Below are positions 1 through 64,000 of a stretch of 64,000 bases of DNA, one piece after another (the first letter of the stretch is position 1; each line of letters opens with the position of its first letter). Position numbers and translations under genes: made by a program. A model generated the notes under the pieces. The model worked only from the letters and a program-made list of their open reading frames with translations, had not been told where the DNA came from and ran no database searches. Source of the stretch: an uncultured Clostridia bacterium (lineage in GTDB: Bacteria > Bacillota > Clostridia > TANB77 > CAG-508); NCBI GenBank assembly GCA_944388605.1, contig CALXJJ010000005.1:5966-69965 (forward strand). The letters are read 5' to 3'.

Positions 1-536
1 CAAAGAAAATAGTAGGAATAGAAATACAAGAAGAAGTAGCAGAAATGGCAAGAAGAAGTGTGTTATTAAATTTACTGCAAGATAGAATAGAAATAAAAAA
101 TGAAGATATAAATAATTTAGATAAAATATATAATCACAAAGAATTTGATTATGTTATAACAAATCCACCATACAAAAAAATAGGAACAGGGGAAAAAAGT
201 AATCAAAAAAAAGAATTAATATCAAGACATGAAATAAAAGCAAATTTTGAGGACTTTGTAAAAGCAACTAAATATTTGTTAAAAGATAATGGTACAATGT
301 TTTGTATACATAGGCCAGAGAGAATAACAGAAATTATAACAACCTTAAAAAAATATAAATTAGAACCAAAAGAAATGAAATTTGTATATCCGAAAAAAGG
401 AAAAAATGCAAATTTGGTATTAATAAAAAGCATAAAAAATGCAAAAGAATTTTTAATAGTTAAAGAGCCTTTATATGTATATGATGAGAATATGAAATAT
501 ACTAAAGAGATTCTTAAAATATATGAAAATAGTTAA
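1..536 (+). CDS. N6-adenine (NPPY-motif) methyltransferase, YabB/YfiC-like; 5' end truncated by the window edge
   Basis: NPPY motif (VITNPPYKK). The frame is open to position 1. Conserved yabB-rsmI-abrB synteny. Confidence 0.7.
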   Translation, partial: KKIVGIEIQEEVAEMARRSVLLNLLQDRIEIKNEDINNLDKIYNHKEFDYVITNPPYKKIGTGEKSNQKKELISRHEIKANFEDFVKATKYLLKDNGTMFCIHRPERITEIITTLKKYKLEPKEMKFVYPKKGKNANLVLIKSIKNAKEFLIVKEPLYVYDENMKYTKEILKIYENS

Positions 537-566
537 AATAAAAAATTAAAAGGAATGAAATGTAAA

Positions 567-1406
567 ATGGATAAAGGAATATTATTTTTAGTAGCAACTC
601 CAATAGGAAATTTAGGAGACATAACAATAAGAGCGTTAAAAACTTTAAAAGAGGTAGATTATATAGTTGCAGAGGATACAAGACAAACTTTAAAGTTATT
701 AAATCATTTTGAAATATCAAAACCACTTTTAAGTTATCACAGACATAGTTCAGAAAGTAAAGAAATAGAAATAATACAATTATTAATAAAAGGAAAGAAT
801 ATAGCCATAGTTTCAGATGCAGGCACTCCTGCTATATCAGATCCTGGAGAAAAATTGGTAAAAAGAGCAATAGAAAACAATATAAAAATTGAGCCAATTC
901 CTGGAGCTTGCGCATTAATAAATGCTTTGATAGCATCAGGATTAGATACGGACAAATTTGCATTTTATGGTTTTTTACCACAAAACAATAAAAATAGAAA
1001 AGAAATTTTAGAGCAAATTAAACAAGAGAATAAAACTTTAATTTTATATGAAGCACCACATAAAATTAAAGAAACATTGATTGATTTATCTGATATATTA
1101 GGATCTAGAAAAATTGTTCTAGCTAGAGAAATAACAAAGATTCACGAAGAATATATTAGAGGAAATATTGATGATGTAATAAAAAATGTAGAAAATCCTA
1201 AAGGAGAATATGTTATAATTATAGAAAAAAGTAGTTTAAATAAAAAAGAGAAAGAAATAGAATTATTAAATAATAAAACACTTGAAGAACATTATGAATA
1301 TTATAAAAATAAAGGGATTGAAAAAAAGGAAATAATTAAAAAAATAGCAAAAGATAGAAATGTACAGAGAAATGAAATATATAAATATTTTTTAAATTAT
1401 AATTAA
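567..1406 (+). CDS. rsmI: 16S rRNA (cytidine1402-2'-O)-methyltransferase RsmI
   Basis: Tetrapyrrole-methylase-fold N-terminus (LFLVATPIGNLGDIT). About 280 aa. An ATG at 555 is an alternative start. Confidence 0.8.
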   Translation: MDKGILFLVATPIGNLGDITIRALKTLKEVDYIVAEDTRQTLKLLNHFEISKPLLSYHRHSSESKEIEIIQLLIKGKNIAIVSDAGTPAISDPGEKLVKRAIENNIKIEPIPGACALINALIASGLDTDKFAFYGFLPQNNKNRKEILEQIKQENKTLILYEAPHKIKETLIDLSDILGSRKIVLAREITKIHEEYIRGNIDDVIKNVENPKGEYVIIIEKSSLNKKEKEIELLNNKTLEEHYEYYKNKGIEKKEIIKKIAKDRNVQRNEIYKYFLNYN

Positions 1407-1591
1407 TTATATAATTGTTAAAAAAGTTTTATTAGAAGAGAGAGTACTAATTTAACTATGAATTTGAAGAAAAGCCAAAAAAGATTAATAAATAAAAAAG
1501 TTAAAGATTTTTTAATAAATATTCCTAAAATAAAAAAGTTATTTACTTAAAATATTAAAATTTTATAGTAATAACTTTATTTTTTTAGATT

Positions 1592-1852
1592 CTATCCCTT
1601 AGAATCATTTATAATCTTAGTAATTTGTTTTGCACATTTAGTACAAATTAGTTTATCTTTATATGGAGTTAACCCTTTAGAATTTCCACAAAAAATACAA
1701 TGGGGTTCACTCTTTTTTAATATTATAGAATTACCGTCAACATATATTTCTATGGGATCTTTTTCTGCAATACCGAACTGATTCCTAATTTCTATAGGAA
1801 TAACAACTCTACCTAATTCGTCCACTCTTCTAACAATTCCAGTCGATTTCAT
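1592..1852 (-). CDS. abrB: AbrB family transition-state regulator
   Basis: N-terminal swapped-hairpin motif GIVRRVDELGRVVIPIEIR. Sits downstream of rsmI as in Bacillus. Confidence 0.85.
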   Translation of the reverse strand: MKSTGIVRRVDELGRVVIPIEIRNQFGIAEKDPIEIYVDGNSIILKKSEPHCIFCGNSKGLTPYKDKLICTKCAKQITKIINDSKG

Positions 1853-1997
1853 ACAAAATCCTCCTTAAAACAACAAATTTCGACAACAACATAATTATCA
1901 TAACACAAAATATGGAAAAAAGCAATATAATAAAAACATAAAAAACATATTTAATAAATAGAGCATAAAAAATATAGCTTGGAATAATATTTAATAG

Positions 1998-2594
1998 GTG
2001 ATTAAATTGTTAAATATATTATGGCCAATTATAATTATTATATCCATAATTTTTGCTATAATTTCAGGTAATATGGAAAAATTAAATTCATCAATCTTTG
2101 AATCTTGTGGTACTGCAATACAATTAAGTATATCATTATTAGGAACAATATGTTTATGGAATGGAATTATGCAAATAGTACAAGATAGTAGTTTAATAAA
2201 AAAAATAACAAAATTGCTACAACCAATATTCAGATTTTTATTTCCAGACATAAAAGAAGGCTCAAAAGAAAATAAAGAGATATCACTAAATATAATTGCA
2301 AACATTTTAGGACTAGGAAATGCTGCTACACCTTTAGGACTAAAAGCAATGAAAACAATGCAAGAAAAGAACAGTAATAAAGATACTTTAACTAACTCTA
2401 TGGCAATGTTCATAATACTTAATACAGCTTCTTTACAATTGATACCTACAACAGTGATTGCAATTAGAAATTCATTAGGGTCACAAAATCCCACATCAAT
2501 AATTGTTCCTGTATGGATATCAACAATATGTGCAGGTATTGCTGGAATAACATTAGCAAAAATATTTATAAGAAAATCGAAAACTAAAAATTAA
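1998..2594 (+). CDS. spmA: Spore maturation protein A (nucleoside-recognition membrane protein)
   Basis: Polytopic membrane protein paired with spmB. A TTG at 2007 with an AGGTGA RBS is an alternative start. Confidence 0.7.
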   Translation: MIKLLNILWPIIIIISIIFAIISGNMEKLNSSIFESCGTAIQLSISLLGTICLWNGIMQIVQDSSLIKKITKLLQPIFRFLFPDIKEGSKENKEISLNIIANILGLGNAATPLGLKAMKTMQEKNSNKDTLTNSMAMFIILNTASLQLIPTTVIAIRNSLGSQNPTSIIVPVWISTICAGIAGITLAKIFIRKSKTKN

Positions 2595-2608
2595 GGTGGA
2601 AGAGAAAA

Positions 2609-3136
2609 GTGAAAATTATTAATTATGTGTCAGTAATAGCAATACCAAGCATTATTTTACTAATACTATTATATGCTTTTATGGAAAAAAACAAAGTATT
2701 TGATATATTTTTAAAAGGAGCTAAAGAGGGATTACAAATAGTATTACAAATATTTCCAACACTTGTAGGAATATTTGTAGCGGTAGGAGTTCTTAGAAGT
2801 TCTGGAGTTTTAGATGCAATAATAAACTTTGTATCACCTATAACAAATTTACTAAAAATTCCTAGCCAGATAATGCCACTTGCATTAATAAGACCTATTT
2901 CAGGAAGTGCATCTTTAGCAGTTGCAACAGATATATTAAATACTTATGGAGTAGATAGTACGATAGGTTTAATTGCATCAACAATAATGGGATCTACTGA
3001 AACTACTTTTTATACAATAGCTGTTTATACAAGCGCAGTAGGTATAAAAAAAATTCGATTTGTATTATTAGTAGCATTAATAGCTGATATAGTTGGAATG
3101 ATTACTTCTGTAGTTTTATGGGGAATTATGTCGTAA
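2609..3136 (+). CDS. spmB: Spore maturation protein B
   Basis: Polytopic membrane protein immediately after spmA. Confidence 0.7.
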   Translation: MKIINYVSVIAIPSIILLILLYAFMEKNKVFDIFLKGAKEGLQIVLQIFPTLVGIFVAVGVLRSSGVLDAIINFVSPITNLLKIPSQIMPLALIRPISGSASLAVATDILNTYGVDSTIGLIASTIMGSTETTFYTIAVYTSAVGIKKIRFVLLVALIADIVGMITSVVLWGIMS

Positions 3137-3381
3137 AAATTTTGTTGACAAAAACATAATATAGTTATAAAATATTATATAAATTAATTCATAAGGAAAT
3201 AGAAATGTTAATTGATATTTTATTATTCATAATTATTTATATATCTATTAAAAAGATTATAATTCTTATAGGGTCCCATATTATAAAGAAAAAATTAAAT
3301 ATAATTAGTAGAGGCAATAGTACTTATTTAAAATAATATTATGTCCTTAGAAATAATTTGTACTAACCTCTACTTTATATA

Positions 3382-3861
3382 TTAATGATGATAATTTTCA
3401 TTATTTAGAATTTTAAAAGAACGGAATAGTTGTTCTAGCAAAAAAATTCTAATTAATTGATGAGGAAATGTCATTTTTGAAAAAGAAATAGATTCATTAC
3501 AAGAATTTATTAATTTATTAGTTAAACCTAAACTTCCTCCAATAACAAAAGTGATATGACTATTGCTTAAGCAAATATTATCAATATGAGAAGCAAACTT
3601 TTCAGAACTATATTGCTTCCCAAGCGAATCTAAACAAATTATATAACTATCTTTTTTTATATGTAGTAAAATAGAATTACATTCTTTTTCTTTGATATCT
3701 TGAATAATCTTTTCATTTAGTTTATTAGGTAAAGAAATATCAGGAAGCTCTATTACCTTTAAATTACAATATTTAGATAACCTTTTAGAATATTCCATGC
3801 AAGCATCTTTTAAATAACCTTCTTTTAATTTTCCAATACATATAATATTTATATGCAACAT
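3382..3861 (-). CDS. rlmH: 23S rRNA (pseudouridine1915-N3)-methyltransferase RlmH (SPOUT)
   Basis: 159 aa YbeA-like sequence. GGAGG RBS. Follows a yycJ-like gene as in B. subtilis. Confidence 0.8.
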   Translation of the reverse strand: MLHINIICIGKLKEGYLKDACMEYSKRLSKYCNLKVIELPDISLPNKLNEKIIQDIKEKECNSILLHIKKDSYIICLDSLGKQYSSEKFASHIDNICLSNSHITFVIGGSLGLTNKLINSCNESISFSKMTFPHQLIRIFLLEQLFRSFKILNNENYHH

Positions 3862-3875
3862 ATTAAACCTCCAAA

Positions 3876-4667
3876 TTAAGCAATTTCTATAAATTTACTT
3901 GTGCATTCTCTATTTGCTACAGAGAGGCTAAGTGAAGATTCATCATAATTACTATGAATTAATTCTTCAACTACTGTTTTATATGCAAGCTCAGGAAAAT
4001 TATTTTCTTTACTAAGATGACCAAGCAAGACTTCTTTTAGACCATATTTTAATAAATATGCAATAGTTTTTCCAGCCATATAATTAGGAAGATGACCATT
4101 AGGTCCTGCTATTCTTTTTTTCAAAGAATATGGATATCGAGAGCATTTAAGAACATTAGGATCATAATTTGATTCTAACATGATAAAAGAACTACCTTCA
4201 AGTTGATTAATTATAGAATTAGACATATGACCTAAGTCTGTAGCAATACTAATTTTTTTATTATTATGAGATATATTAAATCCACAAGGATCAATAGCAT
4301 CATGTGGAATGGAAAAAGGATGTATTGTTAAATCTCCAATTTCAAAATTTTCACCAGATGTAAAATTTTTTTTATTATTATTCAATACTTTATCACGTTG
4401 TTCTGGCATAGCATCCCAAGTCTTGGAAGTTGCATATACAGGGATATTATATTTTTTAGACATAGTACCAAGTCCTTTAACATGGTCTTGATGTTCATGA
4501 GTTACTAAAATTGCATCTATCTCGTTTGGTGATATATGTATATTTTCTAAAGCAATATCAATTTTTTTGGCACTTTCACCAGCATCAATTAATATTTTAG
4601 TATTTTTAGATTCTATAAGTAAGCTATTTCCAGTACTACCACTGTATAAGCTACAAAATTTAAACAT
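3876..4667 (-). CDS. MBL-fold metallo-hydrolase, YycJ/WalJ-like
   Basis: HEHQDH metallo-beta-lactamase motif. 263 aa. Sits upstream of rlmH. Confidence 0.75.
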   Translation of the reverse strand: MFKFCSLYSGSTGNSLLIESKNTKILIDAGESAKKIDIALENIHISPNEIDAILVTHEHQDHVKGLGTMSKKYNIPVYATSKTWDAMPEQRDKVLNNNKKNFTSGENFEIGDLTIHPFSIPHDAIDPCGFNISHNNKKISIATDLGHMSNSIINQLEGSSFIMLESNYDPNVLKCSRYPYSLKKRIAGPNGHLPNYMAGKTIAYLLKYGLKEVLLGHLSKENNFPELAYKTVVEELIHSNYDESSLSLSVANRECTSKFIEIA

Positions 4668-4693
4668 AAGTATTCATCCTTTGCAATATAATC

Positions 4694-5956
4694 TTATTCA
4701 GAAACCCTTTGAATTTTAGCTCCAAGTTTTCTAAATTTTTCTTCTATGTTTTCATATCCTCTATCAATATGATGTATATTATAAATTTCTGTTTCACCAT
4801 TAGCTATAATTCCAGCAATAATAAGAGCTGCACCAGCACGTAAATCAGAAGAATAAACCGGTGATCCAGAAAGAGATTTTACACCTTCAAAAACGGCTGT
4901 TTTGCCTTGAGGAGTAATTTTGGCTCCCATTTTATTAAGTTCAGCTGTATATTGGAATCTTGATTCCCATATACTTTCATTAATTATACTAGTTCCATCT
5001 GCTATTGAGAAAACTACTCCCATTTGAGGTTGCATATCTGTTGGAAATCCTGGATATGGTGCAGTTTTAATATTTGCTTTAAGAGGTCTTTTATTGCACC
5101 ATATACGTATAGTATCTCCACCATCTGTTTCTACATTTGCACCCATTTCTATTATTTTAGCTGTAATTGATTCTAAATGTTTTGTTATACAATTTTTAAT
5201 TGTTATATCTCCTCTACTGGCAACAGCAGAAAGCATAAATGTACCAGCTTCTATTTGATCTGGAACTATGGAATAAGAAGCATTACCATGTAGTTGTTTT
5301 ACACCATTTATTTTAATAACATCAGTACCAGCTCCTCTTATATCTGCTCCCATAGTATTTAAAAAGTTAGCAACATCGACAATATGAGGTTCTTTAGCAA
5401 CATTTTCTATAACAGTTGTACCTTCTGCTAGTACAGAAGCAAGCATAGCATTTATTGTTGCTCCTACAGATACAACATCCATATATATAGAATTACCAAT
5501 TAACTTTTTGGCTTTAGCTGTTATTTTACCTTGGCTAATATCAACTTTAGCACCTAAAGCTTCAAAAGCTTTAGCATGTTGGTCAATTGGTCTAGCTCCT
5601 AAATTGCAACCACCAGGTAAACCTACAGTTGCAGAAAGTTTTCTACCAAGAAGAGAACCAATTAAATAATAAGATGCTCTAAATTTACTAGTTTTATCTA
5701 AAGGTGCATTAGAAGAAATAATAGAAGAAGTATCTATACTTAATTCATGTTCTCCTAGCCATTCAACTTTAGCACCTAAATCTTTTAATATATCACATGA
5801 AATTTTAACATCACTAATATTAGGTACATTTTCCAATACGCATTTTCCGTTTATTAATATAGTAGCAGGAATAATTGCTACTGCTGCATTTTTTGCACCA
5901 CTGATTATTACATTTCCTTTTAATCTTGTTGGACCTTTAACTACTAGTTTATCCAA
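4694..5956 (-). CDS. murA: UDP-N-acetylglucosamine 1-carboxyvinyltransferase
   Basis: EPSP-synthase-fold MurA sequence (KGPTRLKGNVIISGAKNAA). Start chosen at TTG 5956 with a GAAAGGAA RBS. The six-frame ORF extends to 6013. Confidence 0.85.
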   Translation of the reverse strand: MDKLVVKGPTRLKGNVIISGAKNAAVAIIPATILINGKCVLENVPNISDVKISCDILKDLGAKVEWLGEHELSIDTSSIISSNAPLDKTSKFRASYYLIGSLLGRKLSATVGLPGGCNLGARPIDQHAKAFEALGAKVDISQGKITAKAKKLIGNSIYMDVVSVGATINAMLASVLAEGTTVIENVAKEPHIVDVANFLNTMGADIRGAGTDVIKINGVKQLHGNASYSIVPDQIEAGTFMLSAVASRGDITIKNCITKHLESITAKIIEMGANVETDGGDTIRIWCNKRPLKANIKTAPYPGFPTDMQPQMGVVFSIADGTSIINESIWESRFQYTAELNKMGAKITPQGKTAVFEGVKSLSGSPVYSSDLRAGAALIIAGIIANGETEIYNIHHIDRGYENIEEKFRKLGAKIQRVSE

Positions 5957-6049
5957 TTGTATATCATTCCTTTCGTATATGTTAAAAATACTACATCGAA
6001 ATATATATATCACAAAGTGATAATTTTTACAATATAAAAAATGAATAAA

Positions 6050-6700
6050 TTACTTTTTAGCTGTTAAAATTTTATTATCTTGGAACCATTCAAGTATTTT
6101 AAATTTAAATGTAAAACCAGCCTTTTTTTCGTTATTTATTAAATTATATTCTTCATTAGATAAATTATCTTTTATAACTTCTTTAGATTCTTTAGGTACA
6201 ATACCAGAGGTTACATCAACAAAACACAATGGAGGAAACATTACACACCACCAATTTTGACCTTTTGCTTCTCCTATTTCTACACGTAATGCATCATATG
6301 TCCCAGCTGGTAAAGAAATGTCGCCATAATTTTTAGTTGGGAAATTATATTTTCCAATATTTACATTAACAGAATAATTAAATCCATTTTCATATACTAC
6401 ATTTTGAGCTATATTTTGTAAAACTTCAATGTTTTCATTAGCTATTTTCATAGCTTCTTCTTTTGAGCAAGTATTGCTACAAAGAGAGTTCATATATTCA
6501 ATTAATTTATCACGCACTAAATATTTTAAATTTTGATCTTCATTAGAATCACTATTAGCAATAACATGAAGTCTAAAAACACTATCTGCTATATCAGATG
6601 AAACAGTTTGAGCATATGAACTAGCACATAAAAATGTATACAAAAATAATAGAAGAAATAAACAAGAGATTAATACAAATAATTTAAAAAATTTTTTCAA
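6050..6700 (-). CDS. spoIIR: Stage II sporulation protein R
   Basis: SpoIIR core (RLHVIANSDSNEDQ). Signal peptide. A TTG start at 6700 behind a GGAGG RBS is more likely than the ATG at 6715. Confidence 0.75.
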   Translation of the reverse strand: MKKFFKLFVLISCLFLLLFLYTFLCASSYAQTVSSDIADSVFRLHVIANSDSNEDQNLKYLVRDKLIEYMNSLCSNTCSKEEAMKIANENIEVLQNIAQNVVYENGFNYSVNVNIGKYNFPTKNYGDISLPAGTYDALRVEIGEAKGQNWWCVMFPPLCFVDVTSGIVPKESKEVIKDNLSNEEYNLINNEKKAGFTFKFKILEWFQDNKILTAKK

Positions 6701-6932
6701 TTTAAAAACCTCCATACATAAGCAATAAATAATGCTTATAAAATTTATTAATAGAATTATTTACTTTTTTAAAGAAATTATACATAAATGGAAAAAAATT
6801 TTATTGAAATATTACAACAAAATTACACGTATTTAAAAGACTAAAATAGATATAAAACCTTATAAATAGCTATAAATAAGCTAAAAGTCGAAAATAGTCG
6901 GAAATTTAATTTGTAATATTAATGAAATATTA

Positions 6933-6961
6933 TTGACATATTTGGAAATAAATGGTAATAT
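6933..6961 (+). promoter_or_regulatory. Sigma-A type promoter (TTGACA, 17 nt spacer, TAATAT)
   Basis: Near-consensus -35 and -10 hexamers about 35 nt upstream of the 6997 ORF. Confidence 0.5.
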
Positions 6962-6996
6962 TTAGCAAGATAAGAAAATTCTAGGAGGCTTAGATT

Positions 6997-7530
6997 ATGA
7001 GATATGCAAAAGAAAAAGTTGAGAAACTATGTAGTTTCTATGTAAGTGACTGGCACTTAGCAACAATGCTTTTACCGTATATAAATAAGAAAGTAGATGA
7101 AAAAGTAGAAGTTATAGCAATCTTAGAAACCAATTTAAAAGAAAATATAAAAGTACTTTTGAACAAATTAAATTTGAAAAATATGGAAAAAATAGATAAA
7201 ATTGATTTTGATAAAACAAATGCATATAAATATGAAAATATCGTAAAAAAAATAGGAGATAAATTAAATAATGAAATTGTAATTATAGTTAATGGAAATA
7301 AAGAATATATAGAAGCTACAAATAATAATATAAATAAAGTAATTGAAAAAAATATAAATAAAATTAATAAAAAAATAAAGATAGTAAATTGTTATGAAGT
7401 TACAGAATTTAATACAAATATTAAAGAAATTTTAGATGAGCATGATAAAATATTAAATACATCAGGAGAAAAGGAAAAAGGAGAGGTCTTTGAAGGTTAT
7501 AGTGATGTCAAAATAAATGAAGCAAAATAA
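6997..7530 (+). CDS. Hypothetical protein (177 aa, soluble, K/N/E-rich)
   Basis: Intact ORF with an AGGAGG RBS. No family recognised. Confidence 0.5.
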   Translation: MRYAKEKVEKLCSFYVSDWHLATMLLPYINKKVDEKVEVIAILETNLKENIKVLLNKLNLKNMEKIDKIDFDKTNAYKYENIVKKIGDKLNNEIVIIVNGNKEYIEATNNNINKVIEKNINKINKKIKIVNCYEVTEFNTNIKEILDEHDKILNTSGEKEKGEVFEGYSDVKINEAK

Positions 7531-7626
7531 TTAAATAATATTCAAAGAAAATATGAAAAAACATTTGACTTATTGGCATTAAATGATATAATATAGTAGC
7601 AACATCATAAAAAAGGAGCGAAACAT

Positions 7627-8871
7627 ATGAATGAAAAATATGATGCCAGTATGGAAAAAGTAAAAAAATATGGTCAAGAGCATCTTCTGAAATTTTATGA
7701 TAAATTATCAAAAGATGAAAAAGAAAAATTGTTAGATGATATACTTACAATAGATTTACAACAAATAAATAAATTGTATGAACAAACAAAAGTTGAGAAG
7801 AATTTTACATCATCTAAAATAGAACCAATACCATATATTGATAAAACAAAAATGTCAAAAGAAGAATTGGAAAAATATGAGAAAATTGGTGAACATGAAA
7901 TAAGAAAAGGAAAATATGCTGTAGTTACTATGGCAGGAGGACAAGGAACAAGATTAGGGCATAATGGACCAAAAGGAACTTTTGATATAGGATTAGATTC
8001 ACATAAATCTATATTTGAAATATTATGTGACAATTTAAAAATGGCAAAAGAAAAATATAATGTTACAATACCATGGTATATAATGACAAGCGATGAAAAT
8101 AACAAAGAAACAGAAGAGTTCTTTAAGAAGAATAGATATTTTAATTATCCAAAAGAAGCTGTAACTTTTTTTAAACAAGGACAATTACCAATGGTAGATG
8201 AACAAGGTAAAATCTTATTAAACGAACATGGACAAATAAAGCAAGCAGCAGATGGACATGGCGGGATATTTGTTTCAATGAGAAAAAATGGTATTATTTA
8301 TGATATGCAGACACGAGGAATAGAATGGGTATTTATCGGAGGAGTAGATAATGTACTAGCTAAAATGGCAGATCCAATTTTTATAGGAGTAGCAATAGAT
8401 GAAAAAGTACAAGCAGTAGGAAAAAGCATAGTAAAAGTTAGTCCAAAAGAAAAAGTAGGAGTTTTTTGCAAAAGAAATGGAAAACCAAGTGTTATAGAAT
8501 ATACTGAAATTACAGATGAAATGGCAGAAGCTAGAGATAGAAATGGAGAGCTTTTATATGGAGAATCACACGCTTTATGTAATTTATTTAATATAAAAGC
8601 AATAGATATGTTTAGTAAAGACTTTTTACCATATCATAGTGCACATAAAAAAGCATCATATATAAATGAAGATGGTAATATAGTAAAACCAGAAAAACCA
8701 AATGCATATAAATTTGAAGCATTTTTATTTGATGCATTTGAGTCTTTAGATAATATGGCAATTTTAAGAGTTAAAAGAGAAGAGGAGTTTGCACCTGTAA
8801 AAAATTCAGAAGGTGCCGATTCACCTGAAACAGCACGAGAATTATATAATAATTATTGGAAGAATAAATAA
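7627..8871 (+). CDS. UDPGP-family nucleotide-sugar pyrophosphorylase (UDP-GlcNAc/UDP-sugar pyrophosphorylase-like)
   Basis: MAGGQGTRLG nucleotide-binding loop typical of the UAP/UDPGP type 1 family. Confidence 0.7.
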   Translation: MNEKYDASMEKVKKYGQEHLLKFYDKLSKDEKEKLLDDILTIDLQQINKLYEQTKVEKNFTSSKIEPIPYIDKTKMSKEELEKYEKIGEHEIRKGKYAVVTMAGGQGTRLGHNGPKGTFDIGLDSHKSIFEILCDNLKMAKEKYNVTIPWYIMTSDENNKETEEFFKKNRYFNYPKEAVTFFKQGQLPMVDEQGKILLNEHGQIKQAADGHGGIFVSMRKNGIIYDMQTRGIEWVFIGGVDNVLAKMADPIFIGVAIDEKVQAVGKSIVKVSPKEKVGVFCKRNGKPSVIEYTEITDEMAEARDRNGELLYGESHALCNLFNIKAIDMFSKDFLPYHSAHKKASYINEDGNIVKPEKPNAYKFEAFLFDAFESLDNMAILRVKREEEFAPVKNSEGADSPETARELYNNYWKNK

Positions 8872-8940
8872 AATGAGAGACTTCTTAATCGCTCTTAAAA
8901 GGCGAAAGAGGTCTTTTTGTTAAAAGAAAGGATGAAAAAA

Positions 8941-10668
8941 ATGGAATACAAAGAAAAATATAAAGAATGGTGTAATAATCAATTATTTTCAGAAAAAGAA
9001 AAAGAAGAATTGGAATCAATAAAATATAATGACGAAGAAATAAAAGATAGATTTTATAAAGACTTAGAATTTGGAACAGCAGGATTAAGAGGAATAATAG
9101 GAATGGGAACAAATAGAATGAATAATTATACAGTAGGAGTTGCAACACAAGGACTTGCAAACTATATAATTAAAGAGCAAAAACAAAATAGACCAGTAGT
9201 AATTTCATATGATTCAAGGCATATGTCAAAAGAATTTAGTAGAGAAGTAGCACTTTGTTTAAATGGAAATGGAATAAAAACATATATTTTTGAAGAATTA
9301 CGACCTGTTCCAGAATTATCGTTTACAGTCAGAAAACTTGGAGCAATAGCTGGAATTATGATTACAGCTAGTCATAATCCACCAGAATACAATGGATATA
9401 AGGTATATTGGGAAGATGGTGCACAAATTGTAGCCCCAAAAGATATGCAAATAATAGAAGAAGTAAGAAAAGTGAAAGATTTTTCAGAAATAAAAAAAAT
9501 GAATCAGGAGGAAGCTATACAAAATGGATATTACAATATAATAGGGAAAGAAATAGATAAACAATATAAAGAAGAACTAAAAAAATTAGTATTAAATCCA
9601 GATATAATAAGAAAAGTGCAAAAAGATGTAAGAATAGTTTATACACCTTTACATGGAACAGGAATAAAAATTGTACCAGATTTATTAAAAGAACTAGGAT
9701 TTGAAAATGTTTATGTAGTACCAGAACAAGAAAAACCGGATGGAGATTTTCCAACAGTTAGTTATCCAAATCCAGAAGATCCAAAAGCTTTTGAGCTAGC
9801 ATTAAAGCTTGCAAAAAAAGTTAATGCCGATGTAGTATTAGCTACAGATCCAGATGCAGATAGATTAGGTGTATTTTCAAAAGATGATAAAACAGGAGAA
9901 TATATTACATATACAGGGAATATGTCTGCATTACTTATTGCAGAATACGAATTAAGTCAAAGAAAAGAAAAAGGAATATTACCAGAAAACGGAGCTATGA
10001 TAAAAACAGTAGTATCATCAAACTTAGCAGATGCAATAGCAAGAGAATATAAATTGAAATTAATAGAGGTATTAACAGGATTTAAATATATAGGAGAACA
10101 AATAAAACATTTTGATATGACTAAAAAATATAGCTATCAATTTGGATTTGAAGAAAGTTATGGATGTTTATTTGGAACATATGCTAGAGATAAAGATGGA
10201 ATTGCAGCTGTTATGGCTCTTTGTGAACTTACAGCATACTACAAATCACAAGGAAAAAGTTTATGGAGTCAAATGATAGAAATATATGAAAAATATGGAT
10301 ATTATAAAGAATCGCAAGTATCTATAATATTAAAGGGTGCTGATGGAGCAGAAAAAATACAACAAATAATGAAAAAATTAAGAGAAGATGAGCCAAAGGA
10401 TATAGATGGAAGAAAAATATTAAAAATAAAAGATTTTCAAATAGATAAAATAAAGGACTTTGTAAATAAAGAAGAAACAAAAACAGGATTACCAAGATCA
10501 AATGTGTTATATTATGAATTGGAAAATGATGAATGGTGTGCAATAAGACCATCAGGAACAGAACCTAAAATAAAATTATATGTTGGTGTAAAAACAAATA
10601 GTATGAAAGATTCAGAAGAAGCACTTAAAAAATTAACAAATTATATGAAAGGAAGAATAGAAGAGTAA
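8941..10668 (+). CDS. Phosphoglucomutase/phosphomannomutase (alpha-D-phosphohexomutase)
   Basis: Active-site loop TASHNPPEYNGYK. Start taken at ATG 8941 after an AAAGAAAGG RBS. The ORF track starts at TTG 8917. Confidence 0.85.
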   Translation: MEYKEKYKEWCNNQLFSEKEKEELESIKYNDEEIKDRFYKDLEFGTAGLRGIIGMGTNRMNNYTVGVATQGLANYIIKEQKQNRPVVISYDSRHMSKEFSREVALCLNGNGIKTYIFEELRPVPELSFTVRKLGAIAGIMITASHNPPEYNGYKVYWEDGAQIVAPKDMQIIEEVRKVKDFSEIKKMNQEEAIQNGYYNIIGKEIDKQYKEELKKLVLNPDIIRKVQKDVRIVYTPLHGTGIKIVPDLLKELGFENVYVVPEQEKPDGDFPTVSYPNPEDPKAFELALKLAKKVNADVVLATDPDADRLGVFSKDDKTGEYITYTGNMSALLIAEYELSQRKEKGILPENGAMIKTVVSSNLADAIAREYKLKLIEVLTGFKYIGEQIKHFDMTKKYSYQFGFEESYGCLFGTYARDKDGIAAVMALCELTAYYKSQGKSLWSQMIEIYEKYGYYKESQVSIILKGADGAEKIQQIMKKLREDEPKDIDGRKILKIKDFQIDKIKDFVNKEETKTGLPRSNVLYYELENDEWCAIRPSGTEPKIKLYVGVKTNSMKDSEEALKKLTNYMKGRIEE

Positions 10669-10675
10669 AACTCTT

Positions 10676-11386
10676 CTATTCTTTCCATCCGTTTATATGT
10701 CCTCTTTTAATTGCTCCTATAATATTTGCTCTAACATTAGGAATATCTAAATTAAATTGTTTAATTAAGGTTTTCATATATTCTCTTTTAGAGATTCCAT
10801 CCATAGGGCAATTCTTATTCATAACAACTTGATTTTGCCTTTTAATAAAATTGCGTATTTCTTTTTCAGAAGTAAAAATTAAAGGTCTTATTAATGTTAT
10901 TTTGCTTCTATCCATATAGCTTATAGGAGAAAAAGTATTAATATTTCCAGCATAAAGTAAATTTAAAAAGAAAGTTTCTAATACATCATCTTCGTTATGA
11001 CCTAAAGCAATTTTATTACATTTCTCTCTTATACATATGCTATTTAATATTCCTCTTCGTAAATTTGCACATAAAGAACAAGGATTTTTCTCTTTACGAA
11101 TATCAAATACAATTTCTTTTATATTACTATTTTCGATTATTAAAGGAATATCATTATTAATGCAAAGATTTTTTAAGAAATCAGTATCAAAAAATTCAAA
11201 TCCAGGATTTACACTTATAGCTATTAAATCAAATTTTTTTGGATAAAACCTTTGGAGAGATTTTAATGCTAATAAAAGAGTAATAGAATCTTTGCCACCA
11301 GAAAGAGCAACAGCGATTTTATCACCATCTTCTATCATATTATATTTTTCAATGGCTTTTCTTAAAAAGCCCAGAATTTTTTGCAT
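10676..11386 (-). CDS. PP-loop ATPase, tRNA 2-thiocytidine synthetase TtcA-like
   Basis: SGGKDS PP-loop motif plus a CSLCANLRRG Cys pair. Confidence 0.6.
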   Translation of the reverse strand: MQKILGFLRKAIEKYNMIEDGDKIAVALSGGKDSITLLLALKSLQRFYPKKFDLIAISVNPGFEFFDTDFLKNLCINNDIPLIIENSNIKEIVFDIRKEKNPCSLCANLRRGILNSICIREKCNKIALGHNEDDVLETFFLNLLYAGNINTFSPISYMDRSKITLIRPLIFTSEKEIRNFIKRQNQVVMNKNCPMDGISKREYMKTLIKQFNLDIPNVRANIIGAIKRGHINGWKE

Positions 11387-11544
11387 AAATTTTCCATTCC
11401 TTTCTTTCTGAATTAAATTTATTTTAGTACAATAGTATATTAAATTATAGCATGGATATTTTTATAAGTAAAGAAAATTAAAACTATACTTGATTAATTA
11501 AAAGAAATAATGTAAAATATAAAAGAAGAATTTGTAATAAGATA

Positions 11545-11622
11545 TGTATCAGTAGCTCAGTTGGATAGAGCAACAGTTTCCTAAACTGTGGGTCGGGGGT
11601 TCAAATCCCTTCTGGTACACCA
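11545..11622 (+). tRNA. tRNA-Arg(CCU)-like with an 8-nt anticodon loop (TTCCCTAA)
   Basis: Manual cloverleaf: 7-bp acceptor stem (GTATCAG/CTGGTAC), D arm GCTC/GAGC, T arm GGGGG-TTCAAAT-CCCTT, and a CCA end. The anticodon stem ACAGT/ACTGT encloses 8 nt. Confidence 0.6.
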
Positions 11623-11632
11623 TATACAAAAA

Positions 11633-11677
11633 GTCATACAAGTATTGAAATATCAATGTTTTGTATGACTTATTTTT
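11633..11677 (+). terminator. Rho-independent terminator after the tRNA
   Basis: GTCATACAA...TTGTATGAC hairpin followed by a T-run. Confidence 0.6.
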
Positions 11678-11955
11678 ATACAATAGGAAAGTTATCCTTT
11701 CCTATTGTATAAAAGTCGCTACGCTCTAACGACTGCACACAATTTTGACTTCGTAAAATTGGCTTAGGAACAAATTTACTAAAAAGCTAACGAGGAAAGA
11801 TAAAATTAATATAAATTTTAAGGCTTTCCGATTTTTTCTTGAATAGGAAAAATCGACTTTTTCATATTCAAGAAAAAACAACATTGCACAGGAAAATTGC
11901 TATGCAATTTTTCGCGTCGACAAATCTTTACGCTTCTTCAAGAACTTAAATATAT
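11678..11955 (+). repeat. Intergenic repeat family, copy A (long form)
   Basis: Perfect hairpin ACAATAGGAAAG-TTAT-CCTTTCCTATTGT, then TAAAAGTCGCTACGCTCTAACGACTGCACACAATTTTGACTTCGTAAAATTGGCTTAGGAACAAATTT...GGCTTTCCGATTT, plus a 3' extension shared with copy F. Confidence 0.8.
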
Positions 11956-12050
11956 TTCAGATACTATTAATATAATAAAAAGTGATATAAGAACAATAAA
12001 TCATATTGACATTTTTAATAATACAGTATATATGTATAAGGGGGATTGAA

Positions 12051-12530
12051 ATGCAAGAACAATTTATGAAACAAGCGTTAAAAGAAGCAAAAAAAGCATA
12101 TAATAAAAAAGAAATTCCTGTAGGAGCTGTTATAGTAAAGAATGGAGAAATAATAGCCAGAGGACATAACATAAAAGAGATGAAAAATGATTGTACAAAA
12201 CATGCAGAAATAATAGCAATTCAAAAAGCTAGTAAGAAATTAGATTCATGGAGATTAACAGATTGTGAAATGTATGTTACATTAGAGCCTTGTAGTATGT
12301 GTGCAGGAGCTCTTATACAATCAAGAATAAAAAAAATTCATATAGGGTGTATGGATGAAAAAACTGGTGCATGTGGTTCAGTTTTAAATTTATTAGAAGA
12401 TTATAAATTTAATCATAAAATAGAAATTGAAAAAGGAATATTAAAAGAAGAATGTGAAAAAATCTTAAAAGATTTTTTTAAGGAATTAAGAAAGACTAAA
12501 AAAGGAGAAAGATATATGAAGTGTAGGTAA
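12051..12530 (+). CDS. tadA: tRNA-specific adenosine deaminase
   Basis: HAEIIAIQ and LEPCSMCAGA zinc-binding motifs. ATG start after a GGGGGA RBS. Confidence 0.85.
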   Translation: MQEQFMKQALKEAKKAYNKKEIPVGAVIVKNGEIIARGHNIKEMKNDCTKHAEIIAIQKASKKLDSWRLTDCEMYVTLEPCSMCAGALIQSRIKKIHIGCMDEKTGACGSVLNLLEDYKFNHKIEIEKGILKEECEKILKDFFKELRKTKKGERYMKCR

Positions 12531-12650
12531 AATTAAAATAAATGTACATAAAATATAATTTATATAGTGCAGTAATAAGATAATTGTAATAGGAGTGCAT
12601 ATAATAATGCTACTTGAAAAAAAATGAAAATATGTAATAATTGGTAAAAA

Positions 12651-12743
12651 GGAGTGGTATCGAAGTGGTCATAACGAGGCTGACTCGAAATCAGTTGGTC
12701 AGTGAAAACTGGCACGTGGGTTCGAATCCCACTCACTCCGCCA
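12651..12743 (+). tRNA. tRNA-Ser(CGA), class II with long variable arm
   Basis: Acceptor stem GGAGTGG/TCACTCC, anticodon loop CTCGAAA, long variable stem-loop, T arm GTGGG-TTCGAAT-CCCAC, and a CCA end. Confidence 0.8.
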
Positions 12744-12768
12744 TATACTAATAACAAATAAGATTGGA

Positions 12769-13527
12769 ATGATATTAAGAATGGATGTAAAAGAAAAAAA
12801 GCATGTTATAAAAAGTTATTTAGGTCTTTCAGCTTTAGTAATAATATTTATATTGGTTGCTATATCTATAATGAAATATGAAGTAGAAGGAGAAAAAAAT
12901 ATGCCTTTTTTACTTTCAAAAATAATGGTAATAAGTACAGCAGAGGGAGTTAGTAAAGAAGAAGTACAAGAAGGGCAAAAATGGAATTTAGATGTAATGC
13001 AAGATAACGACGTATATATAACAATAAATAAAAATGAAGAATATAAAAAAGAAGATATGATAGAAAAAGTAATACTAGAAAATATAAAAATAACAAAAGT
13101 ACCTAAAAAAGGTACAGTCAAAATTTATATGCCAAATAGTTCGGCTGGTAAAGTATATGAATTTAAACAAGAATACGAAGTTATAGATAGATTAGAGTAT
13201 AATGGGGCAATGCAAAGTAATCCAAAGACATTGGAAATAGGAAACCAAGGAGGAATGATACAAATAAGATTTGCTAATACATATTTAGGGGAATATGTTT
13301 CATCTAATGATGATGTTATAAAACATGATGGAACATTAATTTCAAAAACAGATGCAAATTTGGAAGATTTACAATTCAGTGTGAATTTTGATTTGATTAT
13401 AAAAACAAAAAATGAAAGTTATAAAGCAAATATAAATTTAGACTTCCCACAAGGAGATATTATTAATGAAGGAACTGGAACAATGACAAAAGATGATGTA
13501 TCAAATATAATTTTTAAAAGAATTTAG
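12769..13527 (+). CDS. Hypothetical membrane-anchored protein (N-terminal TM helix, 252 aa)
   Basis: Intact ORF with a single N-terminal hydrophobic helix. No family recognised. Confidence 0.5.
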   Translation: MILRMDVKEKKHVIKSYLGLSALVIIFILVAISIMKYEVEGEKNMPFLLSKIMVISTAEGVSKEEVQEGQKWNLDVMQDNDVYITINKNEEYKKEDMIEKVILENIKITKVPKKGTVKIYMPNSSAGKVYEFKQEYEVIDRLEYNGAMQSNPKTLEIGNQGGMIQIRFANTYLGEYVSSNDDVIKHDGTLISKTDANLEDLQFSVNFDLIIKTKNESYKANINLDFPQGDIINEGTGTMTKDDVSNIIFKRI

Positions 13528-13749
13528 GATTACAAATATATAACCTATAGCTATTAATAGTTATAGGTTATATATTTGTACATACATAGTCAGTGTCACT
13601 TTTTTTGTGAACTACATATATTATAATATATTTTTTTTATTTGTCAAACTATTTTTTTAAATTTCCAGAAAAATTTATAACCACACATTTTTTATATAAA
13701 AAATGAAAAAATACTTGATAAAAATATAAAAAGGTTATATAATCATTAA

Positions 13750-13890
13750 TGGTATGAGTTTCTAACTCTTGTATGGAAGATAAAACCAATAGAAAATCGT
13801 GAACCTTGTCAGATCCGGAAGGAAGCAGCAATAAGCGACAAATTTCTATGTGGATGTTATCTTCCATAGAGGAGTTACACTCACACCAGT
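13750..13890 (+). ncRNA. ffs: SRP RNA (4.5S/scRNA), core region; true ends uncertain
   Basis: Conserved helix-8 motif GTCAGATCCGGAAGGAAGCAGC at 13809-13830. Flanking complementary arms at about 13750-13780 and 13860-13889. Sits upstream of dnaX as in Bacillus. Confidence 0.6.
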
Positions 13891-13912
13891 TTTTATATAC
13901 GGGGTGATTTAG

Positions 13913-15562
13913 TTGCAATATACTGCACTATATCGAAAATTTAGACCACAAAAATTTGAAGATATTGTGGGTCAAGAACATATTACAAAAACATTGAAAA
14001 ATCAAATTATTGCAGGAAGAGTAGGACATGCATATTTATTTAATGGAGGTAGAGGAACAGGTAAAACAAGTGCAGCAAAAGTATTAGCAAGAGCAATAAA
14101 CTGTTTAAATCCACAAAATGGAGAACCATGTAATGAATGCGAAATATGTAAAGCAGCACTATCAGGAGCACTAACCGATATTGTTGAAATGGATGCAGCA
14201 TCTAATAATAGTGTAGAGGATATTAGATTAATAAGAGATGAAGTAAATTTCTTACCAACTTTAGCAAAATATAGAGTATATATAATAGATGAAGTTCATA
14301 TGTTATCAACAGGTGCTTTTAATGCGTTATTAAAAACGTTAGAAGAACCACCACCTCATGTTAAATTTATACTAGCTACAACAGAACCACAGAAATTGCC
14401 TGCAACAATTTTATCAAGATGTCAGAGATTTGATTTTAAAAAAATATCAAATGAAAATATAGAAAAAAGATTAAATTATATATGTAATGAATGTAAAATA
14501 GAGATAACAGAAGATGCTTTGAGAATGATAGCTGTTCTTGCAGAAGGTGCAATGAGAGATGCACTTAGTATTTTAGAAAGATGTATACAAGATGGAACAG
14601 AACAAATAAATGAAGATAGAGTAAGAGAATTAGTAGGCATCCCAAAATTAATATATATAAATAAAGTAGTATCTAGCATTATTAATAATGATGTAGAAAA
14701 CGCCTTAGAGACTACAAATGAAGTTATTAATGACGGAAAAGATACTAATAATTTCATTTGGGAAATTATTAAATATGTAAAAGATATATTAATGTATAAA
14801 ACAGTTGGAAAATTGGAATTATATAACAATATAGAGATAGAAGATATAAAAAAGTTATCAGATAATATAGATAAACAAAGATTACTTGAGATAATATATA
14901 AATTGTCAGAATTAGAAAATGACATGAAATGGTCATCTCAAAAAACAATAATGTTTCAAATAGGAATCATAAAACTATGTTCAAATATTAGTATATCGTC
15001 TAATAGAACAAATAATAACATAGATAATACAAAAGTACAAGAGCTTGTTGGAAGAGTAGGAAGAATAGAAAATGAAATAAGAAGAATTGAGAATGGATTA
15101 TCCACAAATGTAGCACAAAATGTGAATAACATATTTCAAAATACATCTAAAAAAGAAAATAAAATAGAAAATATTCAGCCTGCTAAAATAATACCAAAAA
15201 CAGAATGTAAAAATGCAAAAAAAATGCAAGGTTGGAATAAAGTATTAAATAATTTGAAACAAGATGGTAAACTTTTGTTATATACAAATTTGATAAATAC
15301 TGTTGCATATGAATTAAATGATATGACAATAGGAATAGAATTTACAGGAGGATTAAATCCATTTGGAAAAACAGTATTAGAGAAAAGTGAGAATGTTGCA
15401 GATATAACTAAATTGGTTTCCATGGAATGTGGTAAACCAATGCAAATTAGATATATAACTGAAAATATGGAAAGTATATTAGCAAGTAATGTTAATAATC
15501 AAAAGTCAATAGCAGAAAATACAGCTGAAAGTTTAGGACTACCATTAAATATAATTGAATAG
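13913..15562 (+). CDS. dnaX: DNA polymerase III subunits gamma/tau
   Basis: Walker A motif GGRGTGKTS and a clamp-loader Cys cluster. TTG start after a GGGGTGA RBS. Confidence 0.9.
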   Translation: MQYTALYRKFRPQKFEDIVGQEHITKTLKNQIIAGRVGHAYLFNGGRGTGKTSAAKVLARAINCLNPQNGEPCNECEICKAALSGALTDIVEMDAASNNSVEDIRLIRDEVNFLPTLAKYRVYIIDEVHMLSTGAFNALLKTLEEPPPHVKFILATTEPQKLPATILSRCQRFDFKKISNENIEKRLNYICNECKIEITEDALRMIAVLAEGAMRDALSILERCIQDGTEQINEDRVRELVGIPKLIYINKVVSSIINNDVENALETTNEVINDGKDTNNFIWEIIKYVKDILMYKTVGKLELYNNIEIEDIKKLSDNIDKQRLLEIIYKLSELENDMKWSSQKTIMFQIGIIKLCSNISISSNRTNNNIDNTKVQELVGRVGRIENEIRRIENGLSTNVAQNVNNIFQNTSKKENKIENIQPAKIIPKTECKNAKKMQGWNKVLNNLKQDGKLLLYTNLINTVAYELNDMTIGIEFTGGLNPFGKTVLEKSENVADITKLVSMECGKPMQIRYITENMESILASNVNNQKSIAENTAESLGLPLNIIE

Positions 15563-15574
15563 GAGGATTTTATT

Positions 15575-15919
15575 ATGTCAAAAAGAGGAGGATTTCCAGG
15601 GGGAATGGGAGGATTTGGAGGTATGAATCTAAATCAATTAATGAAAGAAGCAAAAAAAATTCAAGCAGATATGGAAAAATCACAAGAAGATTTAGCAAGT
15701 AAAGAATTTGAAAGTACAGCAGGTGGAGGAGCAGTATATGTAAAATTTTCTGGAAATAAAGTATTGAAAGAAATAACTATAAAAAAAGATGTGGTTGATC
15801 CAGATGATGTTGAAATGTTACAAGATTTAATATTAACATCTGTAAATGAAGCATTAAGAAAAATAGATGAAGCACAATCGCAAGAATTAGGAAAATATAA
15901 TATTCCTGGATTAATGTAG
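15575..15919 (+). CDS. ybaB: Nucleoid-associated protein YbaB/EbfC
   Basis: 114 aa. Sits between dnaX and recR. Confidence 0.85.
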   Translation: MSKRGGFPGGMGGFGGMNLNQLMKEAKKIQADMEKSQEDLASKEFESTAGGGAVYVKFSGNKVLKEITIKKDVVDPDDVEMLQDLILTSVNEALRKIDEAQSQELGKYNIPGLM

Positions 15920-15934
15920 AGGTGAAAATTAGAT

Positions 15935-16534
15935 ATGTCATATTATTCACCATCAGTAGAAAAATTAATAGAAGCATTTGAAAAGTTGCCAAGTATAGGA
16001 AATAAAACAGCTGCAAGATTAGCCTTTTATATGTTAGATGCGAGTCAAGAAGAAGCAGAAGAATTTGTAAAAGCAATTCTTGACGCAAAGAAAAATTTAA
16101 AATATTGTTCTAAATGTTATAATATTTCTGATACAGATCCATGTAATATTTGTTCAAATGCTAATAGAGATCAATCAGTAATATGTGTAGTAGAAGATGT
16201 AAGAGATGTTGTTGCAATGGAAAGAACGCATGAGTTCCAAGGAGTTTACCATGTTTTGCACGGTTCAATTTCTCCTATGAATGGAGTAGGACCAGATCAA
16301 ATAAAAATAAAAGAATTATTGTCAAGACTTATGGATGGAAGTGTTAAAGAATTAATTTTAGCAACAAACCCAAGAGTAGAAGGAGAAGCAACAGCTATGT
16401 ACATATCTAAATTAGTAAAGCCATTAGGAGTCAAAGTAACGAGAATAGCGCATGGAATACCAGTTGGTGGAGATTTAGAATATACAGATGAAGTTACATT
16501 AAGTAAAGCTCTTGAAGGAAGGAGAGAGTTATAA
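15935..16534 (+). CDS. recR: Recombination protein RecR
   Basis: C4 zinc finger ([16 protein letters not shown]) and a Toprim domain. Confidence 0.9.
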
Positions 16535-16568
16535 AATATTATAGAGTAGCATAAAGAAAAATATTTTG

Positions 16569-17705
16569 CTACTCTATAGAATTCATTAAAATTTCGCAAA
16601 TTTCTTTTGTGGAATTTTTTTTAGCTAATAATTTTGCTCTGATTTTCATAGTTTGTAATTTAGTTGATGAAGAAAACAAATCTTTTATAATATCAGGAGC
16701 ATAATCTGATTTTTTTAACCAAATTGCTACACCTTTTTCTTCTAAAAATTCTGCGTTTTGTTCCTCTTGACCTGGTATTGGATTAATTAAAAATAGTGGA
16801 ACGCCAGAAGCTAGGCTTTCTGTAGTTGTAAGTCCACCAGGTTTGGTTACAACTAAATTAGAGATACTCATCAATTCTGGTATTTGATTTGAAAATCCAA
16901 ATACCTTAATATCAAATGGTCTTTTACAATTGGAAGCAATTTCATTAAAATGTTCTTTCATTTTTTCATTTTTACCAGCTATTGCCACTATTTGTTCGTC
17001 AGGAGCATATTCTATAAAATCACTAAATAATTTTAGAGTCTTAGATTTTCCAAGTCCAAATTCTCCGCCACCGAAAAATAAAATAACTTTTCTTTGTTCA
17101 TCTAAATTAAAATTCTTCATAATGGCAGATTTATCAAAATGTACTAAGAACTTATTAGAAAGTGGAATACCAGTTGGAAATATTTTTTCTGGTGGAACAT
17201 AATTTTGTATTAATGCATTTTTCATTCCAGAGTGAGCAACAAAGAAAAAGTCTATAAATTCTTTTCCTACAAGCCATTGATCATGTGGAGCAAAATCAGT
17301 CATTATTGTTGCAAGCTTACAATTAATTTTGTGTTTTTTCTTTAAATAACTAGTCATTTGTGTTCCAAATGGATGTGTAGAAATAACTAAATCTGGTTCA
17401 TATGCTTCAAATAATTTTAAAAGTTTATGAGCCATTAATTTATTAGAGGTTGAGCTTATTTGTGCTAAAGCGCCTCTTTGAGAATTACTATATACTTGAC
17501 CCCATGCCCAAGGAGCTTTTTTCGCCATTTCTTTATATGCGGTTGTTGTGACTTTATCTAAAGCCTTATTTATAAATTTTATACAATCAACTAACATTGT
17601 ATTTGCTTCTGGAAAGTTATTTTCTATATAATCTTTTATGGAATTAGCAGCTGATAAGTGACCGCCACCATATGAAGCGTAAAAAATTAAAATTCTTTTT
17701 CTCAT
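16569..17705 (-). CDS. Diacylglycerol glycosyltransferase (MGDG-synthase family, UgtP-like)
   Basis: MGDG-synthase-like N-terminus and a GT28-like C-terminus. Start taken at ATG 17705 after an AGGGGA RBS. Confidence 0.7.
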   Translation of the reverse strand: MRKRILIFYASYGGGHLSAANSIKDYIENNFPEANTMLVDCIKFINKALDKVTTTAYKEMAKKAPWAWGQVYSNSQRGALAQISSTSNKLMAHKLLKLFEAYEPDLVISTHPFGTQMTSYLKKKHKINCKLATIMTDFAPHDQWLVGKEFIDFFFVAHSGMKNALIQNYVPPEKIFPTGIPLSNKFLVHFDKSAIMKNFNLDEQRKVILFFGGGEFGLGKSKTLKLFSDFIEYAPDEQIVAIAGKNEKMKEHFNEIASNCKRPFDIKVFGFSNQIPELMSISNLVVTKPGGLTTTESLASGVPLFLINPIPGQEEQNAEFLEEKGVAIWLKKSDYAPDIIKDLFSSSTKLQTMKIRAKLLAKKNSTKEICEILMNSIE

Positions 17706-17852
17706 ATCAATTAATTCCCCTATATATTTTGTAAAAATCAATATTATTTTAACATAAAAAAAGATAAAAAACAATTAAGAAAAAATTAAATGAATAAAAA
17801 ATGAAAAAAAATACAAAATATAAATAACAAAACTTTATGAAAGGAAAAAAAT

Positions 17853-18321
17853 ATGAAAAAAAAACTAGTTTTAGGATTATTTATCTTGTCAATAATAATG
17901 ATATTTATAATATTAATAATATTTACTAAAGAAGAAGAAGTTTATGCAACAAGTTCATCAAATACGTCAGATGTGCAATTAATGGCAAGAGCAATTAATG
18001 GAGAAGCAAGGGGAGAACCTTATGAAGGACAAGTAGCAGTAGGAGCAGTAATATTAAATAGAGTAAAAAGTTCTCAATTTCCTAATACTATAGCAGGAGT
18101 AATATATCAACCTGGAGCATTTACAGCAGTGGCAGATGGTCAAATAAATGTACCAATAGAATCTGGTTCAACTGTAGTGAAAGCAGCACAGGATGCATTA
18201 AATGGATGGGATCCAACTGGACGGAGCATTATATTATTTTAATCCAGATACTGCGACAAGTGCTTGGATATGGTCAAGACCATTAATAAAAACAATAGGA
18301 AAGCATAGATTTTGTAAATAA
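17853..18321 (+). pseudogene. sleB: Cell-wall hydrolase SleB/CwlJ-family (Hydrolase_2) gene with a +1 frameshift near 18222
   Basis: Frame 1 ends GWDPTGRSIILF*. The next frame continues GALYYFNPDTATSAWIWSRPLIKTIGKHRFCK*. A single extra base separates them. The gene is followed by ypeB. Confidence 0.65.
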
Positions 18322-18498
18322 AAAGAAAAGTAAATAATGTGAAAAAACAAGGTTTTAACACTAATAGCTACAAACACTATCAAAATTTTCATGAATTTTG
18401 AGATGGCTAATATTAACCTCTAACATTCTCACGAATTTAATAGAGGTTATTAAATAAAATTTTTGTTAGAGCGTAAATTTGCTCGAATGGGGGTTAAT

Positions 18499-19863
18499 AT
18501 GAAAGAAAAGATAAAAAAGAACTGGCAATATATAATTATGATAATTTTAGTTGTTGCATTAATTGCCTTGGGAATAATTTATATCAATAAAACAAAAGAA
18601 TATCAAACTGCTTCAGAAAACAATTATAATATGGCTTTTTATGAACTTATAGACTATGTCCAAAATGTAGAAACATATTTAGCTAAAGCTCTTATTTCAA
18701 CTACTCCAGAACATGGAGCAGAAACTTTATCTCATTTATGGAGAGAATCAGATTTAGCACAAAGTTATTTATCAAGATTACCAATAGGTTCACAAGAATT
18801 AGCAAATACAGAAAAATTTTTAAATCAAGTAAGTGATTATAGTTTTTCGTTATCAAGGAAAAATATAAATAATGAATCTTTAACTGATGAAGATTTAAAT
18901 AATTTAAAAGAACTACACGGATATAGTGTAGAATTGGCAAATACATTAAATCAATTAGCAGTAGATATGAATGATGGAAGAATTAATTGGAAAGATTTGG
19001 CAAGTGATAAAAATACTTTATTTGCAAAACAAGTAAGTAATATATCTCAAGATAGTTTTGGTAGCCTAGAAGAAAATTTTCATGAATATGCAGGATTAAT
19101 ATATGATGGTGCTTTTTCAGAACATTTAACAAGTATAGAAAAAAAAGGATTAACAGGAGAAGAAATAAATGAAGAACAAGCCAAAAATATTGCAATAGAA
19201 TGGGTAGGAAAAGATAGGGTAGAAGAAATTAGTAATAATGGAGTATCTCAAGATGCTGACATACAAGTTTTTGATTTTAATATAAAAATAAAAGATGATG
19301 AGAACGATATTTATAATATATCAATAACAAAAAAAGGTGGACATGTATTGTACTCAAACTATAATAGAACTGTAGAAACAGAAGTTATAACAGTCGAACA
19401 AGCAAATAAGATAGGTAGAGAATTTTTATCAAATCATCAATATCCAAACATGGTAGAAACATATTATTTAAATCAAGGAGGAATATTAACAATAAATTAT
19501 GCATATGAGCAAGAAGGAGTAATAATATATCCAGATTTAGTAAAAGTAAAAATAGCACTAGATAATGGAGAAGTTTTGGGAATAGAAGCGAGTGGATATA
19601 TAAATAATCATGAAGTAAGAAGTATCCATACAAATGGAACAATATCAAAAGAAGATGCAAAAAGTGTAATAAATAAAAACTTAGAAATAACAAGTGAAAG
19701 ATTAGCAATAATTCCTACGCAATGGCAAACAGAAGTATTATGTTGGGAATTTAAGGGCAAAGTGGAAGATAGAGAATTTTTAGTTTATATAAATGCTAAA
19801 ACAGGAAAAGAAGAAGATATATTAATAATAGTAGATACTCCAAATGGAATATTAACAATGTGA
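18499..19863 (+). CDS. ypeB: Germination protein YpeB (PepSY domains)
   Basis: N-terminal TM helix and YpeB-like sequence. Downstream of sleB. ATG start after a GGGGG RBS. Confidence 0.75.
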   Translation: MKEKIKKNWQYIIMIILVVALIALGIIYINKTKEYQTASENNYNMAFYELIDYVQNVETYLAKALISTTPEHGAETLSHLWRESDLAQSYLSRLPIGSQELANTEKFLNQVSDYSFSLSRKNINNESLTDEDLNNLKELHGYSVELANTLNQLAVDMNDGRINWKDLASDKNTLFAKQVSNISQDSFGSLEENFHEYAGLIYDGAFSEHLTSIEKKGLTGEEINEEQAKNIAIEWVGKDRVEEISNNGVSQDADIQVFDFNIKIKDDENDIYNISITKKGGHVLYSNYNRTVETEVITVEQANKIGREFLSNHQYPNMVETYYLNQGGILTINYAYEQEGVIIYPDLVKVKIALDNGEVLGIEASGYINNHEVRSIHTNGTISKEDAKSVINKNLEITSERLAIIPTQWQTEVLCWEFKGKVEDREFLVYINAKTGKEEDILIIVDTPNGILTM

Positions 19864-19942
19864 AAAAATGGTTGCATATAAAATGAGTAAAAGGAAACAA
19901 TAATACTAGAAAACGAAAAGTTTTCTAAAGGAGGATATAGTT

Positions 19943-20113
19943 ATGTCTGGAAACAGAAATATAATGTCTGAAAACTTAAAAGAAGAAATTGCAAAAGAGT
20001 TAGGTGTATATGAACAAGTGAAAAAAGACGGAGGATGGCAAAATGTACCTTCAAAGACTTGTGGAAATATGGTAACCAAAGCAATAGAAATTGCAAATAG
20101 AAATACAAAATAA
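19943..20113 (+). CDS. Small acid-soluble spore protein, alpha/beta type (56 aa)
   Basis: AGGAGG RBS. Matches the SASP pattern (K.EIAKELGV ... GG ... TK) and is followed by a terminator. Absent from the ORF track because it is under 60 aa. Confidence 0.65.
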   Translation: MSGNRNIMSENLKEEIAKELGVYEQVKKDGGWQNVPSKTCGNMVTKAIEIANRNTK

Positions 20114-20116
20114 TTT

Positions 20117-20155
20117 TAACACCATATAGAAAAATATTTTTCTATATGGTGTTAA
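20117..20155 (+). terminator. Rho-independent terminator after the SASP gene
   Basis: AACACCATATAGAAAAATATTTTTCTATATGGTGTT hairpin followed by a T-rich tail. Confidence 0.6.
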
Positions 20156-20291
20156 TTAAAAGATTTTGAAAACTTATATATCACTTAAGCGTAATATTTT
20201 AATTATATACTTGTTAGTGTTGCATAAAAGAAGAATATAGCATATAATAACTAAGTAATGTAGAAGAATGGGAAAGGAATGAAAAAATCAT

Positions 20292-21677
20292 ATGAAAAAT
20301 ATAATAGTGGATGATATTATAAGAGAATGCAATGGAAAATTAATTATTGGAAATAAACAAGAAAAATGTGAAAATTTTGTAATAGATTCAAGAATAATTA
20401 AAGAAGGAGATATTTATGTAGTAATAAATAGCGAAAAAAGAAATGGTAATATTTTTTGTGAAGAAGCACTAAAAAAAGGAGCAAAAGGTTGTATTGTAAA
20501 TATAAACGATTTTGAAGTAAAAAAGTTAAGAGAGTATGAAAAAAATGGAAAGTTTATAGTACAAGTAAAAGATACAATAGAAGCGGTACAAAAATTAAGT
20601 TCATATAAAAGAAATTTATATGATATTCCAGTTATAGCAATAACTGGAAGTGTTGGAAAAACTAGTACAAAAGATATGGTAGCTAGCGTAATAAGTCAAA
20701 AATATAATGTATTAAAAACAGAAGGAAATATGAATAATCACATAGGACTTCCTTTAACAATATTAAGATTAAAAAATCATGAAGCTTTATGTGTGGAAAT
20801 GGGAATGAACCATTTAAAAGAAATATCACTATTAACAAATATTGCAAAACCAACAATAGCAATTATTACTAATGTTGGTACATCACATATAGGAAATTTG
20901 GGATCAAGGGAAAATATATTAAAAGCAAAATTAGAAATATTAGAAGGATTAAAGGAAAATGGAACTTTAATTATAAATAATGATAATGATATGTTAAATA
21001 AGTGGAGCAAAAATGCTGGAATAAAGCAAAAAATAATTACATATGGAATTGAAACTAAAAGCGAAATTATGCCAATTAGCATAGAACAAAGTGAAAATAA
21101 TAGTATATTTAATATAGATAATTGCAAAATAGAAGTTCCAATTGGAGGGATACATTTTATATATAATGCATTATGTGCAATTTGTGTGGGGAAAATTTTA
21201 GATATACCAATAGAAAAAATCGCAAAAGGAATAAAGGAGTTTGAACTTACTAAAAATAGGATGGAGATAAGCAAATTAAAAAATGGAATTACTTTAATAA
21301 ATGATTGTTATAATGCAAATTATGATTCAATGAAAGCTGGATTAGACTATTTAGGAAATTTAAAAAATACTAGGAAAATAGCTGTATTAGGAGACATGTT
21401 AGAATTAGGCAAATTTTCTGAAGAATTACATATTAAAGTAGGAGAGCAAGTTATAAAAAACAATATAAATATATTAATAACAGTAGGCGAATTTTCTAAA
21501 ATGATAGCAGAAAAGAGTAAAGAAAAAATGTCTGAAGTATATATTTGTAATAATAATGAGCAGGCAATAAAAATATTATGTGATATAATGAAACCAAATG
21601 ATACTATATATTTAAAAGCTTCGCATTCAATGAATTTTAATGAAATAGGAGAAAAAATAAAAGATTATGAATCTTAA
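20292..21677 (+). CDS. murF: UDP-N-acetylmuramoyl-tripeptide--D-alanyl-D-alanine ligase
   Basis: Mur ligase P-loop GSVGKTSTKDM. Confidence 0.85.
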   Translation: MKNIIVDDIIRECNGKLIIGNKQEKCENFVIDSRIIKEGDIYVVINSEKRNGNIFCEEALKKGAKGCIVNINDFEVKKLREYEKNGKFIVQVKDTIEAVQKLSSYKRNLYDIPVIAITGSVGKTSTKDMVASVISQKYNVLKTEGNMNNHIGLPLTILRLKNHEALCVEMGMNHLKEISLLTNIAKPTIAIITNVGTSHIGNLGSRENILKAKLEILEGLKENGTLIINNDNDMLNKWSKNAGIKQKIITYGIETKSEIMPISIEQSENNSIFNIDNCKIEVPIGGIHFIYNALCAICVGKILDIPIEKIAKGIKEFELTKNRMEISKLKNGITLINDCYNANYDSMKAGLDYLGNLKNTRKIAVLGDMLELGKFSEELHIKVGEQVIKNNINILITVGEFSKMIAEKSKEKMSEVYICNNNEQAIKILCDIMKPNDTIYLKASHSMNFNEIGEKIKDYES

Positions 21678-21769
21678 ATGTTGTAAAAAAGTGAAATACA
21701 GAATTTATTTCAATCAGTTAGTATATATCCAAGCTATGAGAAAACATTAGAATAAAACATAATGCTTTA

Positions 21770-22052
21770 TTGTATAAAAGTCGCTAGTCGCTACGTTCTA
21801 AGATTGCAGTCAAATTTCTTTCATAAAATTGACATATGAACAAATTAGTAGAAAATTAAATAGGAAAATATTAATGTTTTCAGATTTGTTCTACAATAGG
21901 AAAGTTATCCTTTCCTATTGTATCAAAGTCGCTACGCTCTAACGACTGCATACAATTTTGACTTCGTAAAATTGGCTTAGGAACAAATTTACTAAAAAGC
22001 TAATGAGGAAAGATAAAATTAATATAAATTTTAAGGCTTTCAGATTTGTTCT
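21770..22052 (+). repeat. Intergenic repeat family, copy B (degenerate half-copy plus full copy in tandem)
   Basis: Degenerate copy at 21770-21892 (GTCGCTACGTTCTAAGATTGCAGTC...CAGATTTGTTCT). Full hairpin-plus-body copy at 21893-22052. Confidence 0.8.
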
Positions 22053-22110
22053 TAATATACTATATGTTAAATTATATGAAAATAGATAGTAAGAAAGGAA
22101 TGATATAAAA

Positions 22111-22680
22111 ATGGTAGACATAGAAGTTGTAAAAAACGAAATCAAAAATAGATTATCAGAAGATAGATATATACATTCTTTAGGAGTAATGGAAGAATGT
22201 GAAAAATTAGCAAAATTGTACAATGTAAATGAAGAAGAAGCTCGATTAGTTGGGATAAGTCACGATATAGCAAAAGAAATGAAACTAGAGGAGTATTTGG
22301 AATATGCAACGCAAAATAAAATACAAATAGATAGGATAGAAATAGAAATACCAAGTATTTTACATGGAAAGATAGGTGCAGATATAGTCAAAAAGAAATA
22401 TAATTTTACAGAGGAAATGTGTAAAGCAATCTGTTATCATACTACAGGGGTAGAAAACATGTCTAATTTAGCAAAAATATTATATGTTTCAGATAAAATA
22501 GAAAAAAATAGAAAAGAAGAAAATTATAATATTGAAAGAGCAAGAAAATTAGCAGAAGAAGATATTAATAAAGCAATAATATTTTTATTAGAAGAAGGAA
22601 TAAAATTAAATATTGATAGAAAAAAATTACTTCATCCTAATAGCATATTAGCAAGAAATTATTTAATAAAAGAAATATAA
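22111..22680 (+). CDS. HD-domain bis(5'-nucleosyl)-tetraphosphatase YqeK-like
   Basis: HD motif (HSLGV...HDIAK). 189 aa. Confidence 0.7.
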   Translation: MVDIEVVKNEIKNRLSEDRYIHSLGVMEECEKLAKLYNVNEEEARLVGISHDIAKEMKLEEYLEYATQNKIQIDRIEIEIPSILHGKIGADIVKKKYNFTEEMCKAICYHTTGVENMSNLAKILYVSDKIEKNRKEENYNIERARKLAEEDINKAIIFLLEEGIKLNIDRKKLLHPNSILARNYLIKEI

Positions 22681-22744
22681 AACTATTTAAAATCATAGTT
22701 ATATGTGATATAATATTACCACCATTAAATGGGAGGATGTTGAA

Positions 22745-23647
22745 ATGTTATTTAAAGACTACTATAAAATATTGGGATTGGAAGATAATAAAGCAACAAA
22801 AGAAGAAATAAAAACAGCTTTTAGAGAACAAGCAAAAAAATATCATCCAGATGTAAATGTAGAAGATAAAATTGCAGAAGAGAAATTTAAAGATATAAAC
22901 GAAGCTTATAAAGTATTAGAAAATATTAATACAAGAAAAAAATATGATAGGGCTTGGAATGCTAATATAGGGAAAAAAAGAGAAAAAGAGCAAAATAAAA
23001 AAGACGAGATGTTTACAGATTTATTTAGTATATTCGTTGGTCCAAGAAAAAGGAAAAATATAAATATGATAGAAAAAAAGAAGCAAGCAATGAGGGGAGA
23101 AGATATCGAAACAGAAATAAAAGTAGGAATTGAAGAGGCTTTTTATGGAACAGAAAAGAAGATATCATTAAGAGCAGTAAATGGGAAAATGAAAACTTTT
23201 ACAATAAAAATTCCAGCAGGAATAAGAGATAATGAAAAAGTACGTTTATTAGAACAAGGAAAACCAGGAACAAATGGAGGAAGAGCTGGAGATTTATTAA
23301 TAAAAATACAAATTCAAGATTCAAATATTTATAAATTAGTAGGTTATGATATACATACAGATTTACTATTATCACCATGGGAAGCAGCACTAGGAACAAA
23401 AGTACCAGTTCAAACAATAGATGACACTATTACAATATATGTGCCTAAAGGAATTGAAAGTGGAGAAAAAGTAAGAATACCAGGCAAAGGATATAAAGAT
23501 GGTAGAGGAGGAAGAGGAGACTTAGTTACCACTGTAAAAATTATGGTACCTAAGAATATGTCTGAAGAAGAAGTTAAACTTTTTCAAAAGCTGAATGAAA
23601 TATCTAAGTTTCAACCAAGAAAACAATATATTGTTAACATAAATTAA
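22745..23647 (+). CDS. J-domain protein, CbpA-like (J domain plus DnaJ C-terminal domains, no zinc finger)
   Basis: YYKILGL...KYHPD J-domain motif. No CxxCxGxG repeats. Confidence 0.75.
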   Translation: MLFKDYYKILGLEDNKATKEEIKTAFREQAKKYHPDVNVEDKIAEEKFKDINEAYKVLENINTRKKYDRAWNANIGKKREKEQNKKDEMFTDLFSIFVGPRKRKNINMIEKKKQAMRGEDIETEIKVGIEEAFYGTEKKISLRAVNGKMKTFTIKIPAGIRDNEKVRLLEQGKPGTNGGRAGDLLIKIQIQDSNIYKLVGYDIHTDLLLSPWEAALGTKVPVQTIDDTITIYVPKGIESGEKVRIPGKGYKDGRGGRGDLVTTVKIMVPKNMSEEEVKLFQKLNEISKFQPRKQYIVNIN

Positions 23648-23656
23648 AGAATAATA

Positions 23657-23685
23657 TTGACATAATTTCAAAAAAATAGTATAAT
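23657..23685 (+). promoter_or_regulatory. Consensus sigma-A promoter (TTGACA, 17 nt spacer, TATAAT)
   Basis: Both hexamers are perfect, about 65 nt upstream of the 23752 ORF. Confidence 0.65.
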
Positions 23686-23751
23686 AAATGCTAGTGTTAC
23701 AAGAGACAAAATATGTGAATATTATTCATATAGATAAAGGGGTGGAATTAT

Positions 23752-24276
23752 ATGGAATATATACAAGGAAAACATTTTAGTATAACAGACCCACAAGGAG
23801 TAAATACAATAATATATAGAATTAACAAAACAGAAAAAGAATATTTAAAAGACTTTCCGAAATATACAGTAGAAAGATTAGAATATGCAGAGGAACTAAA
23901 AGGTGATTTGAAAAAGAAAACCTTTTTTATAGATGAGCCCTCTGATACAGGAGAAGACCTAGTATTTTTATCTTTTGGAAAAGAAAAAGTAGTTGTAAAT
24001 ATGGGTGAATTGGAAAATAATAAGATAAAAATATCTAAAAAACCAATACCCGTAAAGTTTAATACATTATATTCAGAAAAAGAAACAGAATATAAAGAAT
24101 TTAAATACACTCCTAATTTAAAAAGACCAATAACAATAATAGACCCAGAAACAACAGAAGAAATAAAGCCAGTTCTTTATTTAGATGAAAATACAAATGA
24201 GGTGAAGGGAAAGTGTAAATTAAAACCATATAAATCATATTTTTCATTTGAGATTAAAGACAATAGTGATCAATAA
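23752..24276 (+). CDS. Hypothetical protein (174 aa, soluble, K/E-rich)
   Basis: GGGGTGG RBS. First gene of a 3-gene operon. No family recognised. Confidence 0.55.
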   Translation: MEYIQGKHFSITDPQGVNTIIYRINKTEKEYLKDFPKYTVERLEYAEELKGDLKKKTFFIDEPSDTGEDLVFLSFGKEKVVVNMGELENNKIKISKKPIPVKFNTLYSEKETEYKEFKYTPNLKRPITIIDPETTEEIKPVLYLDENTNEVKGKCKLKPYKSYFSFEIKDNSDQ

Positions 24277-24290
24277 AAGGAGGATTATAG

Positions 24291-24590
24291 ATGAGTCAAA
24301 CAAATGTAGATTCAAAAAAGCCTACAATATCAGTAGTAATGTTTGGAACAGAAAAAGAAAATGATAGGTATATAGTAGAAACAAATGATAACATGTCATC
24401 AGAACAAATAACTAATATAGAACCTATAATTCAATTGGATAAAAACATATTAAGCATATTAAGTAAAGATGATATTTTACATACTGATAATGGTGAAATT
24501 AAAATGAAAAGCGGAGCATTTAAGAGAATAGAAGAAAAAAGACAAGAAAGACATGCTTCAAATAAAATACAATCAGATAAATCAAGATAA
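24291..24590 (+). CDS. Hypothetical protein (99 aa)
   Basis: AAAGGAGG RBS. Second gene of the operon. Confidence 0.55.
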   Translation: MSQTNVDSKKPTISVVMFGTEKENDRYIVETNDNMSSEQITNIEPIIQLDKNILSILSKDDILHTDNGEIKMKSGAFKRIEEKRQERHASNKIQSDKSR

Positions 24591-24612
24591 AACTTAGAAA
24601 AAGGTGAAAACC

Positions 24613-26586
24613 ATGAAAGATAGATTAAAAAGAACTCTAAAAAAAAATAGGACAAGTTTTATAATTATATTAGTACTATGGGTTATAATATCCATAGTAC
24701 TTGTTGCGCCTATTGCATATGCAATAGGTAAATCACAAGTAAATGGAGTTTTTAATCCAAATACATTTATACAAGAGCTATTCCCAGCAATAACTAGTTT
24801 TACATCGATAGGAAAAATTTTTAGTGAAGGATATTTAAGTATATATGGTTCTGTATTATTATATTTTACAATAATATTTATTATATTATCAGCAATAGGA
24901 CTATATAAATCGAGAATTAAAAGTGATTATACAGATATTGAACACGGATCAAGTGATTGGAGTGAAAATGGAGAACAATATCAAATTTTAAGTAGAAATA
25001 AAGGAATTATATTAGCACAAAATAATTATTTGCCCATAGATAAAAGGGGAAATATAAATACTTTAATTGTCGGAGGATCAGGATCAGGTAAATCAGCATC
25101 ATATTCAATACCAAATGCATATCAAATGCTAGGTTCATATGTTTTTACAGATCCTAAAGGAGAGCTTTATGATAAAACAGCAGGTTATTTACAATCACAT
25201 GGATATGAAATTAAAGTATTAAATCTAGTTAATCCTGCAAATAGTGATGGATATAATCCTCTTATGCATATTGCTAGTGAACTAGACGTAGACGTTATTG
25301 CAAATACAATAGTAAAAGGTCAAAAATCAGACAGTTCATCAGATCCATATTGGGATGATATGGCTGAAATGTTATTAAAAGCATTAATATATTATCTTTT
25401 AGCAACAAGACCAGAAGAAGAACAGAATTTAGCTAGTTGTTCTGAACTAGTAAGAGCTGCAAATAGTAATGGAGGAAATAATCTATTAACAGAATTAATT
25501 AACCAATTACCATATGATCATCCAGCAAGAATGTATTATAAATCAATAGAAATAGCACCAGAAAAAACATATGGTTCAATTTTAAGTTCATTACAATCTA
25601 AATTAGGTAAATTTGATTCAAAAGAAATAGCAGAAGTAACATCTACAGATACAATAAATTTTGAGGAAATAGGAACAAAGAAAACAGCAGTATATGTAAT
25701 TTCTTCAGATACACATACTGCATATGATTTCTTACTTACTATATTCTTTTCACAAATGATACAGCAATTATATAATTTTGCCGATGAAAATGGAGGAAGA
25801 TTAAAAACACCAGTATTTTTCATATTAGATGAGTTTGCTAACATAGGAAAAATACCAGATTTCGATAAAAAAATATCTACATCAAGAAGTAGAGGTATAC
25901 AATTTAGTGTAATATTACAAAATTTAGATCAGTTAGAAGCAGTTTATGAAAAGTCATATGAGACAATAATGGGAAATTGTGATACACATGTTTTTTTAGG
26001 TAGTAATTCATTTAAAACAGTAGAATATTTTTCAAAAACATTAGGAGAAAAAACTATCTCAAGAGCAAGTACATCAATAAATAGGGATAAACAATACCAT
26101 AGGCAAGGAGTAAGTGATTCAGAGCAAATAATGGGAAGGGCACTAATGACTCCTGATGAATTAAGAAGAATGGATAATGATTTATGTATTATATTTGTTA
26201 AAGGAATAAAGCCAGTAAAAGCAAAAAAATACTATTATTTTGAATCAAGTATGGCAAAAAAACTGGAGGAACATACCCTTAATCATAATAGCTTTGATGC
26301 AGGAAATAGAGGGGTATGGAGGAAGTATAATCCATATAATCCATGGGTACCAGAAGAAAAAGAAGTAAAACAACAAGATTTAAAAATTGAATCATTAGAT
26401 GACTTGTTTGAAGATTTAGATGAGAAAGAAGAAAAAAATGAAATAAATATAAAAGAAGATAGTAAAAAAACTAATAATCTTAAAACTGAAGAAGCTCCAG
26501 TATTACCTGGAACAGAAGAAGAATTAGATATACAAAAAGAATTAGAAGCAAAATTTGATGAATTATTTGGATCAGAAAATAATTAA
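24613..26586 (+). CDS. VirD4/TraG/TraD-family coupling-protein-like ATPase (2 N-terminal TM helices)
   Basis: Walker A GGSGSGKS and Walker B FFILDEFANIG. TraG-D_C-like C-terminal region. No relaxase or T4SS genes nearby. Confidence 0.7.
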   Translation: MKDRLKRTLKKNRTSFIIILVLWVIISIVLVAPIAYAIGKSQVNGVFNPNTFIQELFPAITSFTSIGKIFSEGYLSIYGSVLLYFTIIFIILSAIGLYKSRIKSDYTDIEHGSSDWSENGEQYQILSRNKGIILAQNNYLPIDKRGNINTLIVGGSGSGKSASYSIPNAYQMLGSYVFTDPKGELYDKTAGYLQSHGYEIKVLNLVNPANSDGYNPLMHIASELDVDVIANTIVKGQKSDSSSDPYWDDMAEMLLKALIYYLLATRPEEEQNLASCSELVRAANSNGGNNLLTELINQLPYDHPARMYYKSIEIAPEKTYGSILSSLQSKLGKFDSKEIAEVTSTDTINFEEIGTKKTAVYVISSDTHTAYDFLLTIFFSQMIQQLYNFADENGGRLKTPVFFILDEFANIGKIPDFDKKISTSRSRGIQFSVILQNLDQLEAVYEKSYETIMGNCDTHVFLGSNSFKTVEYFSKTLGEKTISRASTSINRDKQYHRQGVSDSEQIMGRALMTPDELRRMDNDLCIIFVKGIKPVKAKKYYYFESSMAKKLEEHTLNHNSFDAGNRGVWRKYNPYNPWVPEEKEVKQQDLKIESLDDLFEDLDEKEEKNEINIKEDSKKTNNLKTEEAPVLPGTEEELDIQKELEAKFDELFGSENN

Positions 26587-26600
26587 ATAAGTAAAAACAA

Positions 26601-26650
26601 AAACGAAGCTTATTAATAATAAATAATTGTTAATAAGCTTCGTTTGTTTT
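26601..26650 (+). terminator. Rho-independent terminator after the VirD4-like gene
   Basis: AAACGAAGCTTATTAA...TTAATAAGCTTCGTTT hairpin followed by a T-run. Confidence 0.65.
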
Positions 26651-26651
26651 T

Positions 26652-26808
26652 ATACAATAGGAAATGATATGAAACTTTGAGTTGCGTAACTTAAAGTTTC
26701 ATATCATTTCCTATTGTATAAAAAGGATTACACATAAATTTACTAAAAAGAAAAAGATAGAAGTTTTAAGTTTTAATTAGTATAATTTTAAAATTTTCAG
26801 ATTTGCTA
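26652..26808 (+). repeat. Intergenic repeat family, copy C (variant with enlarged hairpin and degenerate body)
   Basis: TACAATAGGAAATGATATGAAACTTTGAG...CTTAAAGTTTCATATCATTTCCTATTGTA, then ...AAATTTACTAAAAAG...TTTTCAGATTTGCT. Confidence 0.65.
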
Positions 26809-26914
26809 TAGATACAATCCAAACCATAAAAACAAAACAAAAGTTTGCAAAAGCTGTTGACTTTAACAGTATATGTGTGATATAAAATTATACAAAGGAG
26901 GCAGAGTACAACAA

Positions 26915-27970
26915 ATGAAAATATTGCATTTAGCAGATATGCATTTTGATAGTCCTTTTTCTATGTTAGATGATATTTTAAACATTGGTATAGAAAGAAG
27001 AATTGATCAGAGAAATGCATTAAAAAAAGTAATAGAATATGTAAAATTAGAAAAAATAAAATATTTGTTAATAGCAGGAGATTTATATGAGCATGAGTAC
27101 ATAAGAGAAAGTACAATAGAATTTATAAATAAATTATTTATTGAGATCCCAGGAACAAGAGTTTTTATCTCTCCAGGAAACCATGACCCATTTTTAAGAG
27201 AATCATATTATAGTAATTATAAATGGAGTGAAAATGTACATATATTTTCTAACAATTTAGAGGTGATAGAAACACAAGAAGCTGATATTTATGGAATTGG
27301 ATTTACAGACTTTTATGAAGAGGAATTAGATGTAGAAAAAATAAATATTAAAAATAAAGAAAAAATAAATATATTATTGTTACACGCAGATTTAAACGGA
27401 AATAGTAAATATAGACCTGTGTCTTATAATAAAATAAATAATTTGGGATTTGATTATGTTGCATTAGGGCATATACATAAAACAAATTATTTACAAAGTA
27501 AAAATATAATATATCCGGGTTCTGCAATTTCATTGGGATTTGATGAATTGGGAGAACACGGAATGATTATGGCAGATATTGAGAAAGGTATAGTAAATAA
27601 AAAATTTATAAAATTAGATGAAAAGGAATTTATTGAATACAATTTAGATATAAGTGAAATTAATTCTATAGAAGAATTAGTAGAAAGAATAAATGAGATA
27701 AAAATAAACGAAAATAATAAAATAATTAAATTAATATTTAAAGGAATAAAAAATTTTAATATTAATTTGAATGAAATTGAAAGATTAATAACGAATAAAC
27801 AAATAATAAAAATAAAAGATGATACAAAAATAAATATTAATATAGAAAAAATAAAAAACGAAAATACATTAAAAGGATTATTTATTAAACAAGTATTAAA
27901 TGAAATACAAGATGAAAAAATAAAAAACAAAATAATAGAAATAGGATTAAAAAGTTTTGAAAAAAAATAA
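26915..27970 (+). CDS. Mre11/SbcD-like metallophosphoesterase (YhaO-like)
   Basis: Calcineurin-like motifs (HLADMHFD, GDLYE, GNHD). Start taken at MKILHL after a GGAGG RBS. Confidence 0.7.
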   Translation: MKILHLADMHFDSPFSMLDDILNIGIERRIDQRNALKKVIEYVKLEKIKYLLIAGDLYEHEYIRESTIEFINKLFIEIPGTRVFISPGNHDPFLRESYYSNYKWSENVHIFSNNLEVIETQEADIYGIGFTDFYEEELDVEKINIKNKEKINILLLHADLNGNSKYRPVSYNKINNLGFDYVALGHIHKTNYLQSKNIIYPGSAISLGFDELGEHGMIMADIEKGIVNKKFIKLDEKEFIEYNLDISEINSIEELVERINEIKINENNKIIKLIFKGIKNFNINLNEIERLITNKQIIKIKDDTKININIEKIKNENTLKGLFIKQVLNEIQDEKIKNKIIEIGLKSFEKK

Positions 27971-27994
27971 ATTAAAATAAATAAAGGTGAAAAA

Positions 27995-29917
27995 ATGAAA
28001 ATTAAAAAAATAAAAATAAATTCGTTCGGAAAATTAAAAAATAAAGAAATTAATTTTAATAAAAAAATAAATATTATTTATGGTGAAAATGAAAAAGGAA
28101 AATCTACTTTATTAAAATACATTATTTCTATTTTTTATGGATTATCAAAAAATAAAAGAGGAAAAGAAATATCTGAATATGAAAAATATATTCCTTGGGA
28201 CGGAGGAGATTTTTCAGGAAAAATAGAATATGAATTAAATAGTGGTGAACAATATGAAATATATAGAAGTTTCCATAATAGGGAAATTAGAGTATATAAT
28301 GACATGAAAGAAGAAATAACAAATCAGTATCAAATTGACAAAAATAGTGGAGTAAAGTTTTTTGAAGAGCAAACAAAAATAGATGAAGAAATGTTTAAAA
28401 ATGCTTTAGTAAGTTTGCAAGGTCATGTAACAATAGATTCACAAGTACAAAATAATTTAATGCAAAAGATTGCAAATCTTTCGGATAGTGGACAAGATGA
28501 TATTAGCTTTAATAAAGTAATAGACAATTTAAATAAAATGCAAAATGAAGAAATAGGAACATTAAGAACAAAAGATAGGCCATATAATAAAGTATTAGAG
28601 AAATTAGAAAAAGCACAAATTGACTTAAAGACAATAGAAATAAATGAAAATAGATTAGAAGAAATAAGAATAGAAAAAGAGAAAATTTATGAAGAAAATA
28701 ATGGCGAAACAGTTGTCAATAATATAATTATGGAAACCAAAAGGATAGAAGAAAAAAAATCAGAAGTAGAGAAAAAAAATAATTTTATAAAAAAAATAAT
28801 AGATGAGAATAAAATAAAAATAAAAAATCTAGAAAATGAAAGAGAAAAAATAATAAAAGATTATGAAAAAAATAAAAATAAAAAAGAAATAAAAAAAATA
28901 AATAAAATTAATTATTTAATTATTTTTTTTATTTTAATAATAATAAATATTGTTCAATTAATTTTTTTAAAAAATAAAATAATAAATTATTTATTATTAT
29001 TTTTAATTCCAATTTTTTTATTAATATATTTTATTAAAATAAAAAATAATAAAAAACAAACAAAAATAAATAAAAAAATAGAAAATGAACAAAAAAATAA
29101 ATTAGAAAATAATATAAATATTTTAAATAGTAAAATGGAATTATTAAAACAAAATAATAAGGAAAATAAAATTAAAATAGAAAAAAGCAGAGAGGAAATT
29201 GAAAAAATAATAGAAATAGAAAGAGAAAATATAATAAAAAGATATATTAACAAATTAAGTTTAAATAAAATAAATGAAATATTAGATATTGAAAATTTGG
29301 AAAATAAATTAATTAAAAATAATAATAAAATAAATAACAATAAAATTAAAATTAAAGAATTAGAAATAGAAGAAAAAAATATAAAAAATAAAATAGATGA
29401 GAAAATTAATTTAATAGAAAAAATAGAAAAATTAAAAAATATAAAATGTGAATTAGAAGAAAAAAATAAAATATATGAAGAAACAAAAGAATTAATGAAA
29501 AGTGCATATGAAAAGATGAAAAAAAATATAACTCCTAAATTTGTAGATAATTTATCACAAGCAATAAATAAAATATCAAATGGAAAATATAAAAATATTT
29601 CGATAAGTACAGAAAAAGGAATAATTGTTGAAAATGAAAATGGAAAATATATTCCAGTCAGTTTATTAAGTATGGGTACAATAGATGAATTATATTTATC
29701 ATTAAGAATTTCTATGATAGAAGAATCATCAAATGAAAGTATGCCAATTATATTAGATGAAGCATTTGCATATTTTGATGATGAAAGATTAGAAAAAACG
29801 CTAGAATATTTAATAAATTATTCAGATAAACATCAAATAATTTTATTTACATGTACAGATAGAGAAAAGAAAATCTTAGATAAAAAAAATACAGAGTACG
29901 AAATGATAAAAATATAA
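27995..29917 (+). CDS. SbcC/Rad50-like AAA ATPase (YhaN-like) with a central predicted TM hairpin
   Basis: N-terminal Walker A (GENEKGKST). C-terminal signature and D-loop region (LSMGTIDELYLSLRI...ILDEAFAYFD). K/N-rich coiled coil. Two hydrophobic helices mid-protein. Confidence 0.65.
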   Translation: MKIKKIKINSFGKLKNKEINFNKKINIIYGENEKGKSTLLKYIISIFYGLSKNKRGKEISEYEKYIPWDGGDFSGKIEYELNSGEQYEIYRSFHNREIRVYNDMKEEITNQYQIDKNSGVKFFEEQTKIDEEMFKNALVSLQGHVTIDSQVQNNLMQKIANLSDSGQDDISFNKVIDNLNKMQNEEIGTLRTKDRPYNKVLEKLEKAQIDLKTIEINENRLEEIRIEKEKIYEENNGETVVNNIIMETKRIEEKKSEVEKKNNFIKKIIDENKIKIKNLENEREKIIKDYEKNKNKKEIKKINKINYLIIFFILIIINIVQLIFLKNKIINYLLLFLIPIFLLIYFIKIKNNKKQTKINKKIENEQKNKLENNINILNSKMELLKQNNKENKIKIEKSREEIEKIIEIERENIIKRYINKLSLNKINEILDIENLENKLIKNNNKINNNKIKIKELEIEEKNIKNKIDEKINLIEKIEKLKNIKCELEEKNKIYEETKELMKSAYEKMKKNITPKFVDNLSQAINKISNGKYKNISISTEKGIIVENENGKYIPVSLLSMGTIDELYLSLRISMIEESSNESMPIILDEAFAYFDDERLEKTLEYLINYSDKHQIILFTCTDREKKILDKKNTEYEMIKI

Positions 29918-29990
29918 TAATTGAAAAAAAACAATATTTGTGATAAAATAGATAAGAAATTTTGTAAAATATAAATTAAGGAGAATGATT

Positions 29991-31055
29991 ATGTTTCAAA
30001 AATTAGAAGGTGTAGAAAAACGTTATGAAGAAATAACAAAAAAAATAAGTGATCCAGAAATTATTGCAAAGCATAATGAGTGGAAAGATTTAATGAAAGA
30101 GCATAGTGATTTAGAACCAATTGTATTAAAATATAGAGAATATAAAAATGTAAAAAAAGACTATGAAGATGCAAAAGAAATGATGGAAGATAAAGAGATG
30201 AAAGAGTTAGCTGAAGAAACTATGTTAGAAGCAAAAGAAAAATTACCTAAAATAGAAGAAGAATTGAAAATACTTTTAATTCCTAAAGACCCAGATGATG
30301 AAAAAAACGTGATTTGTGAAATAAGAGCAGGAACAGGAGGAGAAGAAGCAGCTTTATTTGCAGGAACATTGTTTAGAATGTATTCAATGTATGCAGAAAG
30401 AAAACATTGGAAATTGGAAGTGTTAAATGAAAACCCTACGGAACTGGGCGGTTACAAAGAAATATCATTTATGATAACAGGAAAAGGTGCATATAGTAGA
30501 CTCAAATTTGAAAGTGGTGCACATAGGGTTCAAAGAGTTCCAGAAACAGAAAGTAGTGGAAGAATACATACTTCTGCTGCAACAGTAGCTGTTCTTCCAG
30601 AAGCAGAAGATGTTCAAATAGATATAAACCCAGCAGATATAAAAATGGAAGTATTTAGAGCATCAGGAGCAGGTGGACAACATATTAATAAAACATCATC
30701 AGCAGTAAGACTTATACATATTCCTACAGGAATGGTAGCAGAATGTCAAACAGAAAGATCACAAGTACAAAATAGAGAATATGCTATGAAACTATTACGT
30801 TCAAGATTATATGAAGAAGAAAAATCTAAAAAAGATGCAGAATATGCTAATAAAAGGAAAACACAAGTAGGATCAGGAGATAGAAGTGAAAAAATAAGAA
30901 CATATAATTATCCACAAGGAAGAATTACAGATCATAGAATAGGAATGAGTATTTATCAAATGGAAGATTTTCTAAATGGGAACTTAGATGAAATGATAGA
31001 TAATTTAATAGCAGCAGATACTGCAGAAAAATTAAAAGGTAATGAAGAGGATTGA
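29991..31055 (+). CDS. prfA: Peptide chain release factor 1
   Basis: GGQ motif ([11 protein letters not shown]) and PxT-like recognition region. Start taken at MFQKLEG. Confidence 0.9.
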
Positions 31056-31522
31056 TGGTAATAATGAAAATAATGTTTATATGCACAGGAAATATTTGTA
31101 GGAGTGCAATGGCAGAATATTTAGCAAGAAAATTATCTAGACAATATAAAGATAATGGCAAATTTAAATTTTTTTCAAGTGGATTGTATGCACAAAATGG
31201 AGATATACCTACAGAAAATGCAATAAATACGATGAAAGAATATAATATAGATATAAGTAATCATAGAGCAACTAATATATTAGATTCTAATATAGAAGAT
31301 ATGGATTATATATTTTGTATGACTAAATCACATAAAATGCAAACTATTAATATGTTTCCAAATAAAAAAGATAATATATATATGCTGAAAGAATTTGCAG
31401 AAAATAAAATGGAAGATATTAGTGATCCATGGGGATGTAACATAGAAGTATATAAAAATTGTGCTAGTGAAATAGAAAAAGAATTAAGATTGATGTTTAA
31501 AAAAATAGAAGATAATAAATAG
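31052..31522 (+). CDS. Low-molecular-weight protein tyrosine/arginine phosphatase
   Basis: CTGNICRS P-loop. Overlaps the prfA stop codon. Confidence 0.8.
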
Positions 31523-31562
31523 TAAATACTATTACTACAATTGCTATCAAATGGAGGTAGAA

Positions 31563-33860
31563 ATGCAAGATTTAATAGAAAGTTTAAATAATAAGCAAAA
31601 AGAAGCAGTTTTAAATACAGAAGGACCATGCCTTGTAATAGCAGGAGCAGGAAGTGGAAAAACAAAAGTACTAACACACAAAATAGCATATTTATTGCAA
31701 GAAAAGAATATAGAACCTTGGAATATATTAGCAATTACTTTTACAAATAAAGCTGCAAGTGAAATGAAGGAAAGAATAGAAAATATAGTAGGAGAAGTAG
31801 CAAAAGACTTATGGATGGGTACATTTCATTCAATCTGTGTAAGAATTTTAAGAAAATATATAGATAGAATAGGTTTTGATAAATCATTTTTAATTTTTGA
31901 TACATCAGACCAAAGAACACTAATAAAAGAATGTATGAAAGCTTTAAATATAGACGATAAAATGTTTACAGATAGATCTGTTCAGGCAGAAATTAGTAAT
32001 GGAAAAAATGAAATGTTGGAGCCAAAAGCATATGGAGTAAAATATGCTGGAGATTTTAGAAGAGAGAAAATAGCTACTATATATGATATGTATCAGAAAA
32101 GATTGAAAGAAAATAATGCAATAGATTTCGATGACATAATTAACTTTACAATAAAAATATTAACTGAAAATCCAGATGTACTAGAATATTATACAAATAA
32201 ATTTAAATATGTTTTAGTAGATGAATATCAAGATACAAATAAAGCACAATTTATGTTAGTATCATTATTTGCTTCAAAATATGGAAATATAACAGTCGTA
32301 GGAGATAATGATCAGGGAATATATTCATTTAGAGGAGCAGATATTACAAATATTTTAAATTTTGAAAAAGATTTTCCAGGAACCAAAATAATAAAATTAG
32401 AGCAAAATTATAGATGTACAGGAAATATTTTAAAAACTGCAAATGCAGTAATAAAACATAATGAAAATAAATATGATAAAAAATTATGGACACAAAATGA
32501 TGAAGGCACATTACCACAAATTTATTGTGGAGATGATGAATATGACGAAGCAAACTATATAGTAAGACAAATAAATCATTTAAAAATAGAAGAATATTAT
32601 AAATATTCAGATTTTACAGTTTTATATAGAATGAATTCTCAATCAAGAGCAATAGAAGATGTATTGAGTAGAGAAAGAATACCATATAAGATTGTAGGTG
32701 GACAAAAATTCTACGAAAGAAAAGAAATAAAAGATATAATAGCATATTTAAGACTAATCTATAACTTAAATGATAATATTTCATTAAGAAGAATTATAAA
32801 TGAGCCTAAAAGGGGAATAGGTAAAACAAGCTTGGATAATATAGCAGAAATTTCAGAACAAACGGGGCAATCAATGTATTCTATTATAAAAAATGCAGAA
32901 AATTATGGTATGCAAAGAGTAGCAAAAAATGCAAAAGAATTTACGGAGATTATAGAAGAATTACGAGAAAAATCAGATAGAGTATTAATATCAGAATTAG
33001 TCAAAGAAATATTAAATAAAACAGGATATATAAAAGCATTAGAACTAGAAAAAACTACAGAAGCAGAAAGTAGAATAGAAAATTTACAAGAATTTTTGAC
33101 AGTAGCTATAGAATTTGAAGAAGAGTCAGCAGAAAACACATTAGCAGAATTTTTAGAAGGTATTACATTAGCAAGTGATGTAGATAATATGGAAGAAAAT
33201 GATGAAAAAGTGACATTAATGACATTACATAGTGCAAAAGGGTTAGAGTTTCCAACTGTATTTTTAGTGGGAATGGAAGAAGGAATATTTCCTGGTTATA
33301 AATCAATAGGAGAACCAAAGGAACTGGAAGAAGAAAGAAGATTATTCTATGTAGGAATAACAAGAGCAAAGGAACATTTATTTTTGACATGTGCAAAACA
33401 TAGAACAATATTTGGATCAACAAGTTATAATCAGATTTCAAGATTTGTAAAAGAAATACCTCAAGAACTTTTAGAAGGTATGGAAGAAGTAGAAGGAAAA
33501 TCTAATAATAATGACTTTGAAGATAAGGGTTATACTTGGAGTTATGGGAAAAATTCTGCAAAAATAGATACATATAATATTAGAGAAAAAGTTGGAATAA
33601 ATTTAAGTACTAGTTTGGAAGCAAACAACAATTTTAAATTTAGAACTGCAGAAAGCTTTTTATCTAATTTGCAACCAAAAAAAGAAGTTGATATAACAAA
33701 ATATGCACCAGGACAAAGAGTATATCATAAAAGATTTGGTGAAGGAATTATTAATAGCATAGAGCAAGAGGGTGAAGACATAAAAGTAGATATTAACTTT
33801 TATAAATCAGGTCATAAGAGGTTAATGGCAAAATTTGCAGGATTAGAAATTATAGGTTAA
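31563..33860 (+). CDS. pcrA: ATP-dependent DNA helicase PcrA (UvrD family)
   Basis: GAGSGKT Walker A and UvrD motifs. ATG start after a GGAGGT RBS. Confidence 0.9.
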   Translation: MQDLIESLNNKQKEAVLNTEGPCLVIAGAGSGKTKVLTHKIAYLLQEKNIEPWNILAITFTNKAASEMKERIENIVGEVAKDLWMGTFHSICVRILRKYIDRIGFDKSFLIFDTSDQRTLIKECMKALNIDDKMFTDRSVQAEISNGKNEMLEPKAYGVKYAGDFRREKIATIYDMYQKRLKENNAIDFDDIINFTIKILTENPDVLEYYTNKFKYVLVDEYQDTNKAQFMLVSLFASKYGNITVVGDNDQGIYSFRGADITNILNFEKDFPGTKIIKLEQNYRCTGNILKTANAVIKHNENKYDKKLWTQNDEGTLPQIYCGDDEYDEANYIVRQINHLKIEEYYKYSDFTVLYRMNSQSRAIEDVLSRERIPYKIVGGQKFYERKEIKDIIAYLRLIYNLNDNISLRRIINEPKRGIGKTSLDNIAEISEQTGQSMYSIIKNAENYGMQRVAKNAKEFTEIIEELREKSDRVLISELVKEILNKTGYIKALELEKTTEAESRIENLQEFLTVAIEFEEESAENTLAEFLEGITLASDVDNMEENDEKVTLMTLHSAKGLEFPTVFLVGMEEGIFPGYKSIGEPKELEEERRLFYVGITRAKEHLFLTCAKHRTIFGSTSYNQISRFVKEIPQELLEGMEEVEGKSNNNDFEDKGYTWSYGKNSAKIDTYNIREKVGINLSTSLEANNNFKFRTAESFLSNLQPKKEVDITKYAPGQRVYHKRFGEGIINSIEQEGEDIKVDINFYKSGHKRLMAKFAGLEIIG

Positions 33861-33870
33861 AATATAAGGT

Positions 33871-33901
33871 GGAATGAAAACATAAATTTCATTCCTTTTT
33901 T
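33871..33901 (+). terminator. Rho-independent terminator after pcrA
   Basis: GGAATGAAAACATAAATTTCATTCC hairpin followed by TTTTT. Confidence 0.65.
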
Positions 33902-33905
33902 GTTT

Positions 33906-34067
33906 TATACAATAGGAAAGTTATCCTTTCACATTGTATAAAAGTCGCTACGCTCTAACGACTGCACACAATTTTGACTTCGTAAAATTGGCTTAGGAAC
34001 AAATTTACTAAAAAGCTAACGAGGAAAGATAAAATTAATATAAATTTTAAGGCTTTCCGATTTGTTC
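33906..34067 (+). repeat. Intergenic repeat family, copy D (canonical short form)
   Basis: Near-identical to the core of copies A and B. Confidence 0.85.
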
Positions 34068-34125
34068 TAAAAAATGTATAAAAAAAATAAAAATGTTAAT
34101 AATATTTATATGAAATTTAGAAAGG

Positions 34126-34323
34126 ATGATGAATATGGCTAATTTAACACAGGTTGAGTTGCAAAATTTAAGGCATTTAATAGGTTCGCACGAAACATCT
34201 TATCAAAAGCTTAATACTTATGCTTCACAGGCTGTTGACCCACAAATAAAGCAGATGTTTACAAAGTCAGCACAAGATGCTTTAAACACAAAGCAAAAAT
34301 TAATGACATTTTTAAATGCATAG
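34126..34323 (+). CDS. Small spore-coat-associated protein (CotF-like pair, first member)
   Basis: 65 aa, paired with a downstream CotF-like ORF. The true start may be ATG 34129 or 34135. Confidence 0.45.
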   Translation: MMNMANLTQVELQNLRHLIGSHETSYQKLNTYASQAVDPQIKQMFTKSAQDALNTKQKLMTFLNA

Positions 34324-34337
34324 AAGGAGGGAAAATT

Positions 34338-34583
34338 ATGGATGAGAAAACAATGGTAAATGATATTTTAGCTGGAGTAAAAGCAGGACTTACAACATAT
34401 CAAGGAGCTATAAATGAAGCCGAAAATATGAATTTGCGTCAAACATTACAACAAATAAGAAATAATGATGAAAGTTTCCAATATGAGTTATTTAAAGTTG
34501 CACAATCAAAAGGATATTATAAACCAGCAGCAGGTGCAACTGTTACGGAAATACAAACTGTAAAGAATGAATTGCAACAATAA
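34338..34583 (+). CDS. Spore coat protein F-like (Coat_F domain)
   Basis: Pattern LRQTLQQIRNNDE..YELF..AQSKGYYKPAA is typical of the CotF family. Confidence 0.6.
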   Translation: MDEKTMVNDILAGVKAGLTTYQGAINEAENMNLRQTLQQIRNNDESFQYELFKVAQSKGYYKPAAGATVTEIQTVKNELQQ

Positions 34584-34733
34584 TAGAATTCTATCTAAAA
34601 AATAATGTAAAAGTGAAAAAAAAAGAGAAATGGTGATGACAAAGTAGAATAAGCTATACAAATTAGCTTAAATCTACTTTGTTATATTTTGTATGTTAAT
34701 ATAAAATATAACAAATAGGAGGGTATCATATTT

Positions 34734-35714
34734 ATGCTAAAGAAAGTTTTATCTAAAATAAGAACATATGTAAAAGTATTAATATTAATAATTCTTGCAA
34801 CACTTATTATATTATCAATTGTAGCACTGATATATAAACCTACATATCAAGTATCGTTAAATGGAGAGTTAATTGGATATAGTAGGGATAAATCAGAATT
34901 ACAGTCTAAAATTAATAATTATATGGAAAATGGAAATAGTGAAGATATAGCATTTGTACAAATAAATGAATTACCTGAATATAAAATGTGTTTATTAAAG
35001 AAAAATATAGAATATAATGATGATGAAATATATTCAAAAGTAATAGAAAAAGGAGTACCATATTATAAATATTATGCACTTACAATAAATGGAGAAGAAA
35101 AAGCATATGTAAAGAATTTTGAAGAAGCAGAAAATGTAGTTTCAAAACTGAAAGAAAAAAATAGTAAAAATAAAGACACATTAGCAATTTCAGAAAAATA
35201 TGATACAAGTTTGAAAGAGTTTACAGACGTAGAAACATGTGTATCAAAACTATATGAAGAACAACCAAAAACAGTTGTAACAACTACAAAAATATCAAAA
35301 ACAAACACAGAAGTAAGTACAAAAAAATCAACAAACATAGGAATAGATTTTATAAATCCTGTATCAGGGACTATTACATCAAGGTTTGGAAGTAGATGGG
35401 GATCATCACATAAAGGCATTGATATAGGAGCTCCAAAAGGTACATCAATAAAAGCAGCTGCAAGTGGTACAGTAGTAGTATCAAGTGGAGGATACAATGG
35501 AGGATATGGTAATTATATTATAATATCGCATGGAAATGGAATACAAACATATTATGCGCATTGTAGTAAATTATATGCATCAGTGGGACAATCTGTGGCA
35601 CAAGGTGAAGTAATAGCAGCAGTAGGTTCTACAGGTAGATCAACAGGGAATCATCTTCATTTTGAAGTAAGAATAAATGGAGTTGCCAAAAATCCATTAA
35701 ATTATACATATTAA
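34734..35714 (+). CDS. M23 family metallopeptidase (LytM-like) with N-terminal TM anchor
   Basis: HKGIDIG and GNHLHFEVR catalytic motifs are intact. Confidence 0.8.
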   Translation: MLKKVLSKIRTYVKVLILIILATLIILSIVALIYKPTYQVSLNGELIGYSRDKSELQSKINNYMENGNSEDIAFVQINELPEYKMCLLKKNIEYNDDEIYSKVIEKGVPYYKYYALTINGEEKAYVKNFEEAENVVSKLKEKNSKNKDTLAISEKYDTSLKEFTDVETCVSKLYEEQPKTVVTTTKISKTNTEVSTKKSTNIGIDFINPVSGTITSRFGSRWGSSHKGIDIGAPKGTSIKAAASGTVVVSSGGYNGGYGNYIIISHGNGIQTYYAHCSKLYASVGQSVAQGEVIAAVGSTGRSTGNHLHFEVRINGVAKNPLNYTY

Positions 35715-35726
35715 AAGATATCAGAA

Positions 35727-36377
35727 TTATTCTGATACCTTTTTTTTGTTTTCTTTTTTTAAAAAATACTTAGAAATTGTATTAATTGCATTGTGTTTCA
35801 TAATATTTGTTCCACATTCAAATAATTTTGAAGAAAATATATCTGAATTATTAATATATGTACTAAATTCCACAAGAGTAGGATGAAAATTTTTAATAAA
35901 ATTATGTGCAATTGATATATTTTTAAAAACTAAATAGTAATTATTATCAAAACTATATAAACTTATTTCCTCTGCAATACTAGAAATATCATTTGAAACA
36001 AATGAAATATAATTACAAATATCATCAAAATTATTAAATTTATATATAAAATAAATTGATGAACTATTCATTAAATTTTTCTTTTTAACTTTCACTTTAC
36101 TTTTTTTCTTTTCATTACAATAAATACTAGAAGATTTTTGTCTAGTGACAATTACAATAAAATTACCACTTTCTGAGGCAAAAGCTTCAAAACGTAAATC
36201 GTAATTTTCAGTTTTAAAACCGATTTCATCTTCTGCTTTAGATAAAGCCTTTAAAAATAAATTTCTTGCTTTGGTAGAGTCTGATAATACTGTACGAAAA
36301 TCTATATTATCATTTTCTAAATCTTGTGCAGAAAGTATAATACGTATTTTGTTTTCAGTTATTTTTTCAAATTTCAT
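35727..36377 (-). CDS. mecA: Adaptor protein MecA
   Basis: N-terminus MKFEKITENKIRIILSAQDLE is typical of MecA. ATG start after a GGAGG RBS. Confidence 0.65.
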   Translation of the reverse strand: MKFEKITENKIRIILSAQDLENDNIDFRTVLSDSTKARNLFLKALSKAEDEIGFKTENYDLRFEAFASESGNFIVIVTRQKSSSIYCNEKKKSKVKVKKKNLMNSSSIYFIYKFNNFDDICNYISFVSNDISSIAEEISLYSFDNNYYLVFKNISIAHNFIKNFHPTLVEFSTYINNSDIFSSKLFECGTNIMKHNAINTISKYFLKKENKKKVSE

Positions 36378-36481
36378 TAGCAAACCTCCAATGTTTATAT
36401 ATTATATTATACTACGAAAATATAAAAAAGGGAATAGGTAAGATATGGAAATATTTAGTCTTTTCCTAATATGTAACATTT

Positions 36482-36596
36482 ATTGCACACAATTTTGATT
36501 TTGAAAAATTAGTTTAGAAACAAATTTACGGAAAACCAAAGGCAAAGTTAAACATTGTATTAAATTAAAGCTTTTCGATTTGTTCTGGTATATTGT
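36482..36596 (+). repeat. Intergenic repeat family, copy E (degenerate partial)
   Basis: CACACAATTTTGA...GAAACAAATTTAC...AAAGCTTTTCGATTTGTTCT matches the body of the family. Confidence 0.55.
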
Positions 36597-36773
36597 TTGA
36601 GATAAATTAAAATAGTAATGAAAAATATAACAATCCAGAGATTTGTCTAATAAAAAATAAAATTATTAAATATTTAATAAACTATTGAAAAAAATGTAAA
36701 ATCCATATATAATATTAGCGTAGCAAACTAAAGAAACTTAAGTTTCCGTAAGATAATGTGGGAGGAATAAAAT

Positions 36774-37031
36774 ATGGCAACAAGAGATAAAAATATATGG
36801 ATTTTAATTGTATTTATATTGTCAGGATTAGTTTTAGGTGGTTTGATAGGAGAGATAGCGTCACAAGTAGATTTTTTATGGTGGCTATCATATGGACAAG
36901 AATTTGGACTGTCTACACCAATAGAACTAGATTTAAATATAATAAAATTTACATTTGCACTAATGTTTAAAATAAATGTTGCTAGTATAATAGGCTTATT
37001 AATAGCAGTGTTTGTATATAGAAAAATATAA
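36774..37031 (+). CDS. Small membrane protein (DUF4321-like), 85 aa
   Basis: Two hydrophobic helices. GGGAGG RBS. Lies upstream of radC. Confidence 0.55.
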   Translation: MATRDKNIWILIVFILSGLVLGGLIGEIASQVDFLWWLSYGQEFGLSTPIELDLNIIKFTFALMFKINVASIIGLLIAVFVYRKI

Positions 37032-37065
37032 CTATTTATAGATTGGGGGGCAGAAAGGAAAGTAC

Positions 37066-37779
37066 ATGTCTATAAAAATAAAAATGCTCCCAAACTGTGA
37101 AAAACCATATGAAAAATTAGAAATTTATGGAGCAGAGAAATTATCTAATGCAGAGTTACTAGCTATTGTAATAAGAACAGGTAGTAAAGAGGAAAGCAGT
37201 GTAGATTTAGCAAAAAAGGTACTTACAATAAATAATACAAGTGAAAACAATTTAAGTTTTTTAGAAAAAATGTCAATAGAAGAATTAACGAAAATAAAAG
37301 GGATAGGTAAAATAAAAGCAATTCAATTAAAAGCTGTTTGTGAGCTTTCAAAACGTATGTCCCATCCTATAAATAAGGAAAAAATAGTAATAAAAAATGC
37401 AAATATAGTAGCGAAATTAATGAAAAATGAACTTGTTAATGAAAAAAGAGAAATAATAAAAATATTATTATTAAATACAAAAAACGTGTTAATAAAAAAA
37501 GTAAATGTAGCTTGGGGAATGGCAGATAAAGTAGAAATAGATATTAAATATATTTTTGAAGAAGCTATTAAATCAGGAGTACCAAAAATTATTGTGGTAC
37601 ATAATCACCCAAGTGGAGATCCAACCCCAAGCATATATGATTATGAAATAACTGAAAAAATAAAGAAAGTAGGAGATTTATTAAAAATAGAACTATTAGA
37701 CCATATTATAATTGGAAACGGAAAGTATGCAACAGCTATGAGGAGAAAGGATAATATTTATGAAATTAAAGATGTTTAA
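37066..37779 (+). CDS. radC: RadC-like JAB-domain protein
   Basis: HNHPSGDPTPS JAMM motif. N-terminal HhH region. Confidence 0.85.
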   Translation: MSIKIKMLPNCEKPYEKLEIYGAEKLSNAELLAIVIRTGSKEESSVDLAKKVLTINNTSENNLSFLEKMSIEELTKIKGIGKIKAIQLKAVCELSKRMSHPINKEKIVIKNANIVAKLMKNELVNEKREIIKILLLNTKNVLIKKVNVAWGMADKVEIDIKYIFEEAIKSGVPKIIVVHNHPSGDPTPSIYDYEITEKIKKVGDLLKIELLDHIIIGNGKYATAMRRKDNIYEIKDV

Positions 37780-38782
37780 TTTAGGGTCTAAAGATATAGG
37801 GATAGATTTAGGTACAGCAAATGTACTAGTTACTTTAAAAGGTAAGGGAATTATATTAAAAGAACCATCTGTAGTTGCAATAGATAAGAGAACAGGTCAA
37901 ATATTAGCTACAGGTTACGAAGCAAAAGAAATGCTTGGTAGAACACCAGATAGAATAAAAGCAATAAGACCAATGAAAGATGGCGTAATAGCAGATTTTA
38001 CTGGAACACAATTAATGCTTAAAAATATTTTACAAAAAGCATGTAAAAAATATAGTATAGGTAAACCAAGAGTTGTAGTAGGTGTTCCTTCAGGCATCAC
38101 AGAAGTTGAAGAAAGAGCAGTAGAAGAAGCAATATTGCAAGCAGGTGCAAAAGAAGTGTATTTGATAGAAGAACCTATGGCTGCAGCAATTGGAGCAGGG
38201 TTAGATGTTTCAGAACCAAATGGCAGTTTAGTTGTAGATATAGGAGGAGGAACAACTGAAGTTGCTGTAATTTCATTAGGTGGAATAGTAGTAAGTAATT
38301 CTTTAAGAGTTGCAGGAGATGAATTAGATGAAGATATTATAAATTATGTAAAAAAAGAAGATAATTTAGCAATAGGTTCAACAACTGCAGAGCAAATAAA
38401 AATACAAATAGGATGTGCAGTGCCTACTGTTACGAAGACAGAAATGGAGGTTAAAGGAAGAGATTTAGCAACAGGGCTTCCAAAACATATAGTAGTAAAT
38501 TCTGATCAAATAAAAGACGCAATAAAAGAATCAATAGGAGAAATAGTTGATGTTGTAAAAGTAACTCTTGAAAGAACTCCACCAGAATTATCAGCAGATA
38601 TAATGGAAAAAGGAATCTGTTTAGCAGGTGGAGGAGCATTAATAAAAAATTTAGACCAATTATTAAGTGAAAAAACTGGAATGCCAGTTTTTGTCGCAGA
38701 AGAGCCATTAGATTGTGTAGCAAAAGGAGCAGAAAAAACTTTAGAAGATATAGAAAAATTAAGAAATGTTTTAAGAAAGTAA
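37760..38782 (+). CDS. mreB: Rod shape-determining protein MreB
   Basis: Actin-fold motifs (IGIDLGTANVL, DIGGGTTE). Confidence 0.9.
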   Translation: MKLKMFNLGSKDIGIDLGTANVLVTLKGKGIILKEPSVVAIDKRTGQILATGYEAKEMLGRTPDRIKAIRPMKDGVIADFTGTQLMLKNILQKACKKYSIGKPRVVVGVPSGITEVEERAVEEAILQAGAKEVYLIEEPMAAAIGAGLDVSEPNGSLVVDIGGGTTEVAVISLGGIVVSNSLRVAGDELDEDIINYVKKEDNLAIGSTTAEQIKIQIGCAVPTVTKTEMEVKGRDLATGLPKHIVVNSDQIKDAIKESIGEIVDVVKVTLERTPPELSADIMEKGICLAGGGALIKNLDQLLSEKTGMPVFVAEEPLDCVAKGAEKTLEDIEKLRNVLRK

Positions 38783-38797
38783 AATTTAGGAAGGAAT

Positions 38798-39625
38798 GTG
38801 ATTTTAAATATGTATAAAAATTCTAAAACAGGAATGGTTGGTGGCATAATTACATTAATATTATTAATAATATTAGTAATTATATCTAATATACAAGTAG
38901 ATAAAATGAATAGTATAGAAAATATATTTAGTGCTATCATAAATCCTATACAGAATGGAATTACATATTTAAAAAATAAAATAGCTGGAAATGATAGCTT
39001 TTTTACACAAGTGAATGAGTTAAAAGCAGAAAATGAAGAATTATTACAAAAAAATAGCGAATTAGAGCAATCATTAAGAGAACTAGAAATTATAAAAGCA
39101 GAAAATGCTACTTTAAAAGAATATGTAGATTTAAAAGATAAATATCAAGAATATGAAACAGTTCCAGCATATGTTATAAATAAAGATATAGGAAATTATA
39201 CAAATACAGTTATAATAAATGCAGGAAAAAATGATGGTATAGATGTGGATATGACAGTAATATCTGAAAAAGGATTAGTTGGGCAAATTGTATCAGTTAC
39301 AGATACAACAGCTAAAGTTCAAACTTTAGTAGATTCTGGAACAGCAGTTAGTGCAACAATAAAAACAACAGGAGATAATATGCTATTAAGAGGAACCCTT
39401 AATGATAATACTACATTAATAGCTTCATATATTCCTACTTCAGCAACATTATTAGCAGGAGATACTATTGAAACATCAGGACTAGGAGGAATATATCCTA
39501 AAGGAATATTAATAGGTACAATAAAAGAAGTTGTTAATACTCAAAACATAACAGATAGATATGCAAAAGTAGAGACAGCAGTTGATTTTAATAAATTAAA
39601 TACTGTATTAGTAATAAAAAATTAA
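38798..39625 (+). CDS. mreC: Rod shape-determining protein MreC
   Basis: TM helix, coiled coil, and a C-terminal beta domain. Follows mreB. Confidence 0.8.
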   Translation: MILNMYKNSKTGMVGGIITLILLIILVIISNIQVDKMNSIENIFSAIINPIQNGITYLKNKIAGNDSFFTQVNELKAENEELLQKNSELEQSLRELEIIKAENATLKEYVDLKDKYQEYETVPAYVINKDIGNYTNTVIINAGKNDGIDVDMTVISEKGLVGQIVSVTDTTAKVQTLVDSGTAVSATIKTTGDNMLLRGTLNDNTTLIASYIPTSATLLAGDTIETSGLGGIYPKGILIGTIKEVVNTQNITDRYAKVETAVDFNKLNTVLVIKN

Positions 39626-39649
39626 TATAAATATTTTTCATAGAAAGGA

Positions 39650-40192
39650 ATGAAAAAAGTGAAAAAAATTGGTGTTGTAGCAATATTAATATTGATATTT
39701 TTAATTTTATATTTTTTTCAAGCCAATTTTTTTAGCTTTTTTACAATAGCAGGTATAAAGCCAAATTTGTTTATAATTTTTACATTAATAATAGGTTTAT
39801 ACGCAGGAAGAACATTAGGAATGACATTAGGAATAATATTTGGACTTATATTAGATTTTGTAGGAAGTAAGTATATAGGAATTACAAGTGTAATGTTAGG
39901 TATAGCTGGATTTTTAGGTGGATATTTTGATAAGACATTTTCAAAAGATAGTAGGATTACAGTAATATTAATGATAGTAGGAAGTACTATATTATGTGAA
40001 TCAATATATTATTTTTGGAACATATTAAAAACGCAAAATGAAATAGAATATTTGAATTTTATAAAAATAGTACTAATTGAAACAATATATAATATTTTAT
40101 TAACTATAATAATATATCCATTAATACAAAAATTTGGATATAGATTAGAAGAAAATTTTAAAGAAAAGAAAGTTTTAACAAAATATTTTTAA
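39650..40192 (+). CDS. mreD: Rod shape-determining protein MreD
   Basis: Polytopic small membrane protein after mreC. Confidence 0.7.
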   Translation: MKKVKKIGVVAILILIFLILYFFQANFFSFFTIAGIKPNLFIIFTLIIGLYAGRTLGMTLGIIFGLILDFVGSKYIGITSVMLGIAGFLGGYFDKTFSKDSRITVILMIVGSTILCESIYYFWNILKTQNEIEYLNFIKIVLIETIYNILLTIIIYPLIQKFGYRLEENFKEKKVLTKYF

Positions 40193-40269
40193 AATTATAG
40201 AGAATTGCATTTTCTATAAGTTTTTCTGATTAATGCTTGTGATAATAAGATATAAAAGAAGGTGAGAGT

Positions 40270-42357
40270 TTGAAAAAAATAAAAAATAAAAATTTTTCTA
40301 TAAGATATAATTTGGCAACAACCATTGTATATATTATAGGAATTGTTTTGTTAGTACAACTTTTTAACCTTCAAATAGTAAATGGTGCAGAATATAGAGA
40401 ACAATCTAATACAAGGCTAACTAGAGAAAGTATATTAGAAGCAGCTAGAGGAGATATTACAGATCATACAGGTAATAAATTAGCAACAACAAAATTAGGA
40501 TACAATGTAGAATTATATAAAACAAAAGTTACAACAAATGAATTAAATCAGTCTTTATTAAAATTAATTAATATATTAGAACAAAATGGAGATAAATATG
40601 TTGACGAATTACCTATTCAAATAAATCCTTTTAGTTTTACAAATGCAGATGAAGAAAGCCAAAGAAAATGGAAGAAAAATAATAATATTGACGAGAATAA
40701 AACAGCAGAGGAATGTTTTAATATTCTAAAAGAAGAATATGAAATAAATGCAGATAATATAGAAGATACTAGAAAAATTATGGCATTAAGGTATGAAATA
40801 TCTATAAATGGATATAGTAGTACAAAAACTGTAACTTTAGCTGAAAACATAAGTGAAATAAGTCAATTACAAATAAATGAGCAAAGTGCTAAATTGCCAG
40901 GAATAACAGTTACAAGTAAACCAATAAGAACATATCCATCAGGGACATTAGCTGCACATGTATTAGGAAATGTTGGACAAATAAGCAGTGATGAATATGC
41001 TTCAAGAAAAGATGAATATGATATAAATGATATTATAGGAAAAACTGGTATAGAATACATTTTTGAAGAATACCTAAAAGGAGAAGATGGAGTAAAACAG
41101 ATTGATATGTCAGTAGAAGGAGCTATTACTGGAGAAAATGTATCAAAAGAAGCAATTTCAGGTTCAGACGTAGTTTTAACTATAGATGCAAATTTACAAA
41201 GAGTTGCAGAAGAATCATTAAGAGAAAATATAAGAAAAATATCAAGTGGAGAAAAAGGTGAAGCATTTGAAACAAACTCAGGAGCAGCTGTAGTTATGAA
41301 TGTAAACACAGGAGAAGTGTTAGCCATGGTAAGTCTTCCAGACTATGATCCAGAAGATTTTGTAGATGGACTTTCAGAACAACAAAGTGAAGAACTAAAA
41401 AATGGTACAAAGTCGCAGTATAATAGAGCTATTACAGGTTCATATGCTCCAGGATCAACTTTTAAAATGGTAACAGCATTAGCAGCATTAGAGTCTGGAA
41501 ATGTTACAGTAAATGAGAAAATAAGAGATACAGGAGTTTATCCACATTATCATCATCCTGTTTGTTGGATATGGACAAGTAATAGAATAGGACATGGATA
41601 TTTGAATGTAACAGATGCTATAAAACATTCGTGTAACTATTTCTTTTATGAAATGGGATATAGAATGGGAATAGATACATTGGCTCAATATGCAACATAT
41701 TTAGGGCTAGGTCAAAAAACAGGGATAGAATTGCCTAATGAAAGTGCAGGAGAACTTGCAAGTAAAGAAACCGCAGAAAAACATGGTGTACAATGGTATG
41801 CAGGAGATGTTCTATCTGCGGCAATAGGACAAACATATAATAACTTTACTCCTTTACAAATGGTTAGGTATACTAGTGTTATCGCAAATGGAGGGAAAAG
41901 TATAAAACCAACTATAGTGAAGAGTATAATAAAAGCAGATGGAACAGAAGTCCCAAAAGAAGAAGTTGAACAATTTGTTAATAATAAGTTAGGATATACA
42001 CCAACAGAAGAAAATTATCAATTTAAAGAAGAATATATTAATGCAGTAAAGGAAGGCATGAGAGGAGTTACAAGTGAATCAGGAGGTACAGCATATTCTA
42101 CATTCAAAGATTTTAATATAGAAGTAGGTGGTAAAACTGGTTCAGCACAAGCAAATGATAAAACACATGCATGGTTTGTTGGATTTGCACCATTTGATGA
42201 ACCAGAAATAGCAGTTGTAGTATTAGTTGAAAATGGAGGACACGGAGGTTGGACAGCAGAAGTGGCAAGAGATATAATTGCAGAATATTTTGGAATGAAT
42301 TCAAATACTGTAACAGAAGATACAACAGCTGTCCCAGAAACAGAAGTAAGAAGGTAG
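40270..42357 (+). CDS. Penicillin-binding protein 2 (class B transpeptidase)
   Basis: STFK active-site motif and PBP dimerisation domain. TTG start. Confidence 0.85.
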   Translation: MKKIKNKNFSIRYNLATTIVYIIGIVLLVQLFNLQIVNGAEYREQSNTRLTRESILEAARGDITDHTGNKLATTKLGYNVELYKTKVTTNELNQSLLKLINILEQNGDKYVDELPIQINPFSFTNADEESQRKWKKNNNIDENKTAEECFNILKEEYEINADNIEDTRKIMALRYEISINGYSSTKTVTLAENISEISQLQINEQSAKLPGITVTSKPIRTYPSGTLAAHVLGNVGQISSDEYASRKDEYDINDIIGKTGIEYIFEEYLKGEDGVKQIDMSVEGAITGENVSKEAISGSDVVLTIDANLQRVAEESLRENIRKISSGEKGEAFETNSGAAVVMNVNTGEVLAMVSLPDYDPEDFVDGLSEQQSEELKNGTKSQYNRAITGSYAPGSTFKMVTALAALESGNVTVNEKIRDTGVYPHYHHPVCWIWTSNRIGHGYLNVTDAIKHSCNYFFYEMGYRMGIDTLAQYATYLGLGQKTGIELPNESAGELASKETAEKHGVQWYAGDVLSAAIGQTYNNFTPLQMVRYTSVIANGGKSIKPTIVKSIIKADGTEVPKEEVEQFVNNKLGYTPTEENYQFKEEYINAVKEGMRGVTSESGGTAYSTFKDFNIEVGGKTGSAQANDKTHAWFVGFAPFDEPEIAVVVLVENGGHGGWTAEVARDIIAEYFGMNSNTVTEDTTAVPETEVRR

Positions 42358-42375
42358 AAAGAAGAGGTGGCATTT

Positions 42376-42987
42376 ATGCGTAGTATTATAAATATAACAT
42401 TAAAACAAGATGAGATAACAATAAAATTAAATGAAAATGCTACACAAGAAGAAATAGTAAATGTACTAAAGAAGAAAATGCCAGAATTAAAAAAATTGTA
42501 TAAAGAAGAAAAAACACCAATATTTGTTACTGGAAAAATACTTAAAAATAAAGAAATAGATGAAATACAAGAATTAATTGAAAAAAATATAGATGTAGAA
42601 ATAAAATTTGACAGTCCAAAGATTTTAGGCTTATATAGTATTAAAAGAACATTTAAAAAAGATATAGGAATATCAGAAACGAAATTTCATAGAGGCTCAA
42701 TAAGGTCTGGTCAAAAAGTTGAATTTGAAGGAAGCTTAGTAATATTAGGAGATGTAAATAGTGGAGCAGAAGTAATAGCAGGAGAAAATATAGTTGTTCT
42801 AGGAGCTTTAAGAGGATTAGCCCACGCGGGAGCAAAAGGAAATAAAGAAGCAATTATATCTAGTCAAATTATAGAAGCACCTCAGTTAAGAATTGCAAAT
42901 ATTGTAAAAGAAATTGAAAAAGAAGAAAAGAATGAACCAAAAACATATGCATATGTGAATGATGATGACAAAGTTATATTAGAATAG
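42376..42987 (+). CDS. minC: Septum site-determining protein MinC
   Basis: C-terminal beta-helix motif (GDVNSGAEVIAGENIVVLGALRGLAHAGA). No minD or minE follows. Confidence 0.8.
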   Translation: MRSIINITLKQDEITIKLNENATQEEIVNVLKKKMPELKKLYKEEKTPIFVTGKILKNKEIDEIQELIEKNIDVEIKFDSPKILGLYSIKRTFKKDIGISETKFHRGSIRSGQKVEFEGSLVILGDVNSGAEVIAGENIVVLGALRGLAHAGAKGNKEAIISSQIIEAPQLRIANIVKEIEKEEKNEPKTYAYVNDDDKVILE

Positions 42988-43070
42988 AAAAGAATTAGGA
43001 CATTGTATAAAAAATGCAATGTCCTATAAATTTAGAAAAGTAGAGAAAAGTTATCTAATAAATGAATTTG

Positions 43071-43349
43071 TTAACTAAGTAATAATAAAATTAGTGCAAT
43101 GAATAAATACTCATCTTTAACTCCTTCTTCATATAAAAATATCAAAATTAATAATAACAATAAATCATCTAAATAAAGATTGATTCCTAAAATAGTGAAA
43201 AGAGGTTTTTCATTATTTTGATTTTTTTCATTTGCAGTATTACTAGAAGGAGGAAGTTTGGCTTTATGGTTAAGATTATGGTGATTAATATTATAAGGTC
43301 TGTAATAATTATGAGAAAAATATGGATTAAAAGGATTATATGGTGGCAT
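43071..43349 (-). CDS. Hypothetical Pro/Tyr/Asn-rich protein with a hydrophobic C-terminus (92 aa)
   Basis: Its start codon overlaps the stop of the upstream ORF (TAATG), which suggests translational coupling. Confidence 0.4.
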   Translation of the reverse strand: MPPYNPFNPYFSHNYYRPYNINHHNLNHKAKLPPSSNTANEKNQNNEKPLFTILGINLYLDDLLLLLILIFLYEEGVKDEYLFIALILLLLS

Positions 43350-43762
43350 TATCCATTGCCACCTGAAGAGTTATTTTTCATACCAAATATATTTCCTAAT
43401 CCAGAATCATTTAAATTTCCCATAATAGAAGCCATTTTTAAAAAATTAATGTATTGATCTACTTTTTCTTTTCTGCTTTCTTTTAAATATGGTTTTAAAG
43501 AAAGTAATAAATTAGATCTAGGGTCATTAGAAGTATTTTTCATTGCGTCAGCAATTGATTTAAATTTCATAATCATATTAATATCTATATCACCAAAAGG
43601 ATTATCTACGGAGGATTGGTCTTGAGAAGAATTTGAATTACTATTTTCTTTATTAGAATTAAGATTAATATTATTCATTATATCTTTAATATTATCTGGA
43701 ATATTGCCAGAATTAATCATATTACTTATATTTTTAATAACATCAGACATATCCTCGCTCAT
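43349..43762 (-). CDS. Hypothetical Asn/Ser-rich protein (137 aa)
   Basis: Intact ORF in an operon-like arrangement with its neighbours. No family recognised. Confidence 0.45.
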   Translation of the reverse strand: MSEDMSDVIKNISNMINSGNIPDNIKDIMNNINLNSNKENSNSNSSQDQSSVDNPFGDIDINMIMKFKSIADAMKNTSNDPRSNLLLSLKPYLKESRKEKVDQYINFLKMASIMGNLNDSGLGNIFGMKNNSSGGNG

Positions 43763-43780
43763 ATATTATCATCCTTTCTT

Positions 43781-43939
43781 CTATTTATTTGTATTTTTTT
43801 TGATTTGCTCAATTATTTTATCAGCTTCTTTAGAATTTAGCACTTTACTTACTTGATTAAGACCGTTCTCAAGTTTACTTTTGTCCATTTTTGAAAGCAT
43901 AGTCATAAGACTTGCCATATCTATATTATTATTGTCCAT
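43781..43939 (-). CDS. Hypothetical small protein (52 aa)
   Basis: GGGAGG RBS 7 nt upstream of the ATG. First gene of the minus-strand trio. Confidence 0.4.
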   Translation of the reverse strand: MDNNNIDMASLMTMLSKMDKSKLENGLNQVSKVLNSKEADKIIEQIKKNTNK

Positions 43940-44236
43940 AATAACCTCCCAAAATATTAGATTGTAAATGTATCTTTATAAAATATATGCCAATAAAATA
44001 AAAAAGGTGCTATTAAATATAAAATTTATTAAATAAGTATAAAGTATTCTAAAAATATACATTTCATAGAAAAAAGACTTAGAGCTAAAATACTATAAGT
44101 AGAAATTATTAATTTAATGTTGATATTTATTCTTGGAAATAAATGTAACAAAAATGTAATAAAAGCCATGTCTTGAATTTCCGTAAGAAATAAAAGTAAG
44201 CATTTGAATATGTAGTCGAATATACAGGAAAAAGTG

Positions 44237-44265
44237 TTGAAAAATCAAATAAAACGTGGTAAAAT
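44237..44265 (+). promoter_or_regulatory. Putative sigma-A promoter (TTGAAA, 17 nt spacer, TAAAAT) upstream of adhesin gene 1
   Basis: Hexamers with 17-nt spacing about 55 nt upstream of the ATG. Confidence 0.35.
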
Positions 44266-44319
44266 AAATGTATATAGGTATATTTATTATGTTAATATAT
44301 AAAAATAGGAGGAACCATT

Positions 44320-47300
44320 ATGAAAAAAATAAATAAAATTTTATCAGTACTACTAGTTTTTACAATGATGTGGACTTACTTATCTGTGATTTTGTCATTC
44401 ACAAATGAAGTATATGCATCATCTAACGAATTAGAGTCACAAGATAAAGATACAGGAAATAGTAATGTGGAATTTGATAGTTATTTTGATGGAGGAGTAC
44501 ACAGCATAAAATCTGATATTAATTCACAAGATACAAAAATTCATATGAATATTAAAGTGAAGAATGCAGGCTACCTTAAAGATGCAAAAATAAAGGTTAG
44601 CAATGCTAATTTTGTGTTGTCTGGTGATATGGTAGAAGGTGTGCAAAGTATAGATACAAACTCTGGAGAAATAGCATTAGAACAAATAAATAATGGAGAT
44701 GACAAAACATATAGTTTTACAATTTATCCAAGAAAAGACGATTTGATAAATGTAGATAATTTCGTAAAAGAAAATGAAATACTTTTTGAAGGTACATATA
44801 TAAATAAAGATGGAGAAGAGGAAAAAGTACAATCTACTATAAAGGATAAGATAGAATGGAATGGTAATGCAAAAATAAATGTAGAAGCAAATGTAATTAA
44901 AAATATACCATTTAGCATAAAGAGCGGAAAAGGAGAAATTTTACAAGTAGAAGTAAAAACAAATGTAGTAGACAATCTATTACCAATCAAAACAAATGAA
45001 TTAAATATTGTGGTTCCTATGATAAATAATATATTGCCAGATGATGTAAATGTTATGGCAAAAGATACAATAGCAACAAATGGAAAAGATGGAGTAGACT
45101 TTACAGAAGAAAATTATTCATATGACAAAGAAAAAGGAATCTTAAATATAAAAGTAGAAAATAATCCAGAAGAAGAAAAAATAGATTGGAGAAAAAATGA
45201 ACAGGATGAATTTATAATAACATATGTATATAATAATGAAGAAGTTTATAATTATATGACAGCAAATGAAACATTAATAAATTCAGAAATAACGAGTAAT
45301 ATGTCATTATATAATAATGAAGAAACAAAAATAGAAACAAAAATTAATTTAAATACATCAGTAAAAGAGCAAATAGGAGACATTGTTACATTAACACCAA
45401 GTATAGAAACACAAACATTATCAAAAGCATATATATATGCAAATTATGATAAATCAGAAAATAAAGAAGAAACTAATTATACTCAAAAATATAGAGTAGA
45501 AGTAGCAGTATCAAATATTATAGATGAACTTGAAATAAATGAACAATATGATGCATTTATTATAAATGGAGAGCAAGGATTAACAACAGTTGCAGGTACA
45601 AATTATGCATACAACAAAAAAGTGTATATATCAGAAAAAATATTTAATAAAATTTTAGGAGAAAATGGATATATAAATTTAATAGATATAAATGGAAATA
45701 CAATAGGAACAATAAACAAAGATACACAAAGAGATGAAAATGGAAATATGTATATTGATATTTCTGGATTAGATAATAATATGGTAAAAATGCAGATAAG
45801 TAAACCAATAACAGAAGGAAATATAGATATTTTCATAGATAAAGCAATAAAAGGTGAAATAGCATACAGTAAAGAGCAATTAAAAGATACGACAAGTTTA
45901 AGAATGTTTTCAGATATAAAAGTTATAAATAATGACTCTGTAATAGCAGAAAGACAAGCAGAAGCAGAAAAAGAATTTATAGAACCAAAAACAACAGCAG
46001 AGATAGAAATAAATAATACAAGTTTATCAAGCATAGTAACAAATGAAGATGTAGAAATTAAAGCAATATTAAGAACAGATAGTGTAGAAAACGCATTGTT
46101 TAAAAATCCAACAATTAGAATAGACTTACCAGAATATATAGAAAATATAAATGTAAAAAATGTTTATATTGCATATGATGATGAACTAAAAATAACAGAA
46201 GCTAACCTATTTGAAGAAAATGGGCATAAAGTAATAGAAATAAGATTAGAGGGAACACAAACTAAGTATAACATTGGTTCAGTAACTAAAGGAACAAATA
46301 TAGTTATTGTTGGAGATATAACAGTTAAGAAATTAACACCAACAGTAGATACAGAAATAAAAATGACATATACAAACGAAAATAGTACAGAATTAGAAAA
46401 TATTATGGCAAAAACAAGAGCAAGAACATTAAGTTTAGTTACTCAAGAAGTTTCTACAAAAATACAAATAGTTGCTCCAACAGGATTAGTTACAGTAAAT
46501 GAAATACAAGGATTTTCTGCAAATGGAACTAAAATTACATCAATAAGCGGAGAAGAACAAACAGGAAAATTAGAATATAGAGGAGAACAAAGAACAGCCA
46601 AAGTTACAGGAACAATAATAAACAATTATGAAAATGATTTAAATAATGTTAGGATTTTAGGAAGATTACCTGTAACAGGAGTAATGAATAATACATTTGA
46701 CGCAAAAATAAATTCTGAGATTAATTTAACAGGAGCAAATGCAACAATATATTATAGTACAAAAGCAGATGCAACAGATGATATTGGAAATACTGGAAAT
46801 GGATGGACAACAACATTTACTGCAGAAGCTAAATCATATTTAATAGTAATTGACGGAAATGTTACAAGAAGTGCACAACTAAGCTTTACATATGATATTT
46901 TAATACCTGCAGATTTAGATTATTATCAAACAATTGCAGAAAAATACAGTGTAATGTTTAATAATTTGATGCCAGACAATATACAAGCTCAAACAGAAAA
47001 TTCACCGCTTGCTACATTAACAACAGGAGAAGGAGTTAAACTAGAAGCAAGTTTAGCAGTAGAAGGAAATGGAAAAGAAGTATATAGAACAAGAGAAAAT
47101 ATAAAATATATAGCAACAATTAAGAATACAGGAAATTTGGATGCAGAAAATGCAAAAATAACATTTGATATTCCAGAAGGAATGTTATATATGGAATATG
47201 ATGATGGTAATACAATATTTGAACATCCAGAAACACCATTTAATGGAATAGATGTAGGATTAATAAAAGCAGGAGAAACAAAGCAAGTAACATTTTATTT

Positions 47301-49368
47301 ACAAGTAAATGTAGCTTCAGATGAAGAAACAACAGATGTAAAATTAAGTGCAAATATTACAGCAGATAAGTTAGACAAACCGATTTCTACAAATGAAGTA
47401 ACAATTAAGACTATAAGAGGACAATTTGAGATAATGAACAGAACAAATACATTAGATGGAGAAGAATTTGCAGAAGGAGCAAGAATAATATATGAAGTAA
47501 CAGTAAGAAATTACAATGTAACAACACAAAATGAACAGCCTGTAAAACAAAGTACAACAAATACAACAGTAACAATACCATTACCTAAAAATAGTCAAAT
47601 CTTAGATAAATATGTTGCAGAATCTGGTGGCGGACAAAAATTAGATATAGAAATAAATGAATCAAATAATACATTAACTGTAAATTTAGGTACATTAGAA
47701 TATTTGGATAGTAGATATATTTATGTAGAATATTTAATCGGAGCAGATGCAGTAGGAGATTTTAATACACAAGTAAGTGTTAGAGCAGATGGAATAGATG
47801 AGCACTATTCAAATAATAAAGTAATGCATATTAAAGCAATAGATTTAGAATTAGTTCAAAATGATATTGATAAAGAATATGTAAAAGAAAGAGAAGTATT
47901 TAAATATAAATTTACATTAACAAATTTAACAGGAACAGCAATAAAAGATGTTGTAATAGAAGATATAATACCAAAAGAAGTAATATTTGATGAACATTTA
48001 GTTGCTTATCAAGTTGATGAAAATGGAAATACGATAGTAAATCCAGATACTAAGGAACCAATTCCAGAAAAAATATTATACATATATACTGAAGATGGAA
48101 CAGAATATAATAGAGTATATACATATAACTCTAATAATGGAAATGCAGTAATAAACTTAGATACATTAGATGCTAATACAACAGTATATATAGAACTTGC
48201 TGTAAGAGCAGGAACAGTTGAAGATGATACAGAAGTAACAAATTATGCTAAAATATCTGCAAATGGAGTACAAGAGAAAGAATCAAATAAAATAACACAT
48301 TATATAGAATATACTCCAGAAAATCATGGTGAAACACCAGAAAAAGAGGGTAGATATAAAATAACAGGAACAGCATGGTTAGATGCAGATAAAAATGGAC
48401 AAAGAGACGATGGAGAAGAATTATTATCAAATATAAGAGTAATGTTAATGAATGTAGATACAAACCAAATTGCAGTAGATGCAGATAATGGTGAACAAAA
48501 AATAGTAACAACAAATTCAAATGGTAAATATGAATTCTCAAATCTATTACCAGGAAGATATATAGTTATATTTGTATATGATGCAAGTAAATATTCAATA
48601 ACAGATTACAAAAAAGAAAATGTATCATCAACAGTAAATTCAGATGCAATATTAATGAAAATGGATATAGATGGAAAATTAACTAATGTTGGTGCAACAG
48701 ACACAATAGTTGTAACAAATGAAAATATTAGAAGTATGGACATTGGATTATATGAACAAAAGAAATTTGACTTAAAATTAGAAAAATACATTACAAAAAT
48801 AACAGTTCAGAATAATACAGGAACAAAAACATATGATTATGGAGAAACACAATTAGCAAAAAGAGATTTAATTGCAAGCCAAATGAATAATACAAACTTA
48901 GTAGTAGAATATAAAATTAAAGTTATAAATGAAGGACAACTAGAAGGATATGCTAAAAAGATTATAGACTATTTACCAAAAGAATTAAAATTCAGTACAG
49001 AACTAAATCCGGATTGGTATTTAGGACAAGATGGCAATATATATAATGCAAGTTTAGCTGATACAAAGATAAATCCAGGAGAAACAAAAGAAATAACATT
49101 AATATTAACAAAAGCGACATCAAAGAGTGATAATTTAGGATTAATAACAAATAAAGCAGAATTATATGAAGTTTCAAATGATTATGGAGTAGAAGATATA
49201 GACTCAACACCAAATAACAATGTACAAAATGAAGATGATACTTCAATAGCAAATTTACTATTATCACCAGGAACTGGTAGAACAGTATTATTTGTAGTAT
49301 TAACAACAGTAATAATAATAATAATTGGAGTAGGAGTTTACTTCATAAAGAAAAAGGTAATAAAATAA
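44320..49368 (+). CDS. Giant cell-wall-anchored surface protein (1682 aa): DUF11/CARDB-like repeats and an SdrD-B/CnaB-like domain
   Basis: AGGAGG RBS and signal peptide. SdrD-B-like segment (TGTAWLDADKNGQRDDGEELL...TNSNGKYEFSNLLPGRYIV). C-terminal SPGTG motif, hydrophobic helix and KKKVIK tail. Confidence 0.8.
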   Translation: MKKINKILSVLLVFTMMWTYLSVILSFTNEVYASSNELESQDKDTGNSNVEFDSYFDGGVHSIKSDINSQDTKIHMNIKVKNAGYLKDAKIKVSNANFVLSGDMVEGVQSIDTNSGEIALEQINNGDDKTYSFTIYPRKDDLINVDNFVKENEILFEGTYINKDGEEEKVQSTIKDKIEWNGNAKINVEANVIKNIPFSIKSGKGEILQVEVKTNVVDNLLPIKTNELNIVVPMINNILPDDVNVMAKDTIATNGKDGVDFTEENYSYDKEKGILNIKVENNPEEEKIDWRKNEQDEFIITYVYNNEEVYNYMTANETLINSEITSNMSLYNNEETKIETKINLNTSVKEQIGDIVTLTPSIETQTLSKAYIYANYDKSENKEETNYTQKYRVEVAVSNIIDELEINEQYDAFIINGEQGLTTVAGTNYAYNKKVYISEKIFNKILGENGYINLIDINGNTIGTINKDTQRDENGNMYIDISGLDNNMVKMQISKPITEGNIDIFIDKAIKGEIAYSKEQLKDTTSLRMFSDIKVINNDSVIAERQAEAEKEFIEPKTTAEIEINNTSLSSIVTNEDVEIKAILRTDSVENALFKNPTIRIDLPEYIENINVKNVYIAYDDELKITEANLFEENGHKVIEIRLEGTQTKYNIGSVTKGTNIVIVGDITVKKLTPTVDTEIKMTYTNENSTELENIMAKTRARTLSLVTQEVSTKIQIVAPTGLVTVNEIQGFSANGTKITSISGEEQTGKLEYRGEQRTAKVTGTIINNYENDLNNVRILGRLPVTGVMNNTFDAKINSEINLTGANATIYYSTKADATDDIGNTGNGWTTTFTAEAKSYLIVIDGNVTRSAQLSFTYDILIPADLDYYQTIAEKYSVMFNNLMPDNIQAQTENSPLATLTTGEGVKLEASLAVEGNGKEVYRTRENIKYIATIKNTGNLDAENAKITFDIPEGMLYMEYDDGNTIFEHPETPFNGIDVGLIKAGETKQVTFYLQVNVASDEETTDVKLSANITADKLDKPISTNEVTIKTIRGQFEIMNRTNTLDGEEFAEGARIIYEVTVRNYNVTTQNEQPVKQSTTNTTVTIPLPKNSQILDKYVAESGGGQKLDIEINESNNTLTVNLGTLEYLDSRYIYVEYLIGADAVGDFNTQVSVRADGIDEHYSNNKVMHIKAIDLELVQNDIDKEYVKEREVFKYKFTLTNLTGTAIKDVVIEDIIPKEVIFDEHLVAYQVDENGNTIVNPDTKEPIPEKILYIYTEDGTEYNRVYTYNSNNGNAVINLDTLDANTTVYIELAVRAGTVEDDTEVTNYAKISANGVQEKESNKITHYIEYTPENHGETPEKEGRYKITGTAWLDADKNGQRDDGEELLSNIRVMLMNVDTNQIAVDADNGEQKIVTTNSNGKYEFSNLLPGRYIVIFVYDASKYSITDYKKENVSSTVNSDAILMKMDIDGKLTNVGATDTIVVTNENIRSMDIGLYEQKKFDLKLEKYITKITVQNNTGTKTYDYGETQLAKRDLIASQMNNTNLVVEYKIKVINEGQLEGYAKKIIDYLPKELKFSTELNPDWYLGQDGNIYNASLADTKINPGETKEITLILTKATSKSDNLGLITNKAELYEVSNDYGVEDIDSTPNNNVQNEDDTSIANLLLSPGTGRTVLFVVLTTVIIIIIGVGVYFIKKKVIK

Positions 49369-49388
49369 GGAAAGGAGGATAAAATTAG

Positions 49389-52300
49389 ATGAAAAGGAAA
49401 AGTTATATATTAACATTTCTATTTGCAATAGTGTCAGTAATAATATTTGCATTTCTTGTATCCATTATAAATATAGAACAAATTAAATCTGTATTTGGAG
49501 ATAAGCTAGGATATGTTAGTGGAACAGAAGAAATACTTAGTGCTGAAGAAAAGGTTTCAGAAGACCTTGGAGTACATATTACACATAATGAATTCTGCAA
49601 TGGCTCAGATATAAGAATAGTAAAAGAGATTTCAGTTGGAGATGATATGTGGAGACCATTAACAGAAAATGGAGAAGTAATGTACTGTATTAAACCAGGA
49701 GCTCCATTATCTACATCTGCAAGAGGAGGAAGAGCACATTTAAGCAAAGAAGAAATATATGCTTTTGATGGACAAGAATTACATGAAGATTGTGGATGTG
49801 CACCAGATGTTGAAGGTTATTTAGATATAAGTGATCCATATGCAATATGTGAAGGCAGACATTACTGGGCAGATAGTTCATATGGTGGAGGAAAATTATA
49901 TGATGTAGCATTTATTGTATCATTCCAAGAAGATCCTCATATTGGAAACTATGGTGATTGGGCAGATGCAATACAACAAGCCATTTGGATGTCACCAATA
50001 TGTTTAACAGGAGATCCAGGAAGAGGTCATGATAGAGCAGCAGGACTTGCAATAAGTAAAATGGCAGAAAACTATAAGGATTTCTTCACAAAAATAATGG
50101 AACAAAAATCTGACGGACATTCTATGGTAAAAGCAGATACAACAGATTATAGTAAAGTACAAATAGATGTGGAGTATACAGATGATGATAATAAAGAACC
50201 AGATACATATTACAGAATGGGACCATTTAAAATAGATTATGTAAGTGGTGTATATGAAAGTAATGGTTCACAATACTCTTTCGGTGGAATTTCAAATATG
50301 TATTTATATTATGATGATGGAAAAACAAACCCAGAACACAGAATAGAAATTACACACTTCTTATATCCAGATGGAGATGTTACAGCAAGTGGTGAAGGAA
50401 GATATGTAAAACCAAGATATTTCAATGTACGTTGGCCAGCAGGAGGAGCAGATCCAGGATATCCAGAAACAGGAGAAGTAAATAAAAACCTTGTAGACTT
50501 TTATCATGGAGCATATGGTAAAGTTGCAGGATACCCAGAACCAAATCAAGAATTCTATATTGAATTCAGAGCTTCAGATTTAGAAGGAATAGAAGCTAAA
50601 TCATTAAAACTACATGTTGACTTTAAATTCTTAACATGTGAAATGGAAATATGTATAAGAAATACAGTTGAAAGGTATCAAGTACAACAAGATCATGTTG
50701 ATACAACACATTATCATCCTACATCAGATGGAGGAAGAAGAAAATGCCATGATTGTGATAAAACATCTTGGATAGATAAAATACCACAACAGGCTTGTGT
50801 ATATATAGCATATGCAGATAGACATTTAGATAAAGATGAATTAGACATACCATTTGAAGACATACCAATAGAAGATTGGCCTACACTTACAATGAAAATT
50901 GGTGGATTCGTATTTGAAGATTATAAAACAGGAAAAGAGCAAGATTCAAATAACAACAAAGGTGATGAAGATATTGTATTAAAAAATATTGAAGTTACAT
51001 TATGGGAAGTTGATGAAAGTGGAAATAAAAAATTAGCAGAATTAGCAACATATGAGCAAGAATTCCCTGGATCAACAGCAGAACCAGAAGATGATTATAC
51101 AAGAAGAATAAATCCAACATTAACAGATGAAAAAGGATATTATGAATTTAGAGGTGTTGATAAATCTAAAAAATATGTAGTAGAGTTCTCATATAATGGA
51201 CAAGATTATATGCCAACAAACTATATAACAGATTTAAATGGAACACAATACACAAACGTAAAATCAATGGTAGACAATGATGCAGAAGATGATTATTACA
51301 ATAGCGTAAAAGATACAGAACCATGGAAATCAACATCAAAAGCTACAGAAATAACATCAGAAAGAGAAGCTTATGACAAAAAATTTGCTTCAATTGGATC
51401 ATATCCAAAGAACTATGCAACAAGTAATAGTTTAGGATATACAGATGTAATGTTAGAAGATGGAGGAATATATAATAAAACATTTACAAAAAATGATTTA
51501 TTAGGATTAGAATTAGATACTAGTGGACAATATGTACAAAGATATACTTATTATGGAGCTGAATCATTAATAGATTATATTAAGATAGAAGGAGAAAATT
51601 CAAATTCAAAACAAGTTACATTTGTAGAAGGCGCAATAAGTAAGAGAATTAGGGAATTTATAGATGCAGAAAGAAGATATCCAACAGATGAAGAAATGAT
51701 TAGTGTTATATATGCTTCTATAATAGGTAGTACAGATGATGAAAATATTAAAAACAAACTTCAATTTATAGAAGATTGCAAAATAAGTGCTTGGACAAAA
51801 AATCAACAAGCAAGTGAAAATATACTAGACTATGATTTATATCCTGTATATGATAGATTCAAAACATATGTAAAGAGTGGTAATAAATACCCAATAAATA
51901 GTTATGCAAATGGAAGTTATGATGGAACAGTATCAGAATATGCAAGTGTTGAATTACCAAAAGCACAACAAACAGGAGGAACTGAAACAGAATTATATAA
52001 AAATGTTTACCCAGGACAATTACAAATTAACTTAGGATTGTGGGAAAGACAAGAAGCTGATATGAGTATCAAAAAAGATGCATATAAAGTAGCATTAAAA
52101 ATAAATGGAAAAATGCAAGTATATGATTATGATGATAGAAATGTTGGAAGTGACGAAAATGTTGCAAACCAATATGATGCATTAGGAAATAGAATAGAAA
52201 ATACTACTTGGGATATATCAGTAAGAGTTTCTGATGGATATTATGGAACAATAAGTAGAAAATATTATGAATTACCATTATATCCAGATGATTATAATTA

Positions 52301-64000: not shown

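Follow-up and report, generated by a model that had tools for sequence, protein, structure and literature searches.

A VirD4/TraG-family coupling ATPase without linked conjugation genes in a conserved three-gene operon of low-GC gut Clostridia

What does a coupling ATPase do when its gene lies among housekeeping genes, with no secretion channel encoded beside it? To our knowledge, coupling proteins have been understood solely as gatekeepers of type IV secretion. The question is raised by a three-gene operon located at 23657-26653 on the (+) strand of a 64-kb stretch of DNA, hereafter the window. An earlier note on this DNA had described a perfect TTGACA-17-TATAAT promoter, two small soluble proteins of 174 and 99 aa, a 657-aa VirD4/TraG ATPase with two TM helices, GGSGSGKS and ILDEF, and a clean terminator. 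All of these elements were recovered, and their coordinates are listed in Table 1.

Table 1. Positions of the operon features in the 64-kb window.
Feature	Position	Strand	Description
Sigma-A-type consensus promoter	23657..23685	+	-35 TTGACA 23657-23662, 17-nt spacer, -10 TATAAT 23680-23685; 12/12
5'-UTR hairpin ATATG-N11-CATAT	23711..23731	+	directly 5' of ribosome-binding site AAAGGGGTGG (23736-23745)
A174, soluble 174-aa protein	23752..24276	+	undescribed domain: N-terminal Ig-like beta-sandwich and highly conserved C-terminal half
B99, small soluble hypervariable protein	24291..24590	+	positional orthologues 50-141 aa
T4CP, 657-aa VirD4/TraG-family coupling ATPase	24613..26586	+	Pfam and NCBIfam matches
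Predicted TM helix 1, T4CP aa 14-38	24652..24726	+	Kyte-Doolittle 19-residue mean up to 3.2
Predicted TM helix 2, T4CP aa 78-98	24844..24906	+	Kyte-Doolittle 19-residue mean up to 2.4
Walker A region, GTC GGA GGA TCA GGA TCA GGT AAA TCA (V-G-GSGSGKS)	25066..25095	+	in frame in the window
Walker B FFILDEF, T4CP aa 402-408	25816..25836	+	alignment columns at least 95% conserved
Tail motif 1 GVWRKYNPYNPW, T4CP aa 567-578	26311..26346	+	conserved in 79 aligned orthologues
Tail motif 2 ESLDDLFEDL, T4CP aa 593-602	26389..26418	+	conserved in 79 aligned orthologues
Tail motif 3 KELEAKFDELFG, T4CP aa 642-653	26536..26571	+	near-invariant in orthologues; proposed A174 docking helix
Intrinsic terminator	26601..26653	+	20-bp stem (26601-26645), 5-nt loop, then T run

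The operon promoter was the sole 12/12 match between 22000 and 27200, and the whole window contained two such matches in total over both strands, compared to 0.26 in shuffles. Of 77 related species, 74 keep the perfect promoter at 42-105 nt (mostly 42-75 nt) upstream of the A174 start, and the remaining three have an 11/12 version. As judged from its promoter, the operon is probably highly expressed. The 174-, 99- and 657-aa genes were likewise called by independent gene callers in other assemblies of the same species. The GC content was 0.25-0.30 throughout the operon, equal to that of the flanks.

The 657-aa protein is a VirD4/TraG coupling protein of the CD1115 family (hereafter T4CP), as assigned from its sequence matches. 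It matched T4SS-DNA_transf (PF02534, E=9.6e-83) and TraG-D_C (PF12696, E=7.4e-39), and its all-alpha domain was matched by TrwB_AAD_bind (PF10412, E=2.7e-28 over aa 147-529). The NCBIfam model NF045973 ('VirD4-like conjugal transfer protein, CD1115 family') scored 452 bits against a cut-off of 250, and the closest solved relatives were H. pylori Cag5 (8dol) and TrwB (1e9r). No FtsK/SpoIIIE feature was matched, neither PF01580 or related models at E<=0.01 nor a gamma DNA-recognition domain. The protein consists of a 2-TM anchor, a nucleotide-binding domain with Walker A GGSGSGKS at aa 154-161, an all-alpha domain and an acidic C-terminal tail. Translation from the ATG gives 657 aa, and a GTG three codons upstream would give 660 aa. 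Within the tail, motif 3 (ELEAKFDELFG) was the best-conserved stretch; it was retained as EELEKKFDELFG in a 43%-identical orthologue from the distant L091 lineage, where motif 1 was not found.

Annotation of the surroundings confirmed the housekeeping neighbours that had been named before (yqeK-like, cbpA-like, yhaO/yhaN and prfA). The operon is accompanied by an HD/YqeK-like gene, a DnaJ+DnaJ_C (CbpA-like) gene, Metallophos/AAA_27 (YhaO/YhaN-like) genes, prfA, an LMW phosphatase gene and pcrA, and farther away by murF, ypeB, sleB, recR, ybaB, dnaX, mreBCD, PBP2, minC and spoIIE. The reported absence of a nearby relaxase, VirB4, integrase or other T4SS or ICE gene was borne out, as no conjugation, T4SS, relaxase or integrase/recombinase gene was detected in the 64-kb window. 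Furthermore, tblastn searches with VirB4, relaxase, PrgI, DUF3801 and FtsK-like queries against 1.76 Mb, comprising the window and 113 related loci, returned the T4CP itself only. Marks of a mobile element (integrase, flanking repeat, adjacent tRNA or GC anomaly) were not found at the operon. The proposed check for att sites or tRNA-proximal integration gave no flanking repeat, and the closest tRNA genes lay about 11 kb away.

The CD1115-family VirD4/TraG/TrwB T4CPs of Firmicute plasmids and ICEs share with the window T4CP the 2-TM anchor, the Walker A/B domain, the all-alpha domain and a C-terminal extension. The plasmid T4CPs were 34-39% identical to it over the ATPase core, and 39% at most. 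In one of the two plasmid contexts examined, relaxase, DUF3801, T4CP, PrgI and VirB4 formed a string; in the other, an FtsK-like gene, T4CP, PrgI and VirB4 were adjacent and the relaxase lay about 5 kb upstream. These two plasmid members differ from the window T4CP, which is not linked to genes for a relaxase, DUF3801/PcfB, PrgI, VirB4 or a cell-wall hydrolase; unlike the CD1115 plasmid members, the window T4CP is also vertically inherited at a fixed housekeeping locus. The earlier view that a coupling protein without a linked channel or DNA-processing partner is atypical was supported and strengthened. Neither adjacent conjugation genes nor a described non-T4SS subfamily with the same partners was found, and a literature search on orphan or domesticated T4CPs returned nothing relevant.

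Conservation was analyzed in the best 80 species-representative genomes, which are low-GC gut Clostridia; the carriers, among them Clostridium sp. CAG:508, form a clade of family to order rank. All 80 had the T4CP gene; upstream of it, 79 also had A174 and 77 the DnaJ-like gene. The three genes, whose joint conservation had been proposed as a check, stay together at the same chromosomal place: the order DnaJ-like gene, A174, small ORF and T4CP, within the same housekeeping neighbourhood, was conserved in at least 80 species-level genomes, and murF/ypeB and sbcDC/prfA flanks often recurred around it. The T4CP showed 61-85% identity among the 80 species, and its pairwise identity correlated with those of prfA, pcrA, ypeB and cbpA (r = 0.80-0.89). 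Its mean identity (73%) was higher than those of ypeB (60%) and murF (59%). The T4CP is under strong purifying selection, with dN/dS of 0.02-0.14 in 11 of 12 pairs. The L091 orthologue likewise keeps a small ORF and an A174-like gene as partners; its operon lies elsewhere among housekeeping genes, flanked by gyrA and dnaX.

The two partner proteins contain no hydrophobic segments and had no match in Pfam, NCBIfam, PADLOC or PHROGs. A174 is a previously undescribed domain, with dN/dS of 0.04-0.12, and no relatives were found in plasmids, PHROGs or viral contigs. DUF3801/PcfB, the usual upstream partner of CD1115 T4CPs, was considered as its identity and rejected, since A174 had no Pfam match and its profile, when aligned by hhalign to a DUF3801 protein from a plasmid, reached a probability of 0.3%. 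Neither A174, nor B, nor the tail motifs were seen with plasmid T4CPs. The gap between A174 and T4CP was filled by an ORF at every locus examined. The homologues of B99 among 5.8 billion proteins were only four near-identical sequences from the same species, and tblastn at 1e-5 against the related loci found nothing; therefore, orthology of B99 is positional only. An N-terminal motif M-S-x-T-x-V-x-S is common to B in the clade of the window. B evolves fast, with dN/dS of 0.24-1.17.

Over 30 long proteins with TIR, Sel1 and kinase domains were also found to contain a domain like A174, which the A174 profile matched at E values down to 1e-32. Among 32 such long fusions, 21 had the motif [LIVM]xxxFxx[LIM]F 59-100 aa N-terminal of the A174-like domain, compared to 0.27 of 32 in shuffles, and no match occurred in 16,453 other residues. 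The fusion motif, for example ADEELEAKFEELFG and NELESKFEELFG, matches the conserved C-terminal ELEAKFDELFG of the T4CP, and the T4CP tail motif was its only hydrophilic match within the window. Since motif and domain occur in one chain of these fusions, A174 is predicted to bind the terminal ELEAKFDELFG helix and so to dock on the T4CP tail. In an AF2 model of one fusion (P0214), computed on an alignment of only 7 sequences, the motif helix had a pLDDT of 30-42. The shared motif and domain provide a protein-protein interaction prediction and tie the operon to the TIR/Sel1 protein family.

The fusion proteins of gut Firmicutes, such as the Sel1 repeat protein of Eubacterium plexicaudatum ASF492 (UniRef100_N1ZYX0), resemble the operon in having the full A174 domain and an ELExKFxELFG motif. 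Unlike the operon products, each of them joins effector-type domains and Sel1 repeats in one long polypeptide, and they lie in variable, mobile-element-like or CARF-containing settings without a membrane T4CP operon partner. Their genes were found in strings that include a CARF gene, within TIR arrays and close to a serine recombinase gene, and soluble T4CP/TrwB-like ATPases were encoded 2-9 kb away in three of five contexts.

In some relatives, one extra C splits the Walker A region of the T4CP gene. Among the 80 related genomes, 10 carry this split gene, as do 22 of 27 loci from metagenomes. The T4CP gene of the window has Walker A in frame without the extra C. The candidate shift site in the relatives is GGA/GGC-C-GGN, in which a 0-frame CGG directly follows a Gly codon and the +1 codon is GGU or GGA. 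CGG was used 0-2 times per 2,100-15,000 codons sampled in these genomes. The site was conserved among diverged species, and two frameshifted pairs had dN/dS of 0.044 and 0.089. The downstream frame was also conserved, under purifying selection, and therefore a programmed +1 frameshift is suggested as a candidate route by which the T4CP of these relatives is made. An internal start was considered for the frameshifted genes, as a TTG stands two codons before GSGSGKS in many loci, but it is missing from loci in which GTA or GGC stands before the site, and these loci have no in-frame start codon. Such a start has no ribosome-binding site and would delete the strand before the P-loop, and it was judged unlikely.

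Frameshifting by +1 at rare or slow codons is described for bacterial prfB, yeast Ty3 and glass-sponge mitochondrial genes, the last of which shift at a rare CGG_A/UGG_A next to GGA (PMC5009743). The relatives' Walker A site has the same geometry of CGG next to GGA as the sponge genes. The upstream Shine-Dalgarno stimulator of prfB has no evident counterpart at the putative shift site, which, unlike the known +1 cases, lies inside a catalytic motif. The CGG frameshift would be a rare candidate for +1 programming of a bacterial cellular gene outside prfB, and it bears on the use of near-unassigned codons in very low-GC genomes.

The explanation that we prefer, with somewhat better than even confidence, is that the operon is a domesticated T4CP module, derived from a T4CP of the CD1115 family of a conjugative element, and that this module is by now fixed in a low-GC gut Clostridia clade, where it is inherited vertically and serves as a core function that is probably highly expressed. 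Since the conjugation machinery is probably lost and the gene is strongly conserved as a core gene, the T4CP now probably serves another job. We know of no T4CP that translocates anything without a T4SS channel, and this weighs against the domesticated reading. In the domesticated module, the T4CP would be held in the membrane by its two N-terminal helices and, by family membership, would presumably form a ring that moves or remodels a substrate with ATP. The three conserved short motifs of the acidic tail may act as docking sites, and A174, as suggested by the fusions, would be the receptor or adaptor bound to the terminal helix. Fast-evolving B could speculatively be a specificity factor, a modulator or the cargo. 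The module would act without a genetically linked T4SS, whose absence was seen in the neighbourhood. In a large subclade, the conservation of the shift site suggests that the full ATPase would additionally need a +1 frameshift at the almost unused Walker A CGG, from which the window gene is exempt.

A more specific version is put forward tentatively, as a minority possibility: a T4SS-independent coupling-ATPase machine, into which an entire clade of abundant uncultured gut Clostridia would have converted a conjugation T4CP. It would work at the membrane as a translocase or sensor, essential-like and highly expressed, whose tail recruits the new adaptor domain A174, a domain also used in cis by the TIR/Sel1/kinase immune-type proteins, and whose dosage is set in many species by the +1 frameshift at an effectively unassigned CGG. 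Such a machine would be neither conjugation, effector secretion nor a described defence system, and would thus be a new kind of system.

The tail of a T4CP is an adaptor platform in known systems, as in Legionella DotL with IcmS/IcmW/LvgA and in the F-plasmid TraD tail with TraM; the F TraD tail is likewise acidic, and its end is a Phe-containing peptide. By analogy, the window T4CP may be similar in having a C-terminal extension with short docking sites for small soluble substrate-selecting proteins. However, the DotL and TraD systems have a complete secretion channel, whereas docking in the operon is deduced from the shared motif and the fusions only, and no sequence relationship of A174 or B to the DotL or TraD adaptors was found.

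Among the other explanations, a role in defence or conflict is unlikely. The T4CP-like ATPase of such a membrane module would engage incoming phage or conjugative DNA, with A174 as sensor or adaptor and B as a rapidly evolving specificity component. That A174 domains occur in TIR/Sel1/kinase proteins beside CARF genes, TIR arrays and a serine recombinase suggests a part in conflict or defence more than a housekeeping transport role. The nearby soluble ATPases and the dN/dS of B of up to about 1 are consistent with this, although the former may merely mirror a mobile-element setting. On the other hand, the operon encodes no effector domain (nuclease, TIR or toxin), phage contigs and plasmids yielded no relatives of A174, and the fixed position, near-universal presence in the retrieved genomes and strong purifying selection are unlike defence islands. 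The T4CP weakly matched the PADLOC model mad8 (E=1.7e-8, 32 bits), which speaks for the defence reading; as this was the single match in PADLOC-DB v2, with none for A174 or B, a known anti-phage system was rejected. A split locus, in which the T4CP serves a T4SS or conjugation system encoded elsewhere in the chromosome and A174 and B are substrate-recruiting accessories, is considered quite improbable. In its favour, the T4CP is an ordinary CD1115-family sequence whose TM anchor, Walker motifs and all-alpha domain are intact, all T4CPs known to us work with a T4SS, and the search covered the window and 113 loci of genomes of about 1.5 Mb. Nevertheless, T4SS and relaxase genes were absent within 64 kb here and about 10 kb at the related loci, and both plasmid T4CPs examined were tightly linked to PrgI and VirB4. 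Core-gene-like conservation in at least 80 species also contrasts with the usually patchy distribution of conjugative elements, and identity to the plasmid T4CPs does not exceed 39%.

T4CPs and FtsK belong to one ATPase superfamily, and the T4CP could have taken over FtsK/SpoIIIE-like chromosomal DNA handling (segregation, repair or uptake) at the membrane. The sbcCD-like, pcrA and recR/dnaX neighbours in the window and the gyrA-dnaX site in L091 are compatible with this idea, but neighbourhood conservation may be mere synteny. It becomes very doubtful because the T4CP has neither an FtsK_SpoIIIE Pfam match nor a gamma domain, and a consensus vegetative promoter would be unexpected for a division- or sporulation-timed translocase. 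The earlier note also offered a dedicated translocation system for the two small proteins and an ATPase put to another use, and both of these readings may still apply. Its suggestion that an integrated conjugative or mobilizable element has decayed and left this operon behind has a close to negligible likelihood. An isolated T4CP with two small genes is sometimes left by ICE decay; here, the reading was refuted because the locus, with its promoter, is conserved at the same place in at least 80 species and the intact T4CP ORF is under strong purifying selection. The housekeeping-like divergence of the T4CP and the lack of mobile-element marks likewise count against it.

If the domesticated reading holds, a T4CP core gene kept without a linked channel throughout the divergence of these species would show that this ATPase can be reused for another function, and the operon would offer a tractable three-gene system for finding out which. 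One paper (PMC11680825) places CAG-508 among the major families of the uncultured order TANB77 and links this order to immunotherapy response; that paper makes no mention of VirD4 or conjugation. As the carriers of the operon include CAG-508, a conserved and probably abundant membrane machine would be a hallmark of this medically interesting lineage, for which almost no functional knowledge has existed so far.

A further feature was observed in the 5' UTR. An Rfam search of the 5' UTR and the 3' palindrome gave nothing but a spurious sub-threshold plant miRNA match. Most related loci have CTATG-N(6-16)-CATAG at the position of the window hairpin, with ACAAAAGA before it. In the window, A...T replaces the C...G of the relatives, so that both sides of the stem are changed.

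The promoter, three ORFs, coupling-ATPase motifs and terminator claimed in the earlier note were all located in the sequence (see table). The ORFs, encoding A174, B and the VirD4/TraG-type coupling ATPase (T4CP), are co-directional, each has a purine-rich ribosome-binding site, and gene callers returned the same 174-, 99- and 657-aa genes in independent assemblies of the same species. The operon promoter was the sole 12/12 match within 22000-27200; the whole window held two, compared with 0.26 in shuffles. The second, TTGACA-N16-TATAAT at 13620-13647 (minus strand), falls within the gap upstream of dnaX, directed away from that gene and toward an unannotated 252-aa ORF (12769-13527, plus strand).

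Features of the operon and loci carrying the extra C
Feature	Position	Strand	Detail
Promoter, -35 box	23657-23662	+	TTGACA; 17-nt spacer; 12/12 match with -10 box
Promoter, -10 box	23680-23685	+	TATAAT
A174 ORF	23752-24276	+	174 aa
B ORF	24291-24590	+	99 aa
T4CP ORF	24613-26586	+	657 aa
Terminator	26601-26653	+	20-bp stem and T run, ending the operon
Window site homologous to the extra-C site	25066-25095		gene in frame, without the extra C
Genome loci with extra C	e.g. L077:10440-10500		L051, L058, L069, L070, L073, L074, L077-L080
Metagenome loci series concerned			L095-L122

The leader contains a conserved 5'-UTR element, found at 23700-23745 and in the same region of about 65 related loci. 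It consists of ACAAAAGA followed by a hairpin, CTATG-N(6-16)-CATAG, that adjoins the ribosome-binding site; the window version is ATATG...CATAT at 23711-23731. One subclade with shorter leaders lacks the element, which had no match in Rfam. Directly 3' of the terminator is a palindrome (26647-26724) with 37-nt arms that are 97% complementary. It is unique within the window and was seen elsewhere only in four contigs of the same species (L123-L126); its one Rfam match, a sub-threshold plant miRNA, was spurious.

By its profile matches, the ATPase is assigned to the T4CP family, CD1115 subfamily. Pfam T4SS-DNA_transf matched at E=9.6e-83, TraG-D_C and TrwB_AAD_bind also matched, and the NCBIfam equivalog 'VirD4-like conjugal transfer protein, CD1115 family' scored 452 bits against a cut-off of 250. 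Two segments of the protein, aa 14-38 and aa 78-98, are hydrophobic, and it contains a Walker A motif GGSGSGKS and a Walker B motif FFILDEF. Linkage to a T4SS and relaxase, the contextual feature of the T4CP family, was tested and was not found locally. Plasmid T4CPs are at most 39% identical to the window protein and, in both contexts examined, sit inside T4SS gene strings: in one, relaxase, DUF3801, T4CP, PrgI and VirB4, and in the other an FtsK-like gene, T4CP, PrgI and VirB4, where the relaxase gene is some 5 kb upstream.

The window as a whole is ordinary chromosome. Upstream of the operon are pgm, tadA, dnaX, ybaB, recR, sleB, ypeB, a SASP gene and murF, with an HD/YqeK-like and a DnaJ/CbpA-like gene nearest. 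Downstream are YhaO/YhaN-like sbcDC paralogues, prfA, a phosphatase gene, pcrA, mecA and radC, and further on mreBCD, PBP2, minC, two giant surface proteins and spoIIE. The absence of T4SS, relaxase or integrase neighbours remarked on earlier holds, with no VirB4, relaxase, integrase or pilin gene within the 64-kb window. GC content was 0.25-0.30 in operon and flanks alike, and the nearest tRNAs are 11 kb from the operon. The middle part of the YhaN/SbcC-like gene (27995-29917) is extremely AT-rich, its GC content over 600 nt falling as low as 0.09. This part codes for a hydrophobic segment and a coiled-coil-like stretch rich in Lys, Ile, Asn and Glu. The two adjoining giant ORFs at 44320-55130 (1682 and 1913 aa) probably encode adhesin-like proteins of the cell surface; one matches SdrD_B and DUF11, and the other CarboxypepD_reg below threshold.

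T4CP relatives were sought in one genome per species, which gave 535 stretches, and the best 80 were analysed. These 80 all come from uncultured Clostridia of the gut or rumen; Clostridium sp. CAG:508 is among them, as is a closed chromosome of 1.57 Mb. Their T4CPs are 61-85% identical over full length. In this set an A174 gene lies upstream of the T4CP gene in 79 and a DnaJ-like gene in 77, often with murF/ypeB upstream and sbcDC/prfA downstream. The gap between A174 and T4CP was filled by a small ORF (50-141 aa) in every locus examined. The promoter matched at 12/12 positions in 74 of 77 loci and at 11/12 in the remaining three, and its distance to the A174 start was 42-105 nt, mostly 42-75, across the 77.

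Pairwise identity of the T4CP correlated with that of cbpA, prfA, ypeB and pcrA (r = 0.80-0.89), and its mean (73%) was higher than that of ypeB (60%) or murF (59%). In 12 close pairs analysed by Nei-Gojobori, T4CP dN/dS was 0.02-0.14, except for 0.32 in one very close pair. The same method gave 0.04-0.12 for A174 and 0.24-1.17 for B, which had four homologues, all near-identical, among 5.8 billion proteins. A distant lineage (L091/L092), with a T4CP 43% and an A174-like protein 37% identical to those of the window, keeps the order A174-like gene, 55-aa ORF, T4CP at a different yet still housekeeping site, between gyrA and dnaX-ybaB-recR. These comparisons indicate that the operon is a vertically inherited core module.

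Neither A174 nor B has a hydrophobic segment or a match in Pfam, NCBIfam, PADLOC or PHROGs. AF2, using 51 sequences, predicted a beta-sandwich for A174 residues 1-100 (pLDDT 70-84); its confidence was low for the C-terminal half, yet this is the most conserved part. A sequence-profile search of the PDB found no relative of A174. Identity with DUF3801 was considered and rejected, as no relation was found. When 1.84 billion representative proteins were searched with a profile, 374 A174 relatives were found; plasmids and viral contigs yielded no homologue. Some of the relatives are divergent standalone proteins (165-220 aa), and over 30 are long (470-1050 aa) with the whole domain internal. Sel1 repeats, TIR domains or a protein kinase domain were identified in ten of the long proteins, and one cluster member bears the name 'Sel1 repeat protein' (Eubacterium plexicaudatum). 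Two divergent homologues (P0155, P0179) have a C-terminal extension ending DDELIV, which resembles the EDDMLI end of the 55-aa ORF of L091; this likeness is a hint that fusion of A with B may occur. Several A174-domain/Sel1 proteins (P0154, P0200, P0247, P0265) share a C-terminal region of about 300 aa with ...YRNPAAH.D..., whose Rx4H pattern recalls HEPN RNases as a resemblance only; the region had no Pfam match.

The neighbourhoods of the long A174-domain proteins look like conflict systems or mobile elements. In two cases a CARF protein and a protein of about 380 aa lie directly upstream; one context consists of a TIR-protein array, and a serine recombinase occurs in another. Soluble T4CP/TrwB-like ATPases lie within 2-9 kb of the long protein in three of five contexts. 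One of these ATPases belongs to the gene string of the long protein itself and shares 32% identity with the window ATPase core. Two co-directional strings on Firmicute contigs of roughly 44% GC (L087:5310-13030 and L089:1273-13042) look like undescribed conflict systems. One comprises YbjN-like, ClpP, a 421-aa soluble T4CP-like ATPase, CARF, a 385-aa protein and an A174-domain/Sel1 protein. The other runs from OmpA-like, Endonuclease_NS_2, TrwB-like ATPase, a 384-aa protein and M48 peptidase through two small ORFs, CARF, a 379-aa protein and a 78-aa ORF to the fusion protein, and adjoins a serine recombinase. In the TIR array (L086:7013-21294), seven TIR-domain proteins are encoded in a row, with fusions to FtsK_SpoIIIE, Sel1, WD40 or LRR domains. 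An A174-like domain is part of one of the seven, and a PP2C phosphatase and a 1541-aa kinase adjoin the array.

The T4CP tail (aa 546-657) is acidic, with 30 Asp/Glu and 16 Lys/Arg, and contains three conserved islands amid variable linkers: GVWRKYNPYNPW, ESLDDLFEDL and, at the very end, KELEAKFDELFG. In the 43%-identical lineage only the last is retained, as EELEKKFDELFG. The tail-end peptide containing F648 and F652, IQKELEAKFDELFGSENN, shares its motif with long A174-domain proteins, in which it recurs N-terminal to the domain at a fixed spacing (ADEELEAKFEELFG, NELESKFEELFG, IDTRFKELFG, ELVAKFEELFG). The pattern [LIVM]xxxFxx[LIM]F sits 59-100 aa before the A174-like domain in 21 of 32 long proteins, compared with 0.27 of 32 for shuffled segments; the remaining 16,453 residues contained no match. 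Its only hydrophilic match in the window is the T4CP tail. Motif and domain go together, within one chain (in cis) in the fusion proteins and on separate proteins (in trans) in the case of T4CP and A174. From this Rosetta-stone pairing we infer that A174 docks on the T4CP tail. In one fusion protein, AF2 predicted the motif to be helical, but at a pLDDT of only 30-42 on a 7-sequence alignment. DotL with IcmSW/LvgA and the TraD tail with TraM are known tail-plus-adaptor arrangements; the likeness to them may serve as a working analogy, with no homology.

The ATPase is complete, with a membrane anchor, strong selection and a conserved consensus promoter, and is always accompanied by A174 and a small variable ORF; T4SS genes were never found close by. 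We lean towards a domesticated T4CP module whose tail docks an adaptor and which acts with no T4SS linked to it. Judging from its family, the ATPase would form a membrane-bound ring that binds and moves a macromolecular substrate; A174 would be the tail-bound adaptor suggested by the fusions, and B might, speculatively, be cargo, modulator or specificity factor. That the module constitutes a new T4SS-independent system is more doubtful and is offered tentatively. The searchable literature, with incomplete coverage, yielded no description of an orphan core-genome T4CP, the A174 domain or the Walker A frameshift treated below.

A defence or conflict module is suggested by the other homes of A174 in TIR/Sel1/kinase proteins and by the rapid evolution of B; however, the operon has no effector domain and behaves like a core gene, and we consider this reading unlikely. 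Somewhat less probable still is a coupling protein serving a T4SS encoded elsewhere. A tblastn search of 1.76 Mb (the window and 113 loci) with VirB4, relaxase, PrgI, DUF3801 and FtsK-like queries from two plasmids recovered only the T4CP itself. An FtsK-like chromosomal role for the ATPase is very improbable. The decayed remnant proposed in the earlier note has negligible probability; the conservation, promoter, dN/dS and synteny data refute it.

Many relatives carry an extra C within Walker A. It was present in 10 of the 80 genome loci, and in 22 of the 27 metagenome loci whose sequence covers this region. The frameshifted sequence is GT[T/A] GGA C GG[T/A] TCN GGN ..., with GGC instead of GGA in L069. 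At the extra C, the 0 frame reads V-G-R(CGG)-F-W-F-W-stop, and the +1 frame reads G-S-G-S-G-K-S and continues for about 500 conserved codons. Where GTA or GGC precedes the shift site, no in-frame start is possible. Carriers were recovered by many independent studies, and some belong to lineages with only 62-66% identity to the window protein; frameshifted pairs gave dN/dS of 0.044 and 0.089. CGG was absent from the 14,953 codons of the window ORFs and occurred 0-2 times per 2,100-5,600 codons in sampled loci. Glass-sponge mitochondria have +1 frameshift sites with a rare CGG next to a GGA/GGN glycine codon (PMC5009743), and the geometry here matches, with one inserted base creating a rare CGG beside such a codon. 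The site in relatives is a candidate programmed +1 frameshift.

In an NJ tree, frameshifted genes were scattered among in-frame ones within the window's clade. The in-frame genes, those of the 43%-identical lineage included, mostly have the rare valine codon GTC right before the site (25066-25068 in the window; 22 of 858 Val codons in window ORFs), whereas in frameshifted genes this codon is GTT or GTA. Of two nearby positions, one is therefore nearly always a C. The closed HiFi chromosome OZ007016.1 (L079) has a second frameshift, a 1-nt deficit in the TM1 coding region (L079:10060-10080), where it reads CTATGGTGTTTTTTACC and relatives read L-W-V-F/I-L; its T4CP gene may be a decaying pseudogene or reflect an assembly error. 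In one MAG (L067:~6105), an in-frame TGA replaces a conserved Leu codon of the T4CP (YDF*LTIFF), as either a single nonsense change or a sequencing error.

Follow-up and report, generated by a model that had tools for sequence, protein, structure and literature searches.

A probable, highly divergent thioester domain in a giant surface protein of uncultured gut Clostridia

How might a giant surface protein of an uncultured gut Clostridium grip its target, and what would hold the protein at the cell envelope? The question is raised by the second of two tandem giant genes in a 64-kb window (the whole stretch of 64,000 nucleotides analyzed here), which an earlier note had read as a TIE-type adhesin with an internal Cys-Gln thioester and an atypical sorting signal. 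Thioester domains (TEDs) are, to our knowledge, the one means by which bacteria are known to bind a target covalently, and all described TEDs that we know of fall into two classes and are detectable with Pfam; they are under development as protein-ligation tools. We consider it moderately probable, as a whole, that this gene codes for the member of a two-gene surface-fiber operon that sits distally and binds the target, combining a divergent TED, a stalk, and a sortase-type anchor. Features are collected in Table 1, in which the gene under study is partner B (the target) and its upstream neighbor is partner A.

Table 1. Features of the gene pair, in positions of the window
Feature	Position	Strand	Description and basis
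Promoter-like site upstream of partner A	44237..44265	+	Extended -10 (TG); consensus match only
Partner A	44320..49368	+	1682-aa Cys-free giant surface protein; DUF11 x2 + SdrD_B (Pfam significant)
SPGTG of partner A	49264..49278	+	Local variant of the orthologs' S-V-V/A-T-G motif
Shine-Dalgarno AAGGAGG	49372..49378	+	Inside the 20-nt gap between both genes
Target gene, partner B	49389..55130	+	1913-aa giant surface protein, ATG start; ORF call
N-terminal hydrophobic stretch	49389..49472	+	~23 residues after MKRK; signal peptide or signal anchor; from sequence
Whole TED-like module, aa ~68-490	49590..50858	+	Head lobe, beta-rich insertion, returning hairpin
TED head lobe, aa 68-246	49590..50126	+	Strands A-C, then three helices
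Cys100 codon	49686..49688	+	YCIK, matching [YFL]C(Phi)(zeta); would supply the thioester cysteine; conservation, model
C135-x-C137...C154...H158	49791..49862	+	Head-lobe cluster; may bind Zn or form a disulfide; conservation, pLDDT 87-93
IQQAIW, aa 195-200	49971..49988	+	TQxx(Phi)W-type helper, located on helix alpha2; model, conservation, literature
Beta-rich insertion, aa ~247-440	50127..50708	+	Past helix alpha3; model secondary structure, conserved motifs
H441-x-H443...C453-x-x-C456	50709..50756	+	Possible Zn knuckle; alignment
Gln468 codon	50790..50792	+	Predicted thioester glutamine at tip of last long beta-hairpin; conservation, model
SdrD_B/CnaB-like stalk domain 1, aa ~503-630	50895..51278	+	Below Pfam threshold; pairwise and ortholog support
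SdrD_B/CnaB-like stalk domain 2, aa ~1228-1345	53070..53423	+	Below Pfam threshold; pairwise support
LPPYG, aa 1877-1881	55017..55031	+	Family-specific LPP[F/Y/T]G sorting-like pentapeptide; alignment
Spacer, hydrophobic helix, basic tail (RKWVLGKKK)	55032..55127	+	Sequence, family alignment
16-bp palindromic hairpin	55140..55175	.	10 nt past the stop codon; likely terminator of two-gene operon

The protein family and the fold of its N-terminal module

The open reading frame was as previously described, with its ribosome-binding sequence lying ~10 nt upstream of the start, and the three motifs singled out earlier were located at residues 97 to 105 (VMYCIKPGA, containing Cys100), 193 to 200 (DAIQQAIW), and 1876 to 1882 (VLPPYGE). 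The spacing between the first two had to be corrected, since the Cys lies 96 residues from QQAIW and not ~130. Identical copies of the protein occur on at least five contigs, three of which represent three independent metagenome samples, so the protein is not an assembly artifact. Inspection of its N-terminal hydrophobic segment revealed no obvious AxA cleavage site, which we count against our best explanation.

The family is rare: an exhaustive HMMER search yielded 25 representatives among 1.84 billion proteins, and all genome matches came from metagenome-assembled genomes (MAGs) of uncultured gut Clostridia. Word-indexed searches with the N-terminus or the head-lobe alignment returned no homologs, leaving the exhaustive search as the only one that found the family, and the precomputed Pfam annotation of its members was empty. 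Conservation is given below for 33 family sequences of ~25-45% identity, of which fewer (24 to 25) reach the region of C453, C456, and Gln468.

Domain searches did not place the N-terminus among thioester domains, an outcome that the earlier note had named in advance as speaking against its claim: the Pfam models TED (PF08341) and TED_2 (PF20610) and the NCBIfam TQXA domain gave no match to the target at an E value of 0.1 or below, and only one of 23 family members matched Pfam TED, faintly (E = 0.015). This failure is weak evidence, however, because the experimentally supported TED of TIEpLS20, used as a positive control, itself clears the Pfam cutoff by less than 2 bits. Neither single-sequence nor profile searches with the N-terminus retrieved any PDB sequence. 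The family was also aligned by hhalign with TIEpLS20, both alone and as a 4-sequence profile, the homolog search for TIEpLS20 having returned 3 proteins only. The best local match to the TIEpLS20 family fell on the thioester Cys motif, with an E value of 0.006 and a probability of 6.5%, pairing Cys100 with Cys68 of TIEpLS20 without significance; the alignments covered the Cys motif only and gave no residue-level mapping of Gln468.

Structure prediction was more informative. The AF2 model of the full module (pLDDT 79.9, pTM 0.80) has the TED fold of a beta-barrel plus a three-helix bundle, and the sole Foldseek matches at an E value of 1e-3 or below were chains C and A of 6fwy, a Class II TED (E = 7e-5, probability 0.95), with ~430 collinear columns at low TM-scores. 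Class II TEDs carry a beta-sandwich between helix alpha3 and strand P, and their P-Q hairpin loops back into the head as a slipknot. The order of secondary-structure elements in the model fits this plan, but the insertion is ~3 times larger; according to the model and the alignment, it comprises a sandwich, marked by the motifs LGPFK.DY and FGGISxMY, and then very long strands. When the head lobe was modeled without the returning hairpin, its pLDDT fell to 65.5, which fits a hairpin that would complete the head lobe.

The target and the Class II TEDs (BaTIE, 6fwv; EfmTIE86-TED, 6fwy; SaTIE-TED, 6fx6; and TIEpLS20) have a common head-lobe fold, with the Cys in YC(Phi)(zeta) at the end of a strand, the Gln/Trp helper motif on helix alpha2, a beta-rich insertion after helix alpha3, and the candidate Gln on a returning hairpin ~20 residues before the domain ends; as in Class II TIE proteins, a CnaB/SdrD_B-type stalk and then a C-terminal sorting-type signal follow, in keeping with the adhesin layout proposed earlier. 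In contrast to these shared features, sequence homology to the Class II TEDs is not detectable by Pfam, NCBIfam, PDB profile, or hhalign, the insertion spans ~230 residues with four strands of 17 to 19 residues where the Class II sandwich has ~75 residues, and the whole protein is 2 to 3 times as long as a Class II TIE protein. Two conserved Cys/His clusters in the target family are likewise absent from known TEDs. Class I TEDs (SfbI, 5a0l; CpTIE, 5a0g; PnTIE, 5a0n; Cpa, 2xi9; and FNE, 5dcq) align with the head lobe over 102 to 111 residues at 3.4 to 3.9 Å and follow the same three-motif logic (PMC4450167), but they have a linker of ~10 residues from helix alpha3 to strand P, with Cys and Gln ~150 residues apart (PMC6194298), in the place of the large insertion in the target. 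Taken together, and as part of the explanation given above, the N-terminal module is probably a highly divergent TED built on the Class II plan, and the TED fold would then reach beyond the sequences that current models recognize.

Candidate residues for a thioester bond

The cysteine motif of TEDs, [YFL]C(Phi)(zeta), is present as Y99-C100-I-K. In the AF2 model, Cys100 terminates a beta-strand (E44-46); it is the sole Cys kept in all 33 family sequences, preceded by Tyr in 32. Many TEDs, though not all, also have a helical TQxx(Phi)W helper motif among their three central helices, and it too is found here: IQQAIW sits on the second of three helices (H139-146), with Gln196 and Trp200 each conserved in 32/33 sequences and the Ala in 31/33. 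Unlike in Class II TEDs, the family has K, I, or V where the motif calls for T, and this we also count against our best explanation. At the prevailing identity level, the conservation of Cys100, Gln196, and Trp200 exceeds chance.

The bond had originally been assigned to these two motifs, that is, to Cys100 and Gln196. Both residues are nearly invariant, and since the motif Gln adjoins the Cys in TEDs (PMC6194298), their proximity in a model would seem to support the pairing. However, the Gln of TQxx(Phi)W, located on helix alpha2 next to the thioester, is dispensable, its mutation leaves the bond intact, and it is the bond partner in no characterized TED (PMC4450167, PMC6194298); moreover, a separate invariant Gln occupies the topologically expected place. 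We thus regard a Cys100-Gln196 thioester as very improbable and Gln196 as the helper.

That separate residue, Gln468, is kept in all 24 sequences reaching its region and is followed by zeta-x-Phi-Phi (seen as N/D/A-x-V/L-Y/F), the preceding residue not being hydrophobic. In the model (residue 414) it lies where strand 396-412 turns into strand 416-434, with pLDDT of at least 90; Gln256 of TIEpLS20 (..NTSSYQRLM..) is placed alike with respect to the turn of its P-Q hairpin. Judged by this topology, Gln468 is the likely thioester partner of Cys100. The resulting spacing of 368 residues is unprecedented, compared with 171 to 204 in Class II TEDs and roughly 150 to 205 in known TEDs overall. Another residue, Gln258 (VQIDV), has a Class-I-like spacing from Cys100 and was rejected as bond partner; it is Lys in the closest homologs.

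We propose that in an uncultured low-GC gut Clostridium this protein would act as the distal partner of a surface fiber. Its head lobe would consist of strands A to C, with Cys100 ending strand C, and a three-helix bundle carrying IQQAIW on helix alpha2; past helix alpha3, the chain would exit the head into the beta-rich insertion, and the long hairpin would bring Gln468 back. Following the precedent of SfbI, Cpa, BaTIE, and TIEpLS20, Cys100 and Gln468 are predicted to form an internal thioester spontaneously with loss of NH3, which a nucleophile of the target, typically a Lys amine, might then attack to leave an isopeptide bond at Gln468. The remainder of the protein would serve as a stalk of two SdrD_B/CnaB-like modules with large insertions, while LPPYG, the hydrophobic helix, and the basic tail would keep it at the envelope. 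If the bond forms, the definition of the TED family would widen to bond-forming residues 368 positions apart, and a handle would be gained on how abundant, uncultured gut Clostridia attach to their substrates.

Alternatively, the fold could be TED derived and lack a thioester, with its Cys and His residues serving as metal sites or disulfides and the ligand being held noncovalently. Conserved Cys/His residues are unusually many for a TED. In the head-lobe cluster (CxC..C..H), C135 is conserved in 26/33 sequences, Cys or His at position 137 in 20/33, C154 in 29/33, and H158 in 28/33. In the second cluster (HxH..CxxC), position 453 is Cys or His in 23 and C456 is present in all of the 25 covering sequences; according to strand pairing deduced from the AF2 secondary structure, this region flanks the loop between two long strands, and it is expanded and Cys/His-rich in homologs. 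Both clusters may bind metal. Such other chemistry is possible because the module holds 10 cysteines besides Cys100, among them Cys422, also near a hairpin tip. The failure of the Pfam and NCBIfam models to recognize the fold and a gene for a TlpA-like thiol-disulfide oxidoreductase adjoining the operon in four relatives are also in line with this alternative. Against it, Cys100 stands in the exact motif context described above, and Gln468 has no obvious other role. In addition, the most divergent members (P0017, P0018, and P0023, fragments that end before Gln468) have lost C135, C154, and H158 but kept Cys100 and the helper Gln and Trp. A bondless TED fold therefore appears unlikely to us.

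Stalk domains and the C-terminal signal

Two SdrD-B/CnaB-like domains had been proposed for the stalk of the target, and this reading held at the level of similarity, without significance in Pfam. The SdrD_B model (PF17210) did not reach its gathering threshold in the target, the sole Pfam match on the stalk being CarboxypepD_reg (24.6 bits versus a cutoff of 32.3), and DUF11, suggested as a domain to look for, had no match in the Pfam scan. The significant SdrD_B domain of partner A, in contrast, is similar to stalk domain 1 (E = 2e-5) and to stalk domain 2 (E = 2e-7 and 3e-4), and family members P0023 and P0025 carry significant SdrD_B matches at the place equivalent to domain 1. Compared with the SdrD_B/CnaB and DUF11 stalks of Gram-positive adhesins, partner A has significant domains of both kinds, whereas the target has two recognizably similar modules that remain below Pfam cutoffs and bear insertions of ~200 to 270 residues.

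At the C-terminus, a hydrophobic helix and a basic tail are present and a canonical LPxTG is missing, as the earlier note had stated. What it took as merely the nearest motif is a conserved family signal: the pentapeptide reads LPPFG in 17 of 19 family proteins, LPPYG in the target, and the canonical LPPTG in P0007, and it is far more strictly conserved than the flanking sequence. All 19 proteins show the tripartite arrangement of pentapeptide, hydrophobic segment, and basic tail, which resembles LPXTG signals in that the pentapeptide ends on Gly and is separated by ~4 residues from a ~20-residue hydrophobic helix, with a Lys-rich tail behind it. It differs from the LPXTG of Class II TIE proteins at P1, where the family has Phe or, in the target, Tyr instead of Thr or another small residue; we know of no described sortase substrate with Phe or Tyr at this position. 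Most likely, LPPYG is a signal of the sortase type whose P1 Thr has turned into Phe or Tyr, and it would be processed as such. Sub-threshold matches to LPXTG-anchor models (TIGR01167 with 14.1 versus 15.9 bits for P0001 and EF0750_LPXTG with 20.4 bits for the target) favor this reading.

A plain membrane anchor is a real possibility nonetheless. LPP[F/Y]G would then play a structural part next to the membrane or be cut by a nonsortase protease, and the protein would not be linked to peptidoglycan. Apart from the residue at P1, this is suggested by the curated sorting-signal models, including TIGR01167 and PF00746, none of which reached its cutoff for the target or the family, by orthologs of partner A, in which L-P is likewise missing from the motif (SVVTG), and by the absence of sortases nearby. 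In agreement with the previous reading, the 64-kb window holds no sortase: TLxTC was found in no ORF of at least 120 aa, and 32 ORFs, including every ORF of 150 to 300 aa not nested in a larger one, had no sortase match in Pfam. A TLxTC scan of nine related loci (~20 kb each) was likewise empty. These points have to be weighed against a register and spacing that match LPXTG signals exactly and a basic tail in all 19 family proteins, the LPPTG of one member, and the strict conservation of the pentapeptide. The strictly conserved LPPFG of this family and SVVTG of its partner predict a sortase or other enzyme of undescribed specificity, which would be relevant both to cell-surface biology and to sortase-based protein engineering. 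A literature search for LPPFG, LPPYG, and SVVTG found no paper.

Partner A and the chromosomal setting

Partner A ends in SPGTG, a transmembrane helix, and KKKVIK. The SPGTG itself had been correctly noted, but its assignment to the (S/P)PxTG class did not hold up. Clostridioides difficile SrtB requires (S/P)PxTG and cuts between T and G (PMC4155245), a pattern that does not fit the nine partner A orthologs, which carry SVVTG (five, plus one more in locus L001), SVATG, AVATG, and GTVTG. The conserved part is x-x-T-G only; relative to LPXTG signals, T-G is kept and S-V-V stands in the place of L-P-x.

The tandem arrangement of giant adhesin genes pointed out earlier is real and conserved in related MAGs. 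The two genes are paired in synteny in loci L002 to L009, their proteins always co-occur, and at least six related MAGs (L002, L003, L005, L007, L008, and L009) share the same slot between PBP2-minC and spoIIE, next to cell-shape and sporulation genes. It is tempting to speculate from this that the pair is a lineage-core component of the envelope or fiber rather than a host adhesin, its thioester capturing partner A or a cell-wall amine in self-assembly, and TIEpLS20 illustrates that TEDs are able to target bacterial surfaces (PMC8092201). However, synteny alone says nothing about the function of the pair, and characterized TEDs take external ligands (PMC4450167). We regard self-assembly as decidedly improbable.

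A bolder combination of these observations, possible but doubtful, is that the module represents a third structural class of TEDs, with a Cys-Gln spacing of ~370 residues, an insertion greatly extended into a long beta-ribbon, and a pair of Cys/His sites of the zinc type, and that a dedicated transpeptidase processes two undescribed signals, the LPPFG of the TED protein and the SVVTG of its obligate partner, assembling a lineage-core surface fiber of uncultured gut Clostridia. No Class III TED was found described in a literature search.

Promoter-like sites in the region do not exceed in number the shuffled expectation. With the short intergenic gap and the hairpin behind the second gene, partner A and the target probably form one operon and are co-transcribed.

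Genomic setting of the gene pair

The gene for the 1,913-aa surface protein (partner B) begins with ATG and is separated from the stop codon of its upstream neighbor, partner A, by 20 nt that include the Shine-Dalgarno sequence AAGGAGG; a 16-bp hairpin directly follows its own stop codon. Judging from this gap and hairpin, the two genes appear to be cotranscribed. An identical protein with the same upstream neighbor is found on at least five contigs, and because three of these come from three independent metagenome samples, the ORF is not an assembly artifact. The precomputed Pfam annotation of the identical protein is empty.

The pair lies in a low-GC, Clostridia-type chromosome segment (window GC, ~27%), with mreB-mreC-mreD, PBP2, and minC upstream and spoIIE downstream. 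An exhaustive HMMER search with aa 40 to 520 against 1.84 billion representative proteins retrieved only 25 relatives, the best being 44% identical. The nine genomic loci carrying relatives all derive from uncultured gut Clostridia MAGs, including Clostridium sp. CAG:273, Hadza gut bins, and Brazilian gut bins. Given that the order PBP2-minC-(pair)-spoIIE recurs in L002, L003, L005, L007, L008, and L009, and that the pair also remains adjacent in L001, L004, and L006, it looks like a stable feature of the lineage core rather than a mobile accessory adhesin. In L007, partner B is divided between two ORFs, the shorter of which has the same C terminus as family member P0013; this split is possibly a frameshift or pseudogene, or else an assembly error.

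Positions of features in the window, in partner B (aa), and in related loci
Feature	Position	Detail
Partner B gene	49389-55130 (+)	1,913 aa
VMYCIKPGA	from aa 97	Cys100
DAIQQAIW	from aa 193	Gln196, Trp200
VLPPYGE	from aa 1876	
Cys/His cluster 1	C135-x-C137...C154...H158	head
Cys/His cluster 2	H441-x-H443...C453-x-x-C456	loop between two long strands
SdrD_B-like modules	aa ~503-630, ~1228-1345	
CarboxypepD_reg match	aa 571-605	sub-threshold
TlpA/ResA-like genes	L003:3902-4549, L005:3722-4372, L007:4016-4633, L009:3519-4235	
Split partner B gene	L007:9974-15926	569 aa + 1,422 aa
spoIIE, overlapping frames	55749-56090, 56050-58227	113 aa, 725 aa
WG_beta_rep protein	58369-59895	508 aa, four repeats
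Low-GC region	28001-30000	GC falls to 17%, strong GC skew
ORF spanning it	27995-29917	640 aa
Asn/Ser-rich ORF	43349-43762 (-)	137 aa, no Pfam match
Other ORFs	6997-7530, 12769-13527, 23752-24276, 60029-61267	174-412 aa, no Pfam family at E <= 0.001

Motifs and predicted fold of the thioester-domain-like module

All three strings quoted in the earlier note occur in partner B, at the positions tabulated, although Cys100 precedes QQAIW by 96 residues and not by ~130 as had been estimated. Among 33 family sequences (~25 to 45% identity), Cys100 is invariant, Tyr99, Gly104, Gln196, and Trp200 are each conserved in 32, and Ala198 is conserved in 31; Gln468 is present in all 24 sequences long enough to include it. 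In known thioester domains (TEDs), the reactive Cys is carried on a strand within [YFL]C(Phi)(zeta), while a second motif, the helical TQxx(Phi)W, adjoins the bond, and its Gln and Trp are dispensable for bond formation (PMC4450167; PMC6194298). Given this helper role, Gln196, which the earlier note had paired with Cys100, is very unlikely to be the bond partner. A proximity test on Gln196 would be misleading, since the helper Gln is expected beside the Cys in any case.

Placement of the N terminus in the TED family by domain search, on which the earlier claim had in part been staked, formally fails: neither Pfam nor NCBIfam gave a match to TED, TED_2, or TQXA at E <= 0.1, the sole match being CarboxypepD_reg. 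However, this is a weak criterion, because TIEpLS20, a Class II TED whose Cys68 is needed for function, itself exceeds the Pfam cutoffs by less than 2 bits (TED_2, 28.8 versus 27; TED, 23.6 versus 22). PDB sequence searches with the single sequence and with the family profile found no match, and in a profile-profile alignment with the TIEpLS20 family only the Cys motif aligned (E = 0.006, probability 6.5%).

An AlphaFold2 model of aa 55 to 520, built from 23 aligned sequences (pLDDT 79.9, pTM 0.80), comprises strands A to C, the third ending in Cys100; three helices, the second carrying QQAIW; a beta-sandwich; four strands of 17 to 19 residues each; and a last hairpin with Gln468 in its turn (pLDDT >= 90), 20 residues ahead of the module end. 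With the full module, Foldseek retrieved only two chains of 6fwy, a Class II TED, among solved structures at E <= 1e-3 (E = 7e-5, probability 0.95, ~430 collinear columns); TM-scores were low because of the insertion in the module. The module thus very probably adopts a TED-like fold, as modeled, and the predicted Cys100-Gln468 thioester is somewhat more likely than not to form. We conclude that membership in the TED sequence family cannot be demonstrated, while the predicted fold and the motif logic point to the thioester-type adhesin that had been proposed.

In the order of its elements the model fits Class II TEDs, running from a head through an insertion past helix alpha3 to a returning P-Q hairpin that would bring the Gln, and as in TIEpLS20, the candidate Gln directly follows the hairpin turn. 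In contrast, the Cys-Gln spacing is 368 residues (~150 in Class I, 171 to 204 in Class II), the insertion is ~3 times the Class II size, and the family has two conserved Cys/His clusters, absent from known TEDs, that are putative metal sites. A literature search found no description of a third TED class. In family members P0004, P0007, and P0009, the module starts at aa ~530, 255, and 600, behind extra N-terminal domains, and is therefore not obligatorily N-terminal.

Directly upstream of the pair, four related MAGs encode a membrane-anchored TlpA/ResA-like thioredoxin (~210 aa, WCPPC motif), of which tblastn found no copy in the window; this thioredoxin may bear on the module's many conserved cysteines.

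Stalk modules and C-terminal signals

The two proposed SdrD_B-like stalk domains resemble the Pfam-significant SdrD_B domain of partner A (E = 2e-5 and 2e-7), and the equivalent module is Pfam-significant in family members P0023 and P0025, but partner B itself yields only the sub-threshold CarboxypepD_reg match. Pfam found no DUF11 in it.

Nineteen family proteins carry a C-terminal pentapeptide, LPPFG in 17, LPPYG in partner B, and LPPTG in one, after which come a spacer of ~4 residues, a hydrophobic helix, and a tail of the KKKVLKK type. Partner A's SPGTG had been assigned to the (S/P)PxTG class of clostridial sortase B-type enzymes. Its likeness to the (S/P)PxTG of C. difficile (PMC4155245) is coincidental, since SPGTG is confined to this window and the orthologues read SVVTG, SVATG, AVATG, or GTVTG at the equivalent position. 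With the final Gly as register, the L-P of LPxTG survives in partner B and its T-G in partner A. None of the curated sorting-signal models attains its cutoff, a literature search found these strings in no paper, and neither the window, as noted earlier, nor the related loci encode a sortase. Among all sequence examined, the combination of tail and pentapeptide is confined to the two partner types. A sortase-like process is favored by the canonical LPPTG found in one member and by how strictly the pentapeptide is conserved; sortase-type processing at LPPYG is a tentative possibility. The evidence best supports reading partner B as a thioester adhesin that is Class II-like but divergent and expanded, and whose noncanonical LPP[F/Y]G sorting signal is conserved.

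Neighboring reading frames

Between minC and partner A, the C terminus of the Asn/Ser-rich ORF (..LKPYLKESRKEKVDQYI..) has counterparts in L005 and L009 at the corresponding place. Downstream of spoIIE, the position of the WG_beta_rep protein is taken in L002 and L003 by ORFs whose C termini resemble its own. spoIIE itself is seemingly split, the Pfam SpoIIE_N match of the longer ORF beginning at profile position 110. Because an independent assembly, L011, shows the same split (110 + 717 aa), this suggests a real frameshift or unusual start rather than a sequencing error.
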